From assembly GCA_965661285.1 (NCBI GenBank), contig CBFIDD010000003.1, positions 8,215 to 72,214 on the forward strand: a stretch of 64,000 nucleotides of DNA, given 5' to 3'. Both the position numbers and the translations under genes were made by a program. The notes beneath the pieces were generated by a model, which did not search any database, was not told the DNA's origin, and saw only the letters and a program-made list of their open reading frames with translations. Source of the DNA: Poseidonia sp. (GTDB taxonomy: Archaea; Thermoplasmatota; Poseidoniia; Poseidoniales; Poseidoniaceae). Below, one piece after another: positions 1 to 64,000 of the stretch (the stretch's first letter is position 1; each line of letters begins with the position of its first letter).

Positions 1-1
1 C

Positions 2-649
2 AAAGCCTTCGGCAAGGCGTTGTCCTCGATGTACAGCATGTTCGTCTCAAGCGATTGTGCCATGCTGGAGATCAACCCGCTCGTCCGCACCGCTGACGAT
101 GAAATCGTAGCCCTGGACGCCAAGGTCTCGTTTGATGAAAACGCCGAGTTCCGCCACAAGAACTGGGACGACCTGCGCGACCTTTCCGAGGAAGAAGAGG
201 TGGAAATCCGGGCCAAAGAAACCGGCCTTTCCTACGTCAAACTCGACGGCAACATCGGCTGCCTGGTCAACGGCGCAGGATTAGCCATGGCCACCATGGA
301 CGTCATCAAACTCTACGGTGGCGAGCCGGCCAACTTCCTCGACGTCGGTGGCGGCGCCAACGAAGAACAGGTCAAGACCGCCTTCTCCATCATCCTTGAG
401 GACCCCAACGTGAAGGGCATTCTCGTCAACATCTTCGGCGGCATCATGCGCTGTGACATCATCGCCCGTGGCGTGATTGCCGCAACCGAAGCCCTCTCGC
501 TCGACGTCCCGCTGGTCGTCCGATTGGCGGGCACCAACGTGGACGAAGGCAAGGCCATCCTCGCCGAGTCAACCCTGAACATTCACCCCGCCGACGACCT
601 CGCCGAAGGGGCGCAGAAAATTGTTGAACTCATCGGAGGTGTTGCTTGA
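2..649 (+). CDS. sucC: Succinyl-CoA synthetase (ADP-forming) beta subunit, C-terminal part. The 5' end is truncated by the window start.
   Basis: The frame is open from the window start. The C-terminal CoA-ligase domain is recognisable ([25 protein letters not shown]). The stop overlaps the sucD start (TGATG). Confidence 0.85.
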
Positions 650-1572
650 TGGCGATTTGGATTGAAGAAGACGCAAAGGTCCTCGTGCAGGGCATCACCG
701 GAAAGCAAGGCAAGTTCCACGCCGACAAGATGGTCGAATACGGCACCAATATCGTCGGCGGTTGCACCCCCGGCAAGGGCGGTCAAACCGTGGAGCTCCG
801 AGGCAAGCCTTTCCCGGTTTGGAATTCGATGTTCGAAGCCATTGAAGCCACGGATGCCGATGCCACCGTCATTTACGTGCCACCTCCGTTCGCTGCGGAA
901 GCCATCATGGAAGCCGCTGATGCGTTTGACACCGTGAAGGGCGAAGGCGTCGTGGTGTGCATCACCGAAGGCATTCCAACCTTGGACATGGTCAAGGCCG
1001 TCGCCTTTGTTGAAAACCGACCGGGTGTGCGCCTCATCGGGCCCAACTGTCCGGGCATCATCACACCTGGTGAAAAGGCAGGAGCGAAAATCGGTATCAT
1101 GCCAGGCCACATTCACGCCAAGGGCCGCATTGGCATCGTTTCTAAGTCGGGCACCCTCACCTACGAGGCGGTCGCTCAAACGATGAGCATCGACGAAGGT
1201 CAATCCACCTGCGTCGGCATCGGAGGCGACCCGGTCAACGGAACGGGCTTCATTGAATGCCTCGCCGCCTTCCAAGCCGACCCCCAAACCGAGGCCATCG
1301 TCATGATCGGTGAAATCGGCGGCAACGCCGAGCAAGAAGCCGCTGCATGGGCTGCTGAAAACGTCACCAAGCCCATCGTCGGTTTCGTCGCAGGTGCAAC
1401 CGCACCCCCCGGCAAGCGCATGGGCCACGCTGGCGCCATCATCTCTGGTGGCAAAGGAACGGCCGAAGAGAAGTTCGCTGCCTTTGAAGCGGCTGGCATC
1501 GCCTGTGCGAAGGACCCATCCGAACTCGGTGCCGTACTGCTCGAATCCTTGAAAGCCGCTGGTCTGCGATGA
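649..1572 (+). CDS. sucD: Succinyl-CoA synthetase alpha subunit
   Basis: The protein begins [21 protein letters not shown] and carries CoA-binding and active-site His loop motifs ([25 protein letters not shown]). The ATG at 649 overlaps the sucC stop; the ORF track begins at the TTG at 646. Confidence 0.9.
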
Positions 1573-1581
1573 GGGGACTTC

Positions 1582-2862
1582 ATGTCGCTTGACGACCAAG
1601 CGCTCAAAGACCACTACCGAGAACATGCCATTGACCTCTCCTGGCTTGACAAACCCAGCCAACACGTGTTTCGATGGCGAACCACCGAAAACCGCTGGCT
1701 CACCGCCAAACGACGTGTCCGAGACCATGCCACGTTTCTCAAGGCCATCCGCAACAGCGCTCCTCGCGACGTCTACGTCTCAACGGCCTCCTGGCTCAAC
1801 CCGATTGACCTCCCTCGCTTGAGGGACGACCCCGAAATCTACCCCGTGCTCCTGAATCATTTCGTGGTCTTCGACATCGATGTTGCTCCTTTTTCTATAG
1901 AAAATTTGGCCGGGGCCAAATCCATCGCCTGCGCATTGATGGGATGGCTTGAAGAACACGAAAACCTCGACCTCCGAAGCGTTTCATTCTCGGGCTCCAA
2001 GGGCTTCCACCTCATCTACGACGACCCCGACAGGGAGGCGTTCGCCATCGCTGACCCCAAAGAGCGAGAACTGGCCGTCAAGGCACAACGCAAGGCCCTG
2101 CTGGACCGTGTGGTCGAGGCTGGCTTTGCCGTCGACACCAAGGTGACCGCCGACACGCGCCGTATTCTCCGTCTTCCCGGCAGTCTTCATGGCAGCACCG
2201 GATATGCATGCACCCGCATCACCGTTGAGGCACTGAACGGCCCGCTGGAGGACCTGTTGAGCACGCTCTACCGGCACCCCTCGGCTGACGAGATCCCACA
2301 ACGGGTTGACCCACCACCTGTTCAAACGAGCAACAAACCAGAGCCGAAGCCCGCAACCCAACCTGCTGAACCTTGGTTCAAGCTTCGAGTGAACACCCAC
2401 GTGCAGGGGACGAAGAACCGCCATGTGTTGATGATGTGGCTGCCAAAATCGTGGGGTGCCCCGCTCAAGGCCATGGACCGTGCTCTCGAATGGATTGAAC
2501 ACGACAACCTCGGCCCCTGCAGTTTTTGGCGCCACAACAAGCGCGTGCTGATGCTCTGCCCGCTGGCGATTCCTCGTCCAAAACTCGTGAAGATGTACAA
2601 GCGCCGTGGCCTGCCGCTGTCCCAATCAAAGTTGAAGCAACGTGAGCACCAGTGGACGTCGCTAACCCCACCGGAAGTGAACGGCATCGAGGAAGCCGAG
2701 CCGGAATTGATGGGCATGTACGGCGTGGCGTATGAGGGTGTACCGCTGTATTCGCGTCAGCATCTGGAACTCGAACGGCGGCTCGGCGTTCATCGAGAAC
2801 TCCCGGCTCACGAACTCTGCGGCCAGGCCGAACCGACCTTTGACATCGTGTCCATGTCGTGA
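1582..2862 (+). CDS. priS: Archaeo-eukaryotic primase small subunit (PriS-like AEP) with a ~140-aa C-terminal extension
   Basis: The three AEP motifs are present: motif I VVFDIDV (DxD), motif II FSGSKGFHLIY (SGxxGxH) and motif III RRILRLPGSLHGSTG. The gene lies 10 nt downstream of sucD. Confidence 0.6.
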   Translation: MSLDDQALKDHYREHAIDLSWLDKPSQHVFRWRTTENRWLTAKRRVRDHATFLKAIRNSAPRDVYVSTASWLNPIDLPRLRDDPEIYPVLLNHFVVFDIDVAPFSIENLAGAKSIACALMGWLEEHENLDLRSVSFSGSKGFHLIYDDPDREAFAIADPKERELAVKAQRKALLDRVVEAGFAVDTKVTADTRRILRLPGSLHGSTGYACTRITVEALNGPLEDLLSTLYRHPSADEIPQRVDPPPVQTSNKPEPKPATQPAEPWFKLRVNTHVQGTKNRHVLMMWLPKSWGAPLKAMDRALEWIEHDNLGPCSFWRHNKRVLMLCPLAIPRPKLVKMYKRRGLPLSQSKLKQREHQWTSLTPPEVNGIEEAEPELMGMYGVAYEGVPLYSRQHLELERRLGVHRELPAHELCGQAEPTFDIVSMS

Positions 2863-2955
2863 ATATTTATTTACCGTCAATCTTTAATTTTGGTCGTCCT
2901 CAATGGAGTCTTCGGACAATGACACCTGCTTGGAGCACCTAGCCATGACATGCTC

Positions 2956-2986
2956 GGCCATGGCGCCTGAGGACGGCGCCATGGCC
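2956..2986. other. Perfect 12-bp GC-rich inverted repeat (ggccatggcgcc / 7-nt loop tgaggac / ggcgccatggcc) in the intergenic region after the primase gene. It could be an RNA hairpin, a terminator-like element or a protein-binding palindrome.
   Basis: Direct reading: 2956-2967 is the exact reverse complement of 2975-2986. Confidence 0.5.
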
Positions 2987-3026
2987 ACTCTTCATTGGAG
3001 GGAGCCACACATTCGAATCGGAGGGT

Positions 3027-3815
3027 TTGACACTGCTTGACCCAAACGACCGGAGAGGTCGGTCTCACGCTGGGGCACGAAAATTTAATGTCGCTGCAAA
3101 ACTGTTTTTGTCTGTAATCATTGCGCTGGCCGGCCTCCCTGTGTTGGTCATCGGGTTCATGATAAGCGCTGTTGAGCCCATTCTCATCGGAAGTTGCTTC
3201 TTTCTTCCACTTGCGCTCACAATATTCAGCATCCTTCGAAAAGAAGGAACTGAGTTGTTGCAGGATCCAAACAGTATGTTGAACCGGCCGGTAGGAGGAG
3301 GAAGAAAGGGCCCCGCGATGGGGAGCATGCCCGTACAGATGGCTGGACGAGGGTCAAGACTTGACCGATACCAGTCGGTCATGTTCAGATTGCGACTGGC
3401 GCCCACCAGTGGCCAAACGACGACATCGCTCATGGTGCAACACAAACACTGGTTCAACGGGGGCGAGAAAGCCGCACGCGCCTTTTTCAATCATCCACAA
3501 GTCGTCAAGGCCCTTGATTTGGGTGGCAACAACGACACAACCCCCAAGAACACCAAGGCCTCATCAAGACCACGGAAAACAGCACGAAGGAAGGCCAAAC
3601 CAGCAGGAAAAACGACCGATTTGAACAACGACGCCTTTTGGGGAAACCTTGAGCAAAAGGCTGCCAGCTCCGTTCCTGCGGCCGATGGTGAGTGCGGCAT
3701 GGTTCAATGTTCCAACGAAGTCAATGCCTTCAGCTTCCAGTGCTTCGAATGCCGTCGTCGAATTTGCGCCTCTTGCGGGAACAACGGTGTGTTGTGCCAT
3801 ACGTGCGCCTCATAG
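3027..3815 (+). CDS. Hypothetical membrane protein with two predicted TM helices, a basic K/R-rich linker and a C-terminal Cys-rich zinc-ribbon-like tail (CGMVQC...CFECRRRICASCGNNGVLCHTC)
   Basis: The ORF starts with TTG; a later start is possible. Hydrophobic segments LFLSVIIALAGLPVLVIGF and ILIGSCFFLPLALTIFSIL support the TM helices. Its 3' end overlaps the helicase 3' end convergently. Confidence 0.4.
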   Translation: MTLLDPNDRRGRSHAGARKFNVAAKLFLSVIIALAGLPVLVIGFMISAVEPILIGSCFFLPLALTIFSILRKEGTELLQDPNSMLNRPVGGGRKGPAMGSMPVQMAGRGSRLDRYQSVMFRLRLAPTSGQTTTSLMVQHKHWFNGGEKAARAFFNHPQVVKALDLGGNNDTTPKNTKASSRPRKTARRKAKPAGKTTDLNNDAFWGNLEQKAASSVPAADGECGMVQCSNEVNAFSFQCFECRRRICASCGNNGVLCHTCAS

Positions 3816-6581
3816 GTAGAGGCTCTTGCGGTGAAGCGTCGCCTCAGGGGTCATGCCGCTGGCTTGGACCTGTTCGAGGCGGAATTTCCCTTCTTTGTTG
3901 TGCGCATAGAAGAGTTCGCTCTCGCTGAATTTCTCGTCCCAATGTCGTTTGAACACCTCGGCCTTCGCCTTCGAACTGGCAAGGGCCGACGGTACGTTGT
4001 GAAACATCACCAAATGTTGACGATGCGGGCGGATGTATTTCGCCAACACCTCGGGAAGCAATCTCGTGAGCCACGTCTCATAAGGGAACAGCGCCGCTCG
4101 GGAAATCACGTACCTCGGGTTCTCAAGTGGTGAGAGCACCTCTTCGAGACACTTCGAAAAGAGGGTGGCTTCTTCTGCTGTGGAATTCGCAAGGTGCATT
4201 CGAATCCAGCCCCCTCCTCGGTCTCCACCTGCCGCCTCAGTAGCTGGCGCCAACTGGTTGGTTTCAATGAGCGCACTCACAATGACCTCGCTGATGGCAA
4301 TGGTCAGCGATTCATCGTTCCAAGGGCTACCGGGTTCGGACATACCGATTCCCTCACTCGGGGCCAGTTTCTTTTCCACGGCATCCTTGGGTTTGGCGTT
4401 GAACGGCTGGCCGATACCCCAGAGCTCACGAGTCCGAGCGCGCATCTTGGACCGCTTCAACATCTCTTCGTTGAACATCGCCATGCCCTCGTGAACCCCG
4501 ATCGGTTTGGCGCTCACGAACGCCGGGTGAACGTGGCCTGGGCCCTTCTCAATGGCGCCGTCATCGCCGACCCCGTACAGCTGCTTGTGTTTTCGTTTGA
4601 AGCGTTTGTAATCACTGAAACCTGAATCAAATTCATCGGCCAGGCAAATGACGTCCCAGTTGTTGGCCACCTTCTCGGGCCAATGTTTGTCCAAACGAAT
4701 GCTGCGGCCTCGAAGTTGGTTGATGCTCATGTTCGTGGTCACGGACGTCAGGTCGATCAGCACGTTGATGCGCGAAGCGTCCCATCCCTCGCCCATGAGC
4801 CCACGCGTACCGATGAGACATCGAGTGAAACCTTCTTGGAAAAATTCGGTGATCATGGTGGAATAGTGACGTGGCACCCAGTCCTTTCCTGAACCGGAAA
4901 TCTCGTGGTAGCGACCCGAGACCACATCGCTGAGATTTATTTTCAAACGGCGTTCTGCAATCCATGCTCGCGCTTTTTCAAGAAAGGCCTCTGCCAAGTC
5001 GTCGTCCACCAACACGGTGCTGCCCGTCATCAAGATGGGGTCGAGCATGTCACCGGCCGGGCACGCGACCAAGTGGCGGAAGGCGGCGACGGCCCCCCCG
5101 GCCTCTTCGTCAAGCACATCGTCGACGAGCAATGTTGAGGAGGTCTTCTCAAAATCAGTGATCACCACGGCTCGAATGATGTTGCCGAGGTTTTGCATTT
5201 CTTCTCCGAGGATGGTGCTCAGCGCTTCGCATTTGGCGTTACTGTAGGCAAGAATCCGGTTGATGGGGGAGGCGCATTGTTGCCAGCCGGTTTCTGTGAT
5301 TTGCCACCCAAGCAAGCGGTAGTGAAGAGCGGTGCGCTCGGCTTTGGCTTGGTCGTTGGTGTTGCTTGACAGACGCAGCCCAAGACGAACATACTCTGAG
5401 ATGATATGCACTAACGTATCGCTGCGGTGATTTGTTGTAAACTCCAGGCCGTGGTCCCCCTTGAGCTGCTCGTCCGAGAGGGGAGGAACACCAGGTGGTA
5501 GGTCCCTGCCTTGAATCATCAAATATTCTCTGTGAATTTGACGAATGTGGCGTTGTTCCCTTTCGGTGTGCTCGTGCCAAGGGTAAGCCTGGAGTTCTTG
5601 TTCAATCCACTCGGTCAGCGGCAGGATGGCGCCTTCACCTTCCGAGGACTCGTTGAGTTGGTCAACGATGCTGTCGAAGGTCTCGTTCACGTCTCGGATA
5701 AACTCAAATTCCTTTCGGGCAGGTCGGACGAAATAGCACAGGTCCTGGTAGGGTGCAAGGTTCGAGTCCCTTACCAGTGCGGGAACCGGTACCTCGTAGT
5801 CAATCTCACCTAGGAAATCCATGTACCGCTCCGCATCCTCGTCCTTAGCACCATCAAGATCCGGCGGCGTTGCAGTGAGGCCAAGGACGATGGGGTCGTC
5901 AAAGAATTCTTTCAGTTGATGAAGCACTCGGCCCCAATGGTGGAGCAGGTGATGACACTCGTCGAGAATGATGAGCCCGATGCCGGCCTCTTTCAGTCGA
6001 AGCAGCGTTGTGCGCGAAGATTCATGCAAGGTCCAGAGAGCATTGCCGTTCTTTGCGTAGTCATCCCGGACCTTCTTTCTGTACACCTTCAAGCGCTGGC
6101 CAAAATAGGTTGGATTCTTCTCTTCCAAGTCGGCAATCCATGTCTCAGCTGAAGAGATGTCGCTCGCCTCCTCTTTTTCCACCAACTTTTCCGCCCACAG
6201 CATCAAGGCGGATTCATCCAAACCCTCGCCGCCACGTTTTGGCATGGTCACCGATTGGTAGGTCAGTGAGGTCAACAAGCCGGGTCGCTGCGGGTCAATG
6301 CTGACTTGGTCATCCTTCCCGTCGAGGTCGAACAGGTCGGTTCGGGCGGCCCACTGCGCTTGAATCGCAGAGTTGGGCGAGAGGACCAGGGCCGGTTTGC
6401 GGACCAAGTCCGCCCAGACATAGAGCCCAAGCACGGTTTTGCCTGAACCCGGCGGGGCGACGATGTGCAGCCGTTTTTCGTCTGCATTGAGTTGGGGTTG
6501 AATGACCGAGACAGCCGCAACCTGCGAGGGACGAAGTGTACCGTCGAATCGAATGTTCCCAAAGTCGGCTTCGCCGCTCAA
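3810..6581 (-). CDS. Superfamily-2 DEAD/DEAH-box helicase (type III restriction Res-subunit/XPB-like core) with a long inter-domain insert and a ~300-aa C-terminal region of unknown function
   Basis: The helicase motifs are Walker A APPGSGKT, motif II ILDECHHL, motif III LGLTATPP, helicase-C motifs IGTRGLMGEGWDASRINVLIDL and motif VI QLRGRSIR. The start codon is TTG. It lies 12 nt downstream of the Zn-ribbon repeat gene on the same strand. Confidence 0.7.
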   Translation of the reverse strand: MSGEADFGNIRFDGTLRPSQVAAVSVIQPQLNADEKRLHIVAPPGSGKTVLGLYVWADLVRKPALVLSPNSAIQAQWAARTDLFDLDGKDDQVSIDPQRPGLLTSLTYQSVTMPKRGGEGLDESALMLWAEKLVEKEEASDISSAETWIADLEEKNPTYFGQRLKVYRKKVRDDYAKNGNALWTLHESSRTTLLRLKEAGIGLIILDECHHLLHHWGRVLHQLKEFFDDPIVLGLTATPPDLDGAKDEDAERYMDFLGEIDYEVPVPALVRDSNLAPYQDLCYFVRPARKEFEFIRDVNETFDSIVDQLNESSEGEGAILPLTEWIEQELQAYPWHEHTEREQRHIRQIHREYLMIQGRDLPPGVPPLSDEQLKGDHGLEFTTNHRSDTLVHIISEYVRLGLRLSSNTNDQAKAERTALHYRLLGWQITETGWQQCASPINRILAYSNAKCEALSTILGEEMQNLGNIIRAVVITDFEKTSSTLLVDDVLDEEAGGAVAAFRHLVACPAGDMLDPILMTGSTVLVDDDLAEAFLEKARAWIAERRLKINLSDVVSGRYHEISGSGKDWVPRHYSTMITEFFQEGFTRCLIGTRGLMGEGWDASRINVLIDLTSVTTNMSINQLRGRSIRLDKHWPEKVANNWDVICLADEFDSGFSDYKRFKRKHKQLYGVGDDGAIEKGPGHVHPAFVSAKPIGVHEGMAMFNEEMLKRSKMRARTRELWGIGQPFNAKPKDAVEKKLAPSEGIGMSEPGSPWNDESLTIAISEVIVSALIETNQLAPATEAAGGDRGGGWIRMHLANSTAEEATLFSKCLEEVLSPLENPRYVISRAALFPYETWLTRLLPEVLAKYIRPHRQHLVMFHNVPSALASSKAKAEVFKRHWDEKFSESELFYAHNKEGKFRLEQVQASGMTPEATLHRKSLYL

Positions 6582-6593
6582 GGTTCAATCACC

Positions 6594-8261
6594 TCATCGG
6601 CCGGGCGGACCTCGTTTTGGACCGCCGGGGGGACCCTTCTTTTTGGGGCCGGGAGGACCTCGTTTTGGGCCGCCGGGGGGACCCTTCTTTTTGGGACCGG
6701 GAGGACCGCCAGGGCCGCTCTTCTTCGGACCGCCGGGGGGACCGCCAGGGGGACTGCTTTCCTTCGGACCGGGAGGACCGCCGGGACCGCCTTTCTTCGG
6801 ACCGCCGGGGGGACCCTTCTTTTTGGGACCGGGAGGACCGCCGGGACCGCCTTTCTTAGGACCGCCAGGAGGACCGCTCTTCTTCGGGCCGGGAGGACCG
6901 CCAGGACCGCCTTTCTTCGGACCGCCGGGAGGGCCCTTCTTTTTGCGACCGGGAGGACCGCCAGGACCGCTTTTCTTCGGACCGCCGGGAGGGCCCCTCT
7001 TCTTCGGGCCGGGTGGGCCGCCGCTCTTCTTTGGACCCGGGGGGCCGCCTTTCTTCGGGCCGGGTGGGCCACCCCGCAAAGGAGCCGGTTCGTCTTCTTC
7101 CTCCTCTTCGTCTTCGAACATGGCACCGCAGTGTGGACAGACCGGGTCGCTTTCCTTCACCAGACCATCACAGATTTCACAAGCAAACATTTCCTCATCT
7201 GAGGCTTCTTCACCAATCTTCTCTGTTTTCCCGTCCTTTGAGCGGAACATGGTGATGCTGCAGGATAAATCAAAACCTTTCAGCGCGAGTTCGGTTTGAA
7301 TGGCGTGCTCAAAGGCTTGAGTGAGATCGTCGGGCGAGTCCAAAACACGCCCATCATCCACATACGTGATGTTGACCTCAAACAGGTCGTCGGCCAATTT
7401 TGTTTGAGGCGCCTCTACGGCAACCCCTCGCTTCCGAGCAACACGGCGAACGGCGACCTCGGAAATGCGGCGTAGAAGGGCTTCATTTGGAGCGTCTTCT
7501 GCGGGTGTACCAAGAGCTCCAGCCATGATGTCGGCCGCAGGATTGCTGGTTTCGCTGCCACGAAGGTGGGCAGGCAGTTCACCTCCACCGAGATTTGCGA
7601 GGACGGAGGAGGCTGGTGACTGGTTCATCGAAAGCCATTGATTCCGACGCTCGTCTTTCACTGCTCGTTCGGCTTGAGCCAAGCGATTCACCATGGCGTC
7701 TGTAGGAGAATTCGCAGGGTTTTGGGCGACTTTTGTGCCCCCGGCAGACAATGGCGAGACATTGTTCGAAGTCGGCAAGGCGCCGCTGCCAATGGACGGG
7801 CCACGTTGGGGAGTTGGCATGTCGTTCATCGGTGCCTGCACATTGGTTGGCATGACGTTGCCATGTTGTGGAGGAAGCTGACCGGGAGGGAATTGGTTTG
7901 GCTGGGCCTGGTTGGGCTGGATTTGGTTCGGCGGGTATTGATTGGGAGGAAATCCGCCTTGAATTGGATGCTGGGGGTAGGTGCCCGGTGGCAGGTTTTG
8001 TTGCTGATGAATCCCTTGTGCCATGCCTTGGAGCATGTCGGGGGGCACCTGCCCCATCTGGTTCATGTTGTTTTCTTGCTGCATGCGTTGTGCCTGTCCC
8101 GATACGGGGTCAAACGAGCGTTGCTGAGGAGGGAAGGGAGGGATGGCTTGGTTTGGTGGGGGGGCGAAGCCACCTGCGACCGAAGTGTCTTGCCGAGCAC
8201 CGCATTCGGGGCAGAACATGCTGTCTGCTGGAATCTGCTCCCCACAGGCATTGCAGTTCAT
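6594..8261 (-). CDS. Low-complexity protein with two zinc ribbons, a Q/N/P-rich prion-like region and a basic collagen-like (GPPGPKK)n C-terminal tail
   Basis: The N-terminus reads MNCNACGEQIPADSMFCPECGARQD. A ~110-aa Q/N/P-rich stretch follows (NQYPPNQIQPNQAQPNQFPPGQLPPQ). The second ribbon is CEICDG...CPHCG. After an acidic EDEEEEEDE stretch come ~160 aa of GPPGGPKK(G/S)GPGGPPGPKK repeats. Confidence 0.6.
   Translation of the reverse strand: MNCNACGEQIPADSMFCPECGARQDTSVAGGFAPPPNQAIPPFPPQQRSFDPVSGQAQRMQQENNMNQMGQVPPDMLQGMAQGIHQQQNLPPGTYPQHPIQGGFPPNQYPPNQIQPNQAQPNQFPPGQLPPQHGNVMPTNVQAPMNDMPTPQRGPSIGSGALPTSNNVSPLSAGGTKVAQNPANSPTDAMVNRLAQAERAVKDERRNQWLSMNQSPASSVLANLGGGELPAHLRGSETSNPAADIMAGALGTPAEDAPNEALLRRISEVAVRRVARKRGVAVEAPQTKLADDLFEVNITYVDDGRVLDSPDDLTQAFEHAIQTELALKGFDLSCSITMFRSKDGKTEKIGEEASDEEMFACEICDGLVKESDPVCPHCGAMFEDEEEEEDEPAPLRGGPPGPKKGGPPGPKKSGGPPGPKKRGPPGGPKKSGPGGPPGRKKKGPPGGPKKGGPGGPPGPKKSGPPGGPKKGGPGGPPGPKKKGPPGGPKKGGPGGPPGPKESSPPGGPPGGPKKSGPGGPPGPKKKGPPGGPKRGPPGPKKKGPPGGPKRGPPGR
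6597..7075. repeat. Imperfect tandem DNA repeat, with a ~60-nt unit in about 8 copies, encoding the (GPPGGPKKGGPGGPPGPKKK)n tail of the upstream gene
   Basis: Units such as ggaccgccggg...ttctttttgggaccgggaggaccgccgggaccgcctttcttc are visibly repeated on the + strand. They generate the spurious overlapping ORFs at 6465-7299. Confidence 0.75.
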
Positions 8262-8383
8262 GGTGTCACCCCCTCGCAGTGTTTGCTCAGGCTACTGTCC
8301 CTAAAGCATTGCGTCAAGATGCCCTCAAATCAGTCTGTCCGAGCCCAAACGGTGTCAGGTGGAAACGAAGGACGAATATCTTC

Positions 8384-9442
8384 ATGCGGCAAAGGGTACT
8401 GGCAGGATTGGAGAGGGTTGATGTGCCGGTTTTGGTCAATGAAAAAATCGACCGCCTTCTCGAGACCACCTCACGTTCCTTTTATCCCACACTGAAATAT
8501 CTGCCCAAGAAAACACGGGGGCAGATTGGGCTGCTCTATCTTCTCGCCAGAGTTGCCGATACCATTGCCGATTCCAAGGTTGGTGAAACAGCGCTCCTCA
8601 CCGATCATTTGACCGCCTACAACGATGCTGTTCAAGGTCGGAGTAAGGACCTGCCCGACCTCAGCGCCCTCGCCGATATCCAAACCAACGAACACGAGGC
8701 AGAACTCCTACGCAACGTGGTGGATGTCGTTGAAGGTCTCCAGGTGTACAATAACGAAGATCAACAACGCATGCTGGAATGCCTCGACATCATTGTCGAG
8801 GGCCAACTGCTTGACCTTGCCCGATTCGGCCCAGCCAACGAAGGTGGAACCGTCTCTTCACTCAACAACGAGGAGGAACTCGATGACTACACCTTCAGAG
8901 TCGCAGGCTGCGTCGGTGTGTTCTGGACGAAGATGTCGCTGGCGCACCTGATGAAACTCTCCCCCGAGGATGAGAAACTGTTCATTGAGCGCGGCATACG
9001 CTTTGGCAAAGCCTTGCAGATGATCAACATCCTTCGAGACATACCGGAAGACTTGCGATTTGGGAGGTGCTACATCCCAAAATCATCGCTGGAGGAAGCG
9101 GGGCTCAAACCCGAGGAATTGCTTGACGACGAAAACCTCGCTGCCTTTCGCCCCCTGTACGACCGCTATTTGGATTTGACCAACGAGCATCTCGAAGCCG
9201 CAACGGCCTACATACGCATGATACCTGAAACCCAATTTCGGCTCAAGGCCTCGTGCATGTTGCCGGTTCTGGTCGGCCAGCGGACAGTCACGCTTCTACG
9301 AGAGGGAAACATCCTCAATTCCCAAGAGCGAATCAAAGTCACCCGCGACGAGATGAAGACCTATGCTCGTAAATTACTCCGAGCACTCATTATCCCGGGA
9401 GGCGTAAAACGACTTCTTGAAAAGAACAGGGACAAGTCATGA
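8384..9442 (+). CDS. Squalene/phytoene synthase family protein (head-to-head trans-isoprenyl diphosphate synthase), paralog 1
   Basis: Family motifs are SRSFYPTLKYLP, the first Asp motif ARVADTIAD (DxxxD) and the second motif MINILRDIPEDL. The N-terminal 172 codons of ORF 7868 were discarded because they overlap the convergent gene ending at 8261. Confidence 0.7.
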   Translation: MRQRVLAGLERVDVPVLVNEKIDRLLETTSRSFYPTLKYLPKKTRGQIGLLYLLARVADTIADSKVGETALLTDHLTAYNDAVQGRSKDLPDLSALADIQTNEHEAELLRNVVDVVEGLQVYNNEDQQRMLECLDIIVEGQLLDLARFGPANEGGTVSSLNNEEELDDYTFRVAGCVGVFWTKMSLAHLMKLSPEDEKLFIERGIRFGKALQMINILRDIPEDLRFGRCYIPKSSLEEAGLKPEELLDDENLAAFRPLYDRYLDLTNEHLEAATAYIRMIPETQFRLKASCMLPVLVGQRTVTLLREGNILNSQERIKVTRDEMKTYARKLLRALIIPGGVKRLLEKNRDKS

Positions 9443-9513
9443 TTCTATAGAATCTAATGAGAGAGTGAATTCCTACTTACATCGCCCTGTTCTCTGCTCA
9501 AGCGTCCACGCTT

Positions 9514-10860
9514 TTGAGGCGAGGTCTCATAAACAAAGGATGCAAGGGCTGGCCGGTTAGGATGCTTGAACGCCGCAAACCGCTCGATTTGCTCTTCCCG
9601 CTCAAAGGGAATGCATCGAGCAGAAACGGCGAGGAAGAGGTCCGACCTCCGACCACGCTTGACCGGCTTCGAGCAGGTGTGACCCTCGCTCGGGATGCCG
9701 TCAAGGCCGTCAGCGTAACGGCCATGGAGGCGCTCAAAGAAGGTGCATCGTTCATCGGCATCGTGGGTGAAACGAACGAGTTGGTCGACCCGTTTGCTCA
9801 CCTGGATGCACCTATTTGGTCGGAAAAACCTCCCGCTGAATTGCACAAACTGGCCTATCGCTACTGTGAAGAACTGACCATGAGGGAAGCGGGCAATTTC
9901 TACCACTCTTTCAAGTATCTGCCCGACGAACAACGCTTGGCCATGTGCGCCATCTACGCCTTCTGCCGTCGAGCAGACGACATCGCCGACGGTGATTGGG
10001 CCGATCGATTCCCCGGCAGCAAAGGCGAGTTGGACCCTGAAGCCACGGCCTACCGTAACCAACTGGAATCGCTGCAAGACCGAGGAACGATCCTTGACGA
10101 GGAAGCCTACCTCAACAAGATCACACAACTCTTCTTTTTCCGGAAAAAATTGTCCACCTGCTACGGCGATGTGCATTCCACGGACCCCGTGTTCCTCGCC
10201 CTCAAAGATACTGTCCAGCGCTACAACATTCCTCGAGAAGTCTTTGACGACCTCATCTCCGGCATGGAAGACGACCTCTACAACAACCGCTATCGTACCT
10301 TCGACGAGCTTTACGTCTACTGCTACCGTGTTGCATCCGTTGTGGGCCTGATGTGCATTGAGGTGTACGGCTACGACAATCCCATGGCACGGAAATACGC
10401 AGAATCATGGGGTATTTTCATGCAACTGACCAACGTGTTGCGAGACGTTGGTGAAGATATCCAGCGAGACCGAGTCTATCTGCCGCTCGACGAACTTGAA
10501 CGAAACGACATGACCGAGGAGGAACTCGACGGGAAAATCGTCCTCAACAAGCACTGGGAGCCCTATTGCCGACAATATGCCGCCCGAGCCCGAACCTACC
10601 TCGAAGAAGCTCGGGCCCTCCTGCCACTGCTTCCTCGACGAACCCGATACTCACCTGCTGCCATGATCGCCTTCTACGATAAGATCCTGCGCCAAATTGA
10701 GAAGCAGCAGGGCGATGTGTTCACCAAGCGCGTCAAACTCAACAAGGTACAGAAGATTTCGCTCGCAGCAGCTGTTTACCTGCGACATCGCTTCCTTCCA
10801 GGCTTCCTCGACCCTGTTTGGGGAGCGCTCGCTCGTGTTGGTGTCCTGCCCAGTGTTTGA
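9514..10860 (+). CDS. Squalene/phytoene synthase family protein, paralog 2 (HpnC/HpnD/CrtB-like). The start is uncertain; alternative ATGs are at 9559 and 9724.
   Basis: Family motifs are NFYHSFKYLPDEQRLAMCAIYAFCRRADDIADG and LTNVLRDVGEDIQRDRVYLPLDEL. Confidence 0.7.
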   Translation: MRRGLINKGCKGWPVRMLERRKPLDLLFPLKGNASSRNGEEEVRPPTTLDRLRAGVTLARDAVKAVSVTAMEALKEGASFIGIVGETNELVDPFAHLDAPIWSEKPPAELHKLAYRYCEELTMREAGNFYHSFKYLPDEQRLAMCAIYAFCRRADDIADGDWADRFPGSKGELDPEATAYRNQLESLQDRGTILDEEAYLNKITQLFFFRKKLSTCYGDVHSTDPVFLALKDTVQRYNIPREVFDDLISGMEDDLYNNRYRTFDELYVYCYRVASVVGLMCIEVYGYDNPMARKYAESWGIFMQLTNVLRDVGEDIQRDRVYLPLDELERNDMTEEELDGKIVLNKHWEPYCRQYAARARTYLEEARALLPLLPRRTRYSPAAMIAFYDKILRQIEKQQGDVFTKRVKLNKVQKISLAAAVYLRHRFLPGFLDPVWGALARVGVLPSV

Positions 10861-10863
10861 GCC

Positions 10864-11388
10864 TCATTCAGGCCACGGGCGCTCGTTGTCCCATCTGTTC
10901 CAATCCTCCACCCAAGGCTGCATGAACGGTTCAATGTCAAGGCCCAGCCCCTCCAGCACTTCCCGAGGGTCCACGGCACCCTTTCTGCGCACTGCTGTTC
11001 GCAACAGCGCTAACGAGCAGGTTCGACCCGATTGAACCGAACGCTGTTGGAAATAGAAAAAGCGAACATCGAAGCCGACCATTTCTGTGATGATTTGGGT
11101 TGATTTCCACGGGCGAAGCCGATGCCGATAACGAATGGTTGACCCTGCAACGACAAAGGCGGAGCGCGTCTTGCGCACCCAGCGAAAAAGACCGATGCGC
11201 ATGGCGAGATCGTATCGGGCGAGGTCAAACAGAACAAAATGACGGCCGTTGTTCACCTCGGGATAGACGTCCATATCAGCGATGCCGGGACGTACCTTCC
11301 AAACATAGGCGGTTTTGGGATCAAACACCTCTCGTCGCCGAAAGGTGTTCCTCATCAACATCCACAACAGGCGAAGATAAGCATACAT
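10864..11388 (-). CDS. Hotdog-fold acyl-CoA thioesterase (4HBT/YbgC-like)
   Basis: The motif ADMDVYPEVNNGRHFVLFDLARYDLAMRIG resembles the DxD...HVNN...Y signature of 4HBT-type thioesterases. Confidence 0.45.
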   Translation of the reverse strand: MYAYLRLLWMLMRNTFRRREVFDPKTAYVWKVRPGIADMDVYPEVNNGRHFVLFDLARYDLAMRIGLFRWVRKTRSAFVVAGSTIRYRHRLRPWKSTQIITEMVGFDVRFFYFQQRSVQSGRTCSLALLRTAVRRKGAVDPREVLEGLGLDIEPFMQPWVEDWNRWDNERPWPE

Positions 11389-11394
11389 CCGACA

Positions 11395-12570
11395 TCAAGC
11401 CTGGCGAGTGAAGGCCTGAATGCCGGTGATGTATCGGCCGAGAATCAGGTTGTGGATGTCGTGGGTGCCTTCGTAAGTTTTCACTGACTCGAGATTGGCC
11501 ATGTGCCGCATGATGGGGTATTCGTCAAGAATACCGTTCGCTCCGTGAATGTCTCGAGCCACCCGAGCAATCTCAAGGGCGATGTCAACGTTGTTCATCT
11601 TGGCCAGCGAAATTTGTTCGGGGAACCACGAGCCATCGTCTTTCTTCTTGCCGAGGTGGTAAGCGAGAAGCTGTCCCTTGGTGATTTCACGCAGCATCCA
11701 AGCCAGTTTGTTCTGAACCAGTTGGTAGGATGCGATGGGGTGGTCAAATTGGATACGGGACAGGGCGTAGGTTTTGGCGCTGTGGAAACAGGCCATGGCC
11801 GAACCCAACGCGCCCCAAGAAATACCGTAGCGGGCGTTGTTCAGGCAGGAGAACGGTCCGCGAAGGCCCTTGACGCCCGGAAGCATACGGTCCTTGGGAA
11901 TCTTGCAGTCCTGGAACACCAATTCGCTGGTAACGCTGGCTTTGAGCGAGTGTTTTCCTTTCATCTCGGGAGCAGAAAAGCCTTCGTCGCCCTTTTCGAC
12001 GATGAAACCACGGATCACGCCGTCGAGTTTCGCCCAGACCACAGCGATGTCGGCAATGGTTCCGTTGGTGATCCACATCTTCGCACCGTTGAGCAGGTAG
12101 TGGTCGCCTTTGTCTTCCGCCTTGGTGACCATGTCGCCAGGGTTTGAACCGTAGTCCGGCTCCGTTAGACCAAAACATCCGATGTATTCTCCCGAGGCCA
12201 TTTTGGGCAGATACTTCTCTTTTTGTTCCTCAGTTCCGAAGTCCCAAATGGGGTACATGGCAAGTGAACCTTGAACGGAGGCAAAGGAGCGGAGACCGCT
12301 GTCCCCTCGCTCCAACTCTTGACAGATGAGGCCGTATGCAACATAGGAGAGTCCGGGGCAACCGTAGCCCTTCAGCGGTGCGCCAAGAACACCCATCTCG
12401 CCGAGCGCAACGCGCCATTCGTCGAGGAAAACGCCCTCTTCGCATGCCTGTTCAATTTTGGGAATGACGGCCTCGTCAACCCATTCTCGGACCATGTCCC
12501 TGACCATGATTTCTTCTTCGGTCAGCAAGCTTTCAACATCGTAAAAATCGAGTCCTTCGAACGGCTCCAT
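11395..12570 (-). CDS. gcdH: Glutaryl-CoA dehydrogenase / acyl-CoA dehydrogenase
   Basis: Full-length ACAD with CFGLTEPDYGSNPG, the FAD-binding region ITNG and the C-terminal YEGTHDIHNLILGR. Confidence 0.8.
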   Translation of the reverse strand: MEPFEGLDFYDVESLLTEEEIMVRDMVREWVDEAVIPKIEQACEEGVFLDEWRVALGEMGVLGAPLKGYGCPGLSYVAYGLICQELERGDSGLRSFASVQGSLAMYPIWDFGTEEQKEKYLPKMASGEYIGCFGLTEPDYGSNPGDMVTKAEDKGDHYLLNGAKMWITNGTIADIAVVWAKLDGVIRGFIVEKGDEGFSAPEMKGKHSLKASVTSELVFQDCKIPKDRMLPGVKGLRGPFSCLNNARYGISWGALGSAMACFHSAKTYALSRIQFDHPIASYQLVQNKLAWMLREITKGQLLAYHLGKKKDDGSWFPEQISLAKMNNVDIALEIARVARDIHGANGILDEYPIMRHMANLESVKTYEGTHDIHNLILGRYITGIQAFTRQA

Positions 12571-12642
12571 ATGGCACCCTCATTTTATCTGCCGCGCGGG
12601 TGCTTCATCAACATGTCCCCTTGCTTGATAGAAAGCAGGACA

Positions 12643-13818
12643 TCATTTCTTTCCAAACCGCCATTCCCGGTATTTCCGCTGCATCCACGGGCTGTTCATG
12701 TAGATGAGACCGAGAATGACACCCGGGACAGAAACGGCGACGGCACTCATGACAAGCACGTCCATGATGTTCATCTCCACTTGTTCAACCGCTGGTGTGA
12801 ACTTGATGATGTTGCCGAAATCGGTGATGATGAATCCGTCATGTCGCGTGTTCTCCCAAACAACCGCCAGGCCACGACCGGCGATGACAGCGTCCCACGT
12901 CGCTGCGTCTTCAGGCACCAACACAGAGAACGCCTCGCCCGTGAGAGGTGTATGCCTGACCAAACCGAGGGGTGCGAGATGAACGAGGCTGGTGCCGTCA
13001 TCTCCGCGAGACACATCGGTGAAGTCGCCGGTGGGAAGGTCCCACGGTTCGCTTGATTCAACGGTTGATTGACGAGCATCAAGGGTGTTTATCCGAATGA
13101 CTTTCGTGCTCAAACCGCTGGCAAATCCGACACACTCGTTGAGGACTGCACTGGCGCAATCCACGCCAACCCATGTCATGTCGGCGGTTTGTGTCAACCA
13201 CCCCAAAGCGTGGCCTTCGTCGATGACGGCCAAGCCTTCGTCCACCGTTGACATGAAGCAGACGTTGTAATTGCGATGGCATGAAAAATCTGTGATGCGG
13301 CTCTGTCCAGTGTTCTCAAGTGGCTCAAACCCGGTGTGTTCTGCGAACTTCCAAACGTGACCTTGTGAGGAGGCGACGTAGGCAAAATCACCACCAGGGC
13401 GCCATACCACCGAAGTCAAGTCGTGTCCCAAGACCGTGAAGGTCCCGTTGACATACGTGATGCTGTGGTCATAGGTGTCGTAGCGCATGGCCATCCCGTC
13501 GTCGCCGACCAAAAGAGCGGTGTTTCCGCGCGGATGCCATGCGATGTCTTGAACGGTCGAATTCCGACCGGTGACGAGTTCAACATCCATGGCCCTGTTG
13601 CCGGCATCCTCCGCAGAGAGGAGGCGTGCATAGCCGTTCAGTCCCCCAACAAGAACATCCATGCCGTCAGGAGAGACCGCCCCCACGGTGATGCCCATAT
13701 CGCTCTCACCCAAGGCACCGGCATCCTCCAGATCGATTCGGGTGAGGAGATCGGCTGAAGCGAGCGGGAGGAGAAGGACCGCCACAAGCCCGAGGGACCA
13801 CCATGCCTTCCTTCCCAT
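12643..13818 (-). CDS. Secreted/membrane-anchored beta-propeller (WD40-like) protein with an N-terminal signal peptide and a C-terminal TM anchor
   Basis: The signal peptide is MGRKAWWSLGLVAVLLLPLASA and the C-terminal TM is VLVMSAVAVSVPGVILGLIYM. Repeated propeller-blade-like segments are visible. Confidence 0.45.
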   Translation of the reverse strand: MGRKAWWSLGLVAVLLLPLASADLLTRIDLEDAGALGESDMGITVGAVSPDGMDVLVGGLNGYARLLSAEDAGNRAMDVELVTGRNSTVQDIAWHPRGNTALLVGDDGMAMRYDTYDHSITYVNGTFTVLGHDLTSVVWRPGGDFAYVASSQGHVWKFAEHTGFEPLENTGQSRITDFSCHRNYNVCFMSTVDEGLAVIDEGHALGWLTQTADMTWVGVDCASAVLNECVGFASGLSTKVIRINTLDARQSTVESSEPWDLPTGDFTDVSRGDDGTSLVHLAPLGLVRHTPLTGEAFSVLVPEDAATWDAVIAGRGLAVVWENTRHDGFIITDFGNIIKFTPAVEQVEMNIMDVLVMSAVAVSVPGVILGLIYMNSPWMQRKYREWRFGKK

Positions 13819-13919
13819 GGCTGAGCGACCGACGCTTGCATGAAAACATCTCCCATGGATTGGCCACGAACAAGCGGTTCGGACGGTGGTCTTATGAGAC
13901 GCTGACCGTTGCGCAACAC

Positions 13920-14444
13920 ATGGAGCGATTTGCCGTTAAGCGTGGTCTGATTAAATCAATGGGCGGAAATGCCGGTCTTGCCAAATTGGCCACTTCATAC
14001 TTCGAAAACATCAACGTCGATGCCGATGGCGTGTTCACCGGCTCGTACGGACTCCTGACACGTGTGCGTGGGTCCTACGACGACAAAGGCAAACTTGCTG
14101 TGGATGTTGTCCAGATGAAAGGCGGCGATCTTGCCGAGTTCCTCGACAGTGAGGAGGGACCCTCCAAAGCCATGGAGTCCCGCAAGCGTTGGTCAAGTTT
14201 CCTTGACGAAGCAACGGGCTACAACGCCAAGCAACGCGGCGATAAAGCCAAGGAAGAGGCAAAGAAATTCTCGAAGGCCAAATCCGCCATCAAGATGGCT
14301 CACAAATCCATGGAACTGATGAAGAACCTGGACCAGAGCACCATCGACCAAGCCCACGAAATCATTGAAAAACTCGAAACGATGATCGAGGCTGGCGACC
14401 CACCTTCCGAAACCCAAGTCAAAAAACTCGACAAGCTGTTCTGA
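13920..14444 (+). CDS. Hypothetical conserved protein with a Lys/Glu-rich C-terminal helical region
   Basis: ORF track 13803-14444. Start trimmed to the ATG at 13920 because the first 16 nt of ORF 13803 overlap the start of the opposite-strand gene ending at 13818. No motif recognised. Confidence 0.35.
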   Translation: MERFAVKRGLIKSMGGNAGLAKLATSYFENINVDADGVFTGSYGLLTRVRGSYDDKGKLAVDVVQMKGGDLAEFLDSEEGPSKAMESRKRWSSFLDEATGYNAKQRGDKAKEEAKKFSKAKSAIKMAHKSMELMKNLDQSTIDQAHEIIEKLETMIEAGDPPSETQVKKLDKLF

Positions 14445-14453
14445 GGTGATGGA

Positions 14454-15599
14454 ATGGCCACCAAGCAAGACATTCCCGCCTTGCTTGCCTCGAAAGAGGC
14501 GTTTGCATCACTCACAGAGGCCAATAAAAACCGCCTCAATTTGATGGTCGCCAATGTGGAAGAAGTCGTCGGCGTGGAGCACCTCATGGACGCTTTGCAA
14601 AACGGCACCTCCCACGGCGGGGATGGCGTGCTTCGCTGTTATGTGGGGTTTGAACCGAGCGGCAAGGCGCACATCGGCTGGAAGGTCCTGGCGCTTCAAC
14701 TGCGCAGAATGCTTGACGCCAACGCCAACGTCATGGTTTTCTTGGCCGATTGGCATGCTTGGGTGAACGACAAGTTCAACGGCGACATGGAGGCCATCAA
14801 AACGACCGGCGTCTACATGCAAGAGACGTTCCGAGCGCTCCTCGACCATCCCCCAGAAGGCACTGGCGCAGGTGAATTGCAGTTCAAATGGGCTTCAGAG
14901 TTGATGGAATCCAGCGAGTACTGGGCCAGAGTGCTGCGATGCTCAAAGGGCGCAACATTGGCGATGGTGAGGAAGACATTCACCATCATGGGCCGGGATG
15001 AGGCATCTTCGGACCACGACCTCTCGAAATTTTACTACCCTGCCATGCAGGCTGCAGACATTTTTGAGATGGACATTGACATCGCCATCGGCGGCATGGA
15101 CCAACGCAAGGCCCACATGTTCATGCGCGACATCGCATCAAAATACGGTTGGCAAAAGGCAACGTGCCTGCATACGGCCATCATTTCATCGCTCAAGGCC
15201 TCGGGCTCGAGGATGGAATCCTTTGACCACAAGATGTCAAAATCGGATCCGAGTGGTGCACTGCTTCTGCACGACACCCCCGCACAACTCCTCAAGAAAA
15301 TGAAGAAAGCCTACATTTCGCCCGATGACCCTCAATCTCCGGTGTATGAACTGGCCGAACATATCGTGCTTCCCGAGAACGGTGCCATCCACGTCACTCC
15401 CAATCCAAAGTTTGGCGAACCGAGCACATGGACGAGCCTCGATGACTTTCGAACCGCCGTGATGGACGGCACGCTTCACCCCTTTGATGCAAAAATGGGG
15501 GTTGCTGATGGTTTAGCCAAAGGCCTTGAGGGCTTGGCGGCGCACTTTGAGGCTCATCCGGACACGCTTGAGAAGGTGACAGCCCTCATCAACGGCTGA
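14454..15599 (+). CDS. tyrS: Tyrosyl-tRNA synthetase (archaeal-type class I aaRS); TrpRS is not fully excluded
   Basis: The HIGH-like motif is FEPSGKAHIGW, the KMSKS motif is present, and AIGGMDQRKAHMFMRD resembles the archaeal TyrRS segment GGMEQRKIHMLARE. Confidence 0.65.
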   Translation: MATKQDIPALLASKEAFASLTEANKNRLNLMVANVEEVVGVEHLMDALQNGTSHGGDGVLRCYVGFEPSGKAHIGWKVLALQLRRMLDANANVMVFLADWHAWVNDKFNGDMEAIKTTGVYMQETFRALLDHPPEGTGAGELQFKWASELMESSEYWARVLRCSKGATLAMVRKTFTIMGRDEASSDHDLSKFYYPAMQAADIFEMDIDIAIGGMDQRKAHMFMRDIASKYGWQKATCLHTAIISSLKASGSRMESFDHKMSKSDPSGALLLHDTPAQLLKKMKKAYISPDDPQSPVYELAEHIVLPENGAIHVTPNPKFGEPSTWTSLDDFRTAVMDGTLHPFDAKMGVADGLAKGLEGLAAHFEAHPDTLEKVTALING

Positions 15600-16452
15600 T
15601 ATCATCCTCAATGTTCAGTTCTTCAACACTCAAGATGTCGATGGACAGCAGACGTCGGGTATCCTTTGCGAAGGTCCGATCAGGAACGGGTTGGACACGC
15701 ACAATGCCGTTCACGCGAACATAGGTTGACGGCCGGAGTTGGTCGACGAGGTCGTCGGCAAGCGTACCCAGGATTTGATTTCGCGTGGAGCAATTGATCA
15801 GATGGTGTTCGCTGTTGTAGGTGATTTGGCTCATGCTAATATCTTGAACATCCTCGTATTTGCAGTCCTCAACAACCAGTGTGAAATCGCTATTTGGTCG
15901 GATGAAACTTCGTGGAATGTCCGTGGTATTGTAGCCCTCCATCGCTTGTTGCAAGCAAGATCGACAGAGGTACGGGCTCTCGCGCTCCCTCGCTCGTCGT
16001 TGAGGTACCTCGACCCGTGTTTCACAATCCGTGCACTCGTAGACGGCGAGTTTGAGCCAGCCGTAAGGGTGAGAGACCTCGTTGATTTTGACATCAAGGC
16101 AGACCAGCCCGTTTCGGTCGCGCATCCTCAACTCATCCACCCGGTTGAGGTAGTTCTTCGAAAGTCCGACCACGCGCAACACAGGTCGAGTGAGGATGTT
16201 GTGCTGGTCAAATTGTTCTCGCATGATTTGACTTCCCAATTCAAGGGCACGGGTCGGATTTTCATGGAAGAAACGTCGAAGCGTCTCCTTTTTGTCAATG
16301 AGTGCGTGTTCGATGTGAAACCCATGGACGCTTTCGTCCATGCCTTCGAGGCGAGCGATGTCTTTTTGGTAATGCTCGACGATGAGTTCTCTCCATTCGC
16401 GAAGCACGGATTGTGCATCAGGGTCAACATCGACTTTTCTCGGTGGGGACAT
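15589..16452 (-). CDS. MCM N-terminal-domain-like protein (helical domain A, C4 zinc finger and OB fold) lacking the AAA+ ATPase module
   Basis: The C4 zinc motif is CTDC-x19-CRSC. The segments RPVLRVVGLSKNYLNRVDELR...GLVCLDVKINEVS and LADDLVDQLRPSTYVRVNGIVRV resemble the MCM N-terminal signatures IRDL...GKLV.V.G.V.R.S and DDLVD..KPGDRV.VTGI. The ORF stops after 287 aa. Confidence 0.5.
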   Translation of the reverse strand: MSPPRKVDVDPDAQSVLREWRELIVEHYQKDIARLEGMDESVHGFHIEHALIDKKETLRRFFHENPTRALELGSQIMREQFDQHNILTRPVLRVVGLSKNYLNRVDELRMRDRNGLVCLDVKINEVSHPYGWLKLAVYECTDCETRVEVPQRRARERESPYLCRSCLQQAMEGYNTTDIPRSFIRPNSDFTLVVEDCKYEDVQDISMSQITYNSEHHLINCSTRNQILGTLADDLVDQLRPSTYVRVNGIVRVQPVPDRTFAKDTRRLLSIDILSVEELNIEDDISR

Positions 16453-16594
16453 GGAGTTCCCCCCTGGCTGAGACGGTTCATAATACTACCCTGCAGGCCC
16501 AAAATTTCAGCCTTTGAGATGCGCCATACGGGGGCGTGGCAAGGTTCATGAATGGACTCCGGCTGGGTTTGAGCAAGAATTGGAGTTGATTCCC

Positions 16595-17332
16595 ATGTCC
16601 AACATTATCGTCCTCGTCAAACAAGTTCCAGACACCAACGCCAAGATTGTGGTGAACGGCGACCGTGTTGACCTCTCATCGGTCAAAATGGTCATGAGTC
16701 CCTACGACGAATTTGCCGTTGAGACCGCCCTTCAGCACCGAGAGGCCAACGGCGGAGAGGTCACCGCCCTGACGGTTGGAGGGGCAGGAGCGGAAAAAAT
16801 TCTGAAAGACGCCAAGGCCATTGGCGTGGACCATATCGTTCGCATCGATGCCGCTGAAGACATGGATTCCAATGCGCTTCAAACGCTCATCGCACAAGCC
16901 ATCAGCGACCTCGATGGCGGGGTTGTCTACTGTGGAAAATCAGCAGCTGACACGGGAGCAGGTTCCACGGGCCCTGGCGTCGCCGAACGCTTGGGCTGGG
17001 CCTCCGTATCCAACATCATCGGCGCCAGTTTCGACGGCGGCCTTTCGGTGACCGCACCAAGCGGTGGCGGCAACGCGAAAGTGAGCGTACCCCTCCCCGC
17101 TGTGATCTCGTGCGACAAAGGGAATTTAAAAGTTCGAAAACCAAACGTCAAAGGCATCATGCAAGCCAAGCGAGCAAGCGTAGACGTTCGTTCTATAGAC
17201 GCTCCTGCATCATCTGTTTCCATCGTCGCTCACGCCCTCCCACCAGCGAAACCCGCCGGGAAGAGTTACGAAGGTGGAGCCGCCGCAGCAGAGGTGGCAA
17301 AACTGCTTCGTGATGAAGCCAACGTCCTATGA
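16595..17332 (+). CDS. etfB: Electron transfer flavoprotein beta subunit
   Basis: The protein begins MSNIIVLVKQVPDTNAKI and shows typical EtfB N-terminal and AMP-binding fold features. Start trimmed to the ATG at 16595. Confidence 0.8.
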   Translation: MSNIIVLVKQVPDTNAKIVVNGDRVDLSSVKMVMSPYDEFAVETALQHREANGGEVTALTVGGAGAEKILKDAKAIGVDHIVRIDAAEDMDSNALQTLIAQAISDLDGGVVYCGKSAADTGAGSTGPGVAERLGWASVSNIIGASFDGGLSVTAPSGGGNAKVSVPLPAVISCDKGNLKVRKPNVKGIMQAKRASVDVRSIDAPASSVSIVAHALPPAKPAGKSYEGGAAAAEVAKLLRDEANVL

Positions 17333-17341
17333 GGTGAAGAC

Positions 17342-18268
17342 ATGACACAAACCATCGTTATCGCAGAAATGAGCAACAACACCGTCCACCCCAGCACCGC
17401 TGAACTCGTCAGCGCTGCCATTGCCCTGGGCGGAGAACCCACCATCGTCGTGCCCTGCACGGAAGCCGGTCAAGCCGACGGCGCCGCCGGCATGGGAGCC
17501 GCAAGCATTCTGGCAGCGAAATCCGCCGCCTTCACACACTACGACGCCAGCGGCTGGGCAGCGGCCCTCGACGCCGTCGCTCCGCAAGGTACCGTCATTA
17601 CCGGTGCCAGCCCTCAATCGAAAGACTTGGCTGCAAGGCTGGCCGCTCGGCGCAACCTCTCCGTGGTCCAGGATGCGGTGGCCATTGAAGGCAGCAACAT
17701 CACCTCGCCCGTCTACAGCGGAAAGGCCATGCAAACCGTCTCAGCAACCGGCCCAGTGGTCGTTTCGGTGCGCTCCAACGTCTTCTCACCCGCACAGGGC
17801 GGAGCAGCGGATGTCAGCGTGGTCGATACCGACGGTGATGTGGCCACCTCCGTTCAAGAATTCATGGCGCGTGCATCCGAGCGACTGGACGTGGCTGAAG
17901 CCAACATCATCATTTCCGGAGGACGTGGAATGGGTTCACCCGACAATTTCTCGCACCTCGAGGCCATTGCCGACACCATCGGTGCCGCTGTTGGCGCCTC
18001 TCGTGCGGCTGTTGACACCTGGGAGGCCATTCCGCACTCCATGCAAGTTGGGCAAACCGGCAAGACGGTGAACCCCAATCTCTACATCGCTGTTGGCATA
18101 TCCGGTGCCATCCAGCACTTGGCAGGCATGCGCTCCTCGAAGTACATCGTCGCCATTAACAAAGACGCAGATGCTCCGATTTTCCAACACGCAGATTATG
18201 GCATCGTGGCGACTTGGGAAGACGCCCTCCCGGTTCTCCACGAGAGCCTGAAAGGCATGATGGGATGA
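17342..18268 (+). CDS. etfA: Electron transfer flavoprotein alpha subunit
   Basis: The C-terminal FAD-binding region is conserved ([26 protein letters not shown]). Confidence 0.85.
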
Positions 18269-19045
18269 TCAGGCGTATTTGCCGAAACCGTACGAACCGC
18301 CTTCTCCAGCCGGCTCGCCGACAAAGGGGTTCGTCCTTTTTTCATGCCCGATGGTGGTCAACGGACCGTGCCCCGGATGGACGACGGTCGTCTCCTCCAG
18401 AGGCCACAGTTGGGTGTGAATCGAGCGAGCCAAGAGATCAAAGTCACCACCGGAATTGGCAATATCGGTGCGCCCCACGGAGCCTGCAAACAAGGTATCA
18501 CCGACAAACACATGATCGGGACCGCCGTTGACCGGGAGCAACAAACAGCAGCCGCCGAGCGTGTGGCCGGGCGTGTGCAGCACACGGAGTTCAATGCTCC
18601 CAAATTGATACGCCTCACCTGCCGTGAGGGCTTGGTCAGCGACAGCAGGCTCGGGCAATTGAAGCCCGTAGCGTCGGCCCGAGGCTTGAGCCAATGTTTG
18701 CAAAAAGGTGTCATCGGGATGTAGAAACCATTCCACGTTGAAATGTTCTCGAAGAACGGGAATGAAGCCGCTGTGGTCAAAATGTGCGTGGGTGTTGACA
18801 AGCGCCACGACCTTTCTTGCGGGCAGTTGGAGTTCTTCAGCCATGGTACGTGATTCCGGACCCGTTGTCCAGTTTGGCCCGGGGCCTTCGTAGCCCTCGA
18901 TCCAATCGATGATGCGTTGCGGTTCATCACCGCCATCGATGATGATGGTATCTCCGTTACTCCGGTCCGTGACCACGGAGCACCTCATCTGGAGCGGTCC
19001 GACGAAAAAATGCTCAATCCATGGTTCCGTCAAGGCCATGGTCAT
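18269..19045 (-). CDS. MBL-fold metallo-hydrolase (glyoxalase II-like)
   Basis: Carries the THAHFDHSG metal-binding motif and later HTPGHTLGG and HPGHGP. Start trimmed to the ATG at 19045 to avoid overlap with the upstream gene's stop at 19062. Confidence 0.65.
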   Translation of the reverse strand: MTMALTEPWIEHFFVGPLQMRCSVVTDRSNGDTIIIDGGDEPQRIIDWIEGYEGPGPNWTTGPESRTMAEELQLPARKVVALVNTHAHFDHSGFIPVLREHFNVEWFLHPDDTFLQTLAQASGRRYGLQLPEPAVADQALTAGEAYQFGSIELRVLHTPGHTLGGCCLLLPVNGGPDHVFVGDTLFAGSVGRTDIANSGGDFDLLARSIHTQLWPLEETTVVHPGHGPLTTIGHEKRTNPFVGEPAGEGGSYGFGKYA

Positions 19046-19061
19046 CGCAAGAAGGACTCCT

Positions 19062-20702
19062 TCATGAGGTTGAGCCATCCAGCACATGAACGACCAGTGC
19101 ATCCGTCGTCCATGAGCCCTCACGGTCCACCACCCGCAATTCAAACACATGGCGACCGACAGGGAGACGGAGCTTGAGTTGAGCCGTGGTCGAGAGTTCT
19201 TGCCCACGCTCATCGTACCACGACCATTGAACAATTTGGTCATGGGGGTCGTAGGAACCCCGTCCATCGAGCAGGACAACGCACGTACCGTCGCTGTCAG
19301 CCTCGTGCCGTTGATCATCGCCTGCTATGGCTCGAGGAGGATGGATTTCATCAACTGCAGAAGAGAGCGCATCAAGGAGGATGCCGGTTTCCTCAACCCC
19401 CAAGGCTTCGGTGGTGTTGAGGGCCTCGAACAACGCTTCCTCGCTGAGAGGGTCGTCGCGGTGAGGCGAACCATGCTCACCCTCCTCCATGGCCGCCAGC
19501 AACGTGCCGGCTGATTGAGATAGAGTCGAAGCGGTCTCGTAGGATGCTCGCTCCTCATCTGTGAGATGCATCAACACATCATCGTCTGAATCCCCATAGA
19601 GTTCTTCGGCCGTCAGGGATGTGGCTGAGGAACCCTCTTGAAACCAACCCGGTAACTCAGCAGCGTCCGTCTCCCAGGGTGCCTTGTTGAGGTCGATGCA
19701 GCCAATGGGTTCGGGTTCGGTGTAGTCGTTTTGATCGTCGCCTGCGAACAGGATGACCTGGCGTTCGGGGTGGACACACATCATCTGCGGCATTCCCCGG
19801 TGTTCCACCTTCCAGACATCCCCATCGGTGACCCCTTGAATGTAAAACCAGGAACTCGCGACCACGCTGGCTTGGTGTTCAAAGCACCGAAATACGGGAT
19901 GACCGGTGGCGAGTAACTCGTCAAGTCGACCGTCTTCGTACAGCAAATCGACCGTCCCGTCATCAAACCCCAGGACGGCCCCGAGGGTGGCTTCCGATGA
20001 TGTGAGTAAACGCTTACGTAAGTCCCTGCGTTGCACCAAATTGGGCCCATCCCACAATTCAAATTCAATCGCTTCCTCTTCACCGGCCACCATAGCATGA
20101 CCTTCTCTGGTCAAGAAAAAGGAGCCTTCTCTCGTTACACCCATCCCCGTGATACGCTCGCCGTGTTGACCTCGCTGTGGTCGATGCCATTGCACTCCGG
20201 ACTCGTCGAGAGCAACAACCGAGCCGTCCTGTTGTGCAACATAGATGCGATGATTTGAGACCACCAATTGGAGGACATCCCCCAAACCAAAGCGCTTGGT
20301 AAGGTTCTGTTCAGGCCGTTCAAATTGGATGAGATGGACCGTCCCCATGCCGCTGATCACGGCGAGTTTCAACCCCATTGGACTACAAGATTGGACGCCA
20401 CCGTCCACCTCTTGGGTTTCGAGGTGCGCACCCTCAGCGTCATAAAATGAAAGACTCCCAATGTCATCACCAACGACCAAGTGGTTTCGGTGAAACTGAA
20501 GAAAACTCACGTCGTAGGCGGCGGAAAACGTGGCCACGATGCGAAGTCCAGTGTCCTCAAACCGTCCGATAGTGACCGTTTTGTTCACTTCTGCCCAGGC
20601 CACCAAGTCCTCCTCCGGATGGAGGGAAAGGTGCTTGACTTTGGCTTCGGGATTCACCAGAGCGTGGACGTGCCGCGTCAAGACCATGGGTTGTGGTGGC
20701 AC
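19062..20702 (-). CDS. Beta-propeller (WD40/PQQ-like) protein with an acidic linker and a C-terminal PKD domain
   Basis: Repeated propeller-blade segments are visible. The C-terminal segment CVVLLDGRGSYDPHDQIVQWSWYDERGQ...HVFELRVVDREGSWTTD is PKD-like. Confidence 0.4.
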   Translation of the reverse strand: MPPQPMVLTRHVHALVNPEAKVKHLSLHPEEDLVAWAEVNKTVTIGRFEDTGLRIVATFSAAYDVSFLQFHRNHLVVGDDIGSLSFYDAEGAHLETQEVDGGVQSCSPMGLKLAVISGMGTVHLIQFERPEQNLTKRFGLGDVLQLVVSNHRIYVAQQDGSVVALDESGVQWHRPQRGQHGERITGMGVTREGSFFLTREGHAMVAGEEEAIEFELWDGPNLVQRRDLRKRLLTSSEATLGAVLGFDDGTVDLLYEDGRLDELLATGHPVFRCFEHQASVVASSWFYIQGVTDGDVWKVEHRGMPQMMCVHPERQVILFAGDDQNDYTEPEPIGCIDLNKAPWETDAAELPGWFQEGSSATSLTAEELYGDSDDDVLMHLTDEERASYETASTLSQSAGTLLAAMEEGEHGSPHRDDPLSEEALFEALNTTEALGVEETGILLDALSSAVDEIHPPRAIAGDDQRHEADSDGTCVVLLDGRGSYDPHDQIVQWSWYDERGQELSTTAQLKLRLPVGRHVFELRVVDREGSWTTDALVVHVLDGSTS

Positions 20703-20741
20703 GAGGTATAGAAAAGCACTCGCTTGAACTGCTCGCGGACT

Positions 20742-22283
20742 TCAAGCATCGTCATCGTTGTGAAGGTCGATAACAGCATCGTCAAGATGGGCACCCTGTT
20801 TTGCCCCATCGTTTCGAGCGTCCTCGAGTTTCTGAAGGTAAGCTTGTCCGATATCACCGGTGATGTATTCGCCGTTAAAGCAACTGGAATCGAATTGGTT
20901 GACGACCGAAGAGGGTTGCTGGGTGACCTCAATTAAATCCTCAAGGGTTTGGTAGAACAAGCGGTCGCTCCCAATCGTGGCGTTGATCTCCTCAATGCTT
21001 CGTCCATTGGCAATGAATTCCTTGACGGCCGGCATGTCAATGCCGTAAACGTTGGGGTGGCGGACTGGAGGGGCAGCCGATGCAAAGTAGACTTTCGCCG
21101 CACCCACATCACGGGCCATTTCGATGATCTGGGCGCTGGTCGTTCCACGGACGATGGAATCGTCCACCAACAAGACATTTTTTCCGCGGAACTCATGCTC
21201 GATGGCGTTGAGTTTTCGACGAACAGATTTCTCCCTCAAGGCTTGTCCAGGCATGATGAACGTTCGACCAACATACCGGTTTTTCACGAAACCCTCCCTG
21301 TAGGGTAAATTGAGAGCCTTTGCCATTTGCAAGGCAGCAATACGGCCCGAGTCCGGGATGGGAATGACGACATCGATGTCATGGTCGGCCCATGTTTCAA
21401 GAAGGCGTTCTGCCAAGCGTTGGCCTTGATTGAGACGGGACTGATATACCGACATACCGTCGATAACGGAATCGGGGCGGGCAAAGTAAACGTGTTCGAA
21501 AATACACGGAGAATAGCTGGCGGCAGGGGTGCATTGACGGGTGAAGATGTGGCCTGATGAACTGATGAAAATGGCTTCTCCTGGAGCGACATCCCGAATG
21601 ATTTCAAAGCCTAGAGCGGAAATAGCAACGCTCTCACTGGCCACGATATACTCCGTTTGCCCATCGATTTCACGCTGACCGTAGATCAGTGGCCTGATAC
21701 CGTTCGGGTCCCGGAAGGCAAGGACGCCGTATCCTGAAATCACCGAAACGCAAGCGTACCCTCCGCGTACCCGCCCGTTCACGGCCGAGACCGCGCCAAA
21801 GATGGTCTCGATGTTGATATGGGCCTCTCCGTCAATTTGGAGTGCGGTAGAGCGCTCGACCAACTCCACGGCGAGGGCGTTGAGCAGAAGTTCGGAATCG
21901 CTTGTGGTGTTGATGTGGCGCATGCACTCGTTGCGAAGGTACCGTTCAAGCTCCTCCGCGTTGGTTAGGTTCCCGTTGTGTGCCAAGGCGATACCGTAGG
22001 GGGAATTGACGTAAAATGGCTGAGCCTCTGCACTTGAGGAAGAACCGGCTGTTGGATAACGCACGTGGCCGATTCCAACATTTCCCTCGAGGCGGAGCAT
22101 GTGACGCTTGAAGAAAACATCGGAAACCAGGCCGTTGGATTTCCTTAGGCGGAAGTTTCCGTTCATATCGGTCAAAATCCCCGCAGCGTCCTGACCTCGA
22201 TGCTGCAGCACCGTGAGGCCATCATAGAGCAATTGGTTCACGTGGGAGCCAGTTTGGCCAACAATTCCCAAAATGCCGCACAT
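20742..22283 (-). CDS. purF: Amidophosphoribosyltransferase
   Basis: The protein begins MCGILGIVG with the N-terminal nucleophile Cys. It has a class II glutamine amidotransferase domain and a PRTase domain ([14 protein letters not shown]). Confidence 0.9.
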
Positions 22284-22340
22284 GCGTTCGCCTCAATCCA
22301 ACCAAAACGAGGTTGCTTCTTATCGTTGCGATAGGAATGT

Positions 22341-22520
22341 TCAGGCCTTTGGGCGGTGGGTCTTCTTGGACCAGTTGTACTTTCGAATCCTCGAAGTTTC
22401 TCCGTATCCACACGATGCACAGACCTTTTTCTGCTTGTGGTACGCATTGCGACCGCAGCGTCGACATCGAATGTGGGTAGTCTTTTGTCGCTTACCCATG
22501 GACGGTGTACCTTTGGACAT
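22341..22520 (-). CDS. rpl37e: 50S ribosomal protein L37e (eL37), 59 aa. Not in the ORF track because it is under 60 aa.
   Basis: Hand translation of the minus strand gives [59 protein letters not shown]. The C4 zinc ribbon and the GTPSxGKR N-terminus are typical of eL37. Confidence 0.8.
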
Positions 22521-22589
22521 GCGCTCACCCGAACGACTTAGCCACCGACCACCCCCTTATGAAATCAACGGCATGGGCTTTGGGCAGTT

Positions 22590-23057
22590 TCACTCCTCTT
22601 CAAATTGAATTGAACGAGGTGGGGTGTTCATCAAACTCGCAAATAATGCACCCGCGGTCACCATCACCGCAAGGCCAAGACCGAGAACGGTGGTGCCCAA
22701 ACGAATGAGGTTTGAGAGAATTTGCGCTCGAACAGAGCCGTTGTCCTCCATCAATAACTCGCCACGAGACAAGAAAAAGACGGTCAAGGCGACACCAAGA
22801 AGCACACTGAGAACCATGCCAAGGAGAGGGGCAATGGGGCGTTTACGGGCATCGCCGTAAACGAATAAGGTCAACAGCAGAATAAAGGAAACAAACGTGA
22901 ATGAGGTGAGCATGGCATTGGTGAAACGAACAAGGGCCCCTTCGCTCGAGGCAACCGATGCGAACCACACCACCAGGACGACCGATGCAACAGGAAGAAC
23001 AGCGGACACGCCCAGCCGAGTGAGCGACCGGAGCGGGGAGGTGTCACTCATCGTCAT
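22590..23057 (-). CDS. Hypothetical integral membrane protein with about 4 TM helices
   Basis: Hydrophobic helices throughout. No motif recognised. Confidence 0.4.
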   Translation of the reverse strand: MTMSDTSPLRSLTRLGVSAVLPVASVVLVVWFASVASSEGALVRFTNAMLTSFTFVSFILLLTLFVYGDARKRPIAPLLGMVLSVLLGVALTVFFLSRGELLMEDNGSVRAQILSNLIRLGTTVLGLGLAVMVTAGALFASLMNTPPRSIQFEEE

Positions 23058-23910
23058 CCCCCCCTCCGATGTTCTTGGCGATGATGCGGCCGGCTTGATT
23101 CAGTTGGTCTCCACTCGGGGGGTCAAGGCGTTGTGGCGATGGTTGCTGGATTTCGTAGAACGCCAGAACGAGAGCGAACAGAAGAACGGCAACAGCCGCT
23201 CCTACGACCACGCCGAAGATGTCTGCAGCAGCGAGAAGGAGTTCGCTTGAGAACCGCTGGTCGTCGACGTTCGGGCCGTCGTAAAAGGCGCCGAGCAGCA
23301 TGAGAATCGCTGAAAAGATCGCAGCGACGAGCATCAACCGCTGTTCTCGTTGGCGCTCCTCGCCGACCAAGCCTACGATGGTGTAGCTCGCTGAAGCGCA
23401 GGCAAGGACGCCCAGCAGCATGGTGGGCCAAAAAATGTACCAGTACCGGTTGACCTCGCCGGGATAGGTTGGTGTCAAGACCCACCAGTGCATGGCCTCA
23501 AGCCACACCACGCCCAGCACGACCATAGCGACGCCAACGTTTCGGTCGGTTTTGCTCAAGCGGCCTACCGGGACATGGCCAGAAAAGGCGATCTGGTACA
23601 GGCCAACGCCGAGCAGGACGGCCGGTCCAACAAGACTTCCGAGCAAGTGGCCAAAGGCGCTGGAAGGTGAGAAAGGCAACGTCCAAGGCGTGAGCATCAA
23701 CGAAAGCAGACCCAACGCGAGAAGGAAGAGCCCCGCTCGACGCTGCCATTGAACCTTGGAGAAAAATGACGCCATGGCACCCACGACAACGAACAGCCCC
23801 GCGAGCCAGAAGAAAACGAAGGCTTGCGTCGCTTCTTCCATGGCGTGTGCTGGTCGCAGAGATTTATAGAGAATCCCACTCATAGAGGAGCAGCCCTCCG
23901 ATTCCACCAA
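23044..23910 (-). CDS. Hypothetical integral membrane protein with about 8 TM helices
   Basis: Multiple hydrophobic segments. It overlaps the downstream membrane gene by 14 nt, suggesting an operon. Confidence 0.4.
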   Translation of the reverse strand: MVESEGCSSMSGILYKSLRPAHAMEEATQAFVFFWLAGLFVVVGAMASFFSKVQWQRRAGLFLLALGLLSLMLTPWTLPFSPSSAFGHLLGSLVGPAVLLGVGLYQIAFSGHVPVGRLSKTDRNVGVAMVVLGVVWLEAMHWWVLTPTYPGEVNRYWYIFWPTMLLGVLACASASYTIVGLVGEERQREQRLMLVAAIFSAILMLLGAFYDGPNVDDQRFSSELLLAAADIFGVVVGAAVAVLLFALVLAFYEIQQPSPQRLDPPSGDQLNQAGRIIAKNIGGGDDDE

Positions 23911-23926
23911 AACCGATGGCGGAGGG

Positions 23927-23934
23927 CATAAATA
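23927..23934 (+). promoter_or_regulatory. Putative archaeal TATA box (cataaata) upstream of rpl44e
   Basis: An AT-rich octamer about 36-43 nt upstream of the rpl44e ATG in otherwise GC-rich DNA. Confidence 0.25.
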
Positions 23935-23969
23935 CCCCCCCTCTGTGGGCTGAACGCTTAGGTGTTCAC

Positions 23970-24254
23970 ATGGTGAAGCGACCCCGTCAAGTTATGCGAT
24001 ACAGCCCGTCTGCTGGAAAGCACACCCTCCACACCGTGGAGCGTGTCAAGAAGCGACGTGCTTCCGAACTCCGCTGGGGTCAGCGACGCTTCCGCCGTGT
24101 TATGGCTGGATACCGTGGTTTCCCACGTCCCAAGCCCGATGGCCGTGAAAAGCCAACCAAGCGAGTGAACATTCTCTACCGGTGCACAGAAACCGGAAAA
24201 GCCCACTACGCACCTTGCAAGCGTGCAAAGAAATTCGAGCTTGTTGACCGATGA
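23970..24254 (+). CDS. rpl44e: 50S ribosomal protein L44e (eL42), variant lacking the canonical zinc-binding cysteines
   Basis: The protein reads MVKRPRQVMRYSPSAGKHTLHTVERVKK...GQRRFRR...YRCTETGKAHYAPCKRAKKFEL, which matches the eL42 pattern. The usual CxxC pairs are replaced by SPSAG and CTETG. Confidence 0.7.
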   Translation: MVKRPRQVMRYSPSAGKHTLHTVERVKKRRASELRWGQRRFRRVMAGYRGFPRPKPDGREKPTKRVNILYRCTETGKAHYAPCKRAKKFELVDR

Positions 24255-24264
24255 GGCGAATCAC

Positions 24265-24435
24265 ATGACCAACCATTTTCTTAGAGTAAGTTGCCGCGAC
24301 TGCGGAAGCGAATCCATTATCTTTTCACGCGCCACGACATCCATTGCTTGCGGTGTTTGCAGCGCAACCTTGACCAAACCGGCGGGCGGCAAAGCCGACC
24401 TCGTTGGCTGCACTGTTGTGGAAGCCCTGAACTGA
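24265..24435 (+). CDS. rps27e: 30S ribosomal protein S27e
   Basis: FLRVSCRDCGSESIIFSRATTSIACGVCSATL is a C4 zinc finger typical of eS27. Confidence 0.8.
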   Translation: MTNHFLRVSCRDCGSESIIFSRATTSIACGVCSATLTKPAGGKADLVGCTVVEALN

Positions 24436-24450
24436 GGAGGCTGAGCCTCC

Positions 24451-25239
24451 ATGTCAAATCAAGACGGTGCCACCCCCGAGGAAGGGGAATTGGTGGTCGC
24501 CACCATCACCACTGTCAAACAGAACGGCGCCTATGTTCTCCTCGACGAGTACGAGGGCATTGAAGGGTTCATCTTCATTGGTGAAATCGCCTCGGGCTGG
24601 GTCAAGAACATCCGAGGATTCGTCCGAGAAGGCCAGCGCGTGATCTGCAAAGTCATGCGAACCCGTCGAGACGGAACCTCACTGGAACTCTCCCTGAAAT
24701 CAGTCTCCGAAGAGCGACGTCGAGACCGCCTCCAGGAATGGAAAAACGAACAACGCGCCGCACAATTGATCAAAGTTCTCGGCGAGAAAGTCGGATGGGA
24801 TGAGGAACAAATCGCCGAACAATCGATTGAACTCGCCGATGCCTTCGGTGGCCTTTACGCCGCCTTTGAGGAAGCAGCCATGCAGGAAGGTGCACTGCAA
24901 AACGCTGGATTTGAAGGCGACTGGTTGGCTGCATTCATTGAACTCGCCGTGGAAAACATCATTCCGCCCTTCGTCGAAGTACGGGGCATTCTCACGCTCT
25001 CAATCAACGTCACCGACGGCGTCTCCGTGATTCGCTCGGCCCTGCAGGCCGCCGAATCCCTCTCCGATGAAGAGCAAGAAATCGAGGTCAAGTGTTTCTA
25101 CGACGGTGCACCATCCTATCGGCTTGAGTTGCGAGCACCCGATTTCAAAGTCGCTGAAACGATGTGGGAGCAAGCAACAACAGCGGTGATCGACCACATG
25201 ACTGCCGCAGGTGGAGAAGCCACCGCACAACGAGCGTGA
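24451..25239 (+). CDS. eif2a: Translation initiation factor 2 alpha subunit (aIF2-alpha)
   Basis: An N-terminal S1 domain (GELVVATITTVKQNGAYVLLDEYEGIEGFIFIGEIA) is followed by a helical domain and a C-terminal alpha/beta domain. Its position after rps27e and before nop10 is the conserved archaeal arrangement. Confidence 0.8.
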   Translation: MSNQDGATPEEGELVVATITTVKQNGAYVLLDEYEGIEGFIFIGEIASGWVKNIRGFVREGQRVICKVMRTRRDGTSLELSLKSVSEERRRDRLQEWKNEQRAAQLIKVLGEKVGWDEEQIAEQSIELADAFGGLYAAFEEAAMQEGALQNAGFEGDWLAAFIELAVENIIPPFVEVRGILTLSINVTDGVSVIRSALQAAESLSDEEQEIEVKCFYDGAPSYRLELRAPDFKVAETMWEQATTAVIDHMTAAGGEATAQRA

Positions 25240-25243
25240 GCCC

Positions 25244-25483
25244 ATGGCCAAGCAACGCATGCAACAATGCCTCTCGTGTGGGGCCTTCTCACTCAACACG
25301 ACCTGCCCGCTCTGTGGAGAGCGAGCTCAGGCCGCAGCGCCGTTGAAGTGGTCACCTGAAGACCATCGGGCTGCACTCCGTCGAAAGATGAACGGTGTGG
25401 AGGACGCCGCATGGCCTGCTCAACTCGCCACGTTGCCAAGCCTTGAGGAGATGAAGGCTCAATCCCCCGGTGAAGAAGAGTGA
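25244..25483 (+). CDS. nop10: H/ACA ribonucleoprotein component Nop10, with a ~25-aa C-terminal extension
   Basis: The zinc ribbon is CLSCGAFSLNTTCPLCG and the conserved PLKWSPEDH (PxxFSPxDK) motif is present. Start trimmed to the ATG at 25244, 4 nt after the eif2a stop. Confidence 0.65.
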   Translation: MAKQRMQQCLSCGAFSLNTTCPLCGERAQAAAPLKWSPEDHRAALRRKMNGVEDAAWPAQLATLPSLEEMKAQSPGEEE

Positions 25484-25541
25484 AACGCCCGACCGGAGAT
25501 GCACCTCAAATCAAGTGCAACCTGAGTCCGAGCATCTCAAA

Positions 25542-25549
25542 CATTATAC
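25542..25549 (+). promoter_or_regulatory. Putative TATA box (cattatac) centred about 29 nt upstream of the PAC2-family gene
   Basis: An AT-rich octamer at the spacing expected for a leaderless archaeal transcript. Confidence 0.25.
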
Positions 25550-25574
25550 TGCGTGTTGCGTGGATTGTTAGTTC

Positions 25575-26330
25575 ATGACCATGCGAATCGAGTGGCGAGG
25601 AAGTGCCACAGAACTTCCGCAGGGCTCAACGGCACTCGTGGCTTTTCCCGGCGTGGGCAACATTGGCAAGACCGCGGTTGATTCTGTTTGTGAACTCCAT
25701 GAATCCGTTGAACTGTTGCGCCTTCACCCTGTTGGCCTCCCGCCACATGCACAACTGGACGATGACGGATTGCTCGCCCCGCCTCACCTGAGCATTCACC
25801 ACATTCACACGCCAACGGGGAAATCGCTGATCACCCTGACCGGAAAGACGCAGCCGACCGAACCCAGCCAGCAGTCCATACTGGCAGCGGAATTGATGGC
25901 GTTTTTCCAAGAACAAGGGATTTCAACCGTTCTCGTGCTCGCTGGAATGTTTGATAAACCCGAGAACAAGGAGACCTTCGCCGTGGCAAGTTCAACCTCC
26001 TTCCGCATCGACATGGAATCCATGGGCGTTGATGTTCGCCGAGATAAACCAAAATCCGGAGCCATTGGCATGCCAGCCCTGCTGGCCTCTACGGGCCCGC
26101 TGTACGGCATCAACTCAGCGTGCATCATCGCCACCAGCGTGGGCTCAAGTGCCGACATCATGGGTTCACAACGCATGCTTGAACACCTTGAGCGGTGGTT
26201 TGAATTTGGATTGACCGTTCCAACCGATGGTGGAGAATGGTTGCGAGAAAAACTCGAAGCCATTGCACCAGCCGTGAAAGAGGACCTTGTGAAGGAAATG
26301 ACCGCATCCCATGATGCGTTCTATATGTGA
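25575..26330 (+). CDS. PAC2 (proteasome assembly chaperone 2)-family protein
   Basis: The N-terminus STALVAFPGVGNIGK resembles the PAC2 GFPGxGxVG motif. Size is about 250 aa. Confidence 0.45.
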   Translation: MTMRIEWRGSATELPQGSTALVAFPGVGNIGKTAVDSVCELHESVELLRLHPVGLPPHAQLDDDGLLAPPHLSIHHIHTPTGKSLITLTGKTQPTEPSQQSILAAELMAFFQEQGISTVLVLAGMFDKPENKETFAVASSTSFRIDMESMGVDVRRDKPKSGAIGMPALLASTGPLYGINSACIIATSVGSSADIMGSQRMLEHLERWFEFGLTVPTDGGEWLREKLEAIAPAVKEDLVKEMTASHDAFYM

Positions 26331-26335
26331 GAGAG

Positions 26336-26418
26336 CGCCGAGAGAGGGATTTGAACCCCCGCGTCCAAGGGACAGTGGATTTCGAATCCACCGCAATACC
26401 GGGCTATGCGACCTCGGC
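26336..26418 (-). tRNA. tRNA-Ser(CGA), class II with a long variable arm; CCA is not encoded
   Basis: Hand-folded. The acceptor stem is GCCGAGG/TCTCGGC with discriminator G. The anticodon arm is GTGGA-TTCGAAA-TCCAC (anticodon CGA). The variable arm is T-GTCC-CTT-GGAC-GCG. The T-arm is GGGGG-TTCAAAT-CCCTC. Confidence 0.8.
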
Positions 26419-26452
26419 TCTGCCCCCCGGCTCTTGCGCCACCGTCATAAGC

Positions 26453-26674
26453 ATGATGTTTGGTCGGGATGTCATGGAGGTTCACTTCCACGGCAGGGAT
26501 GTCGACACCAAGGTGGAGGTGGAACCAGGCTGTACGGTGCGCCAAGCGCTGGAACAAGCCAACGTCTTACCGTCGATGGTGATCGTGAGCTACGAGGGGA
26601 CGGTCCTTCCCCATTCAACGCCGCTCCAGCAAAGCGTGGAGCTCCTGGTGACCACGATCTCCTCAGGCGGCTGA
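26453..26674 (+). CDS. Small ubiquitin-like beta-grasp protein of the ThiS/MoaD/SAMP family, ending in Gly-Gly
   Basis: The 73-aa ORF reads MMFGRDVMEVHFHGRDV...VIVSYEGTVL...VTTISSGG with a C-terminal diglycine. The upstream part of ORF 26327 overlaps the tRNA and was discarded. Confidence 0.55.
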   Translation: MMFGRDVMEVHFHGRDVDTKVEVEPGCTVRQALEQANVLPSMVIVSYEGTVLPHSTPLQQSVELLVTTISSGG

Positions 26675-28546
26675 ACGCTCAACGCGTTCGATGATCTGCA
26701 ACCGAGAATTTCTCGTGTAGTCACAGCGAATTTCCGAGGCCCAAGCGTCCAATCCGACGTTGGCAACCACAACAACATCACCAACTTCCAGCATGGCGTA
26801 TTGGGAATTCCAGTCGTCGGCCCAACCTTCCACCTTGCAAGCACCGGTGTGGTCCATCAACATGAGGCCCTTTCTCGACCACGCTTTCCCGTTTTTCCCG
26901 ACGCCCGATTTTTCATAGGTGTAGACCACCGTGCCGCCCACATTGTATTTGGCCTGATAATCAAACAAGTCAAAGGATTCCACATCGGGGTCCTCATCTG
27001 CCTCCAATCGAGAAAACGGGTCCATTTTCAGCACGATTTCACCCTTCCAGTTGATGGTGAAAATGGCATCTTTGAGCAACACCTTCGCCCCCTTCATGGC
27101 GGGTACGGCGACCGTCGGCTCACCATCAGAGGCTGAGGTCGCCACGACTTGGATATGCGCTTTGTTGACGCCCTGTTTCAAGGTCATTTTCAATGGTATG
27201 TTATCCTTTACATAGCCTACTGAGAACAATTCTCCACGCACCGTCGCCCGAGGATTCAGTGCACCAATTTCGTGAACGGTCGTCTCTTGGTTGAATCCCG
27301 GAAGTTGCACCTTTCCGGGGAGACGTTCGTCGTCGGTGCCGTCTCCACCCGGGCAAACCGCACGCCAGTCACACGAATCACATCGTGATACAGAAGGTGC
27401 CTCAGCGGGCACACCCCCAGGAGAAAACCCTCGCATCGCACTGGGTGTTGGAGGACAATCGAGCAGTTGCGGTGCGTTTTCCTTGAGTTCCTCCCAGAGC
27501 GTTTTCATCTCTGTTTCAATCGCTTCCATCTCCTCAACGGTTGGCACGGCGACCGACTTGATGCTCGGGTGGCCGAGGTACCAAATTTCGAGACCACCCA
27601 CCGATTCTTGGCGCTGGTGCGTCATGTACCAAAGCATGGCATACATCTGCAATTGTTTAACATAGTCTCCAGAACGGTCGTTCGCCCCCAGGCTGGCTTT
27701 GAGGTCAACGATGACGGGTGTGCCCGACCACCGGTACACAAGGTCGTACTCCCCTTGGAACCAGTGTTCCGGGTGTATGGCGTTCATGGTAAATTTTGGT
27801 GCGCTGGGATCGACGAACCACGGTCGGGCGAGTTCCCAAGCCTCCGTCCACGAGACGTGACCTTCTCCTGCGAGTGGATGGCCGCCTGAGAACGATTCGT
27901 GAGGGAAGCCATCGGGTGCCGGCCACGTTGGCCGTTCGCCTCTTCGCCACGCATCTTTGCTTTGGCCGCCGTCCGCTTGGAAGCAACGCTCCACCTCATC
28001 CAAATGGAAGCGAAGTGCACTTTCGACCATGTGCATGCAGCGCTCTTGGTCAACCTCGCTCCAATCACCTGCTTTTCGTTCGTCCTTTTCCCACTCGAGG
28101 CGCATACGTTCCAAAGCCGGAGGAAGATGAACTCGGCACCGCTCAAGCGCCCATGCCTCGAGGTCGGACTTCGATTGGGGTACTTCCGTCGGGAACAATG
28201 GCATCAAGCCCATGGAGGGCCAAACGTATTCGCCTTGCGGGAGTGGCGTGCCGTCCTCAGCATACGGCGAGGTGCCAATGGTGTACTCGCCAGCGTTGGC
28301 GAGAAGAAAACCAGGTGATTCCCGAAGGACATGGCAAACGGCTTCTTCCACCGCTCTTCCGACAAAGAGAACGGGTATCTGAGGCATCTTGAACCGGTAG
28401 ACTTTCTGGTAATACCAGAGGCGAGGGCAAGCCGTGTAGGTGTTTGCTTGGCTTGCTGAAATCCGGTTGTATGGCCCGACCGTGTCCTCCTCGCTGTTGG
28501 CCATGTGAACCGGCATGTCACAAGGACACCCTCCACTCTTTTTCAA
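26663..28546 (-). CDS. Cas4/RecB/Dna2-like PD-(D/E)XK nuclease with an Fe-S cysteine cluster, fused to a C-terminal ~230-aa region that looks like two OB folds (paralog B)
   Basis: The N-terminal motif is SASQANTYTACPRLWYYQKVY. The catalytic core shows GEYDLVYRW...VIVDLKAS (D, D-x-K) and QLQMYAML (QxxxY). The C-terminal Cys cluster is CDSCDWRAVC (C-x2-C-x5-C), with an additional N-terminal Cys. The C-terminal extension contains VRGELFSVG...IQVVA and VGGTVVYTY...LEVGDVVVVANV. Confidence 0.65.
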   Translation of the reverse strand: MKKSGGCPCDMPVHMANSEEDTVGPYNRISASQANTYTACPRLWYYQKVYRFKMPQIPVLFVGRAVEEAVCHVLRESPGFLLANAGEYTIGTSPYAEDGTPLPQGEYVWPSMGLMPLFPTEVPQSKSDLEAWALERCRVHLPPALERMRLEWEKDERKAGDWSEVDQERCMHMVESALRFHLDEVERCFQADGGQSKDAWRRGERPTWPAPDGFPHESFSGGHPLAGEGHVSWTEAWELARPWFVDPSAPKFTMNAIHPEHWFQGEYDLVYRWSGTPVIVDLKASLGANDRSGDYVKQLQMYAMLWYMTHQRQESVGGLEIWYLGHPSIKSVAVPTVEEMEAIETEMKTLWEELKENAPQLLDCPPTPSAMRGFSPGGVPAEAPSVSRCDSCDWRAVCPGGDGTDDERLPGKVQLPGFNQETTVHEIGALNPRATVRGELFSVGYVKDNIPLKMTLKQGVNKAHIQVVATSASDGEPTVAVPAMKGAKVLLKDAIFTINWKGEIVLKMDPFSRLEADEDPDVESFDLFDYQAKYNVGGTVVYTYEKSGVGKNGKAWSRKGLMLMDHTGACKVEGWADDWNSQYAMLEVGDVVVVANVGLDAWASEIRCDYTRNSRLQIIERVERSAA

Positions 28547-28567
28547 GCCTCAGTGCGGTGATGGTGC

Positions 28568-30313
28568 TCAACGCGTACCGAAGGTTTCCATTCGGGTCTT
28601 CCGGTTGTCAATGCGAAGTTGGAGCAAGCCTGAGCGCCAGCCGAGCTCAACCCCCGTCATCGCAACACCGTCGCCGGGACGCAAGGAAAGAAGCCGCTGG
28701 TTGATGCTCGAGCCAAAGGCCACAACCTCTGCGACATGATGGCCGTCCCACAACATGAGGGCGAGCATGGTCCAAGGTTTTCCATCGATACGGGTGCCCG
28801 ACCTTTGACGAATACCAAGGACATGGCCTTTCACATTGGCACGAGTTCGAAGCAAACCAAGGCGGGTTATCGGTGGCAAATCTTCCTCGCTCACCTCGCC
28901 TTCACTGTGCAAAACGGTGTTGGTATCAACGTAGAGACGCGGTTGGTCTCGCCAAACCCCCGGAAGTGCGTCCACGAGAACGATCTCACGTTCCATATGC
29001 TCGTGAAGTTGAGAAAACGCACCCGGTTCACTCTCTTCCACGGTGATATGTTGCTGACCAACGACCAAGACAGCACCCAAAACTGGCTCGGAAAAATGAT
29101 TGGGCATTGGACCCCATGCACCGGTTAAGCGACCTCGCACGGTCACCCGACCTTGCACGTCACCCAAATGTGAATACGGGGCGTTCATGCGCACCTCTGA
29201 CAGAGAAGTGATCCACGCGAGGTGGTCCGGTACCGACCAATGGCCGTCCTCTGAGCGAGCCACGGCACACCAACCGCAACCTGCTGCGTCGCCTCCACAT
29301 GCTTCCGACGGGGCGACCGGGAAGGCCTTGACGCCCTTCTCAACTTCTTGCATCGAACGGTGATGCTCGTGGAATTGGTTGGACAACATCGGCATCTCAT
29401 CCTTCGTAGGTGCATCGTACACCACGCGATGGGCGCCGTCCAGGTACCAACCCTCCATGCCGTCCGCGGTTTGACCCGCTTGGGTTTCATGCCACAGCCA
29501 CGCGTAGAACCGGAGTTGATGTTCAAGGGAGGAGGCAAACGCTGAGCCGGGCGAACCTGATTTGATGTCCACAATCCGAACACGACCGTCCCACCGCAGC
29601 ACCATATCCAGTTCACCCGAGGCCCAACCTTCAGGGTGATAGAGTCGCTGAGGCTGATGAACGCGCGGGTCCTTGAACCACGGCCGGGCACATTCCCACG
29701 CTTCGTGCCAAGTGATGGGGTCGTCGGGAGAAGACCATACCGGGGAGGTATCCGAAGCCCAGGCACGCTTTTCAACATCCCTCACCTTGTCGGGGAGTGG
29801 GAAAACCGGTACAGTGCCAAGCGCAGGTTCCGGGACATCAAAGGGTTGACCCCCTGACCGACGAAGGGAAAGATGAGGCCCGCCCTCTGCGTTGAAACAG
29901 GCTTCAACCTCTTCAAAAAACAGGGTTAAGCCGCCTTCAAGCCGTGCTTCGAGGGCCGCAGGTTCCACCTTGTCCCATGCGTCTTCGCTCGTTTTCCACA
30001 AGACCTCGTCCCACATCGTTTGGCCGGTCGTGTACGCTCTGCGAGCCGCTTCGGGCACATGACCAAGCGCCCATGCTTTCAAATCCGCAACCGATGAAAC
30101 CGCAGGGGGATGCATCATCAAGAGTTCACACAGAGTGTCTTCGAGCACGACACCCAGGATTTGCGAGGGTCGTGTTGGACCCTGAAGGCCAATCTGGTAG
30201 CTAAACAACCACTGCTTGGGACATCGCAGAAACGTGGTGAGCGAACTGGCGGAAATCCTGCCTCGGCTGCGACCGAGCGGGCCTCCACGTGGAGGGAGAC
30301 CTACAGGCATCAT
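28568..30313 (-). CDS. Cas4/RecB/Dna2-like PD-(D/E)XK Fe-S nuclease fused to a C-terminal OB-fold-like region (paralog A)
   Basis: The N-terminal motif is ISASSLTTFLRCPKQWLFSYQIGL. The catalytic core shows GELDMVLRW...RIVDIKSG and HQLRFYAWLW. The Cys cluster is CGGDAAGCGWC. The C-terminal extension contains VRGRLTG...VLVVG and KGHVLGIRQRSGTRIDGKPWTMLALMLWDG...VAMTGVEL. It lies 21 nt upstream of paralog B on the same strand. Confidence 0.65.
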   Translation of the reverse strand: MMPVGLPPRGGPLGRSRGRISASSLTTFLRCPKQWLFSYQIGLQGPTRPSQILGVVLEDTLCELLMMHPPAVSSVADLKAWALGHVPEAARRAYTTGQTMWDEVLWKTSEDAWDKVEPAALEARLEGGLTLFFEEVEACFNAEGGPHLSLRRSGGQPFDVPEPALGTVPVFPLPDKVRDVEKRAWASDTSPVWSSPDDPITWHEAWECARPWFKDPRVHQPQRLYHPEGWASGELDMVLRWDGRVRIVDIKSGSPGSAFASSLEHQLRFYAWLWHETQAGQTADGMEGWYLDGAHRVVYDAPTKDEMPMLSNQFHEHHRSMQEVEKGVKAFPVAPSEACGGDAAGCGWCAVARSEDGHWSVPDHLAWITSLSEVRMNAPYSHLGDVQGRVTVRGRLTGAWGPMPNHFSEPVLGAVLVVGQQHITVEESEPGAFSQLHEHMEREIVLVDALPGVWRDQPRLYVDTNTVLHSEGEVSEEDLPPITRLGLLRTRANVKGHVLGIRQRSGTRIDGKPWTMLALMLWDGHHVAEVVAFGSSINQRLLSLRPGDGVAMTGVELGWRSGLLQLRIDNRKTRMETFGTR

Positions 30314-30349
30314 ATTCCCCCCTTCATCGAGGGCCTGGATGAAAAGGCA

Positions 30350-32128
30350 TCATGCATCGTACGAATAGTAGTCACCACTGCTGCGTTGTTCCCGGTCTTT
30401 CCTACTGGCGTTCTTGTTGATACGAGGTCGGCGAGAGTCGTGGTCTCTTCGGAAGGTGACGTCAACCCCGGCCAAGAAGCGATTCATTCCCTCTCGCAGG
30501 TTGTACGGTCCCGTGGCCCGACCTTCCACCCCACCTTCACCCTCAAAAACAAGAAGGGAATCCGATACGATATCGATGAAATAGACGTCGTGGTCGATGA
30601 CAAAGGCCGATTTTTCATTTGCTTCCATCGTCCTCCGGATGGCTTTGGCGGCCTCCATTCGAGCGTTTGCATCAAGGTGGGCAGAGGGTTCGTCGAGAAG
30701 ATAGAGATCGGCATCTCGGCCTAAGCAGAGCGCGATTGAGACCGCTTGGCGCTCACCGCCAGAGAGTTTCTTGATACGCTTCGGGAGAAGTTGGTCAACG
30801 CCCAAGGCCTTGATGACATTGACATTGAACTCACCGCTTCGCCATCGTGGGCCGAGTTCACTGTCCAACCAGAGTTGAACAGAGCCGTTGATATCGACAT
30901 CGATGTGTTGGGGCTTGTAGGAAATCGTAGCGTCGGCGGTCACCCATCCTTCGTCATACTCGTGCTCGCCTGCGAGAATTTTGATCATCGTCGATTTCCC
31001 GGTTCCGTTGGAGCCAACGACGCCGACGACTTCTGACCGGTGAACGGCGCCATCACCTGATGTGAGTTTAAACTCACCAAGTTGTTTTTCCAAGCCCCCC
31101 CAACTCACGATAGGGGTGCCAATTTCGGCTGAACGGTCGCGGTGACGCAGGAACTTGATGGGCTTGTCACGAATACGCACATTCTCTTCGGGAAGGAAAC
31201 CATCGAGATAGGTGTTGATGGCTTGACGTGTTGAGCGGGCGGGGGTAAAGATGCCGAAAGCACCCTTCTTTCCATACACGATGTGAACCAAGTCGGCCAG
31301 AACATCCAGGACGGCAAGGTCGTGCTCGATGACGATGACTCGCTTGGTTTCGGCCAGTTCTTGGATGATCCGGACAATGCGCATGCGCTCATGGATGTCG
31401 AGATAGGAGGAGGGTTCGTCGAAGAAGTACACGTCGACGTCACGAAGAATCGTCGCACAAATCGCCATGCGCTGCAATTCACCGCCGGAGAGTTGCTGTA
31501 CGGTTCGCTGAAGCAGATGGTCGATGCCCAAGGAGCGCGTGGTCTCCTCCAGCAGCCCGCGCTCATCCACTTTACGCAGCAGGTCGTGGACAGTTCCGTT
31601 CACCCGCTTGGGGAGTTTGTCAACATTCTGAGGTTTGAGGGCCACTCGAACATTCCCTTTTTGCAGAGCGAGGAAAAAGTCCCGGAGTTCACCCTTTGGA
31701 AGGGACGCAATAACTGATTCCCAGTCCGGCTCTTGGTCCAGCCAATCTCCCAAGTTCGGCGTCATGCGGCCTGAGAGCGCACTGATGGCAGTGGATTTCC
31801 CCATCCCGTTGGGCCCAAGGATGCCGACGACGCTCTCTTTGGAGGGTGTTGGCAAGCGAAACAATCGGAAGCCGTTCATCGAATATCGGTGAATCATATC
31901 GGTTTCGAGTTCACTGGGAAGGTTTTCGATGATCAGGGCATCGTGTGGACACTTGTTGATGCAAATTCCACATCCGATGCACAGGCTTTCCGAGATGTGC
32001 GGTTTGCCGGTGTTTTCATCCATGATGATGCATTCTTGACCGTTGCGAACGGGGGGGCAGTAGACCTGGCATTCATCGTTGCACTTCTTCGGTTGACAGT
32101 TGTCTTCCTTCAGAACCGCAACACGCAT
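30350..32128 (-). CDS. abcE1: ABCE1 / RNase L inhibitor-like ribosome recycling ATPase
   Basis: The N-terminal double 4Fe-4S ferredoxin domain is CIGCGICINKCP. Two ABC ATPase cassettes follow (GPNGMGKST, GSNGTGKST, LSGGELQR, LSGGERQ). Start set at the ATG MRVAV; the ORF track's TTG start is at 32140. Confidence 0.85.
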   Translation of the reverse strand: MRVAVLKEDNCQPKKCNDECQVYCPPVRNGQECIIMDENTGKPHISESLCIGCGICINKCPHDALIIENLPSELETDMIHRYSMNGFRLFRLPTPSKESVVGILGPNGMGKSTAISALSGRMTPNLGDWLDQEPDWESVIASLPKGELRDFFLALQKGNVRVALKPQNVDKLPKRVNGTVHDLLRKVDERGLLEETTRSLGIDHLLQRTVQQLSGGELQRMAICATILRDVDVYFFDEPSSYLDIHERMRIVRIIQELAETKRVIVIEHDLAVLDVLADLVHIVYGKKGAFGIFTPARSTRQAINTYLDGFLPEENVRIRDKPIKFLRHRDRSAEIGTPIVSWGGLEKQLGEFKLTSGDGAVHRSEVVGVVGSNGTGKSTMIKILAGEHEYDEGWVTADATISYKPQHIDVDINGSVQLWLDSELGPRWRSGEFNVNVIKALGVDQLLPKRIKKLSGGERQAVSIALCLGRDADLYLLDEPSAHLDANARMEAAKAIRRTMEANEKSAFVIDHDVYFIDIVSDSLLVFEGEGGVEGRATGPYNLREGMNRFLAGVDVTFRRDHDSRRPRINKNASRKDREQRSSGDYYSYDA

Positions 32129-32221
32129 TCCGTCACCCAACCTGTCCTCTCGTCTGTTCTATTTTGTTTCACCTGCCATTCCCGGATTAAAACCGGAAAA
32201 AGGCAATCCAGCGATTCCAGC

Positions 32222-32761
32222 TCAAATGAGGCCCTTCAGGTGCTCATGCCCACGTATGAGGCGAATGGTGCAGGGCGTTGGGAATTTCATGCTCGCCTTG
32301 CGGAGTGCGTCTCGTGCCGTGAGGTAATTCTCGGCATTCACTTGAAGCGACATGATGCGCTGGCCTCGCTTCACACGAGCGGCTGTACCAACGTTCTTGC
32401 CGAAAGCGCAACGCATGCCTTGCGAGACACGGTCAGCACCTGCGCCTGTGGCTTGCTTGTTCTCTCGCAGAACGTGGTGAGGGAAGGTGTGGACACGAAG
32501 GGCGTAGCCTTGTGCTCCGGCTGCGTTTCGGATGGTGGAGTTGGAGACAACACGCCCGGCTTCCAGCGCCGTGTGGCGAATTTGTACATCGTTGTCCGAA
32601 CGGAGTTCAAGGACAACTTGGAACTGTCCCGTCTCCGCCGCACGTCGGTTTCCGACGTGAAATTGCATGATACGGTTGTTCGGCACACCACCGATGTACT
32701 TACGTCGGGTGTAGGCTGGGCCTTTCAAACGGCGGTACATTACAGCGGGTTTGCGTGCCAT
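32222..32761 (-). CDS. rpl10e: 50S ribosomal protein L10e (uL16)
   Basis: The protein begins MARKPAVMYRRLKGPAYTRRKYIGGVP. Start trimmed to the ATG at 32761; a GGAGG sequence lies 8 nt upstream. Confidence 0.85.
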   Translation of the reverse strand: MARKPAVMYRRLKGPAYTRRKYIGGVPNNRIMQFHVGNRRAAETGQFQVVLELRSDNDVQIRHTALEAGRVVSNSTIRNAAGAQGYALRVHTFPHHVLRENKQATGAGADRVSQGMRCAFGKNVGTAARVKRGQRIMSLQVNAENYLTARDALRKASMKFPTPCTIRLIRGHEHLKGLI

Positions 32762-32870
32762 AGGTCTGCCTCCAAGCAACCTTGCGACCGATGCTCCCTT
32801 TATGATATCTCCGCACCGCGTCCAACCGCCAGCCTGACGAAACCGACATCGTGGAAAGCAAAGTCTTCAT

Positions 32871-34103
32871 GTGGCGGCCTCCGCAGCATGGACCATGGCT
32901 GGAGGGTGGCGCCGACTGCTCGAGGAGGAATCCGAGTATCAGTGGCTTACACTGGGCCTGTTCGCCGTTTTCGTGTTGTTTGGAGCCTTTGCCATTGACG
33001 CCACGGAGCACTTTGTTGGCGACAGCATCACGAAGGTTACAGCCCAGCACGAAGGCGGTCTTGTCCTTGACATCGAATACCACGAAGGTAATGCGTCGTA
33101 CACCTCGCTGGTTTACGCTCCCGGTGCGGGCTACCACCTGTTCACCGAACATGTTGATGACGGCACGGCAAGCGAGATTTACAGCCCAGTGAACACTGAT
33201 TTGGGAGACCAAGTGAACTTTCTGAAGACCATGCCAGACGGTGAAATCCTTTTCTCTGTCAGTCCAAATCAGCTCATCGGCCTCCAAGGCAACACGATGG
33301 TGACCTACGACTACGGTTCCTCACAGGACACCTTCACTGTTTTCGATGTTGCTGAGCAAGGGAACGAACAGTCAAACCATCGTTTGTTGCTTACACAGGA
33401 GGGCAGCATAAATTCCTTCCGAGGCGTGGTCGGGATGATACCAACCGCACCCATGTCCGTTTCATCAGGCGTTCAGTGGCATCATGTTGAAGCCCATTCA
33501 GAAGGGCTCTGGGTTGGCCTGGGCACCCACATCAGCACCTCCGGTGCCGACGGTTCGAGTCCAGCAACCCCCGAACCTCGACCTGTCCTCGGCTGGATTG
33601 CATGGGACGGAAGCGAGGAGACCCCCGTTCTACGCAACGTTCAGATGTTTGCTTCGGGCATCTTCCACTCCTTTGCTTCCTCTGGTTCGGATTTGATCGT
33701 GGGCGGTACCGTGGAAAGTTTGGTCATATCATCAAGCGAGGACATCCAAACCCTAAGCGCACCCTCCGCCGTTGTTGTCAACGATGAGGAGGGGACGACA
33801 TGGTTCATTGGCGGGCTTGGCTCGACCACCATCTCAACCTTCAGCGAGGGCGTGTTTGAAACGCATCAACTCAGCCGCCCGATTCCAGTCGAGGTCTCGG
33901 ATGCTGGTGCTCAAGATGAGTACATCCACGTGCACGGTGCTGACGCCAACGGCTTGCCCATCCAATGGTCAATCGACACCACAGCGGATGGTTCTATAGA
34001 GAGCGGCCGTGGGTTCCTCAACCTTCTGTTCTTGATCGCCGGAGGCATCCTCCTGAGCATGATGGTCGTGCACGTCGTGGATCAATGGCGTGCTGTGTCA
34101 TAA
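32871..34103 (+). CDS. Hypothetical cell-surface protein with N-terminal and C-terminal TM anchors and a Ser/Thr/Gly-rich ectodomain
   Basis: Hydrophobic segments YQWLTLGLFAVFVLFGAFAID and LNLLFLIAGGILLSMMVVHVV flank the ectodomain. No catalytic motif seen. Confidence 0.35.
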   Translation: MAASAAWTMAGGWRRLLEEESEYQWLTLGLFAVFVLFGAFAIDATEHFVGDSITKVTAQHEGGLVLDIEYHEGNASYTSLVYAPGAGYHLFTEHVDDGTASEIYSPVNTDLGDQVNFLKTMPDGEILFSVSPNQLIGLQGNTMVTYDYGSSQDTFTVFDVAEQGNEQSNHRLLLTQEGSINSFRGVVGMIPTAPMSVSSGVQWHHVEAHSEGLWVGLGTHISTSGADGSSPATPEPRPVLGWIAWDGSEETPVLRNVQMFASGIFHSFASSGSDLIVGGTVESLVISSSEDIQTLSAPSAVVVNDEEGTTWFIGGLGSTTISTFSEGVFETHQLSRPIPVEVSDAGAQDEYIHVHGADANGLPIQWSIDTTADGSIESGRGFLNLLFLIAGGILLSMMVVHVVDQWRAVS

Positions 34104-34197
34104 GTCGATGACGAACACCCACAAACCTTGGCCGTCAAGCGTTCTTGAAGGAACCTTCATGTGCCCTCGTCGGCCTTTACAAACTCCAGCGTAAGCC

Positions 34198-36852
34198 ATG
34201 GAGCGTGCAAGCATGTCCAAACGAGGAATGATGGACCAGTTCTTTGACATCAAAGAACAACATCCAGACACCGTCCTCTTCTTCCGAATGGGCGATTTCT
34301 ACGAACTCTTTCACGAAGACGCCGAAATCGCTGCTGAGGTGCTCGGTCTTTCGCTGACGTCGAGGGATAAAAACGCAGAACAGCCCATCCCCATGGCAGG
34401 CTTTCCTTGGCACGGCTTGGAAGACCATCTACGCACCATGCTTCGAGCGGGTTACAAAGTGACGGTCGCCGAGCAGGAGGAAGAATTACGACCCGGTGCG
34501 AAGTTATTGGAACGGGTCGTCACGAGGGTTTACACGCCCGGCAGCCTCTACGAAGAGGGCTTGTTGGAGGGCGACGAGCAAGCGCTCTTGGCTGCGGTCG
34601 TCATGGGCCCTCAACAACTGGGCCTGGCCGTTCTGGATGCCTCAACCGGCAAAGCATGGGCGAGTTCGCACGAGGGTGCTGACCGCTTCACTCGCCTCCA
34701 AGACGACCTTCTACGGTGGCAACCAAGCGAGCTGGTCGTTTCTCCAAAAGATGCTGAGAACGAGCACCTCGTTCACCTGTTCCCCCAACTTGACGGCACC
34801 ATGGTGAGTCAACACCAACTCAGCCAATCCAAGCGAGAGGAGCGACTTCGAACCATGCTTGACGTCGCCGACCTCGGCCACCTTGACCTTGACCACGCCC
34901 CGCTCGCCATCTCGGCAACCGGCCTCGCCGCAGATTACCTCGCAACGGTTCATCTCCGTCAAGACGTCCCTCTCCAAGACGTCGAGGTGATAGAAGAACA
35001 AGGCCACCTTCTGTTGGACCAAACCACACTGCGGAACCTGGAATTGACGTCGACGTTGGCAGGGGAGTACGACGGGAGTCTGCTTTCAACACTCAACCGT
35101 TGCCGAACGGCGATGGGCCGGCGTCTGTTGAAAACGTGGCTCCTCCAACCGCTCTCGAACATGGACGCCATTCAAACCCGCCACCAAGCCGTGGCCACCT
35201 TAACCCGCTCAGCCCGGCGCTTGGATGGGATGCGAACCTCCCTCCAGGGCATCAGAGACATGGAACGCCTCGCCACCCAACTCGCCTACCAGCGAAGCAA
35301 CGCCAGAGACCTCGTTGCCACCGCTCATGCGCTTGAGCGCATGCCCGCCATCGTTCAATGGTGCAAGGATAGCGGGGATGCGCTCCTCATGCATTTGTCC
35401 GATGGGCTTGAACAACTCAATGAGATGATGCAGACCATTCAAAACACGCTTGCTGACCACCCTCCGCTTGGACTGCGCGACGGCGGACTCCTGCGCAGTG
35501 GGGTCGACGAGGAGGTTGACCGACTCCGCGCCGTGACCTCCGAAGGGAAGGCCTGGTTCTCCAATCTTGAACAACAGCTGAGGGAATCCTTGGGCATACC
35601 ATCGCTGAAAGTCAAGAACAATCGCCAAGTTGGCTGGTACATCGAGGTCACGCAAACCCACATCGAAAAGGTTCCATCGACATGGCGAAGAAAGCAACAA
35701 CTCACCAACGGGTCCCGATACACCACCGAAGAGTTGGTTGAACGCGACGACCTCTTGCTCACCGCCGATTCCAAACTCAAAGAACTCGAGTATCGACGTT
35801 TCCTCGAATTGCGAACCTATTGTGGAACACAAGCGGCCACCCTGGCTGAAATTGCCCGTCGTGTGGCGGCCATCGATATCCTCCAGTGCTTTGCGTCGGT
35901 CAGCAGGGAGCGCCAGTGGACCAAACCCGATATCACGGACAAACATGTGATTCAACTTGAGGGGGCCCGCCACCCAGTTCTTGAGACCCAATCAGGATTC
36001 GTCCCCAACGACGTCGCCATGAATGCGAAGCGGAGTTTCCTGCTCATCACCGGCCCAAACATGGGCGGTAAATCCACCTACCTTCGGACGGTGGCGTTGG
36101 TCACGGTTTTGGCACAGGCGGGATGTTTTGTTCCCGCAAAGCAAGCCAAGATTGGGCTGGTTGACCGCATATTCACCCGCGTCGGAGCCAGCGACGACCT
36201 AAAGAGGGGCCGTTCGACGTTCATGATGGAGATGATCGAGGTTGCTCACATTCTCAAGCGAGCCAGTGAGCGGTCGCTGGTCTTGTTGGATGAAATCGGA
36301 CGAGGAACGTCAACCTTTGACGGCCTTTCCATCGCATGGTCGGTCACCGAAGACATCTGCTCCAGGATTGGCGCTCGGACCCTCTTTGCCACCCACTACC
36401 ACCAACTCATTGGATTGGAGGGCGAGGTCAACGGTCTGTGCAACGTCCACGTTCAGGTGGCTCAAGTTGATGGCAATCTCCGTTTCCTTCATTCGGTTGC
36501 CGACGGCCCGTGCGACGAATCCTACGGCGTCCAGGTGGCTGCGTTGGCAGGTCTACCAAGGAGCGTGGTGGAACGGGCGAGTGACCTTCTCGCCTTCCTC
36601 GAACAACAAGCCGGAGGCGCCAAGGCAGGCGAACACGGTGCACCGCAATCCCGTGATGCAGGCCAAGCAAGTCTCATGGGCTATTTTGCCGCCGCCGCCA
36701 TGAAGACCTCAGCACCTTCGCCACCCGCCATACCAGCACACGTGGAACGAACGATGAACCGCCTCCAAAGCACCAACGTTGACGAACTCAGCCCGCGTCA
36801 AGCCCTTGACGTCCTCTACGCGCTTCAACAAGAACTGGAGGACGGTGCATGA
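34198..36852 (+). CDS. mutS: DNA mismatch repair protein MutS (bacterial-type MutS1)
   Basis: The mismatch-binding N-terminus is FFRMGDFYELF, the Walker A is GPNMGGKSTYLR, the conserved C-terminal region is DEIGRGTSTFDG, and TLFATHYH is present. Confidence 0.9.
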   Translation: MERASMSKRGMMDQFFDIKEQHPDTVLFFRMGDFYELFHEDAEIAAEVLGLSLTSRDKNAEQPIPMAGFPWHGLEDHLRTMLRAGYKVTVAEQEEELRPGAKLLERVVTRVYTPGSLYEEGLLEGDEQALLAAVVMGPQQLGLAVLDASTGKAWASSHEGADRFTRLQDDLLRWQPSELVVSPKDAENEHLVHLFPQLDGTMVSQHQLSQSKREERLRTMLDVADLGHLDLDHAPLAISATGLAADYLATVHLRQDVPLQDVEVIEEQGHLLLDQTTLRNLELTSTLAGEYDGSLLSTLNRCRTAMGRRLLKTWLLQPLSNMDAIQTRHQAVATLTRSARRLDGMRTSLQGIRDMERLATQLAYQRSNARDLVATAHALERMPAIVQWCKDSGDALLMHLSDGLEQLNEMMQTIQNTLADHPPLGLRDGGLLRSGVDEEVDRLRAVTSEGKAWFSNLEQQLRESLGIPSLKVKNNRQVGWYIEVTQTHIEKVPSTWRRKQQLTNGSRYTTEELVERDDLLLTADSKLKELEYRRFLELRTYCGTQAATLAEIARRVAAIDILQCFASVSRERQWTKPDITDKHVIQLEGARHPVLETQSGFVPNDVAMNAKRSFLLITGPNMGGKSTYLRTVALVTVLAQAGCFVPAKQAKIGLVDRIFTRVGASDDLKRGRSTFMMEMIEVAHILKRASERSLVLLDEIGRGTSTFDGLSIAWSVTEDICSRIGARTLFATHYHQLIGLEGEVNGLCNVHVQVAQVDGNLRFLHSVADGPCDESYGVQVAALAGLPRSVVERASDLLAFLEQQAGGAKAGEHGAPQSRDAGQASLMGYFAAAAMKTSAPSPPAIPAHVERTMNRLQSTNVDELSPRQALDVLYALQQELEDGA

Positions 36853-38867
36853 AACCGAGGAAAATCAAGCAATTGGACGATGCGACCATCGGTTTCATCG
36901 CCGCAGGCGAAGTGGTTGAACGCCCGGCTCAAGTGGTCAAGGAACTGATTGAAAACAGCCTCGATGCGGGTTCAACCTCCATCTTGATCACCGTTGAGCG
37001 AGGTGGATTTGACCGCGTTGCGGTTGAAGACAACGGAAGCGGCATCGGCGAAGCGGACCTGCCCCTCGCCCTCGACCGGCACGCAACGTCAAAATTGAGC
37101 ACGAAAGACGACCTCGCTTCGATTGTATCGCTTGGGTTCCGAGGTGAAGCCCTGGCAAGTATCGGCATGGTCTCTCGTCTTCGCATCGCCAGCAGACCAA
37201 GGGGTGAACAAGGAGCCAGTATCGTCATGGAGGATGGTGTCAAATCCGCGCCCCAACCGTTCGGTATGGCAGAGGGGACCGTTATTTCTGTCGAGCACCT
37301 CTTCCAAAACACACCCGCCCGTCTCGCTTTTCAGCGCCGCCCGGAGACAGAAACGGCTCGCATTGTTGACGTCGTGGTCGACCATGCACTGGCCCATCCA
37401 TCCTGCGGCTTCCACTTGAAAACCGAACGAAGATCGCTCCTCAACGTCCCGGCCACGGAAAACATGCTCGATCGCCTTTATGACATCATGGGAGCACAAG
37501 CCACCGAACTGGTTGAACTCAAGTTGCCTCCTGAGGATGAAGATGCACCTGGAAGCGAACGCTGGAGCGGCTACATCAGCACGCCCGACATCACACGAGG
37601 AAAAGGCGATGATATTCACGTTCTCATCAACAACCGCCCGGTTGGTGCGGGCCCGTTCCTCCAAGCCATCCGTCGGGGCTACAAAACCCGGCTGATGCAG
37701 GGGCGACACCCGCTTGCGGTCGTGAACCTCCAGTGCCCGCCCGGCGAGGTTGATGTCAACGTCCACCCGACCAAACGGGAGGTGCGTTTACGGCATTCAT
37801 GGCGCGTGCTGGAACGACTGGAACGAGCCATTGCCTACACGCTGGAAGCCGTTCCGACCGAACCCGACGCCACGGGAGAGATTCCCGGTCTCCAAGGGCT
37901 CGCAGGTACGAAGCAGGCAAAGCCAGTAGAAACTTACTTCTCAGGAGACGCAGCGGAACCTCGCCCCGACACCTCCATTGCATCGGCTGCAGGGATGACA
38001 GAAACACTCGATGGAGCGCCAACGCCTGCACCCGCGGCACCACCGGCCTGGGCCGTCGCAGCGGGCCGACAGTTGAACCTCGTTGGGCAAGAAGCCGCAG
38101 AAAAAAACGAGCCGCTGAGAGAACGCCCCGTTTCAGCCTCGCCGCTTGGCCAAGGCGTTCTTCCGAACATGCCTGAAGCACCCGTCGCCGCGCCGCTGTC
38201 CTCTGCTGAGCGTGATTTGCATCGACACGCAGGAAAAGGCCTCACCTCCAGTCCAAGCGATGAAGCGCCGCTTGAGGGTGTGTTGAACGACCTTCCGCAC
38301 ATGGAACCGTTGGCCCAATTTGCTGACTCGTACATTCTGGTTCAAGCAGAAGACGAGCTTCTTCTCATCGACCAACACGCGCTTCATGAACGCGTACGAT
38401 ACGAACGATTGCGCCACAGCGGACAAGCATGGGAAGCCCAACGTCGACTTACACCTCTTCCACTTTACCTCGATCCAAGGCAGTCAGCCCTGGTCGATGC
38501 CCACCACGAACGACTGCAGGAACTTGGTTTCCATCTTTCAAGCGACCAAGGCGCTTGGTTGCTGGATGCCTCACCTCAACTCCTCGGCGGAGATGAAATC
38601 AAGCAGTTCTTGCTCGACCTGCTCCAAGACCTTGCCTTGGATGGCGGGCCGCTTGAAACCATTGAATCGAAAAAAGACCATATTGCGTTCATGAAGGCCT
38701 GTCGTGGGTCCGTCAAGGCGAACGAATCGCTTTCCCTCCCCGAAATGCGGCGATTGCTCGACGATATGCGACGCATCCAAAATCCATGGGCGTGTGTCCA
38801 CGGCCGGCCAACCTCCTTGCGCATCTCCATCGACAGCTTGGACCATCACTTTGGCCGCCACGGCTAA
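36849..38867 (+). CDS. mutL: DNA mismatch repair protein MutL
   Basis: The GHKL ATPase N-terminus is VVKELIENSLDAG and DNGSGI. The C-terminal dimerisation/endonuclease region includes QHALHERV. The start overlaps the mutS stop (ATGA). Confidence 0.9.
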   Translation: MKPRKIKQLDDATIGFIAAGEVVERPAQVVKELIENSLDAGSTSILITVERGGFDRVAVEDNGSGIGEADLPLALDRHATSKLSTKDDLASIVSLGFRGEALASIGMVSRLRIASRPRGEQGASIVMEDGVKSAPQPFGMAEGTVISVEHLFQNTPARLAFQRRPETETARIVDVVVDHALAHPSCGFHLKTERRSLLNVPATENMLDRLYDIMGAQATELVELKLPPEDEDAPGSERWSGYISTPDITRGKGDDIHVLINNRPVGAGPFLQAIRRGYKTRLMQGRHPLAVVNLQCPPGEVDVNVHPTKREVRLRHSWRVLERLERAIAYTLEAVPTEPDATGEIPGLQGLAGTKQAKPVETYFSGDAAEPRPDTSIASAAGMTETLDGAPTPAPAAPPAWAVAAGRQLNLVGQEAAEKNEPLRERPVSASPLGQGVLPNMPEAPVAAPLSSAERDLHRHAGKGLTSSPSDEAPLEGVLNDLPHMEPLAQFADSYILVQAEDELLLIDQHALHERVRYERLRHSGQAWEAQRRLTPLPLYLDPRQSALVDAHHERLQELGFHLSSDQGAWLLDASPQLLGGDEIKQFLLDLLQDLALDGGPLETIESKKDHIAFMKACRGSVKANESLSLPEMRRLLDDMRRIQNPWACVHGRPTSLRISIDSLDHHFGRHG

Positions 38868-38868
38868 C

Positions 38869-40242
38869 CTACCACGGTTGGTGCAGGATGGAATCAATGG
38901 AAACGCCGGCATCTCTCCAACGTTGAACCGCCTCAGGGTCGGCGACTTCGTGCAGATCTGCGCCTTCGATCAACACGACATCGCTGCACCCCATGGCAAG
39001 GACAAGCGCCGTCATTTGCATTCGATGGTCGCCATATGTTTGCACAATACCTTCGGGTTGGACAATGGATTGGCCACCCTCCACGGACAAGACGCCGTTT
39101 TCAAATGTGGATTGGAGGCCAAATTGAGCGAGCAAAGCTGCGGTGCCGTGCGTTCGGTCTGTTTCCTTGTAAGCTGCATGCGATGCCCCGATGATGCGGC
39201 CACCGCCTTCCAAAGCCAGCAGCGCCGCCAAGGGCGTGATGAGGTCGTTAGCATGCTGAAGATTGACCTCGATGGGCTCGCCTGAGTCACGAGTGGAAAT
39301 CGATTGCTCATCAATGGAGAGGCCAAGGGAAGGGGCGAGGGTGAGAAGCACATCGTTTCCTAGCCCATCTTCGGCGGATGGAAGGCCGTTGAGCGTGATG
39401 GGAGCACCCGTGACCTTTGCGGCCAAACTGGCGAAGGAGAGCATCGATGCATCAAGCGGTATCTCAACGCTGCTTTCAGGAACGACGGGCGTCCAGGGCT
39501 TGAGCGTGTTCGTTTCCACGCTGTGAGAAGAACCCGTCCGCCGACAGAGGGTTTTCGTCAGTTCACTGTGCCTCAAGGAGACCCCCTCACCTTGAGTGTG
39601 AAGGAGAAGCGGATGCGGCAGGGCAGGAGCGGCCAAATGCCAAGCCGTCACGGGCTGGCTTGAACTTGAGATATCGATGGTCAACCCGTCCTGTGGGACC
39701 CATGGACCCTCGACCAAGAGCGGTAGACCCTCAACACCCGTTCCAAAAGACACGCTCACGCCCAAGTCCTTCAAGGCTTGAATCATGATATCGTGATTCC
39801 TTGAACGCAGCGATGCATCCCCGTCCAACATGACCGGGACATCAAATCGGGCGCAAAGCGCCATTAAAATGCGCAAGGCCGTCCCCGAATTTCCGGCATG
39901 AAGAACACTGATCGGCGGCTTCAAGCCGTGAGCACCGACGCCGTGCACCTTCCACGCAACGCTGCCTGTTCCAGGTTGGTCGTCATCGTTGGTGGAGACC
40001 TCCAGCATGTTCCCGTCGGCGTCCAAATCCGTGATGACAACACCCATTTGGCCCAAACATCGACGCATGGAAACGATGTCCTGGCCAGCATTCACAAGCC
40101 CACGAAGTACGACTTCCCGCTCGGATTGAGCGGCAAGGGCAAGCCAACGAATGGCGTGGCTTTTCGATGGCGATAGATTCCAAGTCAACTTTTCTATAGA
40201 CGTATTTGGCGTGATTTTGAGCGCGGGAACAAGACTTCCCAT
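38869..40242 (-). CDS. aroA: 3-phosphoshikimate 1-carboxyvinyltransferase (EPSP synthase)
   Basis: Family motifs are SPSKSHAIRWLALAA (LPGSKSxxxR-like), AGNSGTALRIL and GDHRMQMTALVLAMG. Start trimmed to the ATG at 40242. Confidence 0.65.
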   Translation of the reverse strand: MGSLVPALKITPNTSIEKLTWNLSPSKSHAIRWLALAAQSEREVVLRGLVNAGQDIVSMRRCLGQMGVVITDLDADGNMLEVSTNDDDQPGTGSVAWKVHGVGAHGLKPPISVLHAGNSGTALRILMALCARFDVPVMLDGDASLRSRNHDIMIQALKDLGVSVSFGTGVEGLPLLVEGPWVPQDGLTIDISSSSQPVTAWHLAAPALPHPLLLHTQGEGVSLRHSELTKTLCRRTGSSHSVETNTLKPWTPVVPESSVEIPLDASMLSFASLAAKVTGAPITLNGLPSAEDGLGNDVLLTLAPSLGLSIDEQSISTRDSGEPIEVNLQHANDLITPLAALLALEGGGRIIGASHAAYKETDRTHGTAALLAQFGLQSTFENGVLSVEGGQSIVQPEGIVQTYGDHRMQMTALVLAMGCSDVVLIEGADLHEVADPEAVQRWRDAGVSIDSILHQPW

Positions 40243-40363
40243 ACCGTCCTTGACCTTGGGCGACCACCGCTTCACCCAAGCCTTGCCCATGGTATTGGCT
40301 GCCGCCAGCCCGTCAAGAACCCTTGCAATACAGATTCAAGAACCTTGGAGACGTGCGTGATTC

Positions 40364-41371
40364 ATGGCCCTCAAGGACGCCCTCCAACGTCCCCTCAAGG
40401 ACCTCAGGATTTCGGTCACTGACCGGTGCAATTTCCGATGCACCTACTGCATGCCTCGTGAGCACTTCGGCACGGACCACGAATTCCTTCCCCGTGAACA
40501 ACTGCTCACCTACGAAGAAATCACCTTTGTAGCCAAAGCCCTCAAGTCATGCGGACTGCAGAAGATTCGGCTCACTGGAGGTGAGCCTCTGCTGCGAAAA
40601 GACATCACTCAGCTGGTGTCCATGCTCAGAGAAGTAGGTGAGAACATCGACCTCGCGATGACCACCAATGGCGCCCTGCTTGCGAGCAACGCCAAAGGGC
40701 TTTACGAGGCCGGACTCAAGCGCATCACGGTCAGCCTTGATGCGGTGGAAACCGGGACCTTCAAAGCGATGGCGGACACGGACCGCGTTGACCCCGCTAC
40801 CATCCTCGAAGGCATTGATGAAGCCCTTCGCGTCGGCCTCAGCGTGAAGGTGAACGCCGTGGTTCGCAAAGGGGTGAATGAGGACCAAATCATTCCGTTG
40901 GCTCGCACCTGTTTTGAGCGAGACATTCCCCTTCGGTTCATCGAGTACATGGACGTGGGAAACACCAACGCGTGGCGATTGGACGAGGTTGTTACCGGTG
41001 CAGAACTCCGCCAGTTGATCGAGGCGGAATTTGGACCCCTCAAGCCCGAAGCACCCAAGGAACGAAGCGAGGTTGCACGTCGCTATCGGCTTGAATCCGG
41101 GTATGCCTTTGGCTTCATTGAATCGGTATCCAAGCCGTTTTGCGGCGACTGTTCTCGAGCACGGTTGTCCGCAAACGGTTCCCTCTACACCTGCTTGTTT
41201 TCCTCAAGCGGCCACGACCTCAAGAGCATGCTGCGTTTTGGCGCCAGTCAGGACGACCTCAGCGAGGCGATTCGGACGATTTGGGAGCGGCGCAACGACC
41301 GCTATTCCATGGACAGGAGCGAAGGGGTGCAGCGTGACAGCAAAGTTGAGATGTCCTTCATCGGAGGATGA
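40364..41371 (+). CDS. moaA: GTP 3',8-cyclase (molybdenum cofactor biosynthesis protein A), a radical SAM enzyme
   Basis: The radical SAM cluster motif is CNFRCTYC. The C-terminal second cluster is CGDCSRARLSANGSLYTC, and GGEPLLR is present. Confidence 0.85.
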   Translation: MALKDALQRPLKDLRISVTDRCNFRCTYCMPREHFGTDHEFLPREQLLTYEEITFVAKALKSCGLQKIRLTGGEPLLRKDITQLVSMLREVGENIDLAMTTNGALLASNAKGLYEAGLKRITVSLDAVETGTFKAMADTDRVDPATILEGIDEALRVGLSVKVNAVVRKGVNEDQIIPLARTCFERDIPLRFIEYMDVGNTNAWRLDEVVTGAELRQLIEAEFGPLKPEAPKERSEVARRYRLESGYAFGFIESVSKPFCGDCSRARLSANGSLYTCLFSSSGHDLKSMLRFGASQDDLSEAIRTIWERRNDRYSMDRSEGVQRDSKVEMSFIGG

Positions 41372-41374
41372 TGT

Positions 41375-41866
41375 TCACAACATGGCCGGCAGGGCGACGT
41401 CAACGATCAGCGCACTCGAGGTTTGCTCAACGAGTCGGAAACGCCAGGTTCCGTCGTCTGCACCAATGGTTTGGGAATCGATGACGAAGTAGTCGCCCTG
41501 GGTGACGGAATATCCTGCGTCGCGATCGTGGAAGGAAATGTTGGTTCCAATCACGCCGTAGACATCGGCGTCAGAGACCTGTCCCCGGATGGGAAGGGAC
41601 TCCGTGATGTTGGCGGGTAGCAAATCGAATTGAAGGCGAGCAGGGTCAATGGATTGGTCAAGGCTGGTGATTCGAACAACGTGGAACCCGTTGTCCAGCG
41701 CCCGGACGCTTACGCTTGCCTGCGGTGCTGATTTCTCAACCGTGGTCAACGCACCTTGCATCAAAACGAACACCATGCTGGAGAGCATCACGGTGATGGC
41801 GAGCAGCAGGACGGTAGCGATGACGGGGCTGACCGCTTCCTCCTCACGTCGGACTTGCCCTCGCAT
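41375..41866 (-). CDS. Archaeal type IV pilin-like protein with a class III signal peptide
   Basis: The N-terminus is ...RREEEAVSPVIATVLLLAITVMLSSMVFV, typical of archaeal pilin and archaellin signal peptides. Confidence 0.65.
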   Translation of the reverse strand: MRGQVRREEEAVSPVIATVLLLAITVMLSSMVFVLMQGALTTVEKSAPQASVSVRALDNGFHVVRITSLDQSIDPARLQFDLLPANITESLPIRGQVSDADVYGVIGTNISFHDRDAGYSVTQGDYFVIDSQTIGADDGTWRFRLVEQTSSALIVDVALPAML

Positions 41867-41938
41867 GCCATTACCACGGCGTCAAATCACTTGAACACAC
41901 CGATGAAAGGAAGACTGAGGCTGCCCGTTTTGGACGGC

Positions 41939-43084
41939 TCAAAACAACCAAAGCGGTTTCTCGCACTCCATCGCTCGTTTGATGCCCCCGATGGGGCCGA
42001 GACAGCGCAAAATCAGTTCCGTCAACACATCCCCTCGCATGAAGGCATAACCCATGTTTTTGCTTCGCAGTGAGTTCTTCAAGGCTGGACCCATCGACGC
42101 ACGGACTTTGGACTCGTAGGAGGAAAGGGCCGTGTTGTTTCTCATATGGTCTACGATGGATTCGGCAGCAAAGCACCCTGAGATGATGGCTTGACTGATC
42201 CCGCCTCCGTTGCTGGGCATGACCAGGCCCGCAGCGTCCCCGACGGCGAGCGTCGTACCATCAACCATCTGCTTGACCGGTCCACCCATGGGAATCCAGC
42301 CGCCACCAAACGACACAATCTCGAGGTTGAGGTCCGCACAAAAACGTTCCAAATGCCCCTTGAGGTCGCCCTTCAATTTGCCAGCGCGGACGCCCAAACC
42401 GACGTTAGCAAACCCCGGTCCCTTGGGGATGATCCAAGCATACCCCGAGGGCGCAACCGAGCCGAGAAAGACATCGAAGGTTTCGGGCACGTCACCTTTG
42501 ACCTGTGCGTACACGGTGGGAACTTGGTCCTCCGGGCGAAAGGCAGGGTCTTGACCGTGCTTCAATCGACCCACATGAGCTAAACTACCAGAGGCGTCGA
42601 TGAGGTAGTCACACGTAAATCGCCCCTCATTTGTAACCAACAACTCACGATTGGCCTTTCGCTGCTGCTGAATGCGCTTCAGCATCGTTGCCGTGCGCAC
42701 TTCTGCTCCCGCCCGAACCGCTTTGTCGGCGAGGTAACCGTCAAATTGGAGGCGATGTCCGGCGAACGCATCGAGTGCAAAATGAAACGATTTTCCCGAA
42801 GGGAGGAACACACGCATGTTGTCAAGCCGGTGGAGACGAAGGCGTTCTGGGAAATCGAAGTAGGTCCTCAGCCATTCGTGGTCTTCGAGGTGTTTGAAGG
42901 TGCCAATCACCTCCCCCCAATTCGGGATACATTCCCCGCACTGCGCTGGATTGCCAACGATGGACCGCCGTTCCAAAACGAGGACGTCCACGCCCTCTTC
43001 AGCGAGACGTTGAGCCGCAGCACTTCCAGCAGGACCTGCACCGATGACGATGACTTGACGGTGCTCGATATCGCTCACAGCCAT
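41939..43084 (-). CDS. Geranylgeranyl reductase family FAD-dependent oxidoreductase (digeranylgeranylglycerophospholipid reductase-like)
   Basis: The FAD-binding motif is VIVIGAGPAGSAAAQRLAEEGVDVLVLER. The archaeal GGR family motifs GECIP and FGGGWIPMGG are present. Confidence 0.8.
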   Translation of the reverse strand: MAVSDIEHRQVIVIGAGPAGSAAAQRLAEEGVDVLVLERRSIVGNPAQCGECIPNWGEVIGTFKHLEDHEWLRTYFDFPERLRLHRLDNMRVFLPSGKSFHFALDAFAGHRLQFDGYLADKAVRAGAEVRTATMLKRIQQQRKANRELLVTNEGRFTCDYLIDASGSLAHVGRLKHGQDPAFRPEDQVPTVYAQVKGDVPETFDVFLGSVAPSGYAWIIPKGPGFANVGLGVRAGKLKGDLKGHLERFCADLNLEIVSFGGGWIPMGGPVKQMVDGTTLAVGDAAGLVMPSNGGGISQAIISGCFAAESIVDHMRNNTALSSYESKVRASMGPALKNSLRSKNMGYAFMRGDVLTELILRCLGPIGGIKRAMECEKPLWLF

Positions 43085-43093
43085 GCGAACACC

Positions 43094-44077
43094 TCAAGCG
43101 TGCCGATCTTTGACGATGTTTGTGATGAGGAGCATGAGTTCCTTGGCTTCACTGTCGGGGAAGTGGTTCAATTCCGCTTGTGCCCGCTCAAGGTGTGTTT
43201 GAACGAGAATTTCAGCATACTCCATACTGTCGGAGCGGTCCAACAGCGACATCAACTCTTGGAAATGGTCATCTGAGAAATCCTCAATGATTTGTGAGAG
43301 TCGTTGCCTATGCTGACCGTGCGAAAGGGTCAGTGCATGAATGAGGGGCAGCGTCATCTTCCCTTCGTAAACATCAGCTCCTCGTGGTTTGCCCATCCGT
43401 TCATCACCTCGCAGGTCAAGGAGGTCGTCCACGAGTTGGAAAGCAATCCCGAGTTCCATTCCAAAGCGTTCGAGCGCTTGGGCTTGCTCATCGTCCAACC
43501 CTGCAACCAAACCCGCAGCATAGCACCCGGAGGCGAACGGCCCTGCCGTTTTTCCTCGAACGATGGAAAGGTAGTCCTCCGGCGAGGTGGCGAGGTTCAA
43601 AACATGGTCGAGTTGATGGAATTCGGAAACGGCAATGTCGGCACAGCATCGGGCGATGATGGAGACGATTTGAGCAGAATAGCGCCCACCAAGTGCGAAG
43701 CCGTGAACAAATAACCAGTCACCGGCAATGACGGCTTTGGCTTGACCAGCCTGCGCATGGATGGTGGGGATGCCACGTCGTTGCTTCGCATCATCGTTGA
43801 TGTCATCGTGAACGAGGGTTGCCGTGTGGATGAGTTCGAAGGCCAAGGCGAGGGGAAGAACATCTTGTTGGTCTTTGCCGCCTGCAAGTTGGTATGCCAG
43901 CAAAAACAAAATCGGGCGGAGACGTTTTCCGCCAGCATTCAAGACGCGTCCAGCCTCAAGGGCGACTTCGCCTGCACCGGCTTCAATCTCGTTTTGAATG
44001 AGGGCGTGGAGGGCGTCGTTCACCTCGTCACGCATGGATTCGAGTGCCGATTGAAGCACCTCAAGACTGCTGGCCAC
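43094..44077 (-). CDS. idsA: Polyprenyl (geranylgeranyl) diphosphate synthase
   Basis: The first Asp-rich motif is LVHDDINDD and the second is DDLLDLRGDE; GGKRLRP is also present. The start is GTG at 44077 or the ATG 42 nt downstream. Confidence 0.85.
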   Translation of the reverse strand: MASSLEVLQSALESMRDEVNDALHALIQNEIEAGAGEVALEAGRVLNAGGKRLRPILFLLAYQLAGGKDQQDVLPLALAFELIHTATLVHDDINDDAKQRRGIPTIHAQAGQAKAVIAGDWLFVHGFALGGRYSAQIVSIIARCCADIAVSEFHQLDHVLNLATSPEDYLSIVRGKTAGPFASGCYAAGLVAGLDDEQAQALERFGMELGIAFQLVDDLLDLRGDERMGKPRGADVYEGKMTLPLIHALTLSHGQHRQRLSQIIEDFSDDHFQELMSLLDRSDSMEYAEILVQTHLERAQAELNHFPDSEAKELMLLITNIVKDRHA

Positions 44078-44128
44078 GCTTACCCTACGAGGGTGGGCTT
44101 CTTAACCGGTCGTCCACGCCCATGATAT

Positions 44129-45262
44129 GTGAGGGGCGACCCTTACCGAGGTGAAATGATGGAAAACAGTGAGTATCTCGTGATTCTCACCACGCCCTCA
44201 AGAAACGACGGCGTTCGCCTCCAAATCGAGCGAACCGTCGGAACGCACGGCAAGAACAGGGACCTTCGCCTCAAGCAGCTTCCTCACATGGAAACCGCGA
44301 TTCAAACCCTGCGTGATGGAACCGGCGACATCGTTGCGATGAGCGCCTTTGACTGGGAACACCACGATGTTGAGGGATTGGCCATTGCTGGAGTGCTGCC
44401 CAGAAAAGAGCCAACATGGGTCTTGGTGGCGGACGACAAACCCGAATACCTCAAACAGGGCGCTCGGGTGATATGTGAGCATGAACTCCTGCGACGGCAA
44501 ATGCGCCGAATGCGCCCTGACATCGTCCTTGAAACCAGAGAGGAAATGGCAGAGAGAATCGGCGCAACTGCAGCGATGCAGGACCTCGACGAGGAGGATA
44601 TTTGGCCGTGGATGGAGGAACAGCGTATCCTCGGTCTCATCGACGGTTTCATTGTCCCACGAGCCATTCACGCAGGACACCGGATGAAAGGCCGGCGCCA
44701 CACCTTGGGATTGCAACGGGACCAAACCGAAAGTAACCGTGAGCGCTTCATCCCTCCTCCCCTTCACGGGTTTACCCTCCTTGTCTCGCGGCAGGGCTTC
44801 CCGAAAAACAGCGTTGTGGACATGCTGGACCCGAGTGCTGAACTGGCTTACCGCCTTGAAAAGGCTCTGCTCGAAAGCCTGGAACCTTCCTTACGCCCGA
44901 TCGTCGGCGTCTTCATTGAACAGCGCAAAATTTCCACATTTTTGAAGAAGGCAACGCAAGAAGGTGACGAGGTGCTGCTGACGTCGCTGGTTGACCCCAA
45001 CAAGAAAAGAGGGGTATTCAAGAGCGGCCCACGAGTTGAAATGCTCATTGAAACGCTGAATCAGAGCGGTACGGTCACCGCTGCCTGTGAGCGCCTTGTA
45101 CAACCCGAGAACAGCCACTTGGGGATGGTGAACCTTCTGAAGGAATTCATGGACCTTCTCGCCGTCATGACCACCGACCACGAAGCCACCAAACGCAACA
45201 TTCGCGGCATGCCGCCCTCGTTCATGGATGAACGTCCAAAATTGATGGACTTGGACGAGTAG
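44129..45262 (+). CDS. Hypothetical protein with weak, divergent resemblance to the hydroxymethylbilane synthase (HemC) fold
   Basis: Segments IAGVLPRKEPTWVLV and HELLRRQMRRMRPDIVLE resemble the HemC blocks ICEREDPRDAFV and SLRRQCQLAERRPDLII. The canonical GTRGS and cofactor-Cys motifs were not seen. Confidence 0.25.
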   Translation: MRGDPYRGEMMENSEYLVILTTPSRNDGVRLQIERTVGTHGKNRDLRLKQLPHMETAIQTLRDGTGDIVAMSAFDWEHHDVEGLAIAGVLPRKEPTWVLVADDKPEYLKQGARVICEHELLRRQMRRMRPDIVLETREEMAERIGATAAMQDLDEEDIWPWMEEQRILGLIDGFIVPRAIHAGHRMKGRRHTLGLQRDQTESNRERFIPPPLHGFTLLVSRQGFPKNSVVDMLDPSAELAYRLEKALLESLEPSLRPIVGVFIEQRKISTFLKKATQEGDEVLLTSLVDPNKKRGVFKSGPRVEMLIETLNQSGTVTAACERLVQPENSHLGMVNLLKEFMDLLAVMTTDHEATKRNIRGMPPSFMDERPKLMDLDE

Positions 45263-45328
45263 ACAAGCACCCCGCAAGCGGCAACACCTGTCAGAACACG
45301 CCTCCTTGGCATGATTGGACAGCGAAGA

Positions 45329-45335
45329 CATATAT
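45329..45335 (+). promoter_or_regulatory. Putative TATA-like element (catatat) about 40 nt upstream of the SAP-domain gene; a GGTGG lies 6 nt before the ATG
   Basis: An AT-rich heptamer in a GC-rich intergenic region. Confidence 0.2.
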
Positions 45336-45373
45336 GCTTTCAATGCGGCAAAAGCCGTAGAGGTGGGGCGTCA

Positions 45374-47110
45374 ATGGACACATCGGCATTGTTAGGCGAA
45401 CTCTACCAAGCTCGTTTTGACGACCTCAAAGCCATTGCACAAGGACACGGTGTTGCGAAATCCGGACCGGTTGAATCCCTCCGTGCTCGCCTCATCCAGC
45501 ACCTCATTTTCCCGGATTGGGATTTCTCCCCTGCTGGACTTCGCAGCATTTCGAACAGCGACCTCGGAGAAATTCTGGGGCTGTTCGGTATCAAAAAATC
45601 GGGTTCCATCAAGGCTCGGCGACAACGTCTGCATCTCCACTTGAACCACGACCCGAAATCCCTGGCCGTTGAGCGCCTCGACGACATGACGCGAGATGAA
45701 CTTCATGCGATGTGCAAGGACCTCGAACTTCCACTTTCGGGCAATAAGCAAACGCTTCTGGCGCGCGTGGCGGGCGTTTTGGCATCCCAAGAAAATGCGT
45801 GGGGAAAGGTCAAGAAAAGTCTCCGGCGCCCACGAGGCCCGGTTTCCGTCCCGAACATCAGCACTGTCGCGTCCCAAGCCAACCCCGAACCGGTGGAAGA
45901 AACGGTGGCCACCTTTGTGGAAGAGCACGATGAGGGTTGGACCTACGAGGAAGAGGTTGCCCTCAAGGAGGACCTCGCAAACATCGGACACGATGTGTCA
46001 TCCTCACAGATCGAAGCCGAACTTGCGCAGCAACTTCGACCAGCACAGGTCGATGCTGCAACCGATGTCCCCCCGATGATTCAACACACCAGCGCCAGCG
46101 AGACCCACAGTTTGGAGACCGAGACGGCGCTGATGGAACTTCGAGAACGAACCGCAGAGATCCATGCGCTCGCACGTGATTTCTTGATGGTAAGTTCCAC
46201 CACCAACCAAGAGGATTTGAACGCCTTCATTCAATCCCTGCGGACCCAAGGTTTCGCCACCGACCTCGCTCCGGTGCATCAGGCCGTAGCGCAAATGGTC
46301 ATGGAGCTTGATTATCGCGTCCAAAACGAAACCCAAGCGGCCACAGCGCTTCCTCAATCCTGGAGCGAGCGGGAAGCCTTGCGCCGCTTTGAAGAAGTAA
46401 GGAGTACGCTTCGGGACCGGTTGGAAAACATCCTCGCGCTTCATGCATCCGATGTCGTCAAAGCGAGAATGGCCTTTGAGCAAGAAGGTCGAGACTTGGA
46501 ACTCGACCTACGCGTACCCAGCGTTTCGGGACGGCTGCACGCGCTCTTCGACCTCCACATCGAAATCGCTGAGTCACAAGCACTTCACGACCCCGTTGTT
46601 CAACGTCGCCAGCGAATGATGCGAATCCTCCACCGAGGGGCCGTTCACATGCCTGAGAGCGAACGGATGACCGTTCAGCGATTGGAGCGAAACATCGCTT
46701 CGTTTGAGGAACTCGTCCAGACCATCCTTGAATCAGGCGAGGACGGGTTTGATGAGGCCCAACAAGCCCTTGTGATAAGGTTCCTCGAATCCAAAGGCTA
46801 TGAGGTCAACACGACCCAACTCCGTCCCCGCGTGCTCGCCTGCGCTGGTATTCTTGGAGCCGAACTTGGCTACCTTTCGCCGAGTGAAATTCCACGTATT
46901 GCTCCGGGTGTTCTCGTCTCAGAAACGGAGGTTGACGCCATCGTTACCGAATTGAAATCATTGGCTGCGAGTTTCAAACCAACGGTTGAGGGCGAACCTG
47001 AAGAGGAGAATGAAGTGGCAGAATCAGTGGCCGATGCTTCGGATAACCTCGCACGAATCCGTGGAAAAATTGACCGTGTTGACGATCTTCTCAACAGGCT
47101 CAACGGATGA
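45374..47110 (+). CDS. Hypothetical protein with two N-terminal SAP-like DNA-binding motifs followed by a long acidic, coiled-coil-rich region
   Basis: The two SAP-like segments are LKAIAQGHGVAKSGPVESLRARLIQHL and TRDELHAMCKDLELPLSGNKQTLLARVAGVL. The remainder is helical and E/Q/R-rich. Start trimmed to the ATG at 45374. Confidence 0.4.
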   Translation: MDTSALLGELYQARFDDLKAIAQGHGVAKSGPVESLRARLIQHLIFPDWDFSPAGLRSISNSDLGEILGLFGIKKSGSIKARRQRLHLHLNHDPKSLAVERLDDMTRDELHAMCKDLELPLSGNKQTLLARVAGVLASQENAWGKVKKSLRRPRGPVSVPNISTVASQANPEPVEETVATFVEEHDEGWTYEEEVALKEDLANIGHDVSSSQIEAELAQQLRPAQVDAATDVPPMIQHTSASETHSLETETALMELRERTAEIHALARDFLMVSSTTNQEDLNAFIQSLRTQGFATDLAPVHQAVAQMVMELDYRVQNETQAATALPQSWSEREALRRFEEVRSTLRDRLENILALHASDVVKARMAFEQEGRDLELDLRVPSVSGRLHALFDLHIEIAESQALHDPVVQRRQRMMRILHRGAVHMPESERMTVQRLERNIASFEELVQTILESGEDGFDEAQQALVIRFLESKGYEVNTTQLRPRVLACAGILGAELGYLSPSEIPRIAPGVLVSETEVDAIVTELKSLAASFKPTVEGEPEEENEVAESVADASDNLARIRGKIDRVDDLLNRLNG

Positions 47111-47111
47111 T

Positions 47112-48353
47112 TCAGTGCTGTTGGGCGTAGAAATTCTGAACCACCGAGGTCACCGTTTGGATGTCGGAGATTCCACGCTGGCACAAATCTTCAATGATGG
47201 CTTGTCGCTGAGACACATGTCGTTCAAAGACATCCGGCGTAACGCCGGCAGCGTTGCAAATGGTTTCACGAAGTTTTGAGGGAATGCCCGTCTCCTCGAT
47301 TTGGTCGGTTGCGGCATTGTACTTCCAAATCGCATTCAGACGGGGTTTATCGCCTTCCATGCCCGCTATCTCTGCCACTTCGGTGATTTTGCGTGCGGTC
47401 TTTCCGTTGACGTGAAGGCGGGCTTGGATGATGATGAGGTCGAGTCCACTCAACATGATGGGCGGTACGCTCATCGGTGGGTTGATCATCCGAGTCACCG
47501 TTTCTTGGGCGGTGTTGGCGTGCAGGGAACCAAAGGAACCGTCGTGGCCGGTGTTCATGGCAGTGAGCAGTGTAGCGCACTCAGGCCCACGGACTTCACC
47601 GACGATGATGCGGTCGGGTCGCATACGAAGGCTGGATTTCAGGCAGTCGTTCATGTCAACTTCTGGCGTGCCGTCCGGGCGCTCTCTTCGTGTTTCCATT
47701 CGGAGCCAATGGTCATGGTACACCTGCAATTCTGCGGTGTCTTCAACCGTCAACAAACGACGCGACCATGGAATGTACATTCCAAGGCAATTCAAGGTGG
47801 TGGTTTTACCAGAACCCGTGCCGCCAGCGATGACAAAGTTTGCTGGACGGCTGTCAAGACCCTCAATCCAAACCCACATCATGGCGGCCAGGCGTGAATT
47901 CACCGTGCCAAAGTTCACGAGGTCAATTATCGTGAGCGGGTCTTCCTTGAATTTACGAATGGTCAGCGTTGGCCCGTCTGGAGAGACCGGAGGAATGGTC
48001 CCGTTGACACGAGAACCGTCTGGCAGGCGGCCGTCGAAAATGGGAACAAGGCCCGGGCCATCACCCAGTGGAACGTTGGTGAAGGAAGCGATGTTCTTCG
48101 CAATCTGAAGTCCCGATTCATCGTCAATCCAGATGTTGGTTCTGCACATGCCGTGATTGCGGTGAGCAACTTTGACACATTGCGTGCCTCCATTGTACAT
48201 CACTTCTTCAAGCGAATCGTCCTCAAATAAGGCAGCAAGGTCGCCGTAAGGGTTCGCTTGAATGTCGCCATCGACGTGATAGATGGGAGAGGGGTGATTG
48301 GCTTCTGTGTAGATGGTTACTCGTCCGTATTGTTCCAAGATTTGTTCTGACAT
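47112..48353 (-). CDS. Type II/IV secretion system ATPase (TadA/CpaF/FlaI-like pilus assembly ATPase)
   Basis: The Walker A is IAGGTGSGKTTTLN, with the Asp box and Walker B LLTVEDTAELQ and the His box SLHANTAQE. Start trimmed to the ATG at 48353; the ORF track's TTG start is at 48368. Confidence 0.8.
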   Translation of the reverse strand: MSEQILEQYGRVTIYTEANHPSPIYHVDGDIQANPYGDLAALFEDDSLEEVMYNGGTQCVKVAHRNHGMCRTNIWIDDESGLQIAKNIASFTNVPLGDGPGLVPIFDGRLPDGSRVNGTIPPVSPDGPTLTIRKFKEDPLTIIDLVNFGTVNSRLAAMMWVWIEGLDSRPANFVIAGGTGSGKTTTLNCLGMYIPWSRRLLTVEDTAELQVYHDHWLRMETRRERPDGTPEVDMNDCLKSSLRMRPDRIIVGEVRGPECATLLTAMNTGHDGSFGSLHANTAQETVTRMINPPMSVPPIMLSGLDLIIIQARLHVNGKTARKITEVAEIAGMEGDKPRLNAIWKYNAATDQIEETGIPSKLRETICNAAGVTPDVFERHVSQRQAIIEDLCQRGISDIQTVTSVVQNFYAQQH

Positions 48354-48357
48354 GTCT

Positions 48358-49089
48358 TCAACCTCCAACGGCTTTCACGGCGCCCAAGTACAACCCCATG
48401 GAAATGGTCATCCACAAGGGAAGCCACCACAAGGTGTCTTTGAGACGACCCATCATTCGCCCGGATACACCCACGCCAACGGCGGACGCTGCAGCGAAAA
48501 AGAGACTGAAGGTTTGGTTGAAACCGGTGATTTGGAAGCCTTTGCTGGCAGGAGCGAACAGACCGACGATAAAGGCGATAAGAACAGGTAAGCCGACGCT
48601 CACAAAGATGACGATGAGCATGCCTCGTCCAGAAAGTTCGCTTTCTCGCTGATTCATCAAGTCGTTCAAACGCTCGTAATCTCGACTGAGGTCGCTCAAG
48701 ATGTCGCGAAGGCTCGAATCCTGTTGAATCGCCGTTTCAATCAACATCATGACGCGCTGAACTTGGCTGGAGCGGGTCTTGGCTGCGAACGCAGAAAGGC
48801 TTGCCTCAAAGGAGGACGCATGGGCTTCTTTCAGGGTTTCAGCAAGCAGGGTTGCAAGCAAACCATCGTTGGATTCCGACTGTTCCATCATCGCCTCCTG
48901 GAGACCTCGTCCTGCCCCGACCGAATCGGACAGGGCCTCAAGGAAGGTCGGAAGGGCGTTTTCAATCGCACGGCGGCGGCGACGTTCCAACATGGGCGGG
49001 ATGCCACCTCCGACACCGGCGATGGCGATAACGGCCAAAAAGAGGAGAAGGGGCGACTCGTTGAACGACTCCAGGAATCCAAAGATCAT
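48358..49089 (-). CDS. Type II secretion system F-domain membrane protein (TadC-like)
   Basis: A T2SSF-like helical domain followed by TM helices. It lies 4 nt upstream of the ATPase gene. Confidence 0.6.
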   Translation of the reverse strand: MIFGFLESFNESPLLLFLAVIAIAGVGGGIPPMLERRRRRAIENALPTFLEALSDSVGAGRGLQEAMMEQSESNDGLLATLLAETLKEAHASSFEASLSAFAAKTRSSQVQRVMMLIETAIQQDSSLRDILSDLSRDYERLNDLMNQRESELSGRGMLIVIFVSVGLPVLIAFIVGLFAPASKGFQITGFNQTFSLFFAAASAVGVGVSGRMMGRLKDTLWWLPLWMTISMGLYLGAVKAVGG

Positions 49090-49098
49090 CAGAACACC

Positions 49099-49689
49099 TC
49101 ACAATCCAGGGTCTTTCGTGTGCGCCTTAAGACCGATGAGCGCCATGCCAACAAGGGTGAGGAGCAAGCCCATGTTCACCACGCTGTTGATGACCGATGA
49201 ATCCGGGAGCGACATGAAGGCGCCGAGGTCACCGGACATCAGTTGAGGGACCAAACCCACAATAGCGAGGATAATGGGGCCAATCATCCCTATAGAAAGG
49301 AGCGTCTCGGGCACGCCGCCAAGGTCTTCGATGTATTTTTCCACTTCTTCGGACCTGTCTTCTTCCATCCTTGCGCCCTGTTTTTTGAGGGTTTCAACGA
49401 GGTCGGTGTTTTGGGTGACGTTGGTGTAGAGGGTGTTGAGAAGGCGCTTGTAGCCTGCGGATTGGGCGGTCTTCATCATGCTCTTCAGCTCTTTGTCAAG
49501 ACCGCCGCCGGTGCCTTTGCGCAACCGTTTCATCATCGAGGAAAAGTCGTCTGAGATGATACCGTAGCCGCCGCGTCCGATGGTGTGGAGGGCGGCTTCC
49601 AGCCCAACACCCGATGACATCAGCACATCCATGGTGCGAATCACATAGAGGAGTTCTCTCTTTTCCTCGAGTTCACGCACGCCATGCAC
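49099..49689 (-). CDS. Type II secretion system F-domain membrane protein (TadB-like). It may be the N-terminal half of a split FlaJ/TadC-type gene.
   Basis: A T2SSF-like domain (LLYVIRTMDVLMSSGVGLEAALHTI) plus TM helices. There is a 9-nt gap to the downstream T2SSF gene. Confidence 0.55.
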   Translation of the reverse strand: MHGVRELEEKRELLYVIRTMDVLMSSGVGLEAALHTIGRGGYGIISDDFSSMMKRLRKGTGGGLDKELKSMMKTAQSAGYKRLLNTLYTNVTQNTDLVETLKKQGARMEEDRSEEVEKYIEDLGGVPETLLSIGMIGPIILAIVGLVPQLMSGDLGAFMSLPDSSVINSVVNMGLLLTLVGMALIGLKAHTKDPGL

Positions 49690-49693
49690 CCCT

Positions 49694-50047
49694 TCAAATC
49701 ACGTCTTCGAGCAACTCAAAATGGAATCCTTCGTTGGCGCTGTCGTATTCCATCACCGCGAAAATCACCTTCACATCTCGTTCTTCAAAGGGGTCGTGGA
49801 TGTAGGGCTGTCCCGTGCGGAACATGGCCACGATTCGCTTGTATTCGTCGATGCTCAATTCTCCACGCACGGTGTACAATGTCGATTCTGAGCCTTCGTC
49901 ATGCAAGTCATCGCCTTCTTGTCCACGAATAACCGTACGGGTGAGACGACGCGTCATACGAACTTTGATGTCGGCATTTGCAATTCGAACCCAGTCAGAG
50001 CTTGATGTTCCTGTCGCCGGGCGAATAAAGAAATCCATTCCAGCCAT
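49694..50047 (-). CDS. Hypothetical small soluble protein encoded immediately upstream of the pilus membrane components
   Basis: ORF with an ATG start and a 4-nt gap to the TadB-like gene. No motif recognised. Confidence 0.35.
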   Translation of the reverse strand: MAGMDFFIRPATGTSSSDWVRIANADIKVRMTRRLTRTVIRGQEGDDLHDEGSESTLYTVRGELSIDEYKRIVAMFRTGQPYIHDPFEERDVKVIFAVMEYDSANEGFHFELLEDVI

Positions 50048-50103
50048 GTTTGACCCCTGTTCACCCCACAGCGTGAGAAGAACTTGAATGTGTTGGATGA
50101 GGA

Positions 50104-51015
50104 TTATTCATTTGTAGCAAGTCGGAACCAACCAAACCGAGGCTCGTCTAGCGTGCCACCATCGAGCATCTCCTCGAGTTTTGCCTCGGCCACCTCTCGG
50201 ACGAAGCCACGTGCAACAGCATTTTTGAGGAGCGTGTCAAAGGTTACCCCCTCTCCTTGGTCCAAATGCCCGATGGCTTGGAGGAGGAACGCCTGGACAT
50301 CTTGACCGCTCGCTTGGTCATCCTCGGAACCCTCCGGCAGGGACATCACGGGCGGTGCTGTCGTTGCTGCCTCAATACGGCCCTCGGCGATGTCGAGCGC
50401 CTGCATCAGGTTGAGTTTGAAGGGTTCGAGATCGATTTCACCGTAGTGGTTTCGAGCGGAGAGCAAACTGACCGGGAGGTCGGCTTTTCCGTAGGCGTCG
50501 AGGGTGGGTTCAACCTCGAGAGAAGCCGTAAACTGGCTCATGCGGGTCATCGTGGCTTCACAGGCATCGAGCAGCCAATTGGCGTAGACCTCTCGGCTGA
50601 CCACACAGGCTTCTTCAGGCCGCAACGACGTGTAGACGGCTCCCTCATCGGTTTGATACCATCGTGTTTTCGAGGTCATCATCACGAGAAGAGGCTCGCC
50701 ATCGTTGAGGCGGTCTGTCCACTGATGGGCCAGTTCCTGCATCATCTCAGAGTTGTATTCGCCAATCGAAAAATAATGAAGACCGGTCGGGTCTCGGAGT
50801 TGCCCCTGGTAGAGTGAGGACCCGTTGCTGGTTTCGCGCAATTCCAATCGCTCAAGGAGGCCAGCGGCGACGATGCGGTTGACCTTTGCCCCGAGTTTCG
50901 TGATCACAAAGGACGGGTCGTATTCACCCGAGCCCTTCTCGTTGAGGGTGGCGCTTCCAAACTCAGAGGCGAGTAAGAGATGAGCCGGCTGGCGTGAGAT
51001 TCGTGCTCGCTCCAT
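50104..51015 (-). CDS. rpa2: RPA-associated / RPA32-like subunit with an OB fold and a C-terminal winged helix
   Basis: Its ATG overlaps the RPA1 stop (ATGA). The C-terminal wH-like segment is FDTLLKNAVARGFVREVAEAKLEEMLDGGTLDEPRFGWFRL. Confidence 0.6.
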   Translation of the reverse strand: MERARISRQPAHLLLASEFGSATLNEKGSGEYDPSFVITKLGAKVNRIVAAGLLERLELRETSNGSSLYQGQLRDPTGLHYFSIGEYNSEMMQELAHQWTDRLNDGEPLLVMMTSKTRWYQTDEGAVYTSLRPEEACVVSREVYANWLLDACEATMTRMSQFTASLEVEPTLDAYGKADLPVSLLSARNHYGEIDLEPFKLNLMQALDIAEGRIEAATTAPPVMSLPEGSEDDQASGQDVQAFLLQAIGHLDQGEGVTFDTLLKNAVARGFVREVAEAKLEEMLDGGTLDEPRFGWFRLATNE

Positions 51016-52697
51016 CAGGCCCACCCCCACTGCATTCGCAATTCAGAGGCACGCATTTGCGCATCGTGTTCCTGGATTTCAAAGCCGTCCGCCAGCACCA
51101 TAGCGCCTTGGTCGTCAACGATGCTGCGACCGGTAACGCTGACCTGTCGTCCGAGCAATCGTTCTCGGACAAATTGTACGAAGCCAACATCGCCAAGTTC
51201 CTCAACTTTGGCTTTCATGTCGTCCTGACTCATTGCGAGGGCGGCGAGTGTGGCGTCCTTGTTCACCAGAACAGCAGCGGTTACGCCGTCTTCGTCCATC
51301 ACGGTTCGCAGGCGAATGTCCTCGTTCCCTTCGTTGGCACCGTGGTCAAAACACGCACCGTCTCGAAGGACACGCCGGCATTCAGTGCATCGAAGAATGA
51401 AACCAGAGTCCTCTCGCACACTCACAAGCATGCCGCCGGTTTTCATGCCAACACGACTGGGCCCTGCCACGACTTCGGTCAATGGGACCTCAACAGCGTG
51501 ATTGGTGAGGTCCATGTTTTCATCCCAAGGGGGTGAATCGAGCAGCGTGATTTGGTCTGCCTTGTCCACGGTGATATCGGGGATGCCTTGCCAAGCTCGC
51601 ACCCGTGCGCCTTTGATTTCCATCGTCACGGGTAAATCACTTTCCTCGAAGGGAAGCGTATCCCAGATGCTGATTCGGCATCGGCCTGTCGGGTCCGCTA
51701 TTTGACCCGACCAGAGAAATTTCTCCTCACCGTCACGTTCAAACGTTCGCTTCATAATTTCTGTGATTTGCACCACGGCATCAACATCGCGAGACCCGTC
51801 TCGCAAGCCAGAAATGGTGGTCTTCGTACGTTGGGCCAAGGTCTCGAGGTCGGCAAAATTGGTATCGTGAAACACCTCAATCCGTGTCGTTCGACCGAAG
51901 TTCAGTTCAGGCGTATCGCGGAAACTCCGTACTTGGGCGCCGTCGATTTTCAGCAACGTGCCCACTTCGTGATCAAAGGGTTCCCAGGAGAGGAAACCGA
52001 TCGTTCCGGTATCATCGGCGATCCGCCCGCGAACGACGTCAATGGAACCAGAGCCGTCCTTCCTGTGAATTTGGTCTGGACGAGATGCCAGCACTCGGCC
52101 AACCACGCAGATGTAGCCTTCATTGGGAATGGCGCCGATATCAACCGGGTCGTTGGAGGACACCTGCGTTGCAACGCCTTCCTTCAGGACGACGATGCGC
52201 GTGGATTGATTGATGTTCAGCGACATTTTTCCGTTGTACTCATTCACGCTCGCACCTTCGATGCGAACGATGCTCCCCGATGTCAGATTGGCATGGGGCC
52301 CCCAGTCTTTGTAGTCCCAACGGGTGCGCTGGCCGTTTTCTTCCCAGGGATTGTCTTCGAGCATACCGAAGGCGATTTGTTTCTCTTCGCCTCGAATCAT
52401 CTGGTCTCGAATGTTGTGAGTGACGATGGCCACCTCGATCTCAACATCACGGTCGCTTCCCGAAAGCTCCGAGAGACTGGCGACTTTCTTGGTCGCTCGG
52501 GTTTGACCTGCGCCTCCGCTCGGCGCGGGCGTGGTGCCGCTTTGGAAACGGCGTAGGACAGAGCGCATGGCGTCTTGTGGTGGGATGTAGAACTCTTGTT
52601 CGTACTTCGCGAAGGCTTCTGCAATCTCCTCAGCATCGGCATCAGGGCATTCTTTCTGAACGGCCTCGACATAGTCGGCATATTTGCCTTCAGACAT
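51015..52697 (-). CDS. rpa1: Replication protein A large subunit with multiple OB folds and a C4 zinc finger
   Basis: Three to four OB-fold repeats (e.g. VDAVVQITEI, ICVVGRVLAS). The zinc motif is CTECRRVLRDGACFDHG. Confidence 0.8.
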   Translation of the reverse strand: MSEGKYADYVEAVQKECPDADAEEIAEAFAKYEQEFYIPPQDAMRSVLRRFQSGTTPAPSGGAGQTRATKKVASLSELSGSDRDVEIEVAIVTHNIRDQMIRGEEKQIAFGMLEDNPWEENGQRTRWDYKDWGPHANLTSGSIVRIEGASVNEYNGKMSLNINQSTRIVVLKEGVATQVSSNDPVDIGAIPNEGYICVVGRVLASRPDQIHRKDGSGSIDVVRGRIADDTGTIGFLSWEPFDHEVGTLLKIDGAQVRSFRDTPELNFGRTTRIEVFHDTNFADLETLAQRTKTTISGLRDGSRDVDAVVQITEIMKRTFERDGEEKFLWSGQIADPTGRCRISIWDTLPFEESDLPVTMEIKGARVRAWQGIPDITVDKADQITLLDSPPWDENMDLTNHAVEVPLTEVVAGPSRVGMKTGGMLVSVREDSGFILRCTECRRVLRDGACFDHGANEGNEDIRLRTVMDEDGVTAAVLVNKDATLAALAMSQDDMKAKVEELGDVGFVQFVRERLLGRQVSVTGRSIVDDQGAMVLADGFEIQEHDAQMRASELRMQWGWA

Positions 52698-52856
52698 GAT
52701 ATCGTCCTCCGACAGGCGTTGTTGTTCGGGGCCTGTGCGGAGAACAGGCGGCGGGCTTTCGTGCGGGTTGGTTAAGATTGGACACTCCCTTGACCTCCAT
52801 GGGACATCTTACCAATGACGACAGGACATAAAGAATCCCGTGCAGATTCTTGACCT

Positions 52857-54260
52857 TCATGCGGGGTTGATTCGCAACCCGTCCATCAACAGGACATCGG
52901 GAAGATGCATGCTACCGGACGAATAGGAGCCTTGGCGACGAACGTCCTTGCCCAGCACAACCGTACCGTTCAGGGCTTTGGCCAAATTGCCCGACAGCCC
53001 TGCCTGCTTCAAAGAACCCACCACTTCGCCGTTCTCAACCTTGAGAATGGCGCTGGTCGTAACCGAAAAATCACCGCTTGTGGGATTGGCTGTGTGCGCA
53101 CCCATGACGCTGTTGACAACATAGCCATCGCCCATCTGCTCAAGCAACTGCTCCCACGACCGACCCGCTTCAGAACTGGTCAGGAACAATTCCGTGCATC
53201 CGGTCGAAGGAGGCGATTGATGGCCACCTGTGTTGGCCGAACCCGTTGATGCCGCAGCCTCTGTTCGTCCTTCGGCGACCTGCTGCGCTGCATCACGAGT
53301 GGACCAGAGCATGTTGGTCAGGCGCCCGTTTTCAACCAAGGTTTGCCGACGACGTGGCACACCCTCAGCGTCTCGTGAGCCCGACGACATGCCACCATCC
53401 AGCAGGCCGTCATCGACGAGCGTCAAGGCCGGATTGATGACCCGTTGACCGAGCCGCTCGGCCCAGAACGATTCCTTCCGAACCATCTTCTCCCCGGACA
53501 TGGCAGGGGGGACGACCATGGAAAACAACGGCGAAAATCCTTCACTGGTCAACAACACTGGCGTCTCCACAGCTTGGCTTTCAACTGCAAGTGGGTTTTG
53601 AGTTACTTGAGCCCAGTGGACCGCTCGCCCGATACAATCGGGAAGTTCTGGGAGTTGTTGTCTGCTCGATTGACCCTGATAGGAACTCGTGAGTTCACCA
53701 TCAACATCCAGCGCCACCTGCAAGCCAATGCCGTGGGAAGTGGTCATGCCGGAAGAGAGAATTCCCTCGCTGGTCATGAGGCATCCTGCCGTGGCGGAGA
53801 CGCCCACGCCGCCTCCCGTGACGGTCGCACGGTCATCGAGCGATTTGACATGGGAAAGAACGCCATCTGCCTGTTCAAGCAAATCTTCGGGGCTCAAGTC
53901 GAGTATGGAGGCGTCCATTCGCCCCCCAACGTCCTTTGCTGGCTGTTCGCTCGGAAGGACGAAACCTTCGATCGAGGGTGATTTTTTCGCAATAGCAACC
54001 GCTTGTTCCACTGCGCGCTCTGCTCCAGATACATCGACCAAGTGGGCGAAACCAAACCGACCACCGTCAACAACGCGAACGCCAAAACCCCCTTCGCCAC
54101 CGCCAGCGGCCATGGTGATTTTTCCCGCTTCAATGTCAAGCTGGTGGCCGTAGGATTGGAACCCGATGAGGTCCCACTGTTCCACGCCGCTCTTTTCGCA
54201 AGCCGCTGCAATCACCTTTGCGTTGGCAAGAAGCCGGTCTTCTGCACCGTCAGGAAGCAT
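52857..54260 (-). CDS. pmbA: PmbA/TldE family metallopeptidase component
   Basis: TldD/PmbA-family fold with a conserved Gly-rich C-terminal region. Start set at the ATG at 54260, 1 nt after the tldD stop; the longer ORF would overlap tldD by 100 nt. Confidence 0.7.
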   Translation of the reverse strand: MLPDGAEDRLLANAKVIAAACEKSGVEQWDLIGFQSYGHQLDIEAGKITMAAGGGEGGFGVRVVDGGRFGFAHLVDVSGAERAVEQAVAIAKKSPSIEGFVLPSEQPAKDVGGRMDASILDLSPEDLLEQADGVLSHVKSLDDRATVTGGGVGVSATAGCLMTSEGILSSGMTTSHGIGLQVALDVDGELTSSYQGQSSRQQLPELPDCIGRAVHWAQVTQNPLAVESQAVETPVLLTSEGFSPLFSMVVPPAMSGEKMVRKESFWAERLGQRVINPALTLVDDGLLDGGMSSGSRDAEGVPRRRQTLVENGRLTNMLWSTRDAAQQVAEGRTEAAASTGSANTGGHQSPPSTGCTELFLTSSEAGRSWEQLLEQMGDGYVVNSVMGAHTANPTSGDFSVTTSAILKVENGEVVGSLKQAGLSGNLAKALNGTVVLGKDVRRQGSYSSGSMHLPDVLLMDGLRINPA

Positions 54261-54261
54261 C

Positions 54262-55710
54262 TCAACCCACCAACGCTTCACGAATTCGCATAACAGGACC
54301 GCCATCACCGACAGGTACGGTTTGTCCCTTTCCACAAAATCCGGGTGATGCAAGCGAGGCATCTCGGGTCAAACCGTCGACGTTCTTCAGAATTTCAAGC
54401 GTAAGTCCACTGACACTCACGTCTTTGAGCGGGCGTGTAAGTTCTCCATGTTCGATGAGCCAGGCTTCTTGGGCAGCAAATTGGAACGAACCACGCCCGG
54501 TGTCGACCTGTCCACCTCGGGTGCCGCAAGCATAGACACCGTACTGAATGTCTTCCATCAACTCGTCCAAGTCTGCGTGCGTACCGCCCTGAATCATGGT
54601 GTTGCTCATGCGAACCAACGGATGATGAAGGCCGTCTTGGGCTCGTGCTCCCCCGTTGGGTTGAACGCCAAAATGATGTGCTGTTTCTCGATGATTGAGG
54701 TACTCGGTCAAAACACCGTTCTTGATGAGAACCTTTTCTCGCGTGTTCACGCCTTCGTCATCAACGGGATAGGCGCCATAGCCCCCCATCATGGTGGGGT
54801 CGTCAACCACGGTCACGATCTCATTTCCGATTTTCTCACCGAGTTTTCCATCAAGGCATGAGTCGCCTGCTGCGACCAAATCGGCCTCGCATGGATGACC
54901 GAGCGCCTCGTGAATGTACACGCCGGTCAGGTCTTTGTCTGCAATGAGAGGGAGTTTGCCCGAAGGGGCTCGCTCGGCTTTGAGCAAACGCAACGCTGCC
55001 CGTTGCGCCTCTTCGCCGAGTCCAACCAAATCGGCCGCCTGAATGATTTCAAGTCCACCCTGACCACCGTGTCGAGTGCGATAAGAGACGACTTCACCGT
55101 CCCTTCGAGCCGTCACCATCGCATTCACGAGCGAGCGCTGGAACGACCAAACACGGTCCATACCTTCGGTGGTCATCAACTCGGTATGGATGTGCTCATC
55201 GCTCCACCCTGTTCGTACCGAAACGATATCGTCATGTCCACTTGCACCGTGATACATCTCGTTCATTAATGCGATTTTTTGGTCGAGGTCGGTCTCCCTC
55301 ACGTCCAAGGTTGAACGCCAGTGTGTTTCGTCCTCAAGGATGGGAACCTCCGCCAGTCCGATGGGTTGTTCCTTGGGAGATCGGCGTTTGGCCACGGCCT
55401 TCGCCAGTCGAGTGGTGGATTCGATTTGGTCGGGAAGAGAGGCCAAGTCGGTTGTTGAGTGCACGCCCCAGGCCCCATCGGCAAGCACGCGAAGCGTCAT
55501 ACCGAGTTCCTGGCCGGGGATGGCTCGCTCCAAGGCACCGTCCCGCATGGCAACCGATGACTCGGTCAACGCGACGACGCGTACTTCAGCGTAGGTTGCG
55601 CCGTGAGTCTGCGCAGAATCCAGAGCCTTTCGCACCTTTTCTTGGTCCAAATAGCGACCTGCACTCGGCCAATGCCCCTCGTTTTGCTTTGAAGCCATCA
55701 CCATGACCAA
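54262..55710 (-). CDS. tldD: TldD family zinc metallopeptidase
   Basis: The HEALGH motif is present (YIHEALGHPCEAD). C-terminal region typical of the TldD family. Confidence 0.8.
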   Translation of the reverse strand: MVMVMASKQNEGHWPSAGRYLDQEKVRKALDSAQTHGATYAEVRVVALTESSVAMRDGALERAIPGQELGMTLRVLADGAWGVHSTTDLASLPDQIESTTRLAKAVAKRRSPKEQPIGLAEVPILEDETHWRSTLDVRETDLDQKIALMNEMYHGASGHDDIVSVRTGWSDEHIHTELMTTEGMDRVWSFQRSLVNAMVTARRDGEVVSYRTRHGGQGGLEIIQAADLVGLGEEAQRAALRLLKAERAPSGKLPLIADKDLTGVYIHEALGHPCEADLVAAGDSCLDGKLGEKIGNEIVTVVDDPTMMGGYGAYPVDDEGVNTREKVLIKNGVLTEYLNHRETAHHFGVQPNGGARAQDGLHHPLVRMSNTMIQGGTHADLDELMEDIQYGVYACGTRGGQVDTGRGSFQFAAQEAWLIEHGELTRPLKDVSVSGLTLEILKNVDGLTRDASLASPGFCGKGQTVPVGDGGPVMRIREALVG

Positions 55711-55741
55711 ACCAAGCGGCGAGAGCCTTTCAACCCTCCCA

Positions 55742-56311
55742 TCAGCGGTGAGACGAACTCTGGTCGTCCGCCATCAAAATATGAGCGACAACGGCTTCAG
55801 GTGCACGCTTCTCAGACCACCCTGCTGCATCGATGCCGAGGCGTTCCGCCCCCTCTATAGAAAAGTTTGCTGCGATGTTTTCTTCAGACCAACCCAAGCC
55901 GTTCAAAAGGCGCATCAATGAGGTTTCAAAATCATTGAAAGCCAAAGCCTTGGGTTGCTGATGACCCAGGTCGTTTTCTACGCCATCCGCCTCAGGCAGG
56001 TACACGACCCATGCTGTGGGTTGACCCTCTTGCAAACCGGCACGGCTGAACGCCTCCGAGATGTGGTGCGTACCTGCGACGTATCTCAGGAATTCTGCAT
56101 CAATGCTCCGAGCGACCATTCGCCCCCTGAGCGCATTCCTCGTGGCCTGTATCCAAGCGGTCCAAAGTTGCTCGTCGCCCATGACCGCATGGCCGCCCAA
56201 CAACACCCAGCGGTGAGAGGGGCGTTGCTTGAGAAAGGCATCGATATTGGATTGCGGGGAGCCGTTTTCGACACGAACGCCTCGGCAGGGAAAGGCAGGA
56301 AAACCCATCAA
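55742..56311 (-). CDS. Possible KEOPS complex subunit Cgi121-like protein
   Basis: The blocks FLRYVAGTHHISEAFSRAGLQEG and AFNDFETSLMRLLNGLGW resemble archaeal Cgi121 segments (ILVRASGQRQIHEAIKIIG, LEINEDKERLIREIFKIRG). This is a weak, by-eye match. Confidence 0.3.
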   Translation of the reverse strand: MMGFPAFPCRGVRVENGSPQSNIDAFLKQRPSHRWVLLGGHAVMGDEQLWTAWIQATRNALRGRMVARSIDAEFLRYVAGTHHISEAFSRAGLQEGQPTAWVVYLPEADGVENDLGHQQPKALAFNDFETSLMRLLNGLGWSEENIAANFSIEGAERLGIDAAGWSEKRAPEAVVAHILMADDQSSSHR

Positions 56312-56335
56312 ATCATCCCAGAACGACCTTGGATT

Positions 56336-58936
56336 TCAATCATCCTCACCGCGCTCGCCCGCCAACGGTGCGTCATCGTCTCGTGGAGCCGGGCTTGCTT
56401 TCTTGGCTGGAGTCCGCTTGAGTACGCGCGTGATCTCAACGTGAATCTTGTCGAGCAAAACCGGCCCCCACCCTCGTTTTGACAGCAGAGCATCACGGTT
56501 CTTTCTCGACATGTTGAGGACATCGTTTGGTTCTCGCATCCCCAACGCCGCCAGTTCGCGAGCTCGCTGACGACCCACGTGTCGGATGTTCACAAGTTGA
56601 AGCAAGTCGGCTTTACAGCCGTGGCGAACTCGCTGTTGAAGGGTGCTTAATTGTTGAACCAAGGAAGCGACGACAGGGAGGTGTTCCTCAGCAAAGACGT
56701 CGTCGGTCAGGAGGACATGTTGCGCGCCCGCCAACAACCATCCCATGAGGTCCACACGGTGATGCACATCGCCCGGAGAGACGTTGAGGGTGTCCTCAAG
56801 TTGGCGCAAGGTCGTCTCTTCCATCCACTCTTCGACCATCCATGCAGACTTGATGTTGCTCAACAGGGCCTCGGCATAACCCGGTTCAATGAGCAGTTCA
56901 TCCTCGGTCGCATTCGCCTTGAGCCATGTGGGTGAATTGACCTCCATGTCGGCAGACTTGGCCCAGAGGGAGACGAAATCGGGCGTGGCCACGGCCAAGT
57001 GCAACAATCCGAAGTCCGTGAGCGGCGCATCTTTTCGCACTGCCCGGCGTACAGCCCGACGGAGTCCACGGCGCAGAATAGACGCCGAAAGGGGGTCGAG
57101 GTAGAGTTGTGTGACCCGTTCACCCATCGGGGTTGCTTCGTAGCGCATGTTTGGCCCGTCTTCTGCAGCGGGTTGGGCCCAACCGCCCGTGGAGGCGAGG
57201 GAGGTGGCTTTGGAGAACCCGATGGAGGGTGCGCCGTGGGCGCTTGATGGGCGCTTGGAGGGGGTCGGCTGGAGACCGCTTGGTGTCCACGATACGCCGT
57301 CGGTGGTTCGAGCGCTGGAGGCCCAGACGGGAACGGTGTCATCCCATGCTTCGTCATCGTCGACGGCGCGGTCCGCCCAATGCGAAGCGTAGTGTTCATC
57401 CAAACCGCATTTCCTGACGAAGCGCTCCTCAACCAGCCAGTCCAACATCGTGGTCAAGCGTTCTCGCAACTGAGATGGCGGCAGGGAGGCACCGAGAAAT
57501 GTGGAGGAGAAGAAATGGTCAATCGTGCCCTTGTGAACCAGCCCGCCGGTGGCGATGCTGGCCAAAAGGTGCATGCGCAGGGCCGGCTCCGAGGCCAACT
57601 TTGAGGAAATGTCTTCGATGGGGCCGAAGAAATACCGGTCGGCGACAGCATCAGCAACCTCCCATCCATCGGTGCCTTTGCAGTAAACCCATGCCTCCCC
57701 TTTGGTGTCGTATTTCGGTCGACCGGCCCGCCCGAGCATTTGTCGCACCTCCATAACCGGCAGGGGACGGCTCATGCCGTCGCCCCAGCGTTTCAAGTCC
57801 CTGACCAGCACGCGGCGAGCAGGGAGGTTCACACCAGCAGCAAGTGTTGGCGTGGCGGTGAGGGCGACCAGTAAACCCGATTTGAACGCAGATTCGACGT
57901 CCTTTCGTTGAGCGTTGGTCAACCCTGCGTGGTGGAACCCCACGCCCGAAGAAAGACACGAAGACAATTGTTCGGCAAGGTTGGATTGGCTCCGCCCGGT
58001 TAACTTCTCTGCCAGTGCCTTGAGTTTATCCAGCCGCTCCGGATTCTCCTTGACAAGGCGTTTTCGCACCCGCTTTGCCAAATTTTTCGCCTCGGATTGA
58101 GCACTCCGCCGAGTACCAACGAACAACAACACCTGCGCCTCTTGGTCCAACCCATCGCTGACCACGCTCCACACAGGATGGCTCTTCAGGCCCTCAAGGT
58201 CGCGCGGTGGGCTGAGAGGTTCGGTTTTGCCGTCTTCACTGGGGGATTGTATTTTTCTTGGCTCGACATGAAAGTCATGGAAGGTGGCATACTCCAACGC
58301 CACGGGTCGCCAATCCGACTGAATCAATTCAGCATCAAGCCACTGCGCCAATTTGGGGGAGTTTCCAACCGTTGCCGACAAGGCGATGATTTGCGCATCC
58401 GGTTTGATGTGCCGAAGTCTCGTGAGGTTGATCTCGAGCGTCGGGCCGCGGGTAGCATCGTTCATCAGATGGAATTCATCCGCCACGACACAACAGAGAT
58501 CTGAAACAAGTTCGGCACGATGACGCAACAATGAATCCAATTTCTCGGACGTGCACACGAGAATGTTGCACTCATCGATGTTTTTCGCCTCGGCCGTTGC
58601 GTCACCAATGCCGAGACCAACCGAGAGCCCGCAGGCCGAAGCAATCGCTTTCAGGTCCTCGTATTTCTCCATCGCCAACGCCTTGAGGGGGACGATGTAG
58701 ACGGCTTTTGAGCGGTCGTGGCCTTCCGAGAGTCGTTTCAACATTCCCATGTAAGCCAGCAAGGATTTCCCCGACGCTGTCGGTATCGCCACCAAGGTGT
58801 TCCGTCCACTCAAAATGCTCGGTATCGCCTCGGCTTGTGGAGGGTGGAGGCGCTCAATGCCCCATTCATCGTTGAGAAACGTGAGGAACGGAGTTGGAAG
58901 GTCAAGGCTTGAAACGGCCCGATTGTCCACCTCCAT
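56336..58936 (-). CDS. hel308: Ski2-like / Hel308 (HelQ) family DNA helicase
   Basis: The helicase motifs are Q-motif, Walker A PTASGKS, DEFH box, SAT and QMLGRAGR. The C-terminal winged-helix and ratchet region is longer than typical Hel308 (866 aa). Confidence 0.8.
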   Translation of the reverse strand: MEVDNRAVSSLDLPTPFLTFLNDEWGIERLHPPQAEAIPSILSGRNTLVAIPTASGKSLLAYMGMLKRLSEGHDRSKAVYIVPLKALAMEKYEDLKAIASACGLSVGLGIGDATAEAKNIDECNILVCTSEKLDSLLRHRAELVSDLCCVVADEFHLMNDATRGPTLEINLTRLRHIKPDAQIIALSATVGNSPKLAQWLDAELIQSDWRPVALEYATFHDFHVEPRKIQSPSEDGKTEPLSPPRDLEGLKSHPVWSVVSDGLDQEAQVLLFVGTRRSAQSEAKNLAKRVRKRLVKENPERLDKLKALAEKLTGRSQSNLAEQLSSCLSSGVGFHHAGLTNAQRKDVESAFKSGLLVALTATPTLAAGVNLPARRVLVRDLKRWGDGMSRPLPVMEVRQMLGRAGRPKYDTKGEAWVYCKGTDGWEVADAVADRYFFGPIEDISSKLASEPALRMHLLASIATGGLVHKGTIDHFFSSTFLGASLPPSQLRERLTTMLDWLVEERFVRKCGLDEHYASHWADRAVDDDEAWDDTVPVWASSARTTDGVSWTPSGLQPTPSKRPSSAHGAPSIGFSKATSLASTGGWAQPAAEDGPNMRYEATPMGERVTQLYLDPLSASILRRGLRRAVRRAVRKDAPLTDFGLLHLAVATPDFVSLWAKSADMEVNSPTWLKANATEDELLIEPGYAEALLSNIKSAWMVEEWMEETTLRQLEDTLNVSPGDVHHRVDLMGWLLAGAQHVLLTDDVFAEEHLPVVASLVQQLSTLQQRVRHGCKADLLQLVNIRHVGRQRARELAALGMREPNDVLNMSRKNRDALLSKRGWGPVLLDKIHVEITRVLKRTPAKKASPAPRDDDAPLAGERGEDD

Positions 58937-59024
58937 ACCGCTTCATATTGGGCAGCGGTTCAAAAGGACAACGCCCTCGTTTGGTTGCCGACACCTACAA
59001 GTTCCACCGGTGAATGGTCGGGTC

Positions 59025-59633
59025 ATGAGCGACGAGCGAGATGCCATGGTCGAAGAACGACTTTCGGTCTTTGATGACGAGCCTGACCTCAACGACTGGG
59101 TTGAGGTGATGTGTGGTGCAGCCATGGTTGTGCTCGGCATTTTTCATCTGGTCGAGCCAGGCAACCTCGTCGACCCCGACATCATGCGCTGGTTCGCAGC
59201 GGCCGTTGTCGCAGCAGGGGCAGTGTGGGCTGGGCACGGCCTCAAGGACATGGGTGTAAAGGAAGTTCGCCGCTCCATCGCCGTACTGGACATGGTCAAC
59301 AACGACCAAGGCGTCGACACCGGTTTGATTCGCGACGTCCTCCTCAACCAAGAGGCGTACAGAGAATTCCTCGTTCATGCTTACGAATCGGCTTGGGAAG
59401 ACGGCGTCATCACCGAAGCGGAATTGAAGGAGTTGAAATCGTTCCAAGAAGCTCTTGGTATCAGCGATGAGGAGGCAGCCGACCTCAACGTGAAGGCCGC
59501 CATCAAATCCGCCGCTGCTGACGGTAAAATCACCGATGAAGAAGCAAAATCCATCGAAAGGGCCGCCAAGGCTGCAAAGATGACCGAAGAAGAAACGGCG
59601 GAAGCTGTCAACAAAGAATTGGACAAGGCTTGA
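59025..59633 (+). CDS. Hypothetical membrane-associated protein with C-terminal helical repeats of TerB-like flavour
   Basis: Start trimmed to the ATG at 59025 so that it does not overlap the divergent hel308. The hydrophobic segments are AAMVVLGIFHLV and FAAAVVAAGAVWAG. Repeated ITxEExKxL-like motifs are present. Confidence 0.3.
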   Translation: MSDERDAMVEERLSVFDDEPDLNDWVEVMCGAAMVVLGIFHLVEPGNLVDPDIMRWFAAAVVAAGAVWAGHGLKDMGVKEVRRSIAVLDMVNNDQGVDTGLIRDVLLNQEAYREFLVHAYESAWEDGVITEAELKELKSFQEALGISDEEAADLNVKAAIKSAAADGKITDEEAKSIERAAKAAKMTEEETAEAVNKELDKA

Positions 59634-61688
59634 TCAGTCCCATACCGTTCTGCTGTTCGTCCCGTATCCTTGGGCCATCTGCTGCGCTTTTGACTTGCGT
59701 TGAACTTCCATCCAGGTGGCGACCAGACCAAGAGCGAGACCGCCCAACATGAGCGTCCCACCGTAGGGCAAGAGGCCTGAGGCGCTCTCTAGGCCCCAAG
59801 ACGATGCAGGAATGTCGCCGGCGTCAAAGCCATCGGAAGGGATGAACAGCACATCGAGCAGATCCAAATCGCAGTCACACAGCGAAATGGAGATGCGTTC
59901 CGGGAAGAGTGAGGCCTGGAGGCGAACCCAATCATCGGCATCGATGTTCGCTGGACGCGTGGCCCAAGCAGGGGCGGCAAAAGACCCGGTTGCAGGAGCA
60001 GAGACCATTTCCGTGTTGAGGTGAATGACCGACGAGGCCGGTTGTTCATCGACCACCAACATGGCCTCAAGCATGAGTAAATCGAGCAGAAGTGAACGTC
60101 CTGCAAGCAGAATGAAGCGCACGGTTTGGCTCTCCAGCATACCCTCTTGCGTTTGTTGGGTTTGGCCTTTGGCGACTTGGCCAAAAATCGCCTTATCGAG
60201 GCGCAGCGATTCCAATTCGGGCACCACCAGTTGCCATCGTCCGTCATCGAGGGGGATGGCTTTCTCAATGTCCAACTTCATCTTCAAACGCTCGCCTTCC
60301 AACATGCCCCACGTCGCTCCTGTGTGGGTGTAGAGGGTCTGCTCTGGAACACCTTCGGCCGAGACATCCCAAAGTTGCTGAAGTCGCATCTCCACCAGGG
60401 TCTCGAGTGTGATTTCATCTTGGTGTTGCACCTCATCGGCGATCGCCCACATCGGATGCAGTATCCCTCCGACCAACAACATCAACACACCGGGCACGAA
60501 GAGACCATAGCGAACAAAGTAGGCGGTCGTTGGGCGCATGGCGACGACCAAAAACAACAGCAGCATCATGACGGAGACAATGAGCATACCGACGCCGTGG
60601 TCGTCCAGTTTTTCGTAGCGGTCCATATCACCAACAAAGGCGGCGCCTTGTGGGTAGAAACTTGCAGAAGCAAAACCGCTTGGGTCGGTGGGTCCGAGCC
60701 CCTCGTAACCGAAGACACCTGTCCAGGAGTAGGACTGAATCTTGTCGGGGGAGCCGTGCATACAGAGGGTGTAATCACCGGTGGGAAGGGCTCGCCAACG
60801 GTAGGTTATTTTCAGCGATTCACCGTCGTCGTCGACCACAACGTCTGGAGAGGGAGAAAGACGCCCTGCTGCGGTGATGAGGTCCGGTACAGGGTGCGGT
60901 TGTTCAATCTCAATGGGAACCAAATCCCACTCTACCAGGAGGCGAAGGACTTCATGAGTTTCAACCTCAAAGGCCCAACAATCATGGTCAGCACCGACCA
61001 AAGCGCCACGGTGAATGTCTTCGAAAACCGTCTCCACGGGTTGGGCGGCAGAAGAGGGTTCATCCAAGTCAGCACGTGCTGCATCGATGGACCACGGAAC
61101 ATCGAGTTTGAGGAAGGAAGCGCCCCGCATGTTAAGCGACCAGGTCCCGGGTCGGTCGAGCGTGACGGAGAAGAAGAGACGAACCGGGTCATCCTCCCAC
61201 AACACACGGCCTTCGTTGAGATTCAGGGGCTCGTCTTCGAGCTCGTAGTTTGAGGCGGCGAGTTCAGGAAGGCTGCTGGCCTCGAAGGACCATTCGTTGA
61301 CGTTTTGGCCAAGCACCAGACGCACCTCGACCGCCGGTCGAAACAGGCTGCCTGCTTCGGTTTGGTGTTTGAAGTCCAGTTGGAAGGATTTCATGGTCTC
61401 TGGGAGCAGGGCGATGTGATTCTGAGCAGGATCCATCTCAAATTCAAAGGTCAACACCTCGGGTTGAACCACATTGGCAAAGGTCTGCCCTGAAACTTCT
61501 TCCTCACCGATTGGCGTCGGTGTGAGGACACAGTCGTTATCGGCCCGGCAAGACAGAAACATATCGCCGTTCGCTTCGGTGAGGTCGGCTGAGACGGGCA
61601 CAGCGGGATGAAGCAGCAAGGCGAGAAAGGAAGCGAGCAGAACCAACGACCTGCCCTTGGACCGCGAGCCGTTCATCATCAAATCCAA
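59634..61688 (-). CDS. Large hypothetical membrane/surface protein with a signal peptide, a central polytopic segment and a C-terminal TM
   Basis: The signal peptide is RSLVLLASFLALLLHPAVPVSA. The central TM cluster is VGMLIVSVMMLLLFLVVAM...VPGVLMLLVGGIL. The C-terminal TM is LMLGGLALGLVATWM. Confidence 0.35.
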   Translation of the reverse strand: MDLMMNGSRSKGRSLVLLASFLALLLHPAVPVSADLTEANGDMFLSCRADNDCVLTPTPIGEEEVSGQTFANVVQPEVLTFEFEMDPAQNHIALLPETMKSFQLDFKHQTEAGSLFRPAVEVRLVLGQNVNEWSFEASSLPELAASNYELEDEPLNLNEGRVLWEDDPVRLFFSVTLDRPGTWSLNMRGASFLKLDVPWSIDAARADLDEPSSAAQPVETVFEDIHRGALVGADHDCWAFEVETHEVLRLLVEWDLVPIEIEQPHPVPDLITAAGRLSPSPDVVVDDDGESLKITYRWRALPTGDYTLCMHGSPDKIQSYSWTGVFGYEGLGPTDPSGFASASFYPQGAAFVGDMDRYEKLDDHGVGMLIVSVMMLLLFLVVAMRPTTAYFVRYGLFVPGVLMLLVGGILHPMWAIADEVQHQDEITLETLVEMRLQQLWDVSAEGVPEQTLYTHTGATWGMLEGERLKMKLDIEKAIPLDDGRWQLVVPELESLRLDKAIFGQVAKGQTQQTQEGMLESQTVRFILLAGRSLLLDLLMLEAMLVVDEQPASSVIHLNTEMVSAPATGSFAAPAWATRPANIDADDWVRLQASLFPERISISLCDCDLDLLDVLFIPSDGFDAGDIPASSWGLESASGLLPYGGTLMLGGLALGLVATWMEVQRKSKAQQMAQGYGTNSRTVWD

Positions 61689-61706
61689 CCAACATGATGG
61701 AGTATT

Positions 61707-62243
61707 TCATTCAATGTCCTGTGCGGGCACATCCTCAAGCACCGTTCGACAGGAGCGGCAAAGGTAGCGACCTCCACCTCGCCGCTGACGAGGGAATCGA
61801 AGGTCGCAGGTCTTGCAAACCCAATGCCACTTGGCCCTCATCAGACGCTGTTCGTGCGTAAACGCCTTCCCTCGTACGGCTCCGATGGCATCAGGCCAAT
61901 GGGCCTCCATGGCTCGAAACGATGCATCGTGCGCACGGTGGCCTAAGACATGGAGAAACTCGTGGAAGAGGACAAACGCTGCGTAATCGTGCCATGCTGC
62001 ATCGAGCAAAGCAGGGTGAAGGTCGACGACGTCAACCGACAGGCTTCCGCTCGGCATGCGATTCCAACGCGTCACGCCATGACGCTGTGTAGCGTTTGAG
62101 CGGAGCACCCCCAGCGGCACATCGGCCAGTGATGAAAGGTCGACCGATTCGAGGAACGGCAAGGCTTGCATTGTTTCGAGAACCTCCTTGCGAAGGTCGC
62201 TGAGCAACGCAACTTGTTGGCTGCTGGGCTTCACCAACGCCAT
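61707..62243 (-). CDS. SprT-like zinc metalloprotease domain protein with a C-terminal zinc ribbon
   Basis: The HExxH motif is HEFLHVLGH. The C-terminal ribbon is CKTCDLRF...CRSCRTVL. Confidence 0.5.
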   Translation of the reverse strand: MALVKPSSQQVALLSDLRKEVLETMQALPFLESVDLSSLADVPLGVLRSNATQRHGVTRWNRMPSGSLSVDVVDLHPALLDAAWHDYAAFVLFHEFLHVLGHRAHDASFRAMEAHWPDAIGAVRGKAFTHEQRLMRAKWHWVCKTCDLRFPRQRRGGGRYLCRSCRTVLEDVPAQDIE

Positions 62244-62246
62244 CCC

Positions 62247-62711
62247 TCACGACCAGCGATGGTAGGCAGGGTGGCCCTCTTTGACGGCGACAAAGAGGCC
62301 ACTGCCGGTGGCGCACACTTTCCCTTCAGCCTCAAGCGTGAGGCTGACCGAGACCCTGTCCTCAAGCACCTCAGTGCTCTGGCTGATGACGGTAAGCGTG
62401 GCGCCAAGTGGGGTCGGGCGACGAAGTTGAACGTCGTACTTTGCGGTAACCGTGCAGGGTGGTTCGCTCAAGCCCTGCGCGTCCATGAGCGCAACGGCTG
62501 CCGTCCAGTTTCCATGACAATCGAGCAGGGTACCGATAATGCCACCGTTCACCATCCCGGGGAAGGCTTGGTGGTGGTCTTCTGGCGTGTATTCCATACG
62601 CAGGCCACCGTCAATGCGGTAGGAATTGATGCGCAGGCCTTTTTCGTTCGCTGGCCCACAGCCAAAACAAATCGACGAGGGGGCATACATGCGCTGAACG
62701 CCTTCTTCCAT
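62247..62711 (-). CDS. PaaI/YbdB-type hotdog-fold thioesterase
   Basis: The motif is AFPGMVNGGIIGTLLD (GxxNGG). It lies 4 nt downstream of the SprT-like gene. Confidence 0.55.
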   Translation of the reverse strand: MEEGVQRMYAPSSICFGCGPANEKGLRINSYRIDGGLRMEYTPEDHHQAFPGMVNGGIIGTLLDCHGNWTAAVALMDAQGLSEPPCTVTAKYDVQLRRPTPLGATLTVISQSTEVLEDRVSVSLTLEAEGKVCATGSGLFVAVKEGHPAYHRWS

Positions 62712-62882
62712 ACCCTTCGGTGGGGGGACAGATTGATGATTCTTCCCTCATCTCTCCTGCGGAGTGTTGATGTTGGTCACCCACGTGGAAAGAACATGGC
62801 CGGGAAGAGGAAGAAAACGGTTCGCAAGGTTCGGGTTGCTCACGAACTTCCAAAACGCCGTAGAATGGCGATTGAAGAGGCC

Positions 62883-64000
62883 ATGGAAGCCCACAAAACC
62901 GAAGATCGTCCAGAGTGGGACCGCGTCTCTCATTGGGGCGACATCCGCTTTAATCGGAAACGGATCAAACCCGGCACCCTACGAACCGTTCACCTCCCGC
63001 TCTTGAACGTCAGTCTCGGGGACGAGTGGCCGATTCCGGTCACCATCATCCACGGTGCTCGGCCAGGGCCGTGCATCACCGTCATCGGTGGCATCCACGG
63101 GGACGAGTTGACCGGACCCTCTGCCTGCACGCATTTGCTGAGCAATGCGTTTACCGACGAAGGCAAACCGCTTGACCCAACGAGCTTGGCGGGGACGTTG
63201 CGGATTGTTCCCGTCGTGAACCTCCCCGGCTATCGCATGAAATCGAGGTATTTTCCGGATGGACGGGACCTCAACCGACAATTTCCGGGGAATCCAGGCG
63301 GGTCCACCACCCGGCGTGTCGCCAATCAGGTCTGGACCCATCTGGTCGAGGGAAGTGACGCCATCATCGACTTGCACAGCGCCGCAAAAGGGCGACGAAA
63401 CATGCCCCAGGTTCGCGTCGACATGACCCATACAAGTTCGTTCTTACTTGCGAAATCCTTCGGCATCGAAATCCTCCTCGACTCCATACCGCCAAAGGGT
63501 ACATTGAGGAGAACGGCGAACAGAGCCGACATCCCTGTCATCACCTACGAAGGGGGAAGCGCCGATACACTTGGGGACCAATCGGTGAAGGTGGCCGTTC
63601 ACGGTGTGATGAACGTCCTGCGTTCCATGCGCATGGTTCCCGGCAACCCACAGCGGCCGAGATTTCGTATCATGGCCAGCGGTTCAACCTGGCTGCGTGC
63701 AGGTGAAGGCGGTCTGCTCGATATGTTTGTCCGAGCGGGGAGCATCATGCGAGAAGGCGAGGTGGTCGCGACCATCTCCGATCCGGCGACGCCGGGCATG
63801 ACCGTCGACATCGTCGCTCCGGAAGACGGGCTGATCATCGGTGCAGCCACCAATCCCTTCACCGCAGCCGGCATGCCGGTGGGTCATTTCTTACCGATCT
63901 CCAAACACTTCCGATTGCTGGAGGAGCAAATCGACGAAAAAGGCCACTTCATCGTGAACGGCAGCCTTGAGGAGCGGGTTTGGCGAGAAGAACACGAAGT
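62883..64000 (+). CDS. Succinylglutamate desuccinylase/aspartoacylase (AstE/AspA) family zinc deacylase. It is 3'-truncated by the window end and absent from the ORF track.
   Basis: Hand translation from the ATG at 62883 gives MEAHKTEDRPEWDRVSHWGDIRFNRKRIKPGTLRTVHLPLL...PVTIIHGARPGPCITVIGGIHGDELTG...RDLNRQFPGNPGG...IDLHSAAKG..., with no stop before position 64000. The HGxE zinc motif and RxxNRxFPG are typical of this family. Confidence 0.6.
   Translation, partial: MEAHKTEDRPEWDRVSHWGDIRFNRKRIKPGTLRTVHLPLLNVSLGDEWPIPVTIIHGARPGPCITVIGGIHGDELTGPSACTHLLSNAFTDEGKPLDPTSLAGTLRIVPVVNLPGYRMKSRYFPDGRDLNRQFPGNPGGSTTRRVANQVWTHLVEGSDAIIDLHSAAKGRRNMPQVRVDMTHTSSFLLAKSFGIEILLDSIPPKGTLRRTANRADIPVITYEGGSADTLGDQSVKVAVHGVMNVLRSMRMVPGNPQRPRFRIMASGSTWLRAGEGGLLDMFVRAGSIMREGEVVATISDPATPGMTVDIVAPEDGLIIGAATNPFTAAGMPVGHFLPISKHFRLLEEQIDEKGHFIVNGSLEERVWREEHE

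Follow-up and report, generated by a model that had tools for sequence, protein, structure and literature searches.

The structure of the A. fulgidus XPB helicase contains an N-terminal damage-recognition domain, a RED motif after motif III, and a thumb insertion in RecA2. In Hef, the RIG-I-like helicases, and Dicer, a helical insertion (Hel2i) sits inside RecA2. Lys/Pro-rich basic tails that bind DNA non-specifically are found in histone H1 (S/TPKK), mycobacterial HupB, and AlgP (PAKK/KPAA). We compared these systems with a locus in a stretch of 64,000 nucleotides from a Poseidonia-like MGIIa archaeon, referred to here as the window. An ORF call on the window bore out all four ORFs of interest at the coordinates given below; they encode a PriS-like primase (PriS), a membrane Zn protein (memZn), a helicase, and a zinc-ribbon protein (ZnR) and are arranged in the order sucCD–PriS–memZn–helicase–ZnR–SQS–SQS–ACAD. 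The locus represents a helicase family that has yet to be characterised, accompanied by an odd partner, rather than a new kind of system.

The helicase and its closest described relatives

The helicase gene (3810 to 6581, minus strand, as are its domains below) has a TTG start codon and encodes 923 aa. Judged from its sequence, the product is a DExH member of the SF2 superfamily of ATPases, of an unnamed COG1061/ResIII-type family. RecA1 (residues 10 to 285; 5727 to 6554), delimited by motifs, Pfam ResIII, PDB profile matches, and AF2 secondary structure, contains motifs Q (RPSQ, 17 to 20), I (PPGSGKT, 43 to 49), Ia, Ib, II (DECHH, 207 to 211), and III (TATPP, 236 to 240), together with a helical insertion at approximately residues 113 to 200. 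RecA2 (residues 471 to 650; 4632 to 5171) harbors motifs V (GEGWD, 597 to 601) and VI (QLRGRSIR, 622 to 629) and has invariant columns in alignments A1 and A2. All of these SF2 motifs are invariant across 44 homologues; motif II is of the DExH type and not of the DEAH type named in the initial annotation. The AF2 model (m7a1240765920; pLDDT 85.2) contains two RecA-like alpha/beta domains. According to AF2 secondary structure and the family alignment, the inter-domain insert is all-helical (residues 289 to 470; 5172 to 5717) and spans about 180 aa, shorter than the roughly 240 aa first assigned to it. The remainder (residues 651 to 923; 3813 to 4631) was divided on the basis of AF2 and alignments into a connector (651 to 745) and a family-specific C-terminal alpha/beta domain (746 to 923) with invariant RY, P, and W. 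Approximately 294 residues follow motif VI, and no Pfam or PDB sequence relative of the C-terminal domain was found. An acidic catalytic set is missing from the invariant residues of this domain, which are R, Y, R, P, and W.

The top Foldseek matches of the helicase were XPB-Bax1, TFIIH XPB, RIG-I/MDA5, and Hef. RecA1 gives its best profile and fold matches with XPB/Rad25/Ssl2 (PDB XPBII, 4.5e-15; Foldseek 6p4o and 5tnu, ~1e-13), and we take motif III (TATP) and motif V (EGWD) to resemble the XPB/Res type. The XPB- or type III Res-like core proposed earlier was recovered by Pfam ResIII and by PDB profile matches to XPBII/Rad25, which are confined to RecA1. To assess XPB/Rad25 membership, we used the curated equivalog models NF045503 and TIGR00603 (rad25). 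Although the NCBIfam XPB model was the top match for all seven family members tested, the window helicase reached only 26.6 bits against the NF045503 cut-off of 610 bits, over residues 15 to 80, and the other six scored 25 to 59 bits; none of the curated NCBIfam models fitted any of the seven. The window protein is twice the size of XPB and carries the helical insert of 180 aa as well as a C-terminal extension of 270 aa. It leaves no room for the damage-recognition domain, since motif I (Walker A) begins at residue 43, and it lacks the RED motif after TATPP, where DLDGAKDEDAERY follows; the family consensus is likewise without R-E-D. In contrast to the archaeal XPB-Bax1 operon, there is no Bax1-like nuclease gene near the helicase, as its neighbours (ZnR, memZn, PriS, sucCD, and SQS) have no nuclease Pfam match. 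On the grounds of bit score, damage-recognition domain, RED motif, and Bax1, we rejected XPB orthology.

Of the Pfam families, only ResIII (PF04851) passes its threshold on the helicase, matching residues 15 to 240 with an E value of 4e-16. This is a generic model of helicase domains and does not constitute evidence for a restriction function. Assignment as a type III restriction Res subunit was rejected: there is no Mod methyltransferase gene in the window neighbourhood or in the syntenic loci, the C-terminal domain has no endonuclease motif and no nuclease-type invariant residues, and the synteny is of the housekeeping kind. Hef and the RIG-I-like/Dicer helicases gave high-probability Foldseek matches over 650 to 800 columns and, like the window helicase, have a motor interrupted by a helical domain. 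However, TM-scores were only ~0.3 and identities 12 to 16%, the insert of the window protein lies between RecA1 and RecA2, and neither a RIG-I-type C-terminal domain nor a Hef nuclease domain is present.

The helicase family comprises 2,106 cluster representatives at an E value of ≤1e-3 and 819 at ≤1e-30, which are mostly bacterial and carry source names such as "superfamily II DNA or RNA helicase" or "Type III restriction enzyme, res subunit". Full-length relatives with 45 to 48% identity adjoin Planctomycete-specific PSD and DUF1552 genes and sulfatases, and a neighbour-joining (NJ) tree placed the sequences from Poseidoniales (marine group II, MGII) as sister to these Planctomycetota-type relatives, amid bacterial branches. 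By this sequence comparison, MGII shares the family mainly with bacteria, the nearest outgroup being on Planctomycetota-type contigs.

The zinc-ribbon protein and the genes beyond the helicase

ZnR (6594 to 8261, minus strand, as are its segments below) is a 555-aa protein with zinc ribbons, a low-complexity region, and a polycationic tail, an assignment based on the ORF, the Pfam ribbons, and an architecture conserved in orthologues. Residues 1 to 25 (8187 to 8261) form a four-Cys zinc ribbon, with CxxC at 3 and 17 and a Pfam Zn_Ribbon_1 match over residues 3 to 22 (E 8.5e-8). It is a single ribbon and not the double zinc ribbon of the initial annotation: Pfam DZR (PF12773) was rejected because it scored 25.2 bits against 27.3 and matched half of its model (positions 1 to 22 of 45) over one CxxC...CxxC pair (3 to 20). 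The P/Q/G/N-rich low-complexity region that follows (residues 26 to 185; 7707 to 8186; P 20%, Q 17%, N 10%) had been recognised, although at ~110 aa rather than the ~160 aa observed; its motifs are partly conserved across orthologues. Next is a conserved core (residues 186 to 349; 7215 to 7706) with many invariant columns in the orthologue alignment A4, for which AF2 predicts a helical segment and an alpha-beta-beta-alpha-beta-beta domain (260 to 349; block-mean pLDDT ~86 to 94, model me269b0e8cd9f). The core had no Pfam match and no significant match in the PDB, where the best hit was the C-terminal domain of a CDF transporter (E 0.0097), with uS3 and Era also weak. A second four-Cys ribbon (residues 357 to 382; 7116 to 7193; Pfam Zn_ribbon_3 over residues 357 to 380, E 5.4e-9) has cysteines that are invariant in A4 (C192, C195, C206, and C209 in A4 numbering) and precedes an acidic stretch with a net charge of −9 that is kept in orthologues (residues 383 to 395; 7077 to 7115); both features had been annotated as such.

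The tail (residues 396 to 555; 6597 to 7076) consists of Gly/Pro/Lys repeats, delimited by composition, charge, and tandem repeats. Its 160 aa are 36% Gly, 35% Pro, and 21% Lys, with a net charge of +38, and the basic clusters are spaced 7 to 11 residues apart, apart from one 24-residue gap, in units such as GPPGPKK and GGPGGPPGPKK. The DNA tandem repeats at 6595 to 7074 (periods 24/60/120) are the coding repeat of this tail. Orthologues keep the type of tail, always ending in a ...GPKRGPPR-like sequence, with variable length and sequence. Its length and basic charge agree with the earlier description, but a collagen-like nature was rejected, since the units of 7 to 11 residues lack Gly-X-Y periodicity (Gly fraction per phase, 0.43/0.34/0.32). 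The tail resembles those of histone H1, HupB, and AlgP in being long, of low complexity, proline-punctuated, and polycationic with similarly spaced basic clusters. It differs in that the repeat is dominated by Gly and Pro (GPPGPKK/GGPKK) and is joined to zinc ribbons and a Q/N/P-rich region, whereas the H1/HU-type tails are attached to a histone or HU fold. Among 120 listed of 877 ZnR homologues, all named ones were from Poseidoniales or Thermoplasmatota. ZnR is predicted to be mostly disordered and was found here only in Poseidoniales-type sequences.

The small two-TM protein with a basic linker and a Cys-rich zinc-ribbon tail that the initial annotation placed convergent to the helicase was confirmed. 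This protein, memZn (3027 to 3815, plus strand; 262 aa), overlaps the helicase gene by 6 nt and has two TM helices (residues ~22 to 70), the linker, and an 8-Cys AN1-like zinc finger (C223 to C260). Its Cys/His spacing, C-x4-C-x(10-11)-C-x2-C-x4-C-x2-[CH]-x6-C-x2-C, is compatible with that of the AN1 zinc finger (PF01428), but memZn joins its finger to a two-TM anchor. Pfam zf-AN1 did not match the window copy and remained sub-threshold in four of the five MGIIb-type orthologues tested (~16 to 20 bits against 27.9; E 8e-4 to 1.4e-2). The archaeo-eukaryotic primase (AEP)-like gene reported next to the helicase pair (1582 to 2862, plus strand; 426 aa) also withstood inspection. It matched Pfam DNA_primase_S with an E value of 1.7e-6 and 28.9 bits (gathering score, 26.8), and AEP motifs I to III are intact (FDID, 97 to 100; SGSKGFH, 137 to 143; RRILRLPGSLH, 193 to 203). 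Matches to the NCBIfam PriS equivalogs were partial, at 47.7 bits against a cut-off of 577, and the C-terminal extension of ~200 aa had no Pfam match. The product is an AEP-type primase small subunit with intact catalytic motifs, and its orthology to the canonical replicative PriS is putative.

Chromosomal setting of the locus

The block from sucCD to ACAD is an ordinary vertically inherited chromosomal cluster of Poseidoniales. It is syntenic across dozens of Poseidoniales species, including GTDB species representatives, and lies on chromosomal contigs of 1 to 2 Mb; this is illustrated by a 2.08-Mb contig with synteny identical to that of the window and a helicase identity of 61%. A check of base composition and codon usage, as suggested earlier, revealed no anomaly: the GC content of the locus is typical of the window, and its codon-usage distance was 0.056 to 0.126, against a window median of 0.115. 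Neither tRNA genes nor bounding or flanking repeats were found around the locus. There was no evidence for a second helicase copy in any MAG. The helicase thus behaves largely as what the initial annotation had considered as the case against its own proposal, a conserved single-copy core gene, here of the order, although not an XPB orthologue, and the alternative offered there, namely, chromosomal genes with a lineage-specific helicase partner, is essentially right.

A search of PADLOC-DB v2 retrieved no convincing defence family, the best match being that of the helicase to PbeA (E 0.0011, 15.6 bits), and no match for ZnR, memZn, or PriS. Among 2.9 million viral contigs searched there were no close relatives and only five remote ones; remote relatives also occur, rarely, in two phage records and five non-mobilisable megaplasmids.

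Gene linkage and possible roles

In the MGIIa-L clade, including the window, ZnR and the helicase are likely to form an operon, as implied by the 12-nt spacer from the ZnR stop to the helicase start (6582 to 6593, minus strand; GGTGATTGAACC), which contains a GGTGA Shine-Dalgarno-like motif. This agrees with the earlier view that the two co-oriented genes are probably co-transcribed, as do the gaps in orthologous loci of 4 nt (L001), 12 nt (L084), and 14 nt (L086). ZnR was directly upstream of the helicase in 27 of the 42 species representatives whose flanking sequence was long enough, and the other 15 had no ZnR at that site; asked whether the pair is conserved or patchy, we find it conserved but limited to a clade.

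With moderate confidence, we consider the locus best explained as a vertically inherited chromosomal cluster in which ZnR is the nucleic-acid-binding adaptor of an XPB-like helicase. ZnR would be a detached targeting or regulatory module, the counterpart of the ribbon(s) fused to the same helicase elsewhere; through its polycationic tail and ribbons it would attach to nucleic acid and enrich the motor at its substrate, and the motor, driven by ATP, would move along duplex nucleic acid and remodel it in an XPB-like manner. We favour a role in DNA maintenance, possibly at replication, because of the recurrent PriS neighbourhood, with RNA as a further possible substrate. The helicase itself has one or more zinc ribbons at its N terminus, as a fusion, in at least five further homologue sets (P0351, P0360, and L083:1342-4713; P0131, with three ribbons; P0296 at locus L077; P0140; and P0243). 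Several are followed by a Pro/Ala-rich or basic linker, and the three sets included in the NJ tree fell on separate branches. This recurrence supports, short of proof, the idea of a detached targeting module. However, DZR-type ribbons were present in only a handful of ~160 non-MGII members, and the bacterial helicase loci have no separate zinc-ribbon gene upstream. DZR-type ribbons are promiscuous modules.

Less probable, but a serious possibility, is that ZnR and the helicase are functionally independent, their adjacency in MGIIa-L reflecting inherited gene order and ZnR being, for example, nucleoid-associated or condensate-forming. The 15 representatives without an upstream ZnR favour this over an adaptor, as do the MGIIb loci L062 and L097, where ZnR keeps its SQS1 neighbour and the helicase lies ~3.3 to 3.4 kb off, behind sucDC. 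Also at odds with an adaptor are L104 and L129, where sucD directly follows SQS1 without a ZnR gene in between, as well as the second Poseidoniaceae clade, in which no ZnR-like gene was found within 8 kb of the helicase. Moreover, the whole 20-kb neighbourhood is syntenic, so that adjacency by itself is weakly informative, and the bacterial relatives have no conserved partner; their neighbours vary, and no family recurs except among close relatives. Against independence are the tight spacing of 4 to 14 nt with its Shine-Dalgarno-like motif, the recurrent ribbon fusions, and locus L086, where the pair is kept even though PriS and memZn are gone from the site.

A rather doubtful alternative is that the functional unit consists of the helicase, memZn, and PriS, coupled to priming (e.g., for restarting replication or for repair synthesis), ZnR being an accessory. 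These three genes occur together in MGIIa-L and in most MGIIb loci, and the link to the primase is in this respect better conserved than initially assumed. They are flanked by ZnR and sucD in the former and by an NTP-transferase gene and TIM in the latter, which argues that the block moved as a unit. Among 53 species representatives, memZn adjoins the helicase in 33, and PriS is found with both in 33. The tail-to-tail helicase/memZn junction is kept at 0 to 8 nt in all lineages; in L109, PriS, a small 4-Cys protein, and the helicase are collinear on one strand; and the AEP motifs of PriS are intact. Against such a unit, PriS or memZn is not near the helicase in several lineages (L086, L121, and L123; L049 and L129; the second Poseidoniaceae clade), the genes are convergent and not transcribed together, most of the helicase family belongs to bacteria, which have no PriS, and the joint movement could reflect a single rearrangement.

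An unlikely reading makes the protein an RNA helicase or RNP remodeller that serves ribosome biogenesis or translation, and ZnR its RNA-binding cofactor. The bacterial neighbours indicate RNA as much as DNA, which also weighs against a DNA role: the helicase is followed by RlmL (L076 and L083) or by an RlmI-like and a SpoU methyltransferase (L087), with overlapping or abutting frames, PrmC is upstream in L098 and RtcB in L140, and an Obg GTPase is near P0290, whereas Nei points to DNA. An ORF that by eye resembles a DRG-type GTPase lies directly upstream in L056 and, in several more loci of the second Poseidoniaceae clade, one to two genes upstream. RIG-I, MDA5, and Dicer are among the best structural matches, and uS3 and Era, weak matches of the ZnR core, have KH-type domains. 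The ZnR core matches are below significance (E about 0.01), a point against this reading and against the adaptor alike. The neighbours do not recur past close relatives, the closest matches of the helicase by sequence and by structure are to DNA translocases of the XPB type, and PriS, like Nei, indicates DNA.

The integrated element or defence-like module envisaged in the initial annotation, to which the set of primase, helicase, and zinc fingers, the ResIII match, and the marginal PbeA match lend a superficial resemblance, is effectively refuted. Against it are the conserved housekeeping synteny on Mb-scale chromosomes, the normal composition, and the lack of tRNA genes and flanking repeats, of a significant PADLOC-DB v2 component match, of a methyltransferase or nuclease partner, and of close viral relatives.

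More speculatively, and with low probability, ZnR, helicase, and memZn in MGII might rebuild in trans a bacterial single chain of ribbon(s), SF2 motor, TM hairpin, and C-terminal domain, giving a split membrane-associated motor, possibly beside a primase. If so, the whole family, with its >800 sequence clusters, of which two-thirds have a predicted TM hairpin, would constitute a new class of SF2 translocases tethered to the membrane. In the non-MGII members that have it, about two-thirds, the predicted hairpin is placed between the connector and the C-terminal domain.

Gene content and junctions of the locus

The locus encodes an SF2 helicase, from a family that has no name, together with an unusual, lineage-specific partner. 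All four open reading frames (ORFs) of the initial annotation were recovered at exactly the same positions. Two of them lie on the reverse strand and encode ZnR, a 555-aa zinc-ribbon protein (positions 6594-8261, ATG start), and a 923-aa DExH helicase (3810-6581, TTG start). The 12-nt spacer reported between them was likewise borne out: the ZnR gene ends in ...GPPGR-TGA, followed by the spacer GGTGATTGAACC, which holds a GGTGA Shine-Dalgarno-like motif, and then by the helicase TTG. A similar motif, GGGGGTGA, is located 5' of the ATG of ZnR itself. At its other end, the helicase gene converges with, and overlaps by 6 nt, the forward-strand gene for memZn, a 262-aa membrane zinc protein (3027-3815). 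The remaining ORF, also on the forward strand, encodes a PriS-like archaeo-eukaryotic primase (AEP; 1582-2862).

The memZn protein has two transmembrane (TM) helices, a conserved small helical motif, a basic linker, and an eight-Cys finger at its end. The spacing of this finger, together with below-threshold Pfam zf-AN1 matches in four of the five Thalassarchaeaceae-type (MGIIb-type) orthologues tested, suggests that it is AN1-like. In all lineages with memZn, the 3' end of its gene abuts or overlaps that of the helicase gene (0-8 nt). The PriS-like protein exceeded the Pfam threshold for DNA_primase_S only just and keeps the three AEP catalytic motifs, and its C-terminal extension of ~200 aa (residues ~230-426) had no Pfam match. 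Since its scores with the NCBIfam PriS models were far under the equivalog cut-offs, either PriS of marine group II (MGII) archaea is very divergent or the window copy may not be the canonical one.

Beyond ZnR, and divergent from it, lie tandem squalene/phytoene synthase (SQS) paralogues (SQS_PSY, 8357-9442 and 9514-10860, forward strand); ORF 7868-9442 in the list corresponds to the first of them, extended too far. The DNA encoding the Gly/Pro/Lys repeat of ZnR is open in several frames on both strands (6465-7299), which accounts for spurious overlapping ORFs in the window.

The helicase and its unnamed SF2 family

Pfam assigned ResIII to residues 15-240 of the helicase (E = 4e-16). Two details of the initial annotation were revised: motif II, given as DEAH, is DECHH, and the inter-domain insert, estimated at ~240 aa, measures ~180 aa (residues 289-470) and is all-helical. 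Motif VI is followed by a connector (651-745) and an alpha/beta domain (746-923). An AlphaFold2 model built on a 44-sequence alignment (pLDDT 85.2, pTM 0.81) presents, in order, RecA1 with a helical sub-insertion, the all-helical insert, RecA2, the connector, and the C-terminal alpha/beta domain. The profile search that had been advised for this last domain was carried out and leaves it without assignment, as searches of Pfam (with the window sequence and 17 family members) and a profile search of PDB sequences returned noise and hence no sequence relative. Its invariant residues (R, Y, R, P, and W) do not look catalytic.

A Foldseek search of the PDB placed XPB-Bax1 and XPBII of S. tokodaii first (E ~1e-13), followed by MDA5, RIG-I, LGP2, TFIIH XPB, and Hef, all matches having TM-scores of just ~0.3 and identities of 12-18%. 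The family sequence profile matched XPBII and Rad25 at 1e-13 to 1e-15, over RecA1 alone. XPB/Ssl2-type translocases are the closest likeness in how the motor works, but the helicase departs from XPB in all the membership features that were tested, namely, the model score, the DRD, the RED motif, and the Bax1 partner. This is illustrated by the NCBIfam XPB equivalog, with which seven family members scored 25-59 bits against a cut-off of 610. Nor is the protein a type III Res subunit, as it has neither a Mod partner nor a nuclease motif.

Searched exhaustively with HMMER, 1.84 billion cluster representatives yielded 2106 matches at E<=1e-3, 819 of which were at E<=1e-30. The best 150 matches listed were mostly 880-1110 aa long and shared 31-40% identity over query residues ~10-740; named family members derive from Altiarchaeota, candidate division WWE3, Ardenticatenales, and Actinomycetota. 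Every SF2 motif is invariant throughout the family. No curated model fits it, Pfam yielding ResIII and DEAD alone. The closest helicases outside MGII (loci L094, L096, L098, L101, L117, and L133) are 45-48% identical over their full length, and their contigs carry genes for Planctomycete-specific PSD and DUF1552 proteins, or sulfatases, as neighbours. In a rough neighbour-joining (NJ) tree, calculated without support values, MGII branched as the sister of this group, in the midst of bacterial lineages, a position that suggests a single ancient transfer between bacteria and archaea, probably followed by vertical descent in MGII.

One or two strongly hydrophobic segments of ~20 aa were found in 103 of 157 non-MGII members and in none of 123 MGII members, using a Kyte-Doolittle window rather than a dedicated predictor. 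They are located 130-190 residues past motif VI, where the connector gives way to the C-terminal domain (P0285-P0372 and others), and probably form a TM hairpin; its insertion point on the window helicase would fall between residues ~745 and ~755 (positions ~4317-4349). Such a membrane-anchored SF2 helicase family appears to be undescribed in the literature that we could search, and queries on Poseidoniales/MGII, XPB-ribbon helicases, and membrane-anchored helicases returned no paper on the family or on ZnR. Another small membrane protein, of ~100 aa and with a single TM segment, is tightly coupled to a family member on two high-GC bacterial contigs (L160:1032-1340 and L161:1793-2104), ending 1-4 nt before the helicase start.

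The ZnR protein and gene order in Poseidoniales

Pfam recognized single zinc ribbons at residues 3-22 and 357-380 of ZnR. Several features attributed to this protein changed upon measurement: the N-terminal double ribbon is one four-Cys ribbon, the Q/N/P-rich region spans ~160 aa instead of ~110, and the tail (36% G, 35% P, 21% K; net charge +38) has no Gly-X-Y periodicity and is therefore not collagen-like. We take its resemblance to the basic tails of H1, HupB, and AlgP to be one of character only. The orthologues keep the same architecture, namely, a ribbon, the Q/N/P-rich region, a highly conserved core, a second ribbon, an acidic patch, and a Gly/Pro/basic tail of variable length and sequence with a ...GPKRGPPR-like end. 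The core (residues 186-349) contains many invariant positions, and AlphaFold2 models it as a helix followed by an alpha-beta-beta-alpha-beta-beta domain (block-mean pLDDT ~86-94). This fold had no significant match in the PDB (E >= 0.0097); the top non-significant ones were the C-terminal domain of a CDF transporter and the KH-containing proteins uS3 and Era. Among the 120 homologues listed, every named one belongs to Poseidoniales or Thermoplasmatota. Many public orthologues (P0423, P0431, P0447, P0448, P0442, and P0469; loci L010, L011, and L055) have frame-shifted or truncated tails, which stem either from misassembly or faulty polishing of the repeat or from genuine differences in length.

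Full-length helicase homologues of 60-99% identity are encoded on contigs of up to 2.08 Mb, and the named ones are from Candidatus Poseidoniaceae. One such contig (61% identity) shows the order ETF-...-ACAD-SQS-SQS-ZnR-helicase-229-aa protein-PriS-sucD-sucC, as in the window. A scan of GTDB with peptide patterns from the window protein, which used one genome per species and is not a census, yielded 74 loci; all titles below phylum level were Poseidoniales, one of them Thalassarchaeaceae. Genomes with two loci contained near-duplicate contigs or two fragments of one helicase gene, so nothing suggests a second copy. The helicase flanks were scored by tblastn and ORF inspection. The gene immediately preceding the helicase was ZnR in 27 of the 42 species representatives having an upstream flank of 1.8 kb or more; memZn and PriS lay downstream in 33 of the 53 whose downstream flank was 2.6 kb or longer.

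Four gene orders recurred. Arrangement A, that of the window and its clade (MGIIa-L), is SQS-ZnR-[helicase, memZn(-), PriS(-)]-sucD(-)-sucC(-)-...-NTP-transferase-TIM. Arrangement A' is ZnR-helicase-sucD, without memZn or PriS, in L086; L121 and L123 share its helicase-sucD junction, their upstream flank being too short to show ZnR. Arrangement B, of Thalassarchaeaceae type, is SQS-[ZnR]-sucD-sucC-NTP-transferase-[helicase, memZn(-), PriS(-)]-TIM. Here, L062 and L097 have ZnR beside SQS1. In L104 and L129 this site is without ZnR, 27 and 4 nt, respectively, separating SQS1 from sucD; L049 and L129 lack memZn and PriS. ZnR can thus still adjoin the SQS genes where the helicase has moved off. 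Arrangement C, found in a second Poseidoniaceae clade with one contig labelled MGIIa-K1, places the helicase in other surroundings, which are conserved as well, and ZnR, memZn, and PriS do not occur within 8 kb of it.

A further variant was seen on a divergent MGII-type contig (L109:3062-7820), whose helicase falls inside the MGII clade of the NJ tree. Here, the genes for PriS, for a four-Cys protein of 167 aa, and for the helicase are collinear, all on the same strand, making this the third independent arrangement in which PriS stays beside the helicase. We considered the 167-aa protein as a truncated memZn and dropped the idea, the alignment being unconvincing. These gene orders indicate that the helicase/memZn/PriS block is a unit relocated between families. 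They also show that the proposed pairing of ZnR with the helicase stands as an operon in one large clade and is not universal, 15 of the 42 representatives having no ZnR upstream.

Links between ZnR and the helicase, and alternative readings

Zinc ribbons are fused to the helicase N-terminus in at least five sets of homologues: a double ribbon followed by a Pro/Ala-rich linker and a basic patch (P0351, P0360, and the corrected ORF L083:1342-4713), three ribbons (P0131), an N-terminal zinc ribbon (P0296, locus L077), DUF7577/DZR (P0140), and RING plus DZR (P0243). The three sets included in the NJ tree were on separate branches, and no separate upstream zinc-ribbon gene was found in bacterial helicase loci. 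These fusions support a link between ZnR and the helicase. The observations themselves extend to the conservation of the locus on the chromosome, the family to which the helicase belongs, the operon in one clade, the fusions, and the composition and charge of the tail. We give even chances to ZnR being a detached targeting module of the XPB-like motor, one that would bind nucleic acid via its polycationic tail and ribbons and so bring the motor to its substrate. If this is true, the part of a helicase that targets its substrate has become a separate, disordered polycationic protein; if false, the locus is plain conserved synteny. The main alternative, that the two genes are independent and adjacent through descent alone, is somewhat unlikely given the fusions, and is favoured by the retention of ZnR beside SQS when the helicase moves.

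Two further roles each overlap with either the adaptor or the independent-genes reading. A primase-coupled role of the helicase, in keeping with the PriS gene of the relocated block and at odds with the lack of PriS in arrangements A' and C, is rather unlikely. A role involving RNA or the ribosome is more doubtful still. It draws on rRNA methyltransferase genes that overlap or abut the helicase gene on its downstream side (L076:7216-8439, L083:4710-5960, and L087:9991-11636) in two unrelated high-GC bacterial lineages, with RlmL in one and RlmI-like and SpoU-type enzymes in the other; these hint that some members of the family, at least, have a role related to RNA. The non-MGII neighbours were heterogeneous, including RlmL (two related loci), RlmI-like plus SpoU methyltransferase, PrmC, RtcB, Nei, M48 peptidase, sugar kinases, and transposases, and no partner family recurred among these loci beyond close relatives. 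Clustering of 41 co-directional neighbours gave only three two-member clusters, one of which was a duplicate locus pair. By analogy with the ribbon, motor, and TM hairpin of the bacterial single chain, ZnR, the helicase, and memZn could mirror these parts as a split, membrane-associated tripartite motor, which we regard as improbable.

Poseidoniales rank among the most abundant archaea of the plankton and have yet to be cultured; their biology is therefore accessible mainly through conserved genes of unknown function. In place of an integrated element, the locus offers a large SF2 family with an XPB-like motor, no curated model, and mostly members predicted to be membrane-anchored. The second testable item is ZnR, whose unusual combination of zinc ribbons, Q/N/P-rich region, and charged Gly/Pro/Lys tail was seen in Poseidoniales-type sequences only, and the third is the recurrent block of helicase, AN1-like membrane protein, and PriS.

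One of the two initial readings, that of a defence island or integrated replicon, although tempting, was wrong and is effectively excluded. The compositional deviation sought at 3.0-8.3 kb was not observed: GC (0.55-0.60) was inside the range of the window, codon-usage distances of the four genes to the window mean were 0.056-0.126 (median, 0.115), and their GC3 (0.58-0.70) was mostly within ~1 SD of the window mean (0.634 ± 0.049). There were no tRNA genes within 25 kb and no direct repeats bounding the region, the sole repeats being the coding repeats of the ZnR tail. For all four proteins, PADLOC returned nothing beyond a PbeA match at 15.6 bits, and PHROGs nothing useful beyond the generic phage "DNA helicase" family phrog_16. 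A fold search of BFVD gave generic SSL2-like viral helicases alone (9-14% identity). A scan of viral contigs with the single helicase protein found no relative, and the family profile retrieved 5 remote ones in 2.9 million contigs; the phage and plasmid BLAST collections contained remote relatives in two unannotated phage records and five non-mobilisable megaplasmids.

What the first reader, a model, noticed from the sequence alone, without database searches (positions are those of the whole stretch)
26663..30313. Tandem paralogous Cas4/Dna2-like Fe-S PD-(D/E)XK nucleases fused to C-terminal OB-fold-like modules, with no CRISPR context
Two adjacent same-strand genes of 581 and 627 aa, 21 nt apart, share one architecture.
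- The N-terminal ~380 aa in each look like a RecB-family nuclease with all catalytic signatures intact: the D motif (GELDMV, GEYDLV), the D-x-K motif (IVDIKS, IVDLKA), QxxxY (QLRFYAWL, QLQMYAML) and a four-cysteine set (one N-terminal Cys plus C-x6-C-x2-C in A, C-x2-C-x5-C in B). This is the arrangement seen in Cas4, AddB, Exo5 and the Dna2 nuclease domain.
- The C-terminal ~200 aa in each resemble one or two OB folds of the RPA/SSB type.

No CRISPR repeats or cas genes are present in the 64 kb. The pair sits in a housekeeping neighbourhood (L10e, ABCE1, tRNA-Ser). I do not recognise a Cas4-like nuclease fused to OB folds as a described archaeal protein family, and it is duplicated in tandem here. 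It could be a DNA-end-resection or flap-processing pair functionally analogous to Dna2-RPA, or a stand-alone nucleic-acid surveillance module.
Basis: partly seen in the sequence, partly recalled or inferred. Interest (0 to 1): 0.8.

Follow-up and report, generated by a model that had tools for sequence, protein, structure and literature searches.

The report
Paired Fe-S nucleases with built-in OB folds
Two neighbouring genes, kept as a pair in every sampled lineage of the abundant ocean archaea Poseidoniales (Marine Group II), each encode a Cas4/Dna2-type DNA-cutting enzyme fused to two RPA-like single-stranded-DNA-binding modules; nobody has characterised this combination, it probably trims DNA tails during chromosome repair, and its function remains inferred.

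Summary

The pair is vertically inherited across Poseidoniales (Poseidoniaceae, Thalassarchaeaceae and deeper lineages), usually as ABCE1-A-B. It is absent from viral contigs and hits no defence model beyond the shared nuclease domain. No CRISPR array is present. The family is narrow: 568 hits among 1.84 billion representatives. A rare single-copy short form, apparently with one OB fold, occurs in bacterial-type contexts (one cluster named Planctomycetes).

No paper found describes the architecture. The best reading is a two-subunit, helicase-less ssDNA-tail or flap nuclease for chromosomal repair or replication. That function, and any A-B complex, are inferred only. It is a new variant of a known kind.

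The parts
28568..30310 (-). Gene A: 580-aa Fe-S RecB/Cas4-family nuclease with two C-terminal OB folds (581 aa if read from the first ATG at 30313)
29258..30259 (-). A nuclease half (aa ~19-352). N-terminal Cys31, a helical insert, the RecB core with D236, D249-x-K251 and Q266-x3-Y270, then C339/C346/C349
28901..29152 (-). A OB fold 1 (aa ~388-471)
28577..28849 (-). A OB fold 2 (aa ~489-579)
28517..28567 (-). A-B intergenic spacer (51 nt) with a Shine-Dalgarno-like GGAGG 10 nt upstream of B's ATG
   Evidence: Sequence. The spacer is 26-61 nt in 56 of 58 related loci.
26663..28516 (-). Gene B: 617-aa paralog with the same architecture. The mechanical ORF from the TTG at 28546 is 627 aa
27347..28465 (-). 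B nuclease half (aa ~18-390). C30, a helical insert, D258, D271-x-K273, Q288-x3-Y292, then C379-x2-C382-x5-C388
26996..27256 (-). B OB fold 1 (aa ~421-507)
   Evidence: Beta strands 423-506 in the model. Foldseek tandem-OB hits: RPA70 DBD-A/B (4gop_C) E 1.6e-8, Teb1-AB, HIN-200, Pot1. Weak profile match to Sulfolobus SSB, E 0.07.
26684..26956 (-). B OB fold 2 (aa ~521-611)
30350..32140 (-). ABCE1 (RLI), the conserved upstream same-strand neighbour. It is context and a possible co-transcript, not shown to be a functional partner
   Evidence: ORF. ABCE1-A-B order in all Poseidoniaceae loci long enough to show it and in L084, L087, L088, L089 and L090. Broken in L082. 39-nt gap with an SD-like AGGGGGG before A.

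Best explanation
A and B are two catalytically intact paralogs of an uncharacterised branch of the RecB/AddB/Cas4-like (Pfam PDDEXK_1) iron-sulfur nuclease superfamily. Each has a C-terminal tandem of RPA-like OB folds.

Shown here:
- The domain architecture of both proteins.
- Invariance of the active-site residues and of the four cluster-type cysteines in both paralogs.
- Strict pairing of the two genes.
- Vertical inheritance across the order Poseidoniales, in a housekeeping block.

Inferred:
- The OB tandem binds single-stranded DNA and holds it for the attached nuclease. By analogy with Dna2, Exo5, AddB and Cas4, that nuclease would accept a free ssDNA end or tail through the arch stapled by the Fe-S cluster.
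- Both paralogs keep active sites, evolve at the same rate and are never found apart in the archaea. They therefore probably act together (heterodimer or hand-off), perhaps on strands of opposite polarity, like the two nuclease domains of AddAB or AdnAB but without a fused helicase.
- The likely role is trimming ssDNA tails, flaps or gaps during chromosomal double-strand-break resection, replication-fork or Okazaki-flap processing, or excision repair.
For: Architecture:
- Pfam PDDEXK_1 above cutoff in both.
- Invariant motifs and cysteines.
- Confident models whose pTM of 0.82-0.83 suggests the OB modules sit in a defined position relative to the nuclease.
- Nuclease half closest to Dna2, AdnA/AdnB, ACE1, Cas4, Exo5 and MGME1. 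ACE1 is an experimentally shown ssDNA endonuclease (PMC12094033 abstract).
- OB modules closest to ssDNA-binding tandems: RPA70 DBD-A/B, Teb1-AB, Pot1 and P. abyssi RPA.

The four cysteines act as a unit:
- One lineage (P0257) lacks the N-terminal Cys and has the 3-Cys segment deleted.

Pairing:
- A and B are adjacent in all 80 genome loci except those cut by a contig end.
- They are also adjacent in six deeper lineages, and NCBI accessions are consecutive.
- Equal divergence: mean identity 0.601 against 0.605. The OB parts are as conserved as the nuclease parts.
- Short spacer with an SD-like sequence.

Core-gene behaviour:
- 428 confirmed stretches in species-representative genomes. The 80 shown are all from Poseidoniales-type MAGs except one contig labelled Verrucomicrobiales, probably mis-binned.
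- No relative in 2.9 million viral contigs.
- No defence-system model matched beyond the nuclease domain.
- No CRISPR array.
Against: - There is no experimental or expression evidence of any kind.
- No helicase, recombinase or Mre11/Rad50-type gene is consistently linked to the pair.
- The only conserved same-strand neighbour is the ribosome-recycling ATPase ABCE1, which points, if anywhere, to translation rather than DNA repair.
Cysteine clustering and the path from the OB folds to the active site were not inspected.
Confidence: 0.55

Rival explanations
1. RNA- or ribosome-linked nuclease pair. A and B are co-transcribed with ABCE1 and act on RNA, for example on stalled-ribosome mRNA or in rRNA or tRNA processing, with the OB folds binding RNA.
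For: - ABCE1-A-B order with short gaps is conserved in Poseidoniaceae, Thalassarchaeaceae and three deeper lineages, even where the genes upstream of ABCE1 differ.
- SD-like sequences and 39-nt and 51-nt spacers.
- The flanking genes are translation-related: L10e, eIF2alpha, S27e, L44e, Nop10.
Against: - All the closest solved nuclease relatives are DNA enzymes (Dna2, AdnAB, ACE1, Cas4, Exo5, MGME1). From established knowledge, every characterised Fe-S member of this superfamily acts on DNA.
- The best sequence-level OB match is RPA.
- The linkage is broken in L082.
- Archaeal housekeeping operons often mix unrelated functions (general knowledge).
- The bacterial short form has no translation neighbours.
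Confidence: 0.12
2. Stand-alone nucleic-acid surveillance or defence module, of the solo-Cas4 or ACE1 type, that degrades invading DNA.
For: - Weak Cas4 and DruK domain hits in PADLOC.
- Solo-Cas4 genes have been proposed to have uncharacterised defence or repair roles in small-genome microbes (PMC5704561 abstract).
Against: - Strictly vertical inheritance at a fixed locus in every sampled lineage, which is unlike defence islands.
- No Argonaute, cas, restriction or other defence gene was seen among the neighbours examined.
- No relatives in viral contigs.
- PADLOC hits cover the nuclease core only.
- The NCBIfam cas4 model scores far below its cutoff.
- The bacterial relatives sit in housekeeping contexts.
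Confidence: 0.1
3. Excision nuclease of the bacterial-type MutS/MutL mismatch-repair system of these archaea. The built-in OB folds would replace SSB, and the two paralogs would supply 5' and 3' excision. This is a special case of the DNA-repair reading.
For: - MutS (34198-36852) and MutL (36849-38867) lie about 4 kb away.
- That proximity is kept in 62-65 of the related loci.
- Bacterial mismatch repair needs ssDNA exonucleases of both polarities plus SSB (established knowledge for E. coli).
Against: - Throughout Poseidoniaceae the whole >20-kb block is collinear, so proximity carries no information there.
- MutS and MutL are on the opposite strand, with three genes in between.
- They are absent from the flanks in L082 and L084 and from the gene lists of L087-L090.
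Confidence: 0.08
4. Two independent enzymes. After an old duplication, A and B diverged to different substrates and do not form a complex. Adjacency is only a remnant of the tandem duplication.
For: - Only ~25-27% identity between the paralogs.
- Family-specific conserved surfaces, for example A's N-terminal PPxGGPLGRSRxR and TRLGLLRTRANV against B's NWKGE and GWxDDWxxQY.
- The bacterial short form works as a single gene.
Against: - No sampled archaeal lineage has lost one copy or separated the two.
- Divergence rates are nearly identical, although shared phylogeny explains much of that correlation.
- The short, SD-containing spacer suggests co-translation from one mRNA.
Confidence: 0.3

Closest known systems
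Dna2 nuclease domain (eukaryotic Dna2; PDB 5ean)
   Same: - Fe-S-stapled RecB-type nuclease that acts on ssDNA tails.
- From established knowledge, Dna2 also carries an OB fold and works with RPA.
   Different: - No SF1B helicase domain: the proteins are 580 and 617 aa, and PDDEXK_1 is the only Pfam domain above threshold.
- The OB folds are C-terminal, tandem and RPA-like, not Dna2's single N-terminal OB.
- Sequence identity is only 11-12%.
- Two paralogous subunits rather than one polypeptide.
AddAB / AdnAB two-nuclease end-resection complexes (PDB 9np6, 6ppu)
   Same: - Two paralogous, adjacent genes, each contributing one RecB-type nuclease domain.
- Same Pfam family (PDDEXK_1).
   Different: - There is no UvrD-like motor in either subunit, and no helicase gene is consistently adjacent.
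- OB folds occupy the place of a DNA-engaging module.
- Heterodimer formation is unproven here.
Cas4 / solo-Cas4 and ACE1 (Cas4-family ssDNA nucleases; PDB 8d3l, 4ic1, 9iab)
   Same: - Same fold and the same 1+3 cysteine arrangement.
   Different: - The NCBIfam cas4 model scores 15.5 and 32 bits against a cutoff of 65.
- The nuclease half is nearly twice Cas4's length because of a helical insert.
- No cas1, cas2, CRISPR array or Argonaute nearby.
- The C-terminal OB tandem is absent from Cas4 and ACE1.
RPA / archaeal Replication factor A OB domains (PDB 8aa9, 8aaj, 3e0e, 1jmc)
   Same: - Fold and tandem arrangement of the C-terminal 200 aa.
   Different: - NCBIfam RPA models score far below their cutoffs: 13 against 447 bits.
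- No RPA zinc-ribbon OB or trimerisation core was recognised.
- The OB folds are fused to an enzyme rather than forming a free-standing SSB.
Other nuclease-plus-OB designs: archaeal HAN (DHH nuclease + S1 + OB; PMC6158738 abstract); bacterial RecJ and ExoVII XseA (from memory)
   Same: The same design logic: an ssDNA-binding OB module tethered to an ssDNA nuclease.
   Different: Unrelated catalytic folds (DHH and others), no Fe-S cluster and no paralogous pair.

Membership tests
Pfam PF12705 PDDEXK_1 (AddB/Cas4-like RecB-family nucleases) | Score above the curated gathering threshold | tested here: met
   65.6 bits (A) and 61.8 bits (B) against a cutoff of 22.
Pfam PF12705 PDDEXK_1 (AddB/Cas4-like RecB-family nucleases) | Catalytic motifs D, (D/E)xK and QxxxY | tested here: met
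   Invariant in 23 A-family and 25 B-family orthologs and in distant relatives.
Fe-S cluster subclass (AddB, Dna2, Cas4, Exo5) | One N-terminal Cys plus three Cys C-terminal to the nuclease core | tested here: met
   A: C31, C339, C346, C349. B: C30, C379, C382, C388. All are invariant within each family. All four are missing together in P0257.
Fe-S cluster subclass (AddB, Dna2, Cas4, Exo5) | Actual binding of a [4Fe-4S] or [2Fe-2S] cluster | not testable with these tools
   Needs purified protein (UV-vis, EPR).
Cas4 sensu stricto (TIGR00372; CRISPR adaptation) | Equivalog HMM score above cutoff | tested here: not met
   15.5 bits (A) and 32 bits (B) against a cutoff of 65.
Cas4 sensu stricto (TIGR00372; CRISPR adaptation) | Association with cas1/cas2 or a CRISPR array | tested here: not met
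   No CRISPR-like array in the 64 kb. No cas gene among the scanned ORFs or in the neighbour lists of related loci.
Dna2 | Nuclease domain of Dna2 type | tested here: met
   [not shown]
Dna2 | C-terminal SF1B helicase domain | tested here: not met
   No helicase domain in Pfam or NCBIfam. The C-terminal 200 aa are OB folds.
AddAB / AdnAB | Two paralogous subunits, each with a RecB-type nuclease domain | tested here: met
   [not shown]
AddAB / AdnAB | UvrD-like SF1 helicase motor in the subunits | tested here: not met
   No helicase domain was detected.
AddAB / AdnAB | Stable heterodimer | not testable with these tools
No multimer predictor is available.
RPA / archaeal SSB | OB fold of the ssDNA-binding type | tested here: met
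   [not shown]
RPA / archaeal SSB | Family-level HMM membership (NCBIfam RPA or SSB equivalogs; Pfam OB models above cutoff) | tested here: not met
   PRK07218 scores 13.2 bits against a cutoff of 447, and PRK08402 scores 11.1 against 442. Pfam tRNA_anti-codon hits are sub-threshold, best E 0.0022.
ACE1 (Argonaute-associated Cas4-family enzyme) | Co-encoded with a long-A prokaryotic Argonaute | tested here: not met
   No Argonaute among the neighbours in the window or in related loci.

The most novel reading that the evidence does not exclude
A and B form a heterodimeric, motor-less dual nuclease. Each subunit carries its own RPA-like ssDNA clamp, and the two active sites cut strands of opposite polarity. 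This complex would be the main DNA-end-resection or gap-excision machine of Poseidoniales. It would either replace the HerA-NurA system of other archaea or serve the bacterial-type MutS/MutL pathway these archaea carry. That would make it a lineage-specific third solution to end processing, beside the helicase-nuclease machines of bacteria (RecBCD, AddAB) and of other archaea and eukaryotes.
Probability: 0.2. Interest if true: 0.75.

Novelty: new variant of a known kind. Interest (0 to 1): 0.55.

Why it matters
Poseidoniales (Marine Group II) are among the most abundant archaea in the sunlit ocean. They are uncultured, so their genome maintenance is known only from annotation.

Here is a conserved, order-wide gene pair, catalytically intact and currently labelled 'hypothetical' or a generic nuclease. 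Its architecture joins two well-understood parts, a Dna2/AddB-type Fe-S nuclease and an RPA-type ssDNA-binding tandem, in a way not described before.

If the pair is a repair nuclease, it would show that ssDNA capture can be built into the nuclease itself rather than supplied by a helicase or free RPA. It would also fill a gap in the predicted repair repertoire of a globally important lineage. It is a compact, testable target for biochemistry: two soluble ~65-kDa proteins with clear active-site mutants. If it turns out to be linked to ABCE1 and translation, it would be the first RNA-directed member of the Fe-S RecB family.

Tried and rejected
1. Heterodimer test by a tethered single-chain AlphaFold run.
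- An alignment of the fused chain with unpaired homolog ids was useless: MAFFT placed the A-family rows on the B half (A5).
The question stays open.

2. AFDB50 fold search for full-length structural analogues. The library was unavailable.

3. MutS/MutL proximity as a functional clue. Rejected: the proximity is conserved only inside the fully collinear Poseidoniaceae block.

4. Defence or mobile-element origin.
- PADLOC gave only domain-level Cas4 and DruK hits.
- No relative in the viral contigs.
- No CRISPR array.

5. A crude regular-expression screen suggested that some lineages had lost motifs. An alignment showed these were false negatives, apart from the real loss of the four cysteines in P0257.

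6. Single-sequence PDB searches gave nothing significant. Only the C-terminal family profile reached RPA.

7. Literature searches for the architecture and for the HerA/NurA/Mre11 repertoire of MGII found nothing relevant.

8. Whether Poseidoniales lack HerA/NurA, Dna2 or RecJ could not be tested.

Full report
**The observation**

The window carries two minus-strand ORFs at the stated place: 28568..30313 (581 aa, A) and 26663..28546 (627 aa, B). They are real paralogs. BLASTP gives 25% identity over essentially the whole length, E 2e-36. A profile-profile comparison of the two ortholog families gives probability 100%, E 4.8e-51, over 547 aligned columns from the N-terminal MPV to the last strand.

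Both proteins pass the Pfam PDDEXK_1 gathering score (65.6 and 61.8 bits against 22). The NCBIfam cas4 equivalog is far below its cutoff (15.5 and 32 against 65).

- A: C31, D236, D249, K251, Q266, Y270, and C339-x6-C346-x2-C349.
- B (numbered from the conserved Met): C30, D258, D271, K273, Q288, Y292, and C379-x2-C382-x5-C388.

Two small corrections are needed. Nearly all B orthologs begin MPV at the ATG at 28516, and a GGAGG lies 10 nt upstream. B is therefore most likely 617 aa, and the A-B spacer is 51 nt rather than 21. The spacer is 26-61 nt in 56 of 58 related loci. A probably starts at the second ATG (30310).

**Structure**

AlphaFold2 models built with the family alignments are confident:
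- B: mean pLDDT 86.5, pTM 0.83.
- A: mean pLDDT 84.5, pTM 0.82.

Both show an alpha/beta N-terminal half with a long helical insert, then two all-beta modules (B 423-506 and 523-610; A 390-470 and 491-578). The high pTM for the whole chain suggests the OB modules sit in a defined position relative to the nuclease rather than on a floppy tether. I could not inspect the coordinates.

- then Cas4, MGME1, Exo5 and SSO0001.

**Distribution**

Each protein has hundreds of full-length relatives. Source names, where present, are only 'hypothetical protein' or 'PD-(D/E)XK nuclease family protein', from Candidatus Poseidoniaceae, Poseidonia, Thalassarchaeaceae, Poseidoniales or Poseidoniia.

A scan of one genome per GTDB species found 428 confirmed stretches. 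The 80 best are all from Poseidoniales-type MAGs, including the original MG-II assembly CM001443. One contig is labelled Verrucomicrobiales and is almost certainly mis-binned.

An exhaustive HMM search of 1.84 billion representatives found only 568 hits at E <= 1e-3 and 76 at E <= 1e-30. About 33 of these are full-length and the rest are fragments. The family is narrow.

Its only relatives outside the archaea are a small group of 430-477 aa proteins. These have the same nuclease motifs and cysteines but a C-terminal region long enough for only one OB fold, which I did not model. There are 23 clusters, one named from a Planctomycetes MAG. They are single-copy genes beside cytochrome complexes, peptidases or F-type ATPase genes.

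No relative exists in 2.9 million viral contigs.

**Gene context**

In every related locus long enough to show it, the order is L10e - ABCE1 - A - B, followed by the convergent PAC2 and eIF2alpha genes. Across Poseidoniaceae the whole block of more than 20 kb is collinear, including MutL, MutS and purF. Proximity therefore carries no information inside that family.

The deeper lineages are more telling. Thalassarchaeaceae (L087, L088), a high-GC lineage on a 3.0-Mb contig (L089), L090 and L084 all keep ABCE1 - A-like - B-like. They also keep the convergent PAC2 - eIF2alpha - S27e - L44e block. The genes upstream of ABCE1 are different there: phytoene synthase, an amine oxidase and succinyl-CoA ligase. 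L082 keeps A-B but has ABCE1 6 kb away on the other strand.

A and B are thus never separated in the archaea. ABCE1 is a frequent but not obligatory upstream partner. MutS/MutL proximity is not conserved.

A and B diverge at the same rate across 231 genome pairs (mean identity 0.601 against 0.605). The OB regions are as conserved as the nuclease regions. Distant A-like sequences keep all the catalytic motifs, so neither paralog is a degenerate partner. One lineage (P0257) lacks the N-terminal cysteine and has the three-cysteine segment deleted. That is what one expects if the four cysteines form a single cluster-binding unit.

**What it most likely does**

Shown: two intact RecB-family active sites, four cluster-type cysteines, two RPA-type OB folds per chain, obligate pairing, vertical inheritance in a housekeeping block, and absence of defence, viral or CRISPR context.

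Inferred from the properties of the closest solved relatives: Dna2, AddB/AdnAB, Cas4, Exo5 and ACE1 are all nucleases that act on single-stranded DNA or ssDNA tails. ACE1 is an experimentally shown ssDNA endonuclease (PMC12094033). RPA70 DBD-A/B, Teb1-AB and Pot1 are ssDNA-binding tandems.

The simplest mechanism is that the OB tandem captures ssDNA and presents it to the attached nuclease, and that the two paralogs work together. They may cut strands of opposite polarity, like the two nuclease domains of AddAB or AdnAB, but without a fused motor. Likely substrates are resected or unwound DNA ends, flaps or gaps in chromosomal repair and replication.

I give this overall reading about 0.55. 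Within it, the 'act as a complex' step is the weakest, about 0.4.

**Rivals**

1. An RNA- or ribosome-linked role, suggested by the conserved ABCE1-A-B arrangement and by the similar fit of the OB folds to aminoacyl-tRNA-synthetase anticodon-binding domains. Against it: every close nuclease relative acts on DNA, and the linkage is broken in L082 (about 0.12).
2. A surveillance or defence role of the solo-Cas4 or ACE1 type. Fixed-locus vertical inheritance and the lack of any defence neighbour argue against it (about 0.1).
3. A mismatch-repair excision nuclease. The MutS/MutL proximity is not conserved (about 0.08; a sub-case of repair).
4. Two independent, subfunctionalised enzymes rather than a complex (about 0.3 for that sub-question).

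**Comparison with known families**

The proteins are members of Pfam PDDEXK_1 and of its Fe-S subclass by sequence criteria.
- They are not Cas4 sensu stricto: the HMM score is below cutoff and there is no cas or CRISPR context.
- They are not Dna2: there is no helicase domain.
- They are not AddAB or AdnAB: there is no motor.
- They are not RPA by family models.

Nuclease-plus-OB is a familiar design. HAN has a DHH nuclease with an OB fold (PMC6158738), and from memory RecJ, ExoVII and Dna2 itself also combine the two. The main phylogenomic survey of the Cas4 family discusses pfam12705 fusions to UvrD-like and YprA-like helicases and never mentions an OB fusion (PMC5704561). Four full-text searches found no description of this architecture or of the relevant MGII repair genes.

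I therefore class it as a new variant of a known kind. It is a previously undescribed domain architecture and paralogous pairing within a well-known nuclease superfamily, conserved in a globally abundant uncultured lineage, with its function inferred only.

**Limits**

- No multimer prediction was possible.
- The AFDB library was unavailable.
- Model coordinates could not be examined.
- The scan of the window for cas genes covered the larger ORFs only.

Noticed in passing
window 26474-26674 (+): A 66-aa ORF convergent with B overlaps B's last 12 nt and ends in ...SSGG. It gives a weak Pfam hit to ubiquitin-like Ub-RnfH (E 0.034). Orthologous 66-aa ORFs sit between B and PAC2 in L084, L087-L090, and the L087/L088 copies give a weak SAMP2 hit. 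It is probably a small archaeal ubiquitin-like modifier next to the proteasome-assembly chaperone PAC2.
   Followed up: partly
window 34198-36852 (+) and 36849-38867 (+): Complete bacterial-type MutS (all five MutS domains) and MutL, with overlapping stop and start codons, about 4 kb from the nuclease pair. The proximity is conserved only within the collinear Poseidoniaceae block.
   Followed up: yes
The 560-aa ORF gives only sub-threshold OB hits (REPA_OB_2 E 0.015, tRNA_anti-codon E 0.019), and the 308-aa ORF gives none. The RPA assignment is plausible but unverified.
   Followed up: partly
window 56336-58936 (-) and 3810-6581 (-): A Hel308/Ski2-like helicase (DEAD, Helicase_C and archaeal helicase domain 4) and a second 923-aa ResIII/DEAD helicase are in the window. 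Neither is adjacent to the nuclease pair.
   Followed up: no
window 6600-7070: A tandem repeat array of 24/60/120-nt periods. It lies inside overlapping ORFs and looks like a coding Gly/Pro-rich repeat, next to zinc-ribbon motifs in the 555-aa ORF at 6594-8261. It is not a CRISPR array.
   Followed up: no
P0257 (A-like, 606 aa; found): One divergent A-like lineage lacks the N-terminal cysteine (WERGKRDW where others have WERCPRQW) and has the whole three-cysteine segment deleted, yet keeps the catalytic motifs. This is an apparent loss of the entire Fe-S site.
   Followed up: partly
A family C62, C139; B family C61, C160, C178 (window genes A and B): Extra cysteines in the helical insert are invariant within Poseidoniaceae. 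C62/C61 and C139/C178 align between the paralogs. They are only partly conserved in distant lineages and absent or non-equivalent in the bacterial short form. They could be a disulfide, a second metal site, or simply core residues.
   Followed up: partly
Poseidoniaceae A family against distant A-like sequences (alignment A7): The three C-terminal cluster cysteines are spaced C-x6-C-x2-C in Poseidoniaceae A. In B, in distant A-like proteins and in the bacterial short form they are spaced C-x2-C-x5-C. One ligand seems to have moved from downstream to upstream of the CxxC pair.
   Followed up: partly
L003 (NZEQ01000046.1): A contig labelled 'Verrucomicrobiales bacterium' carries the full archaeal block L10e-ABCE1-A-B-PAC2-eIF2alpha at 81-96% identity to the window. 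It is almost certainly a mis-binned Poseidoniaceae contig.
   Followed up: partly
L081, L085, L086 and the P0319 contig: Rare 430-477 aa homologs in bacterial-type contexts (one cluster named Planctomycetes). They have the same nuclease motifs and a C-terminal region long enough for only one OB fold. They are single-copy genes in housekeeping contexts and may represent the ancestral or a horizontally transferred form of the family.
   Followed up: partly
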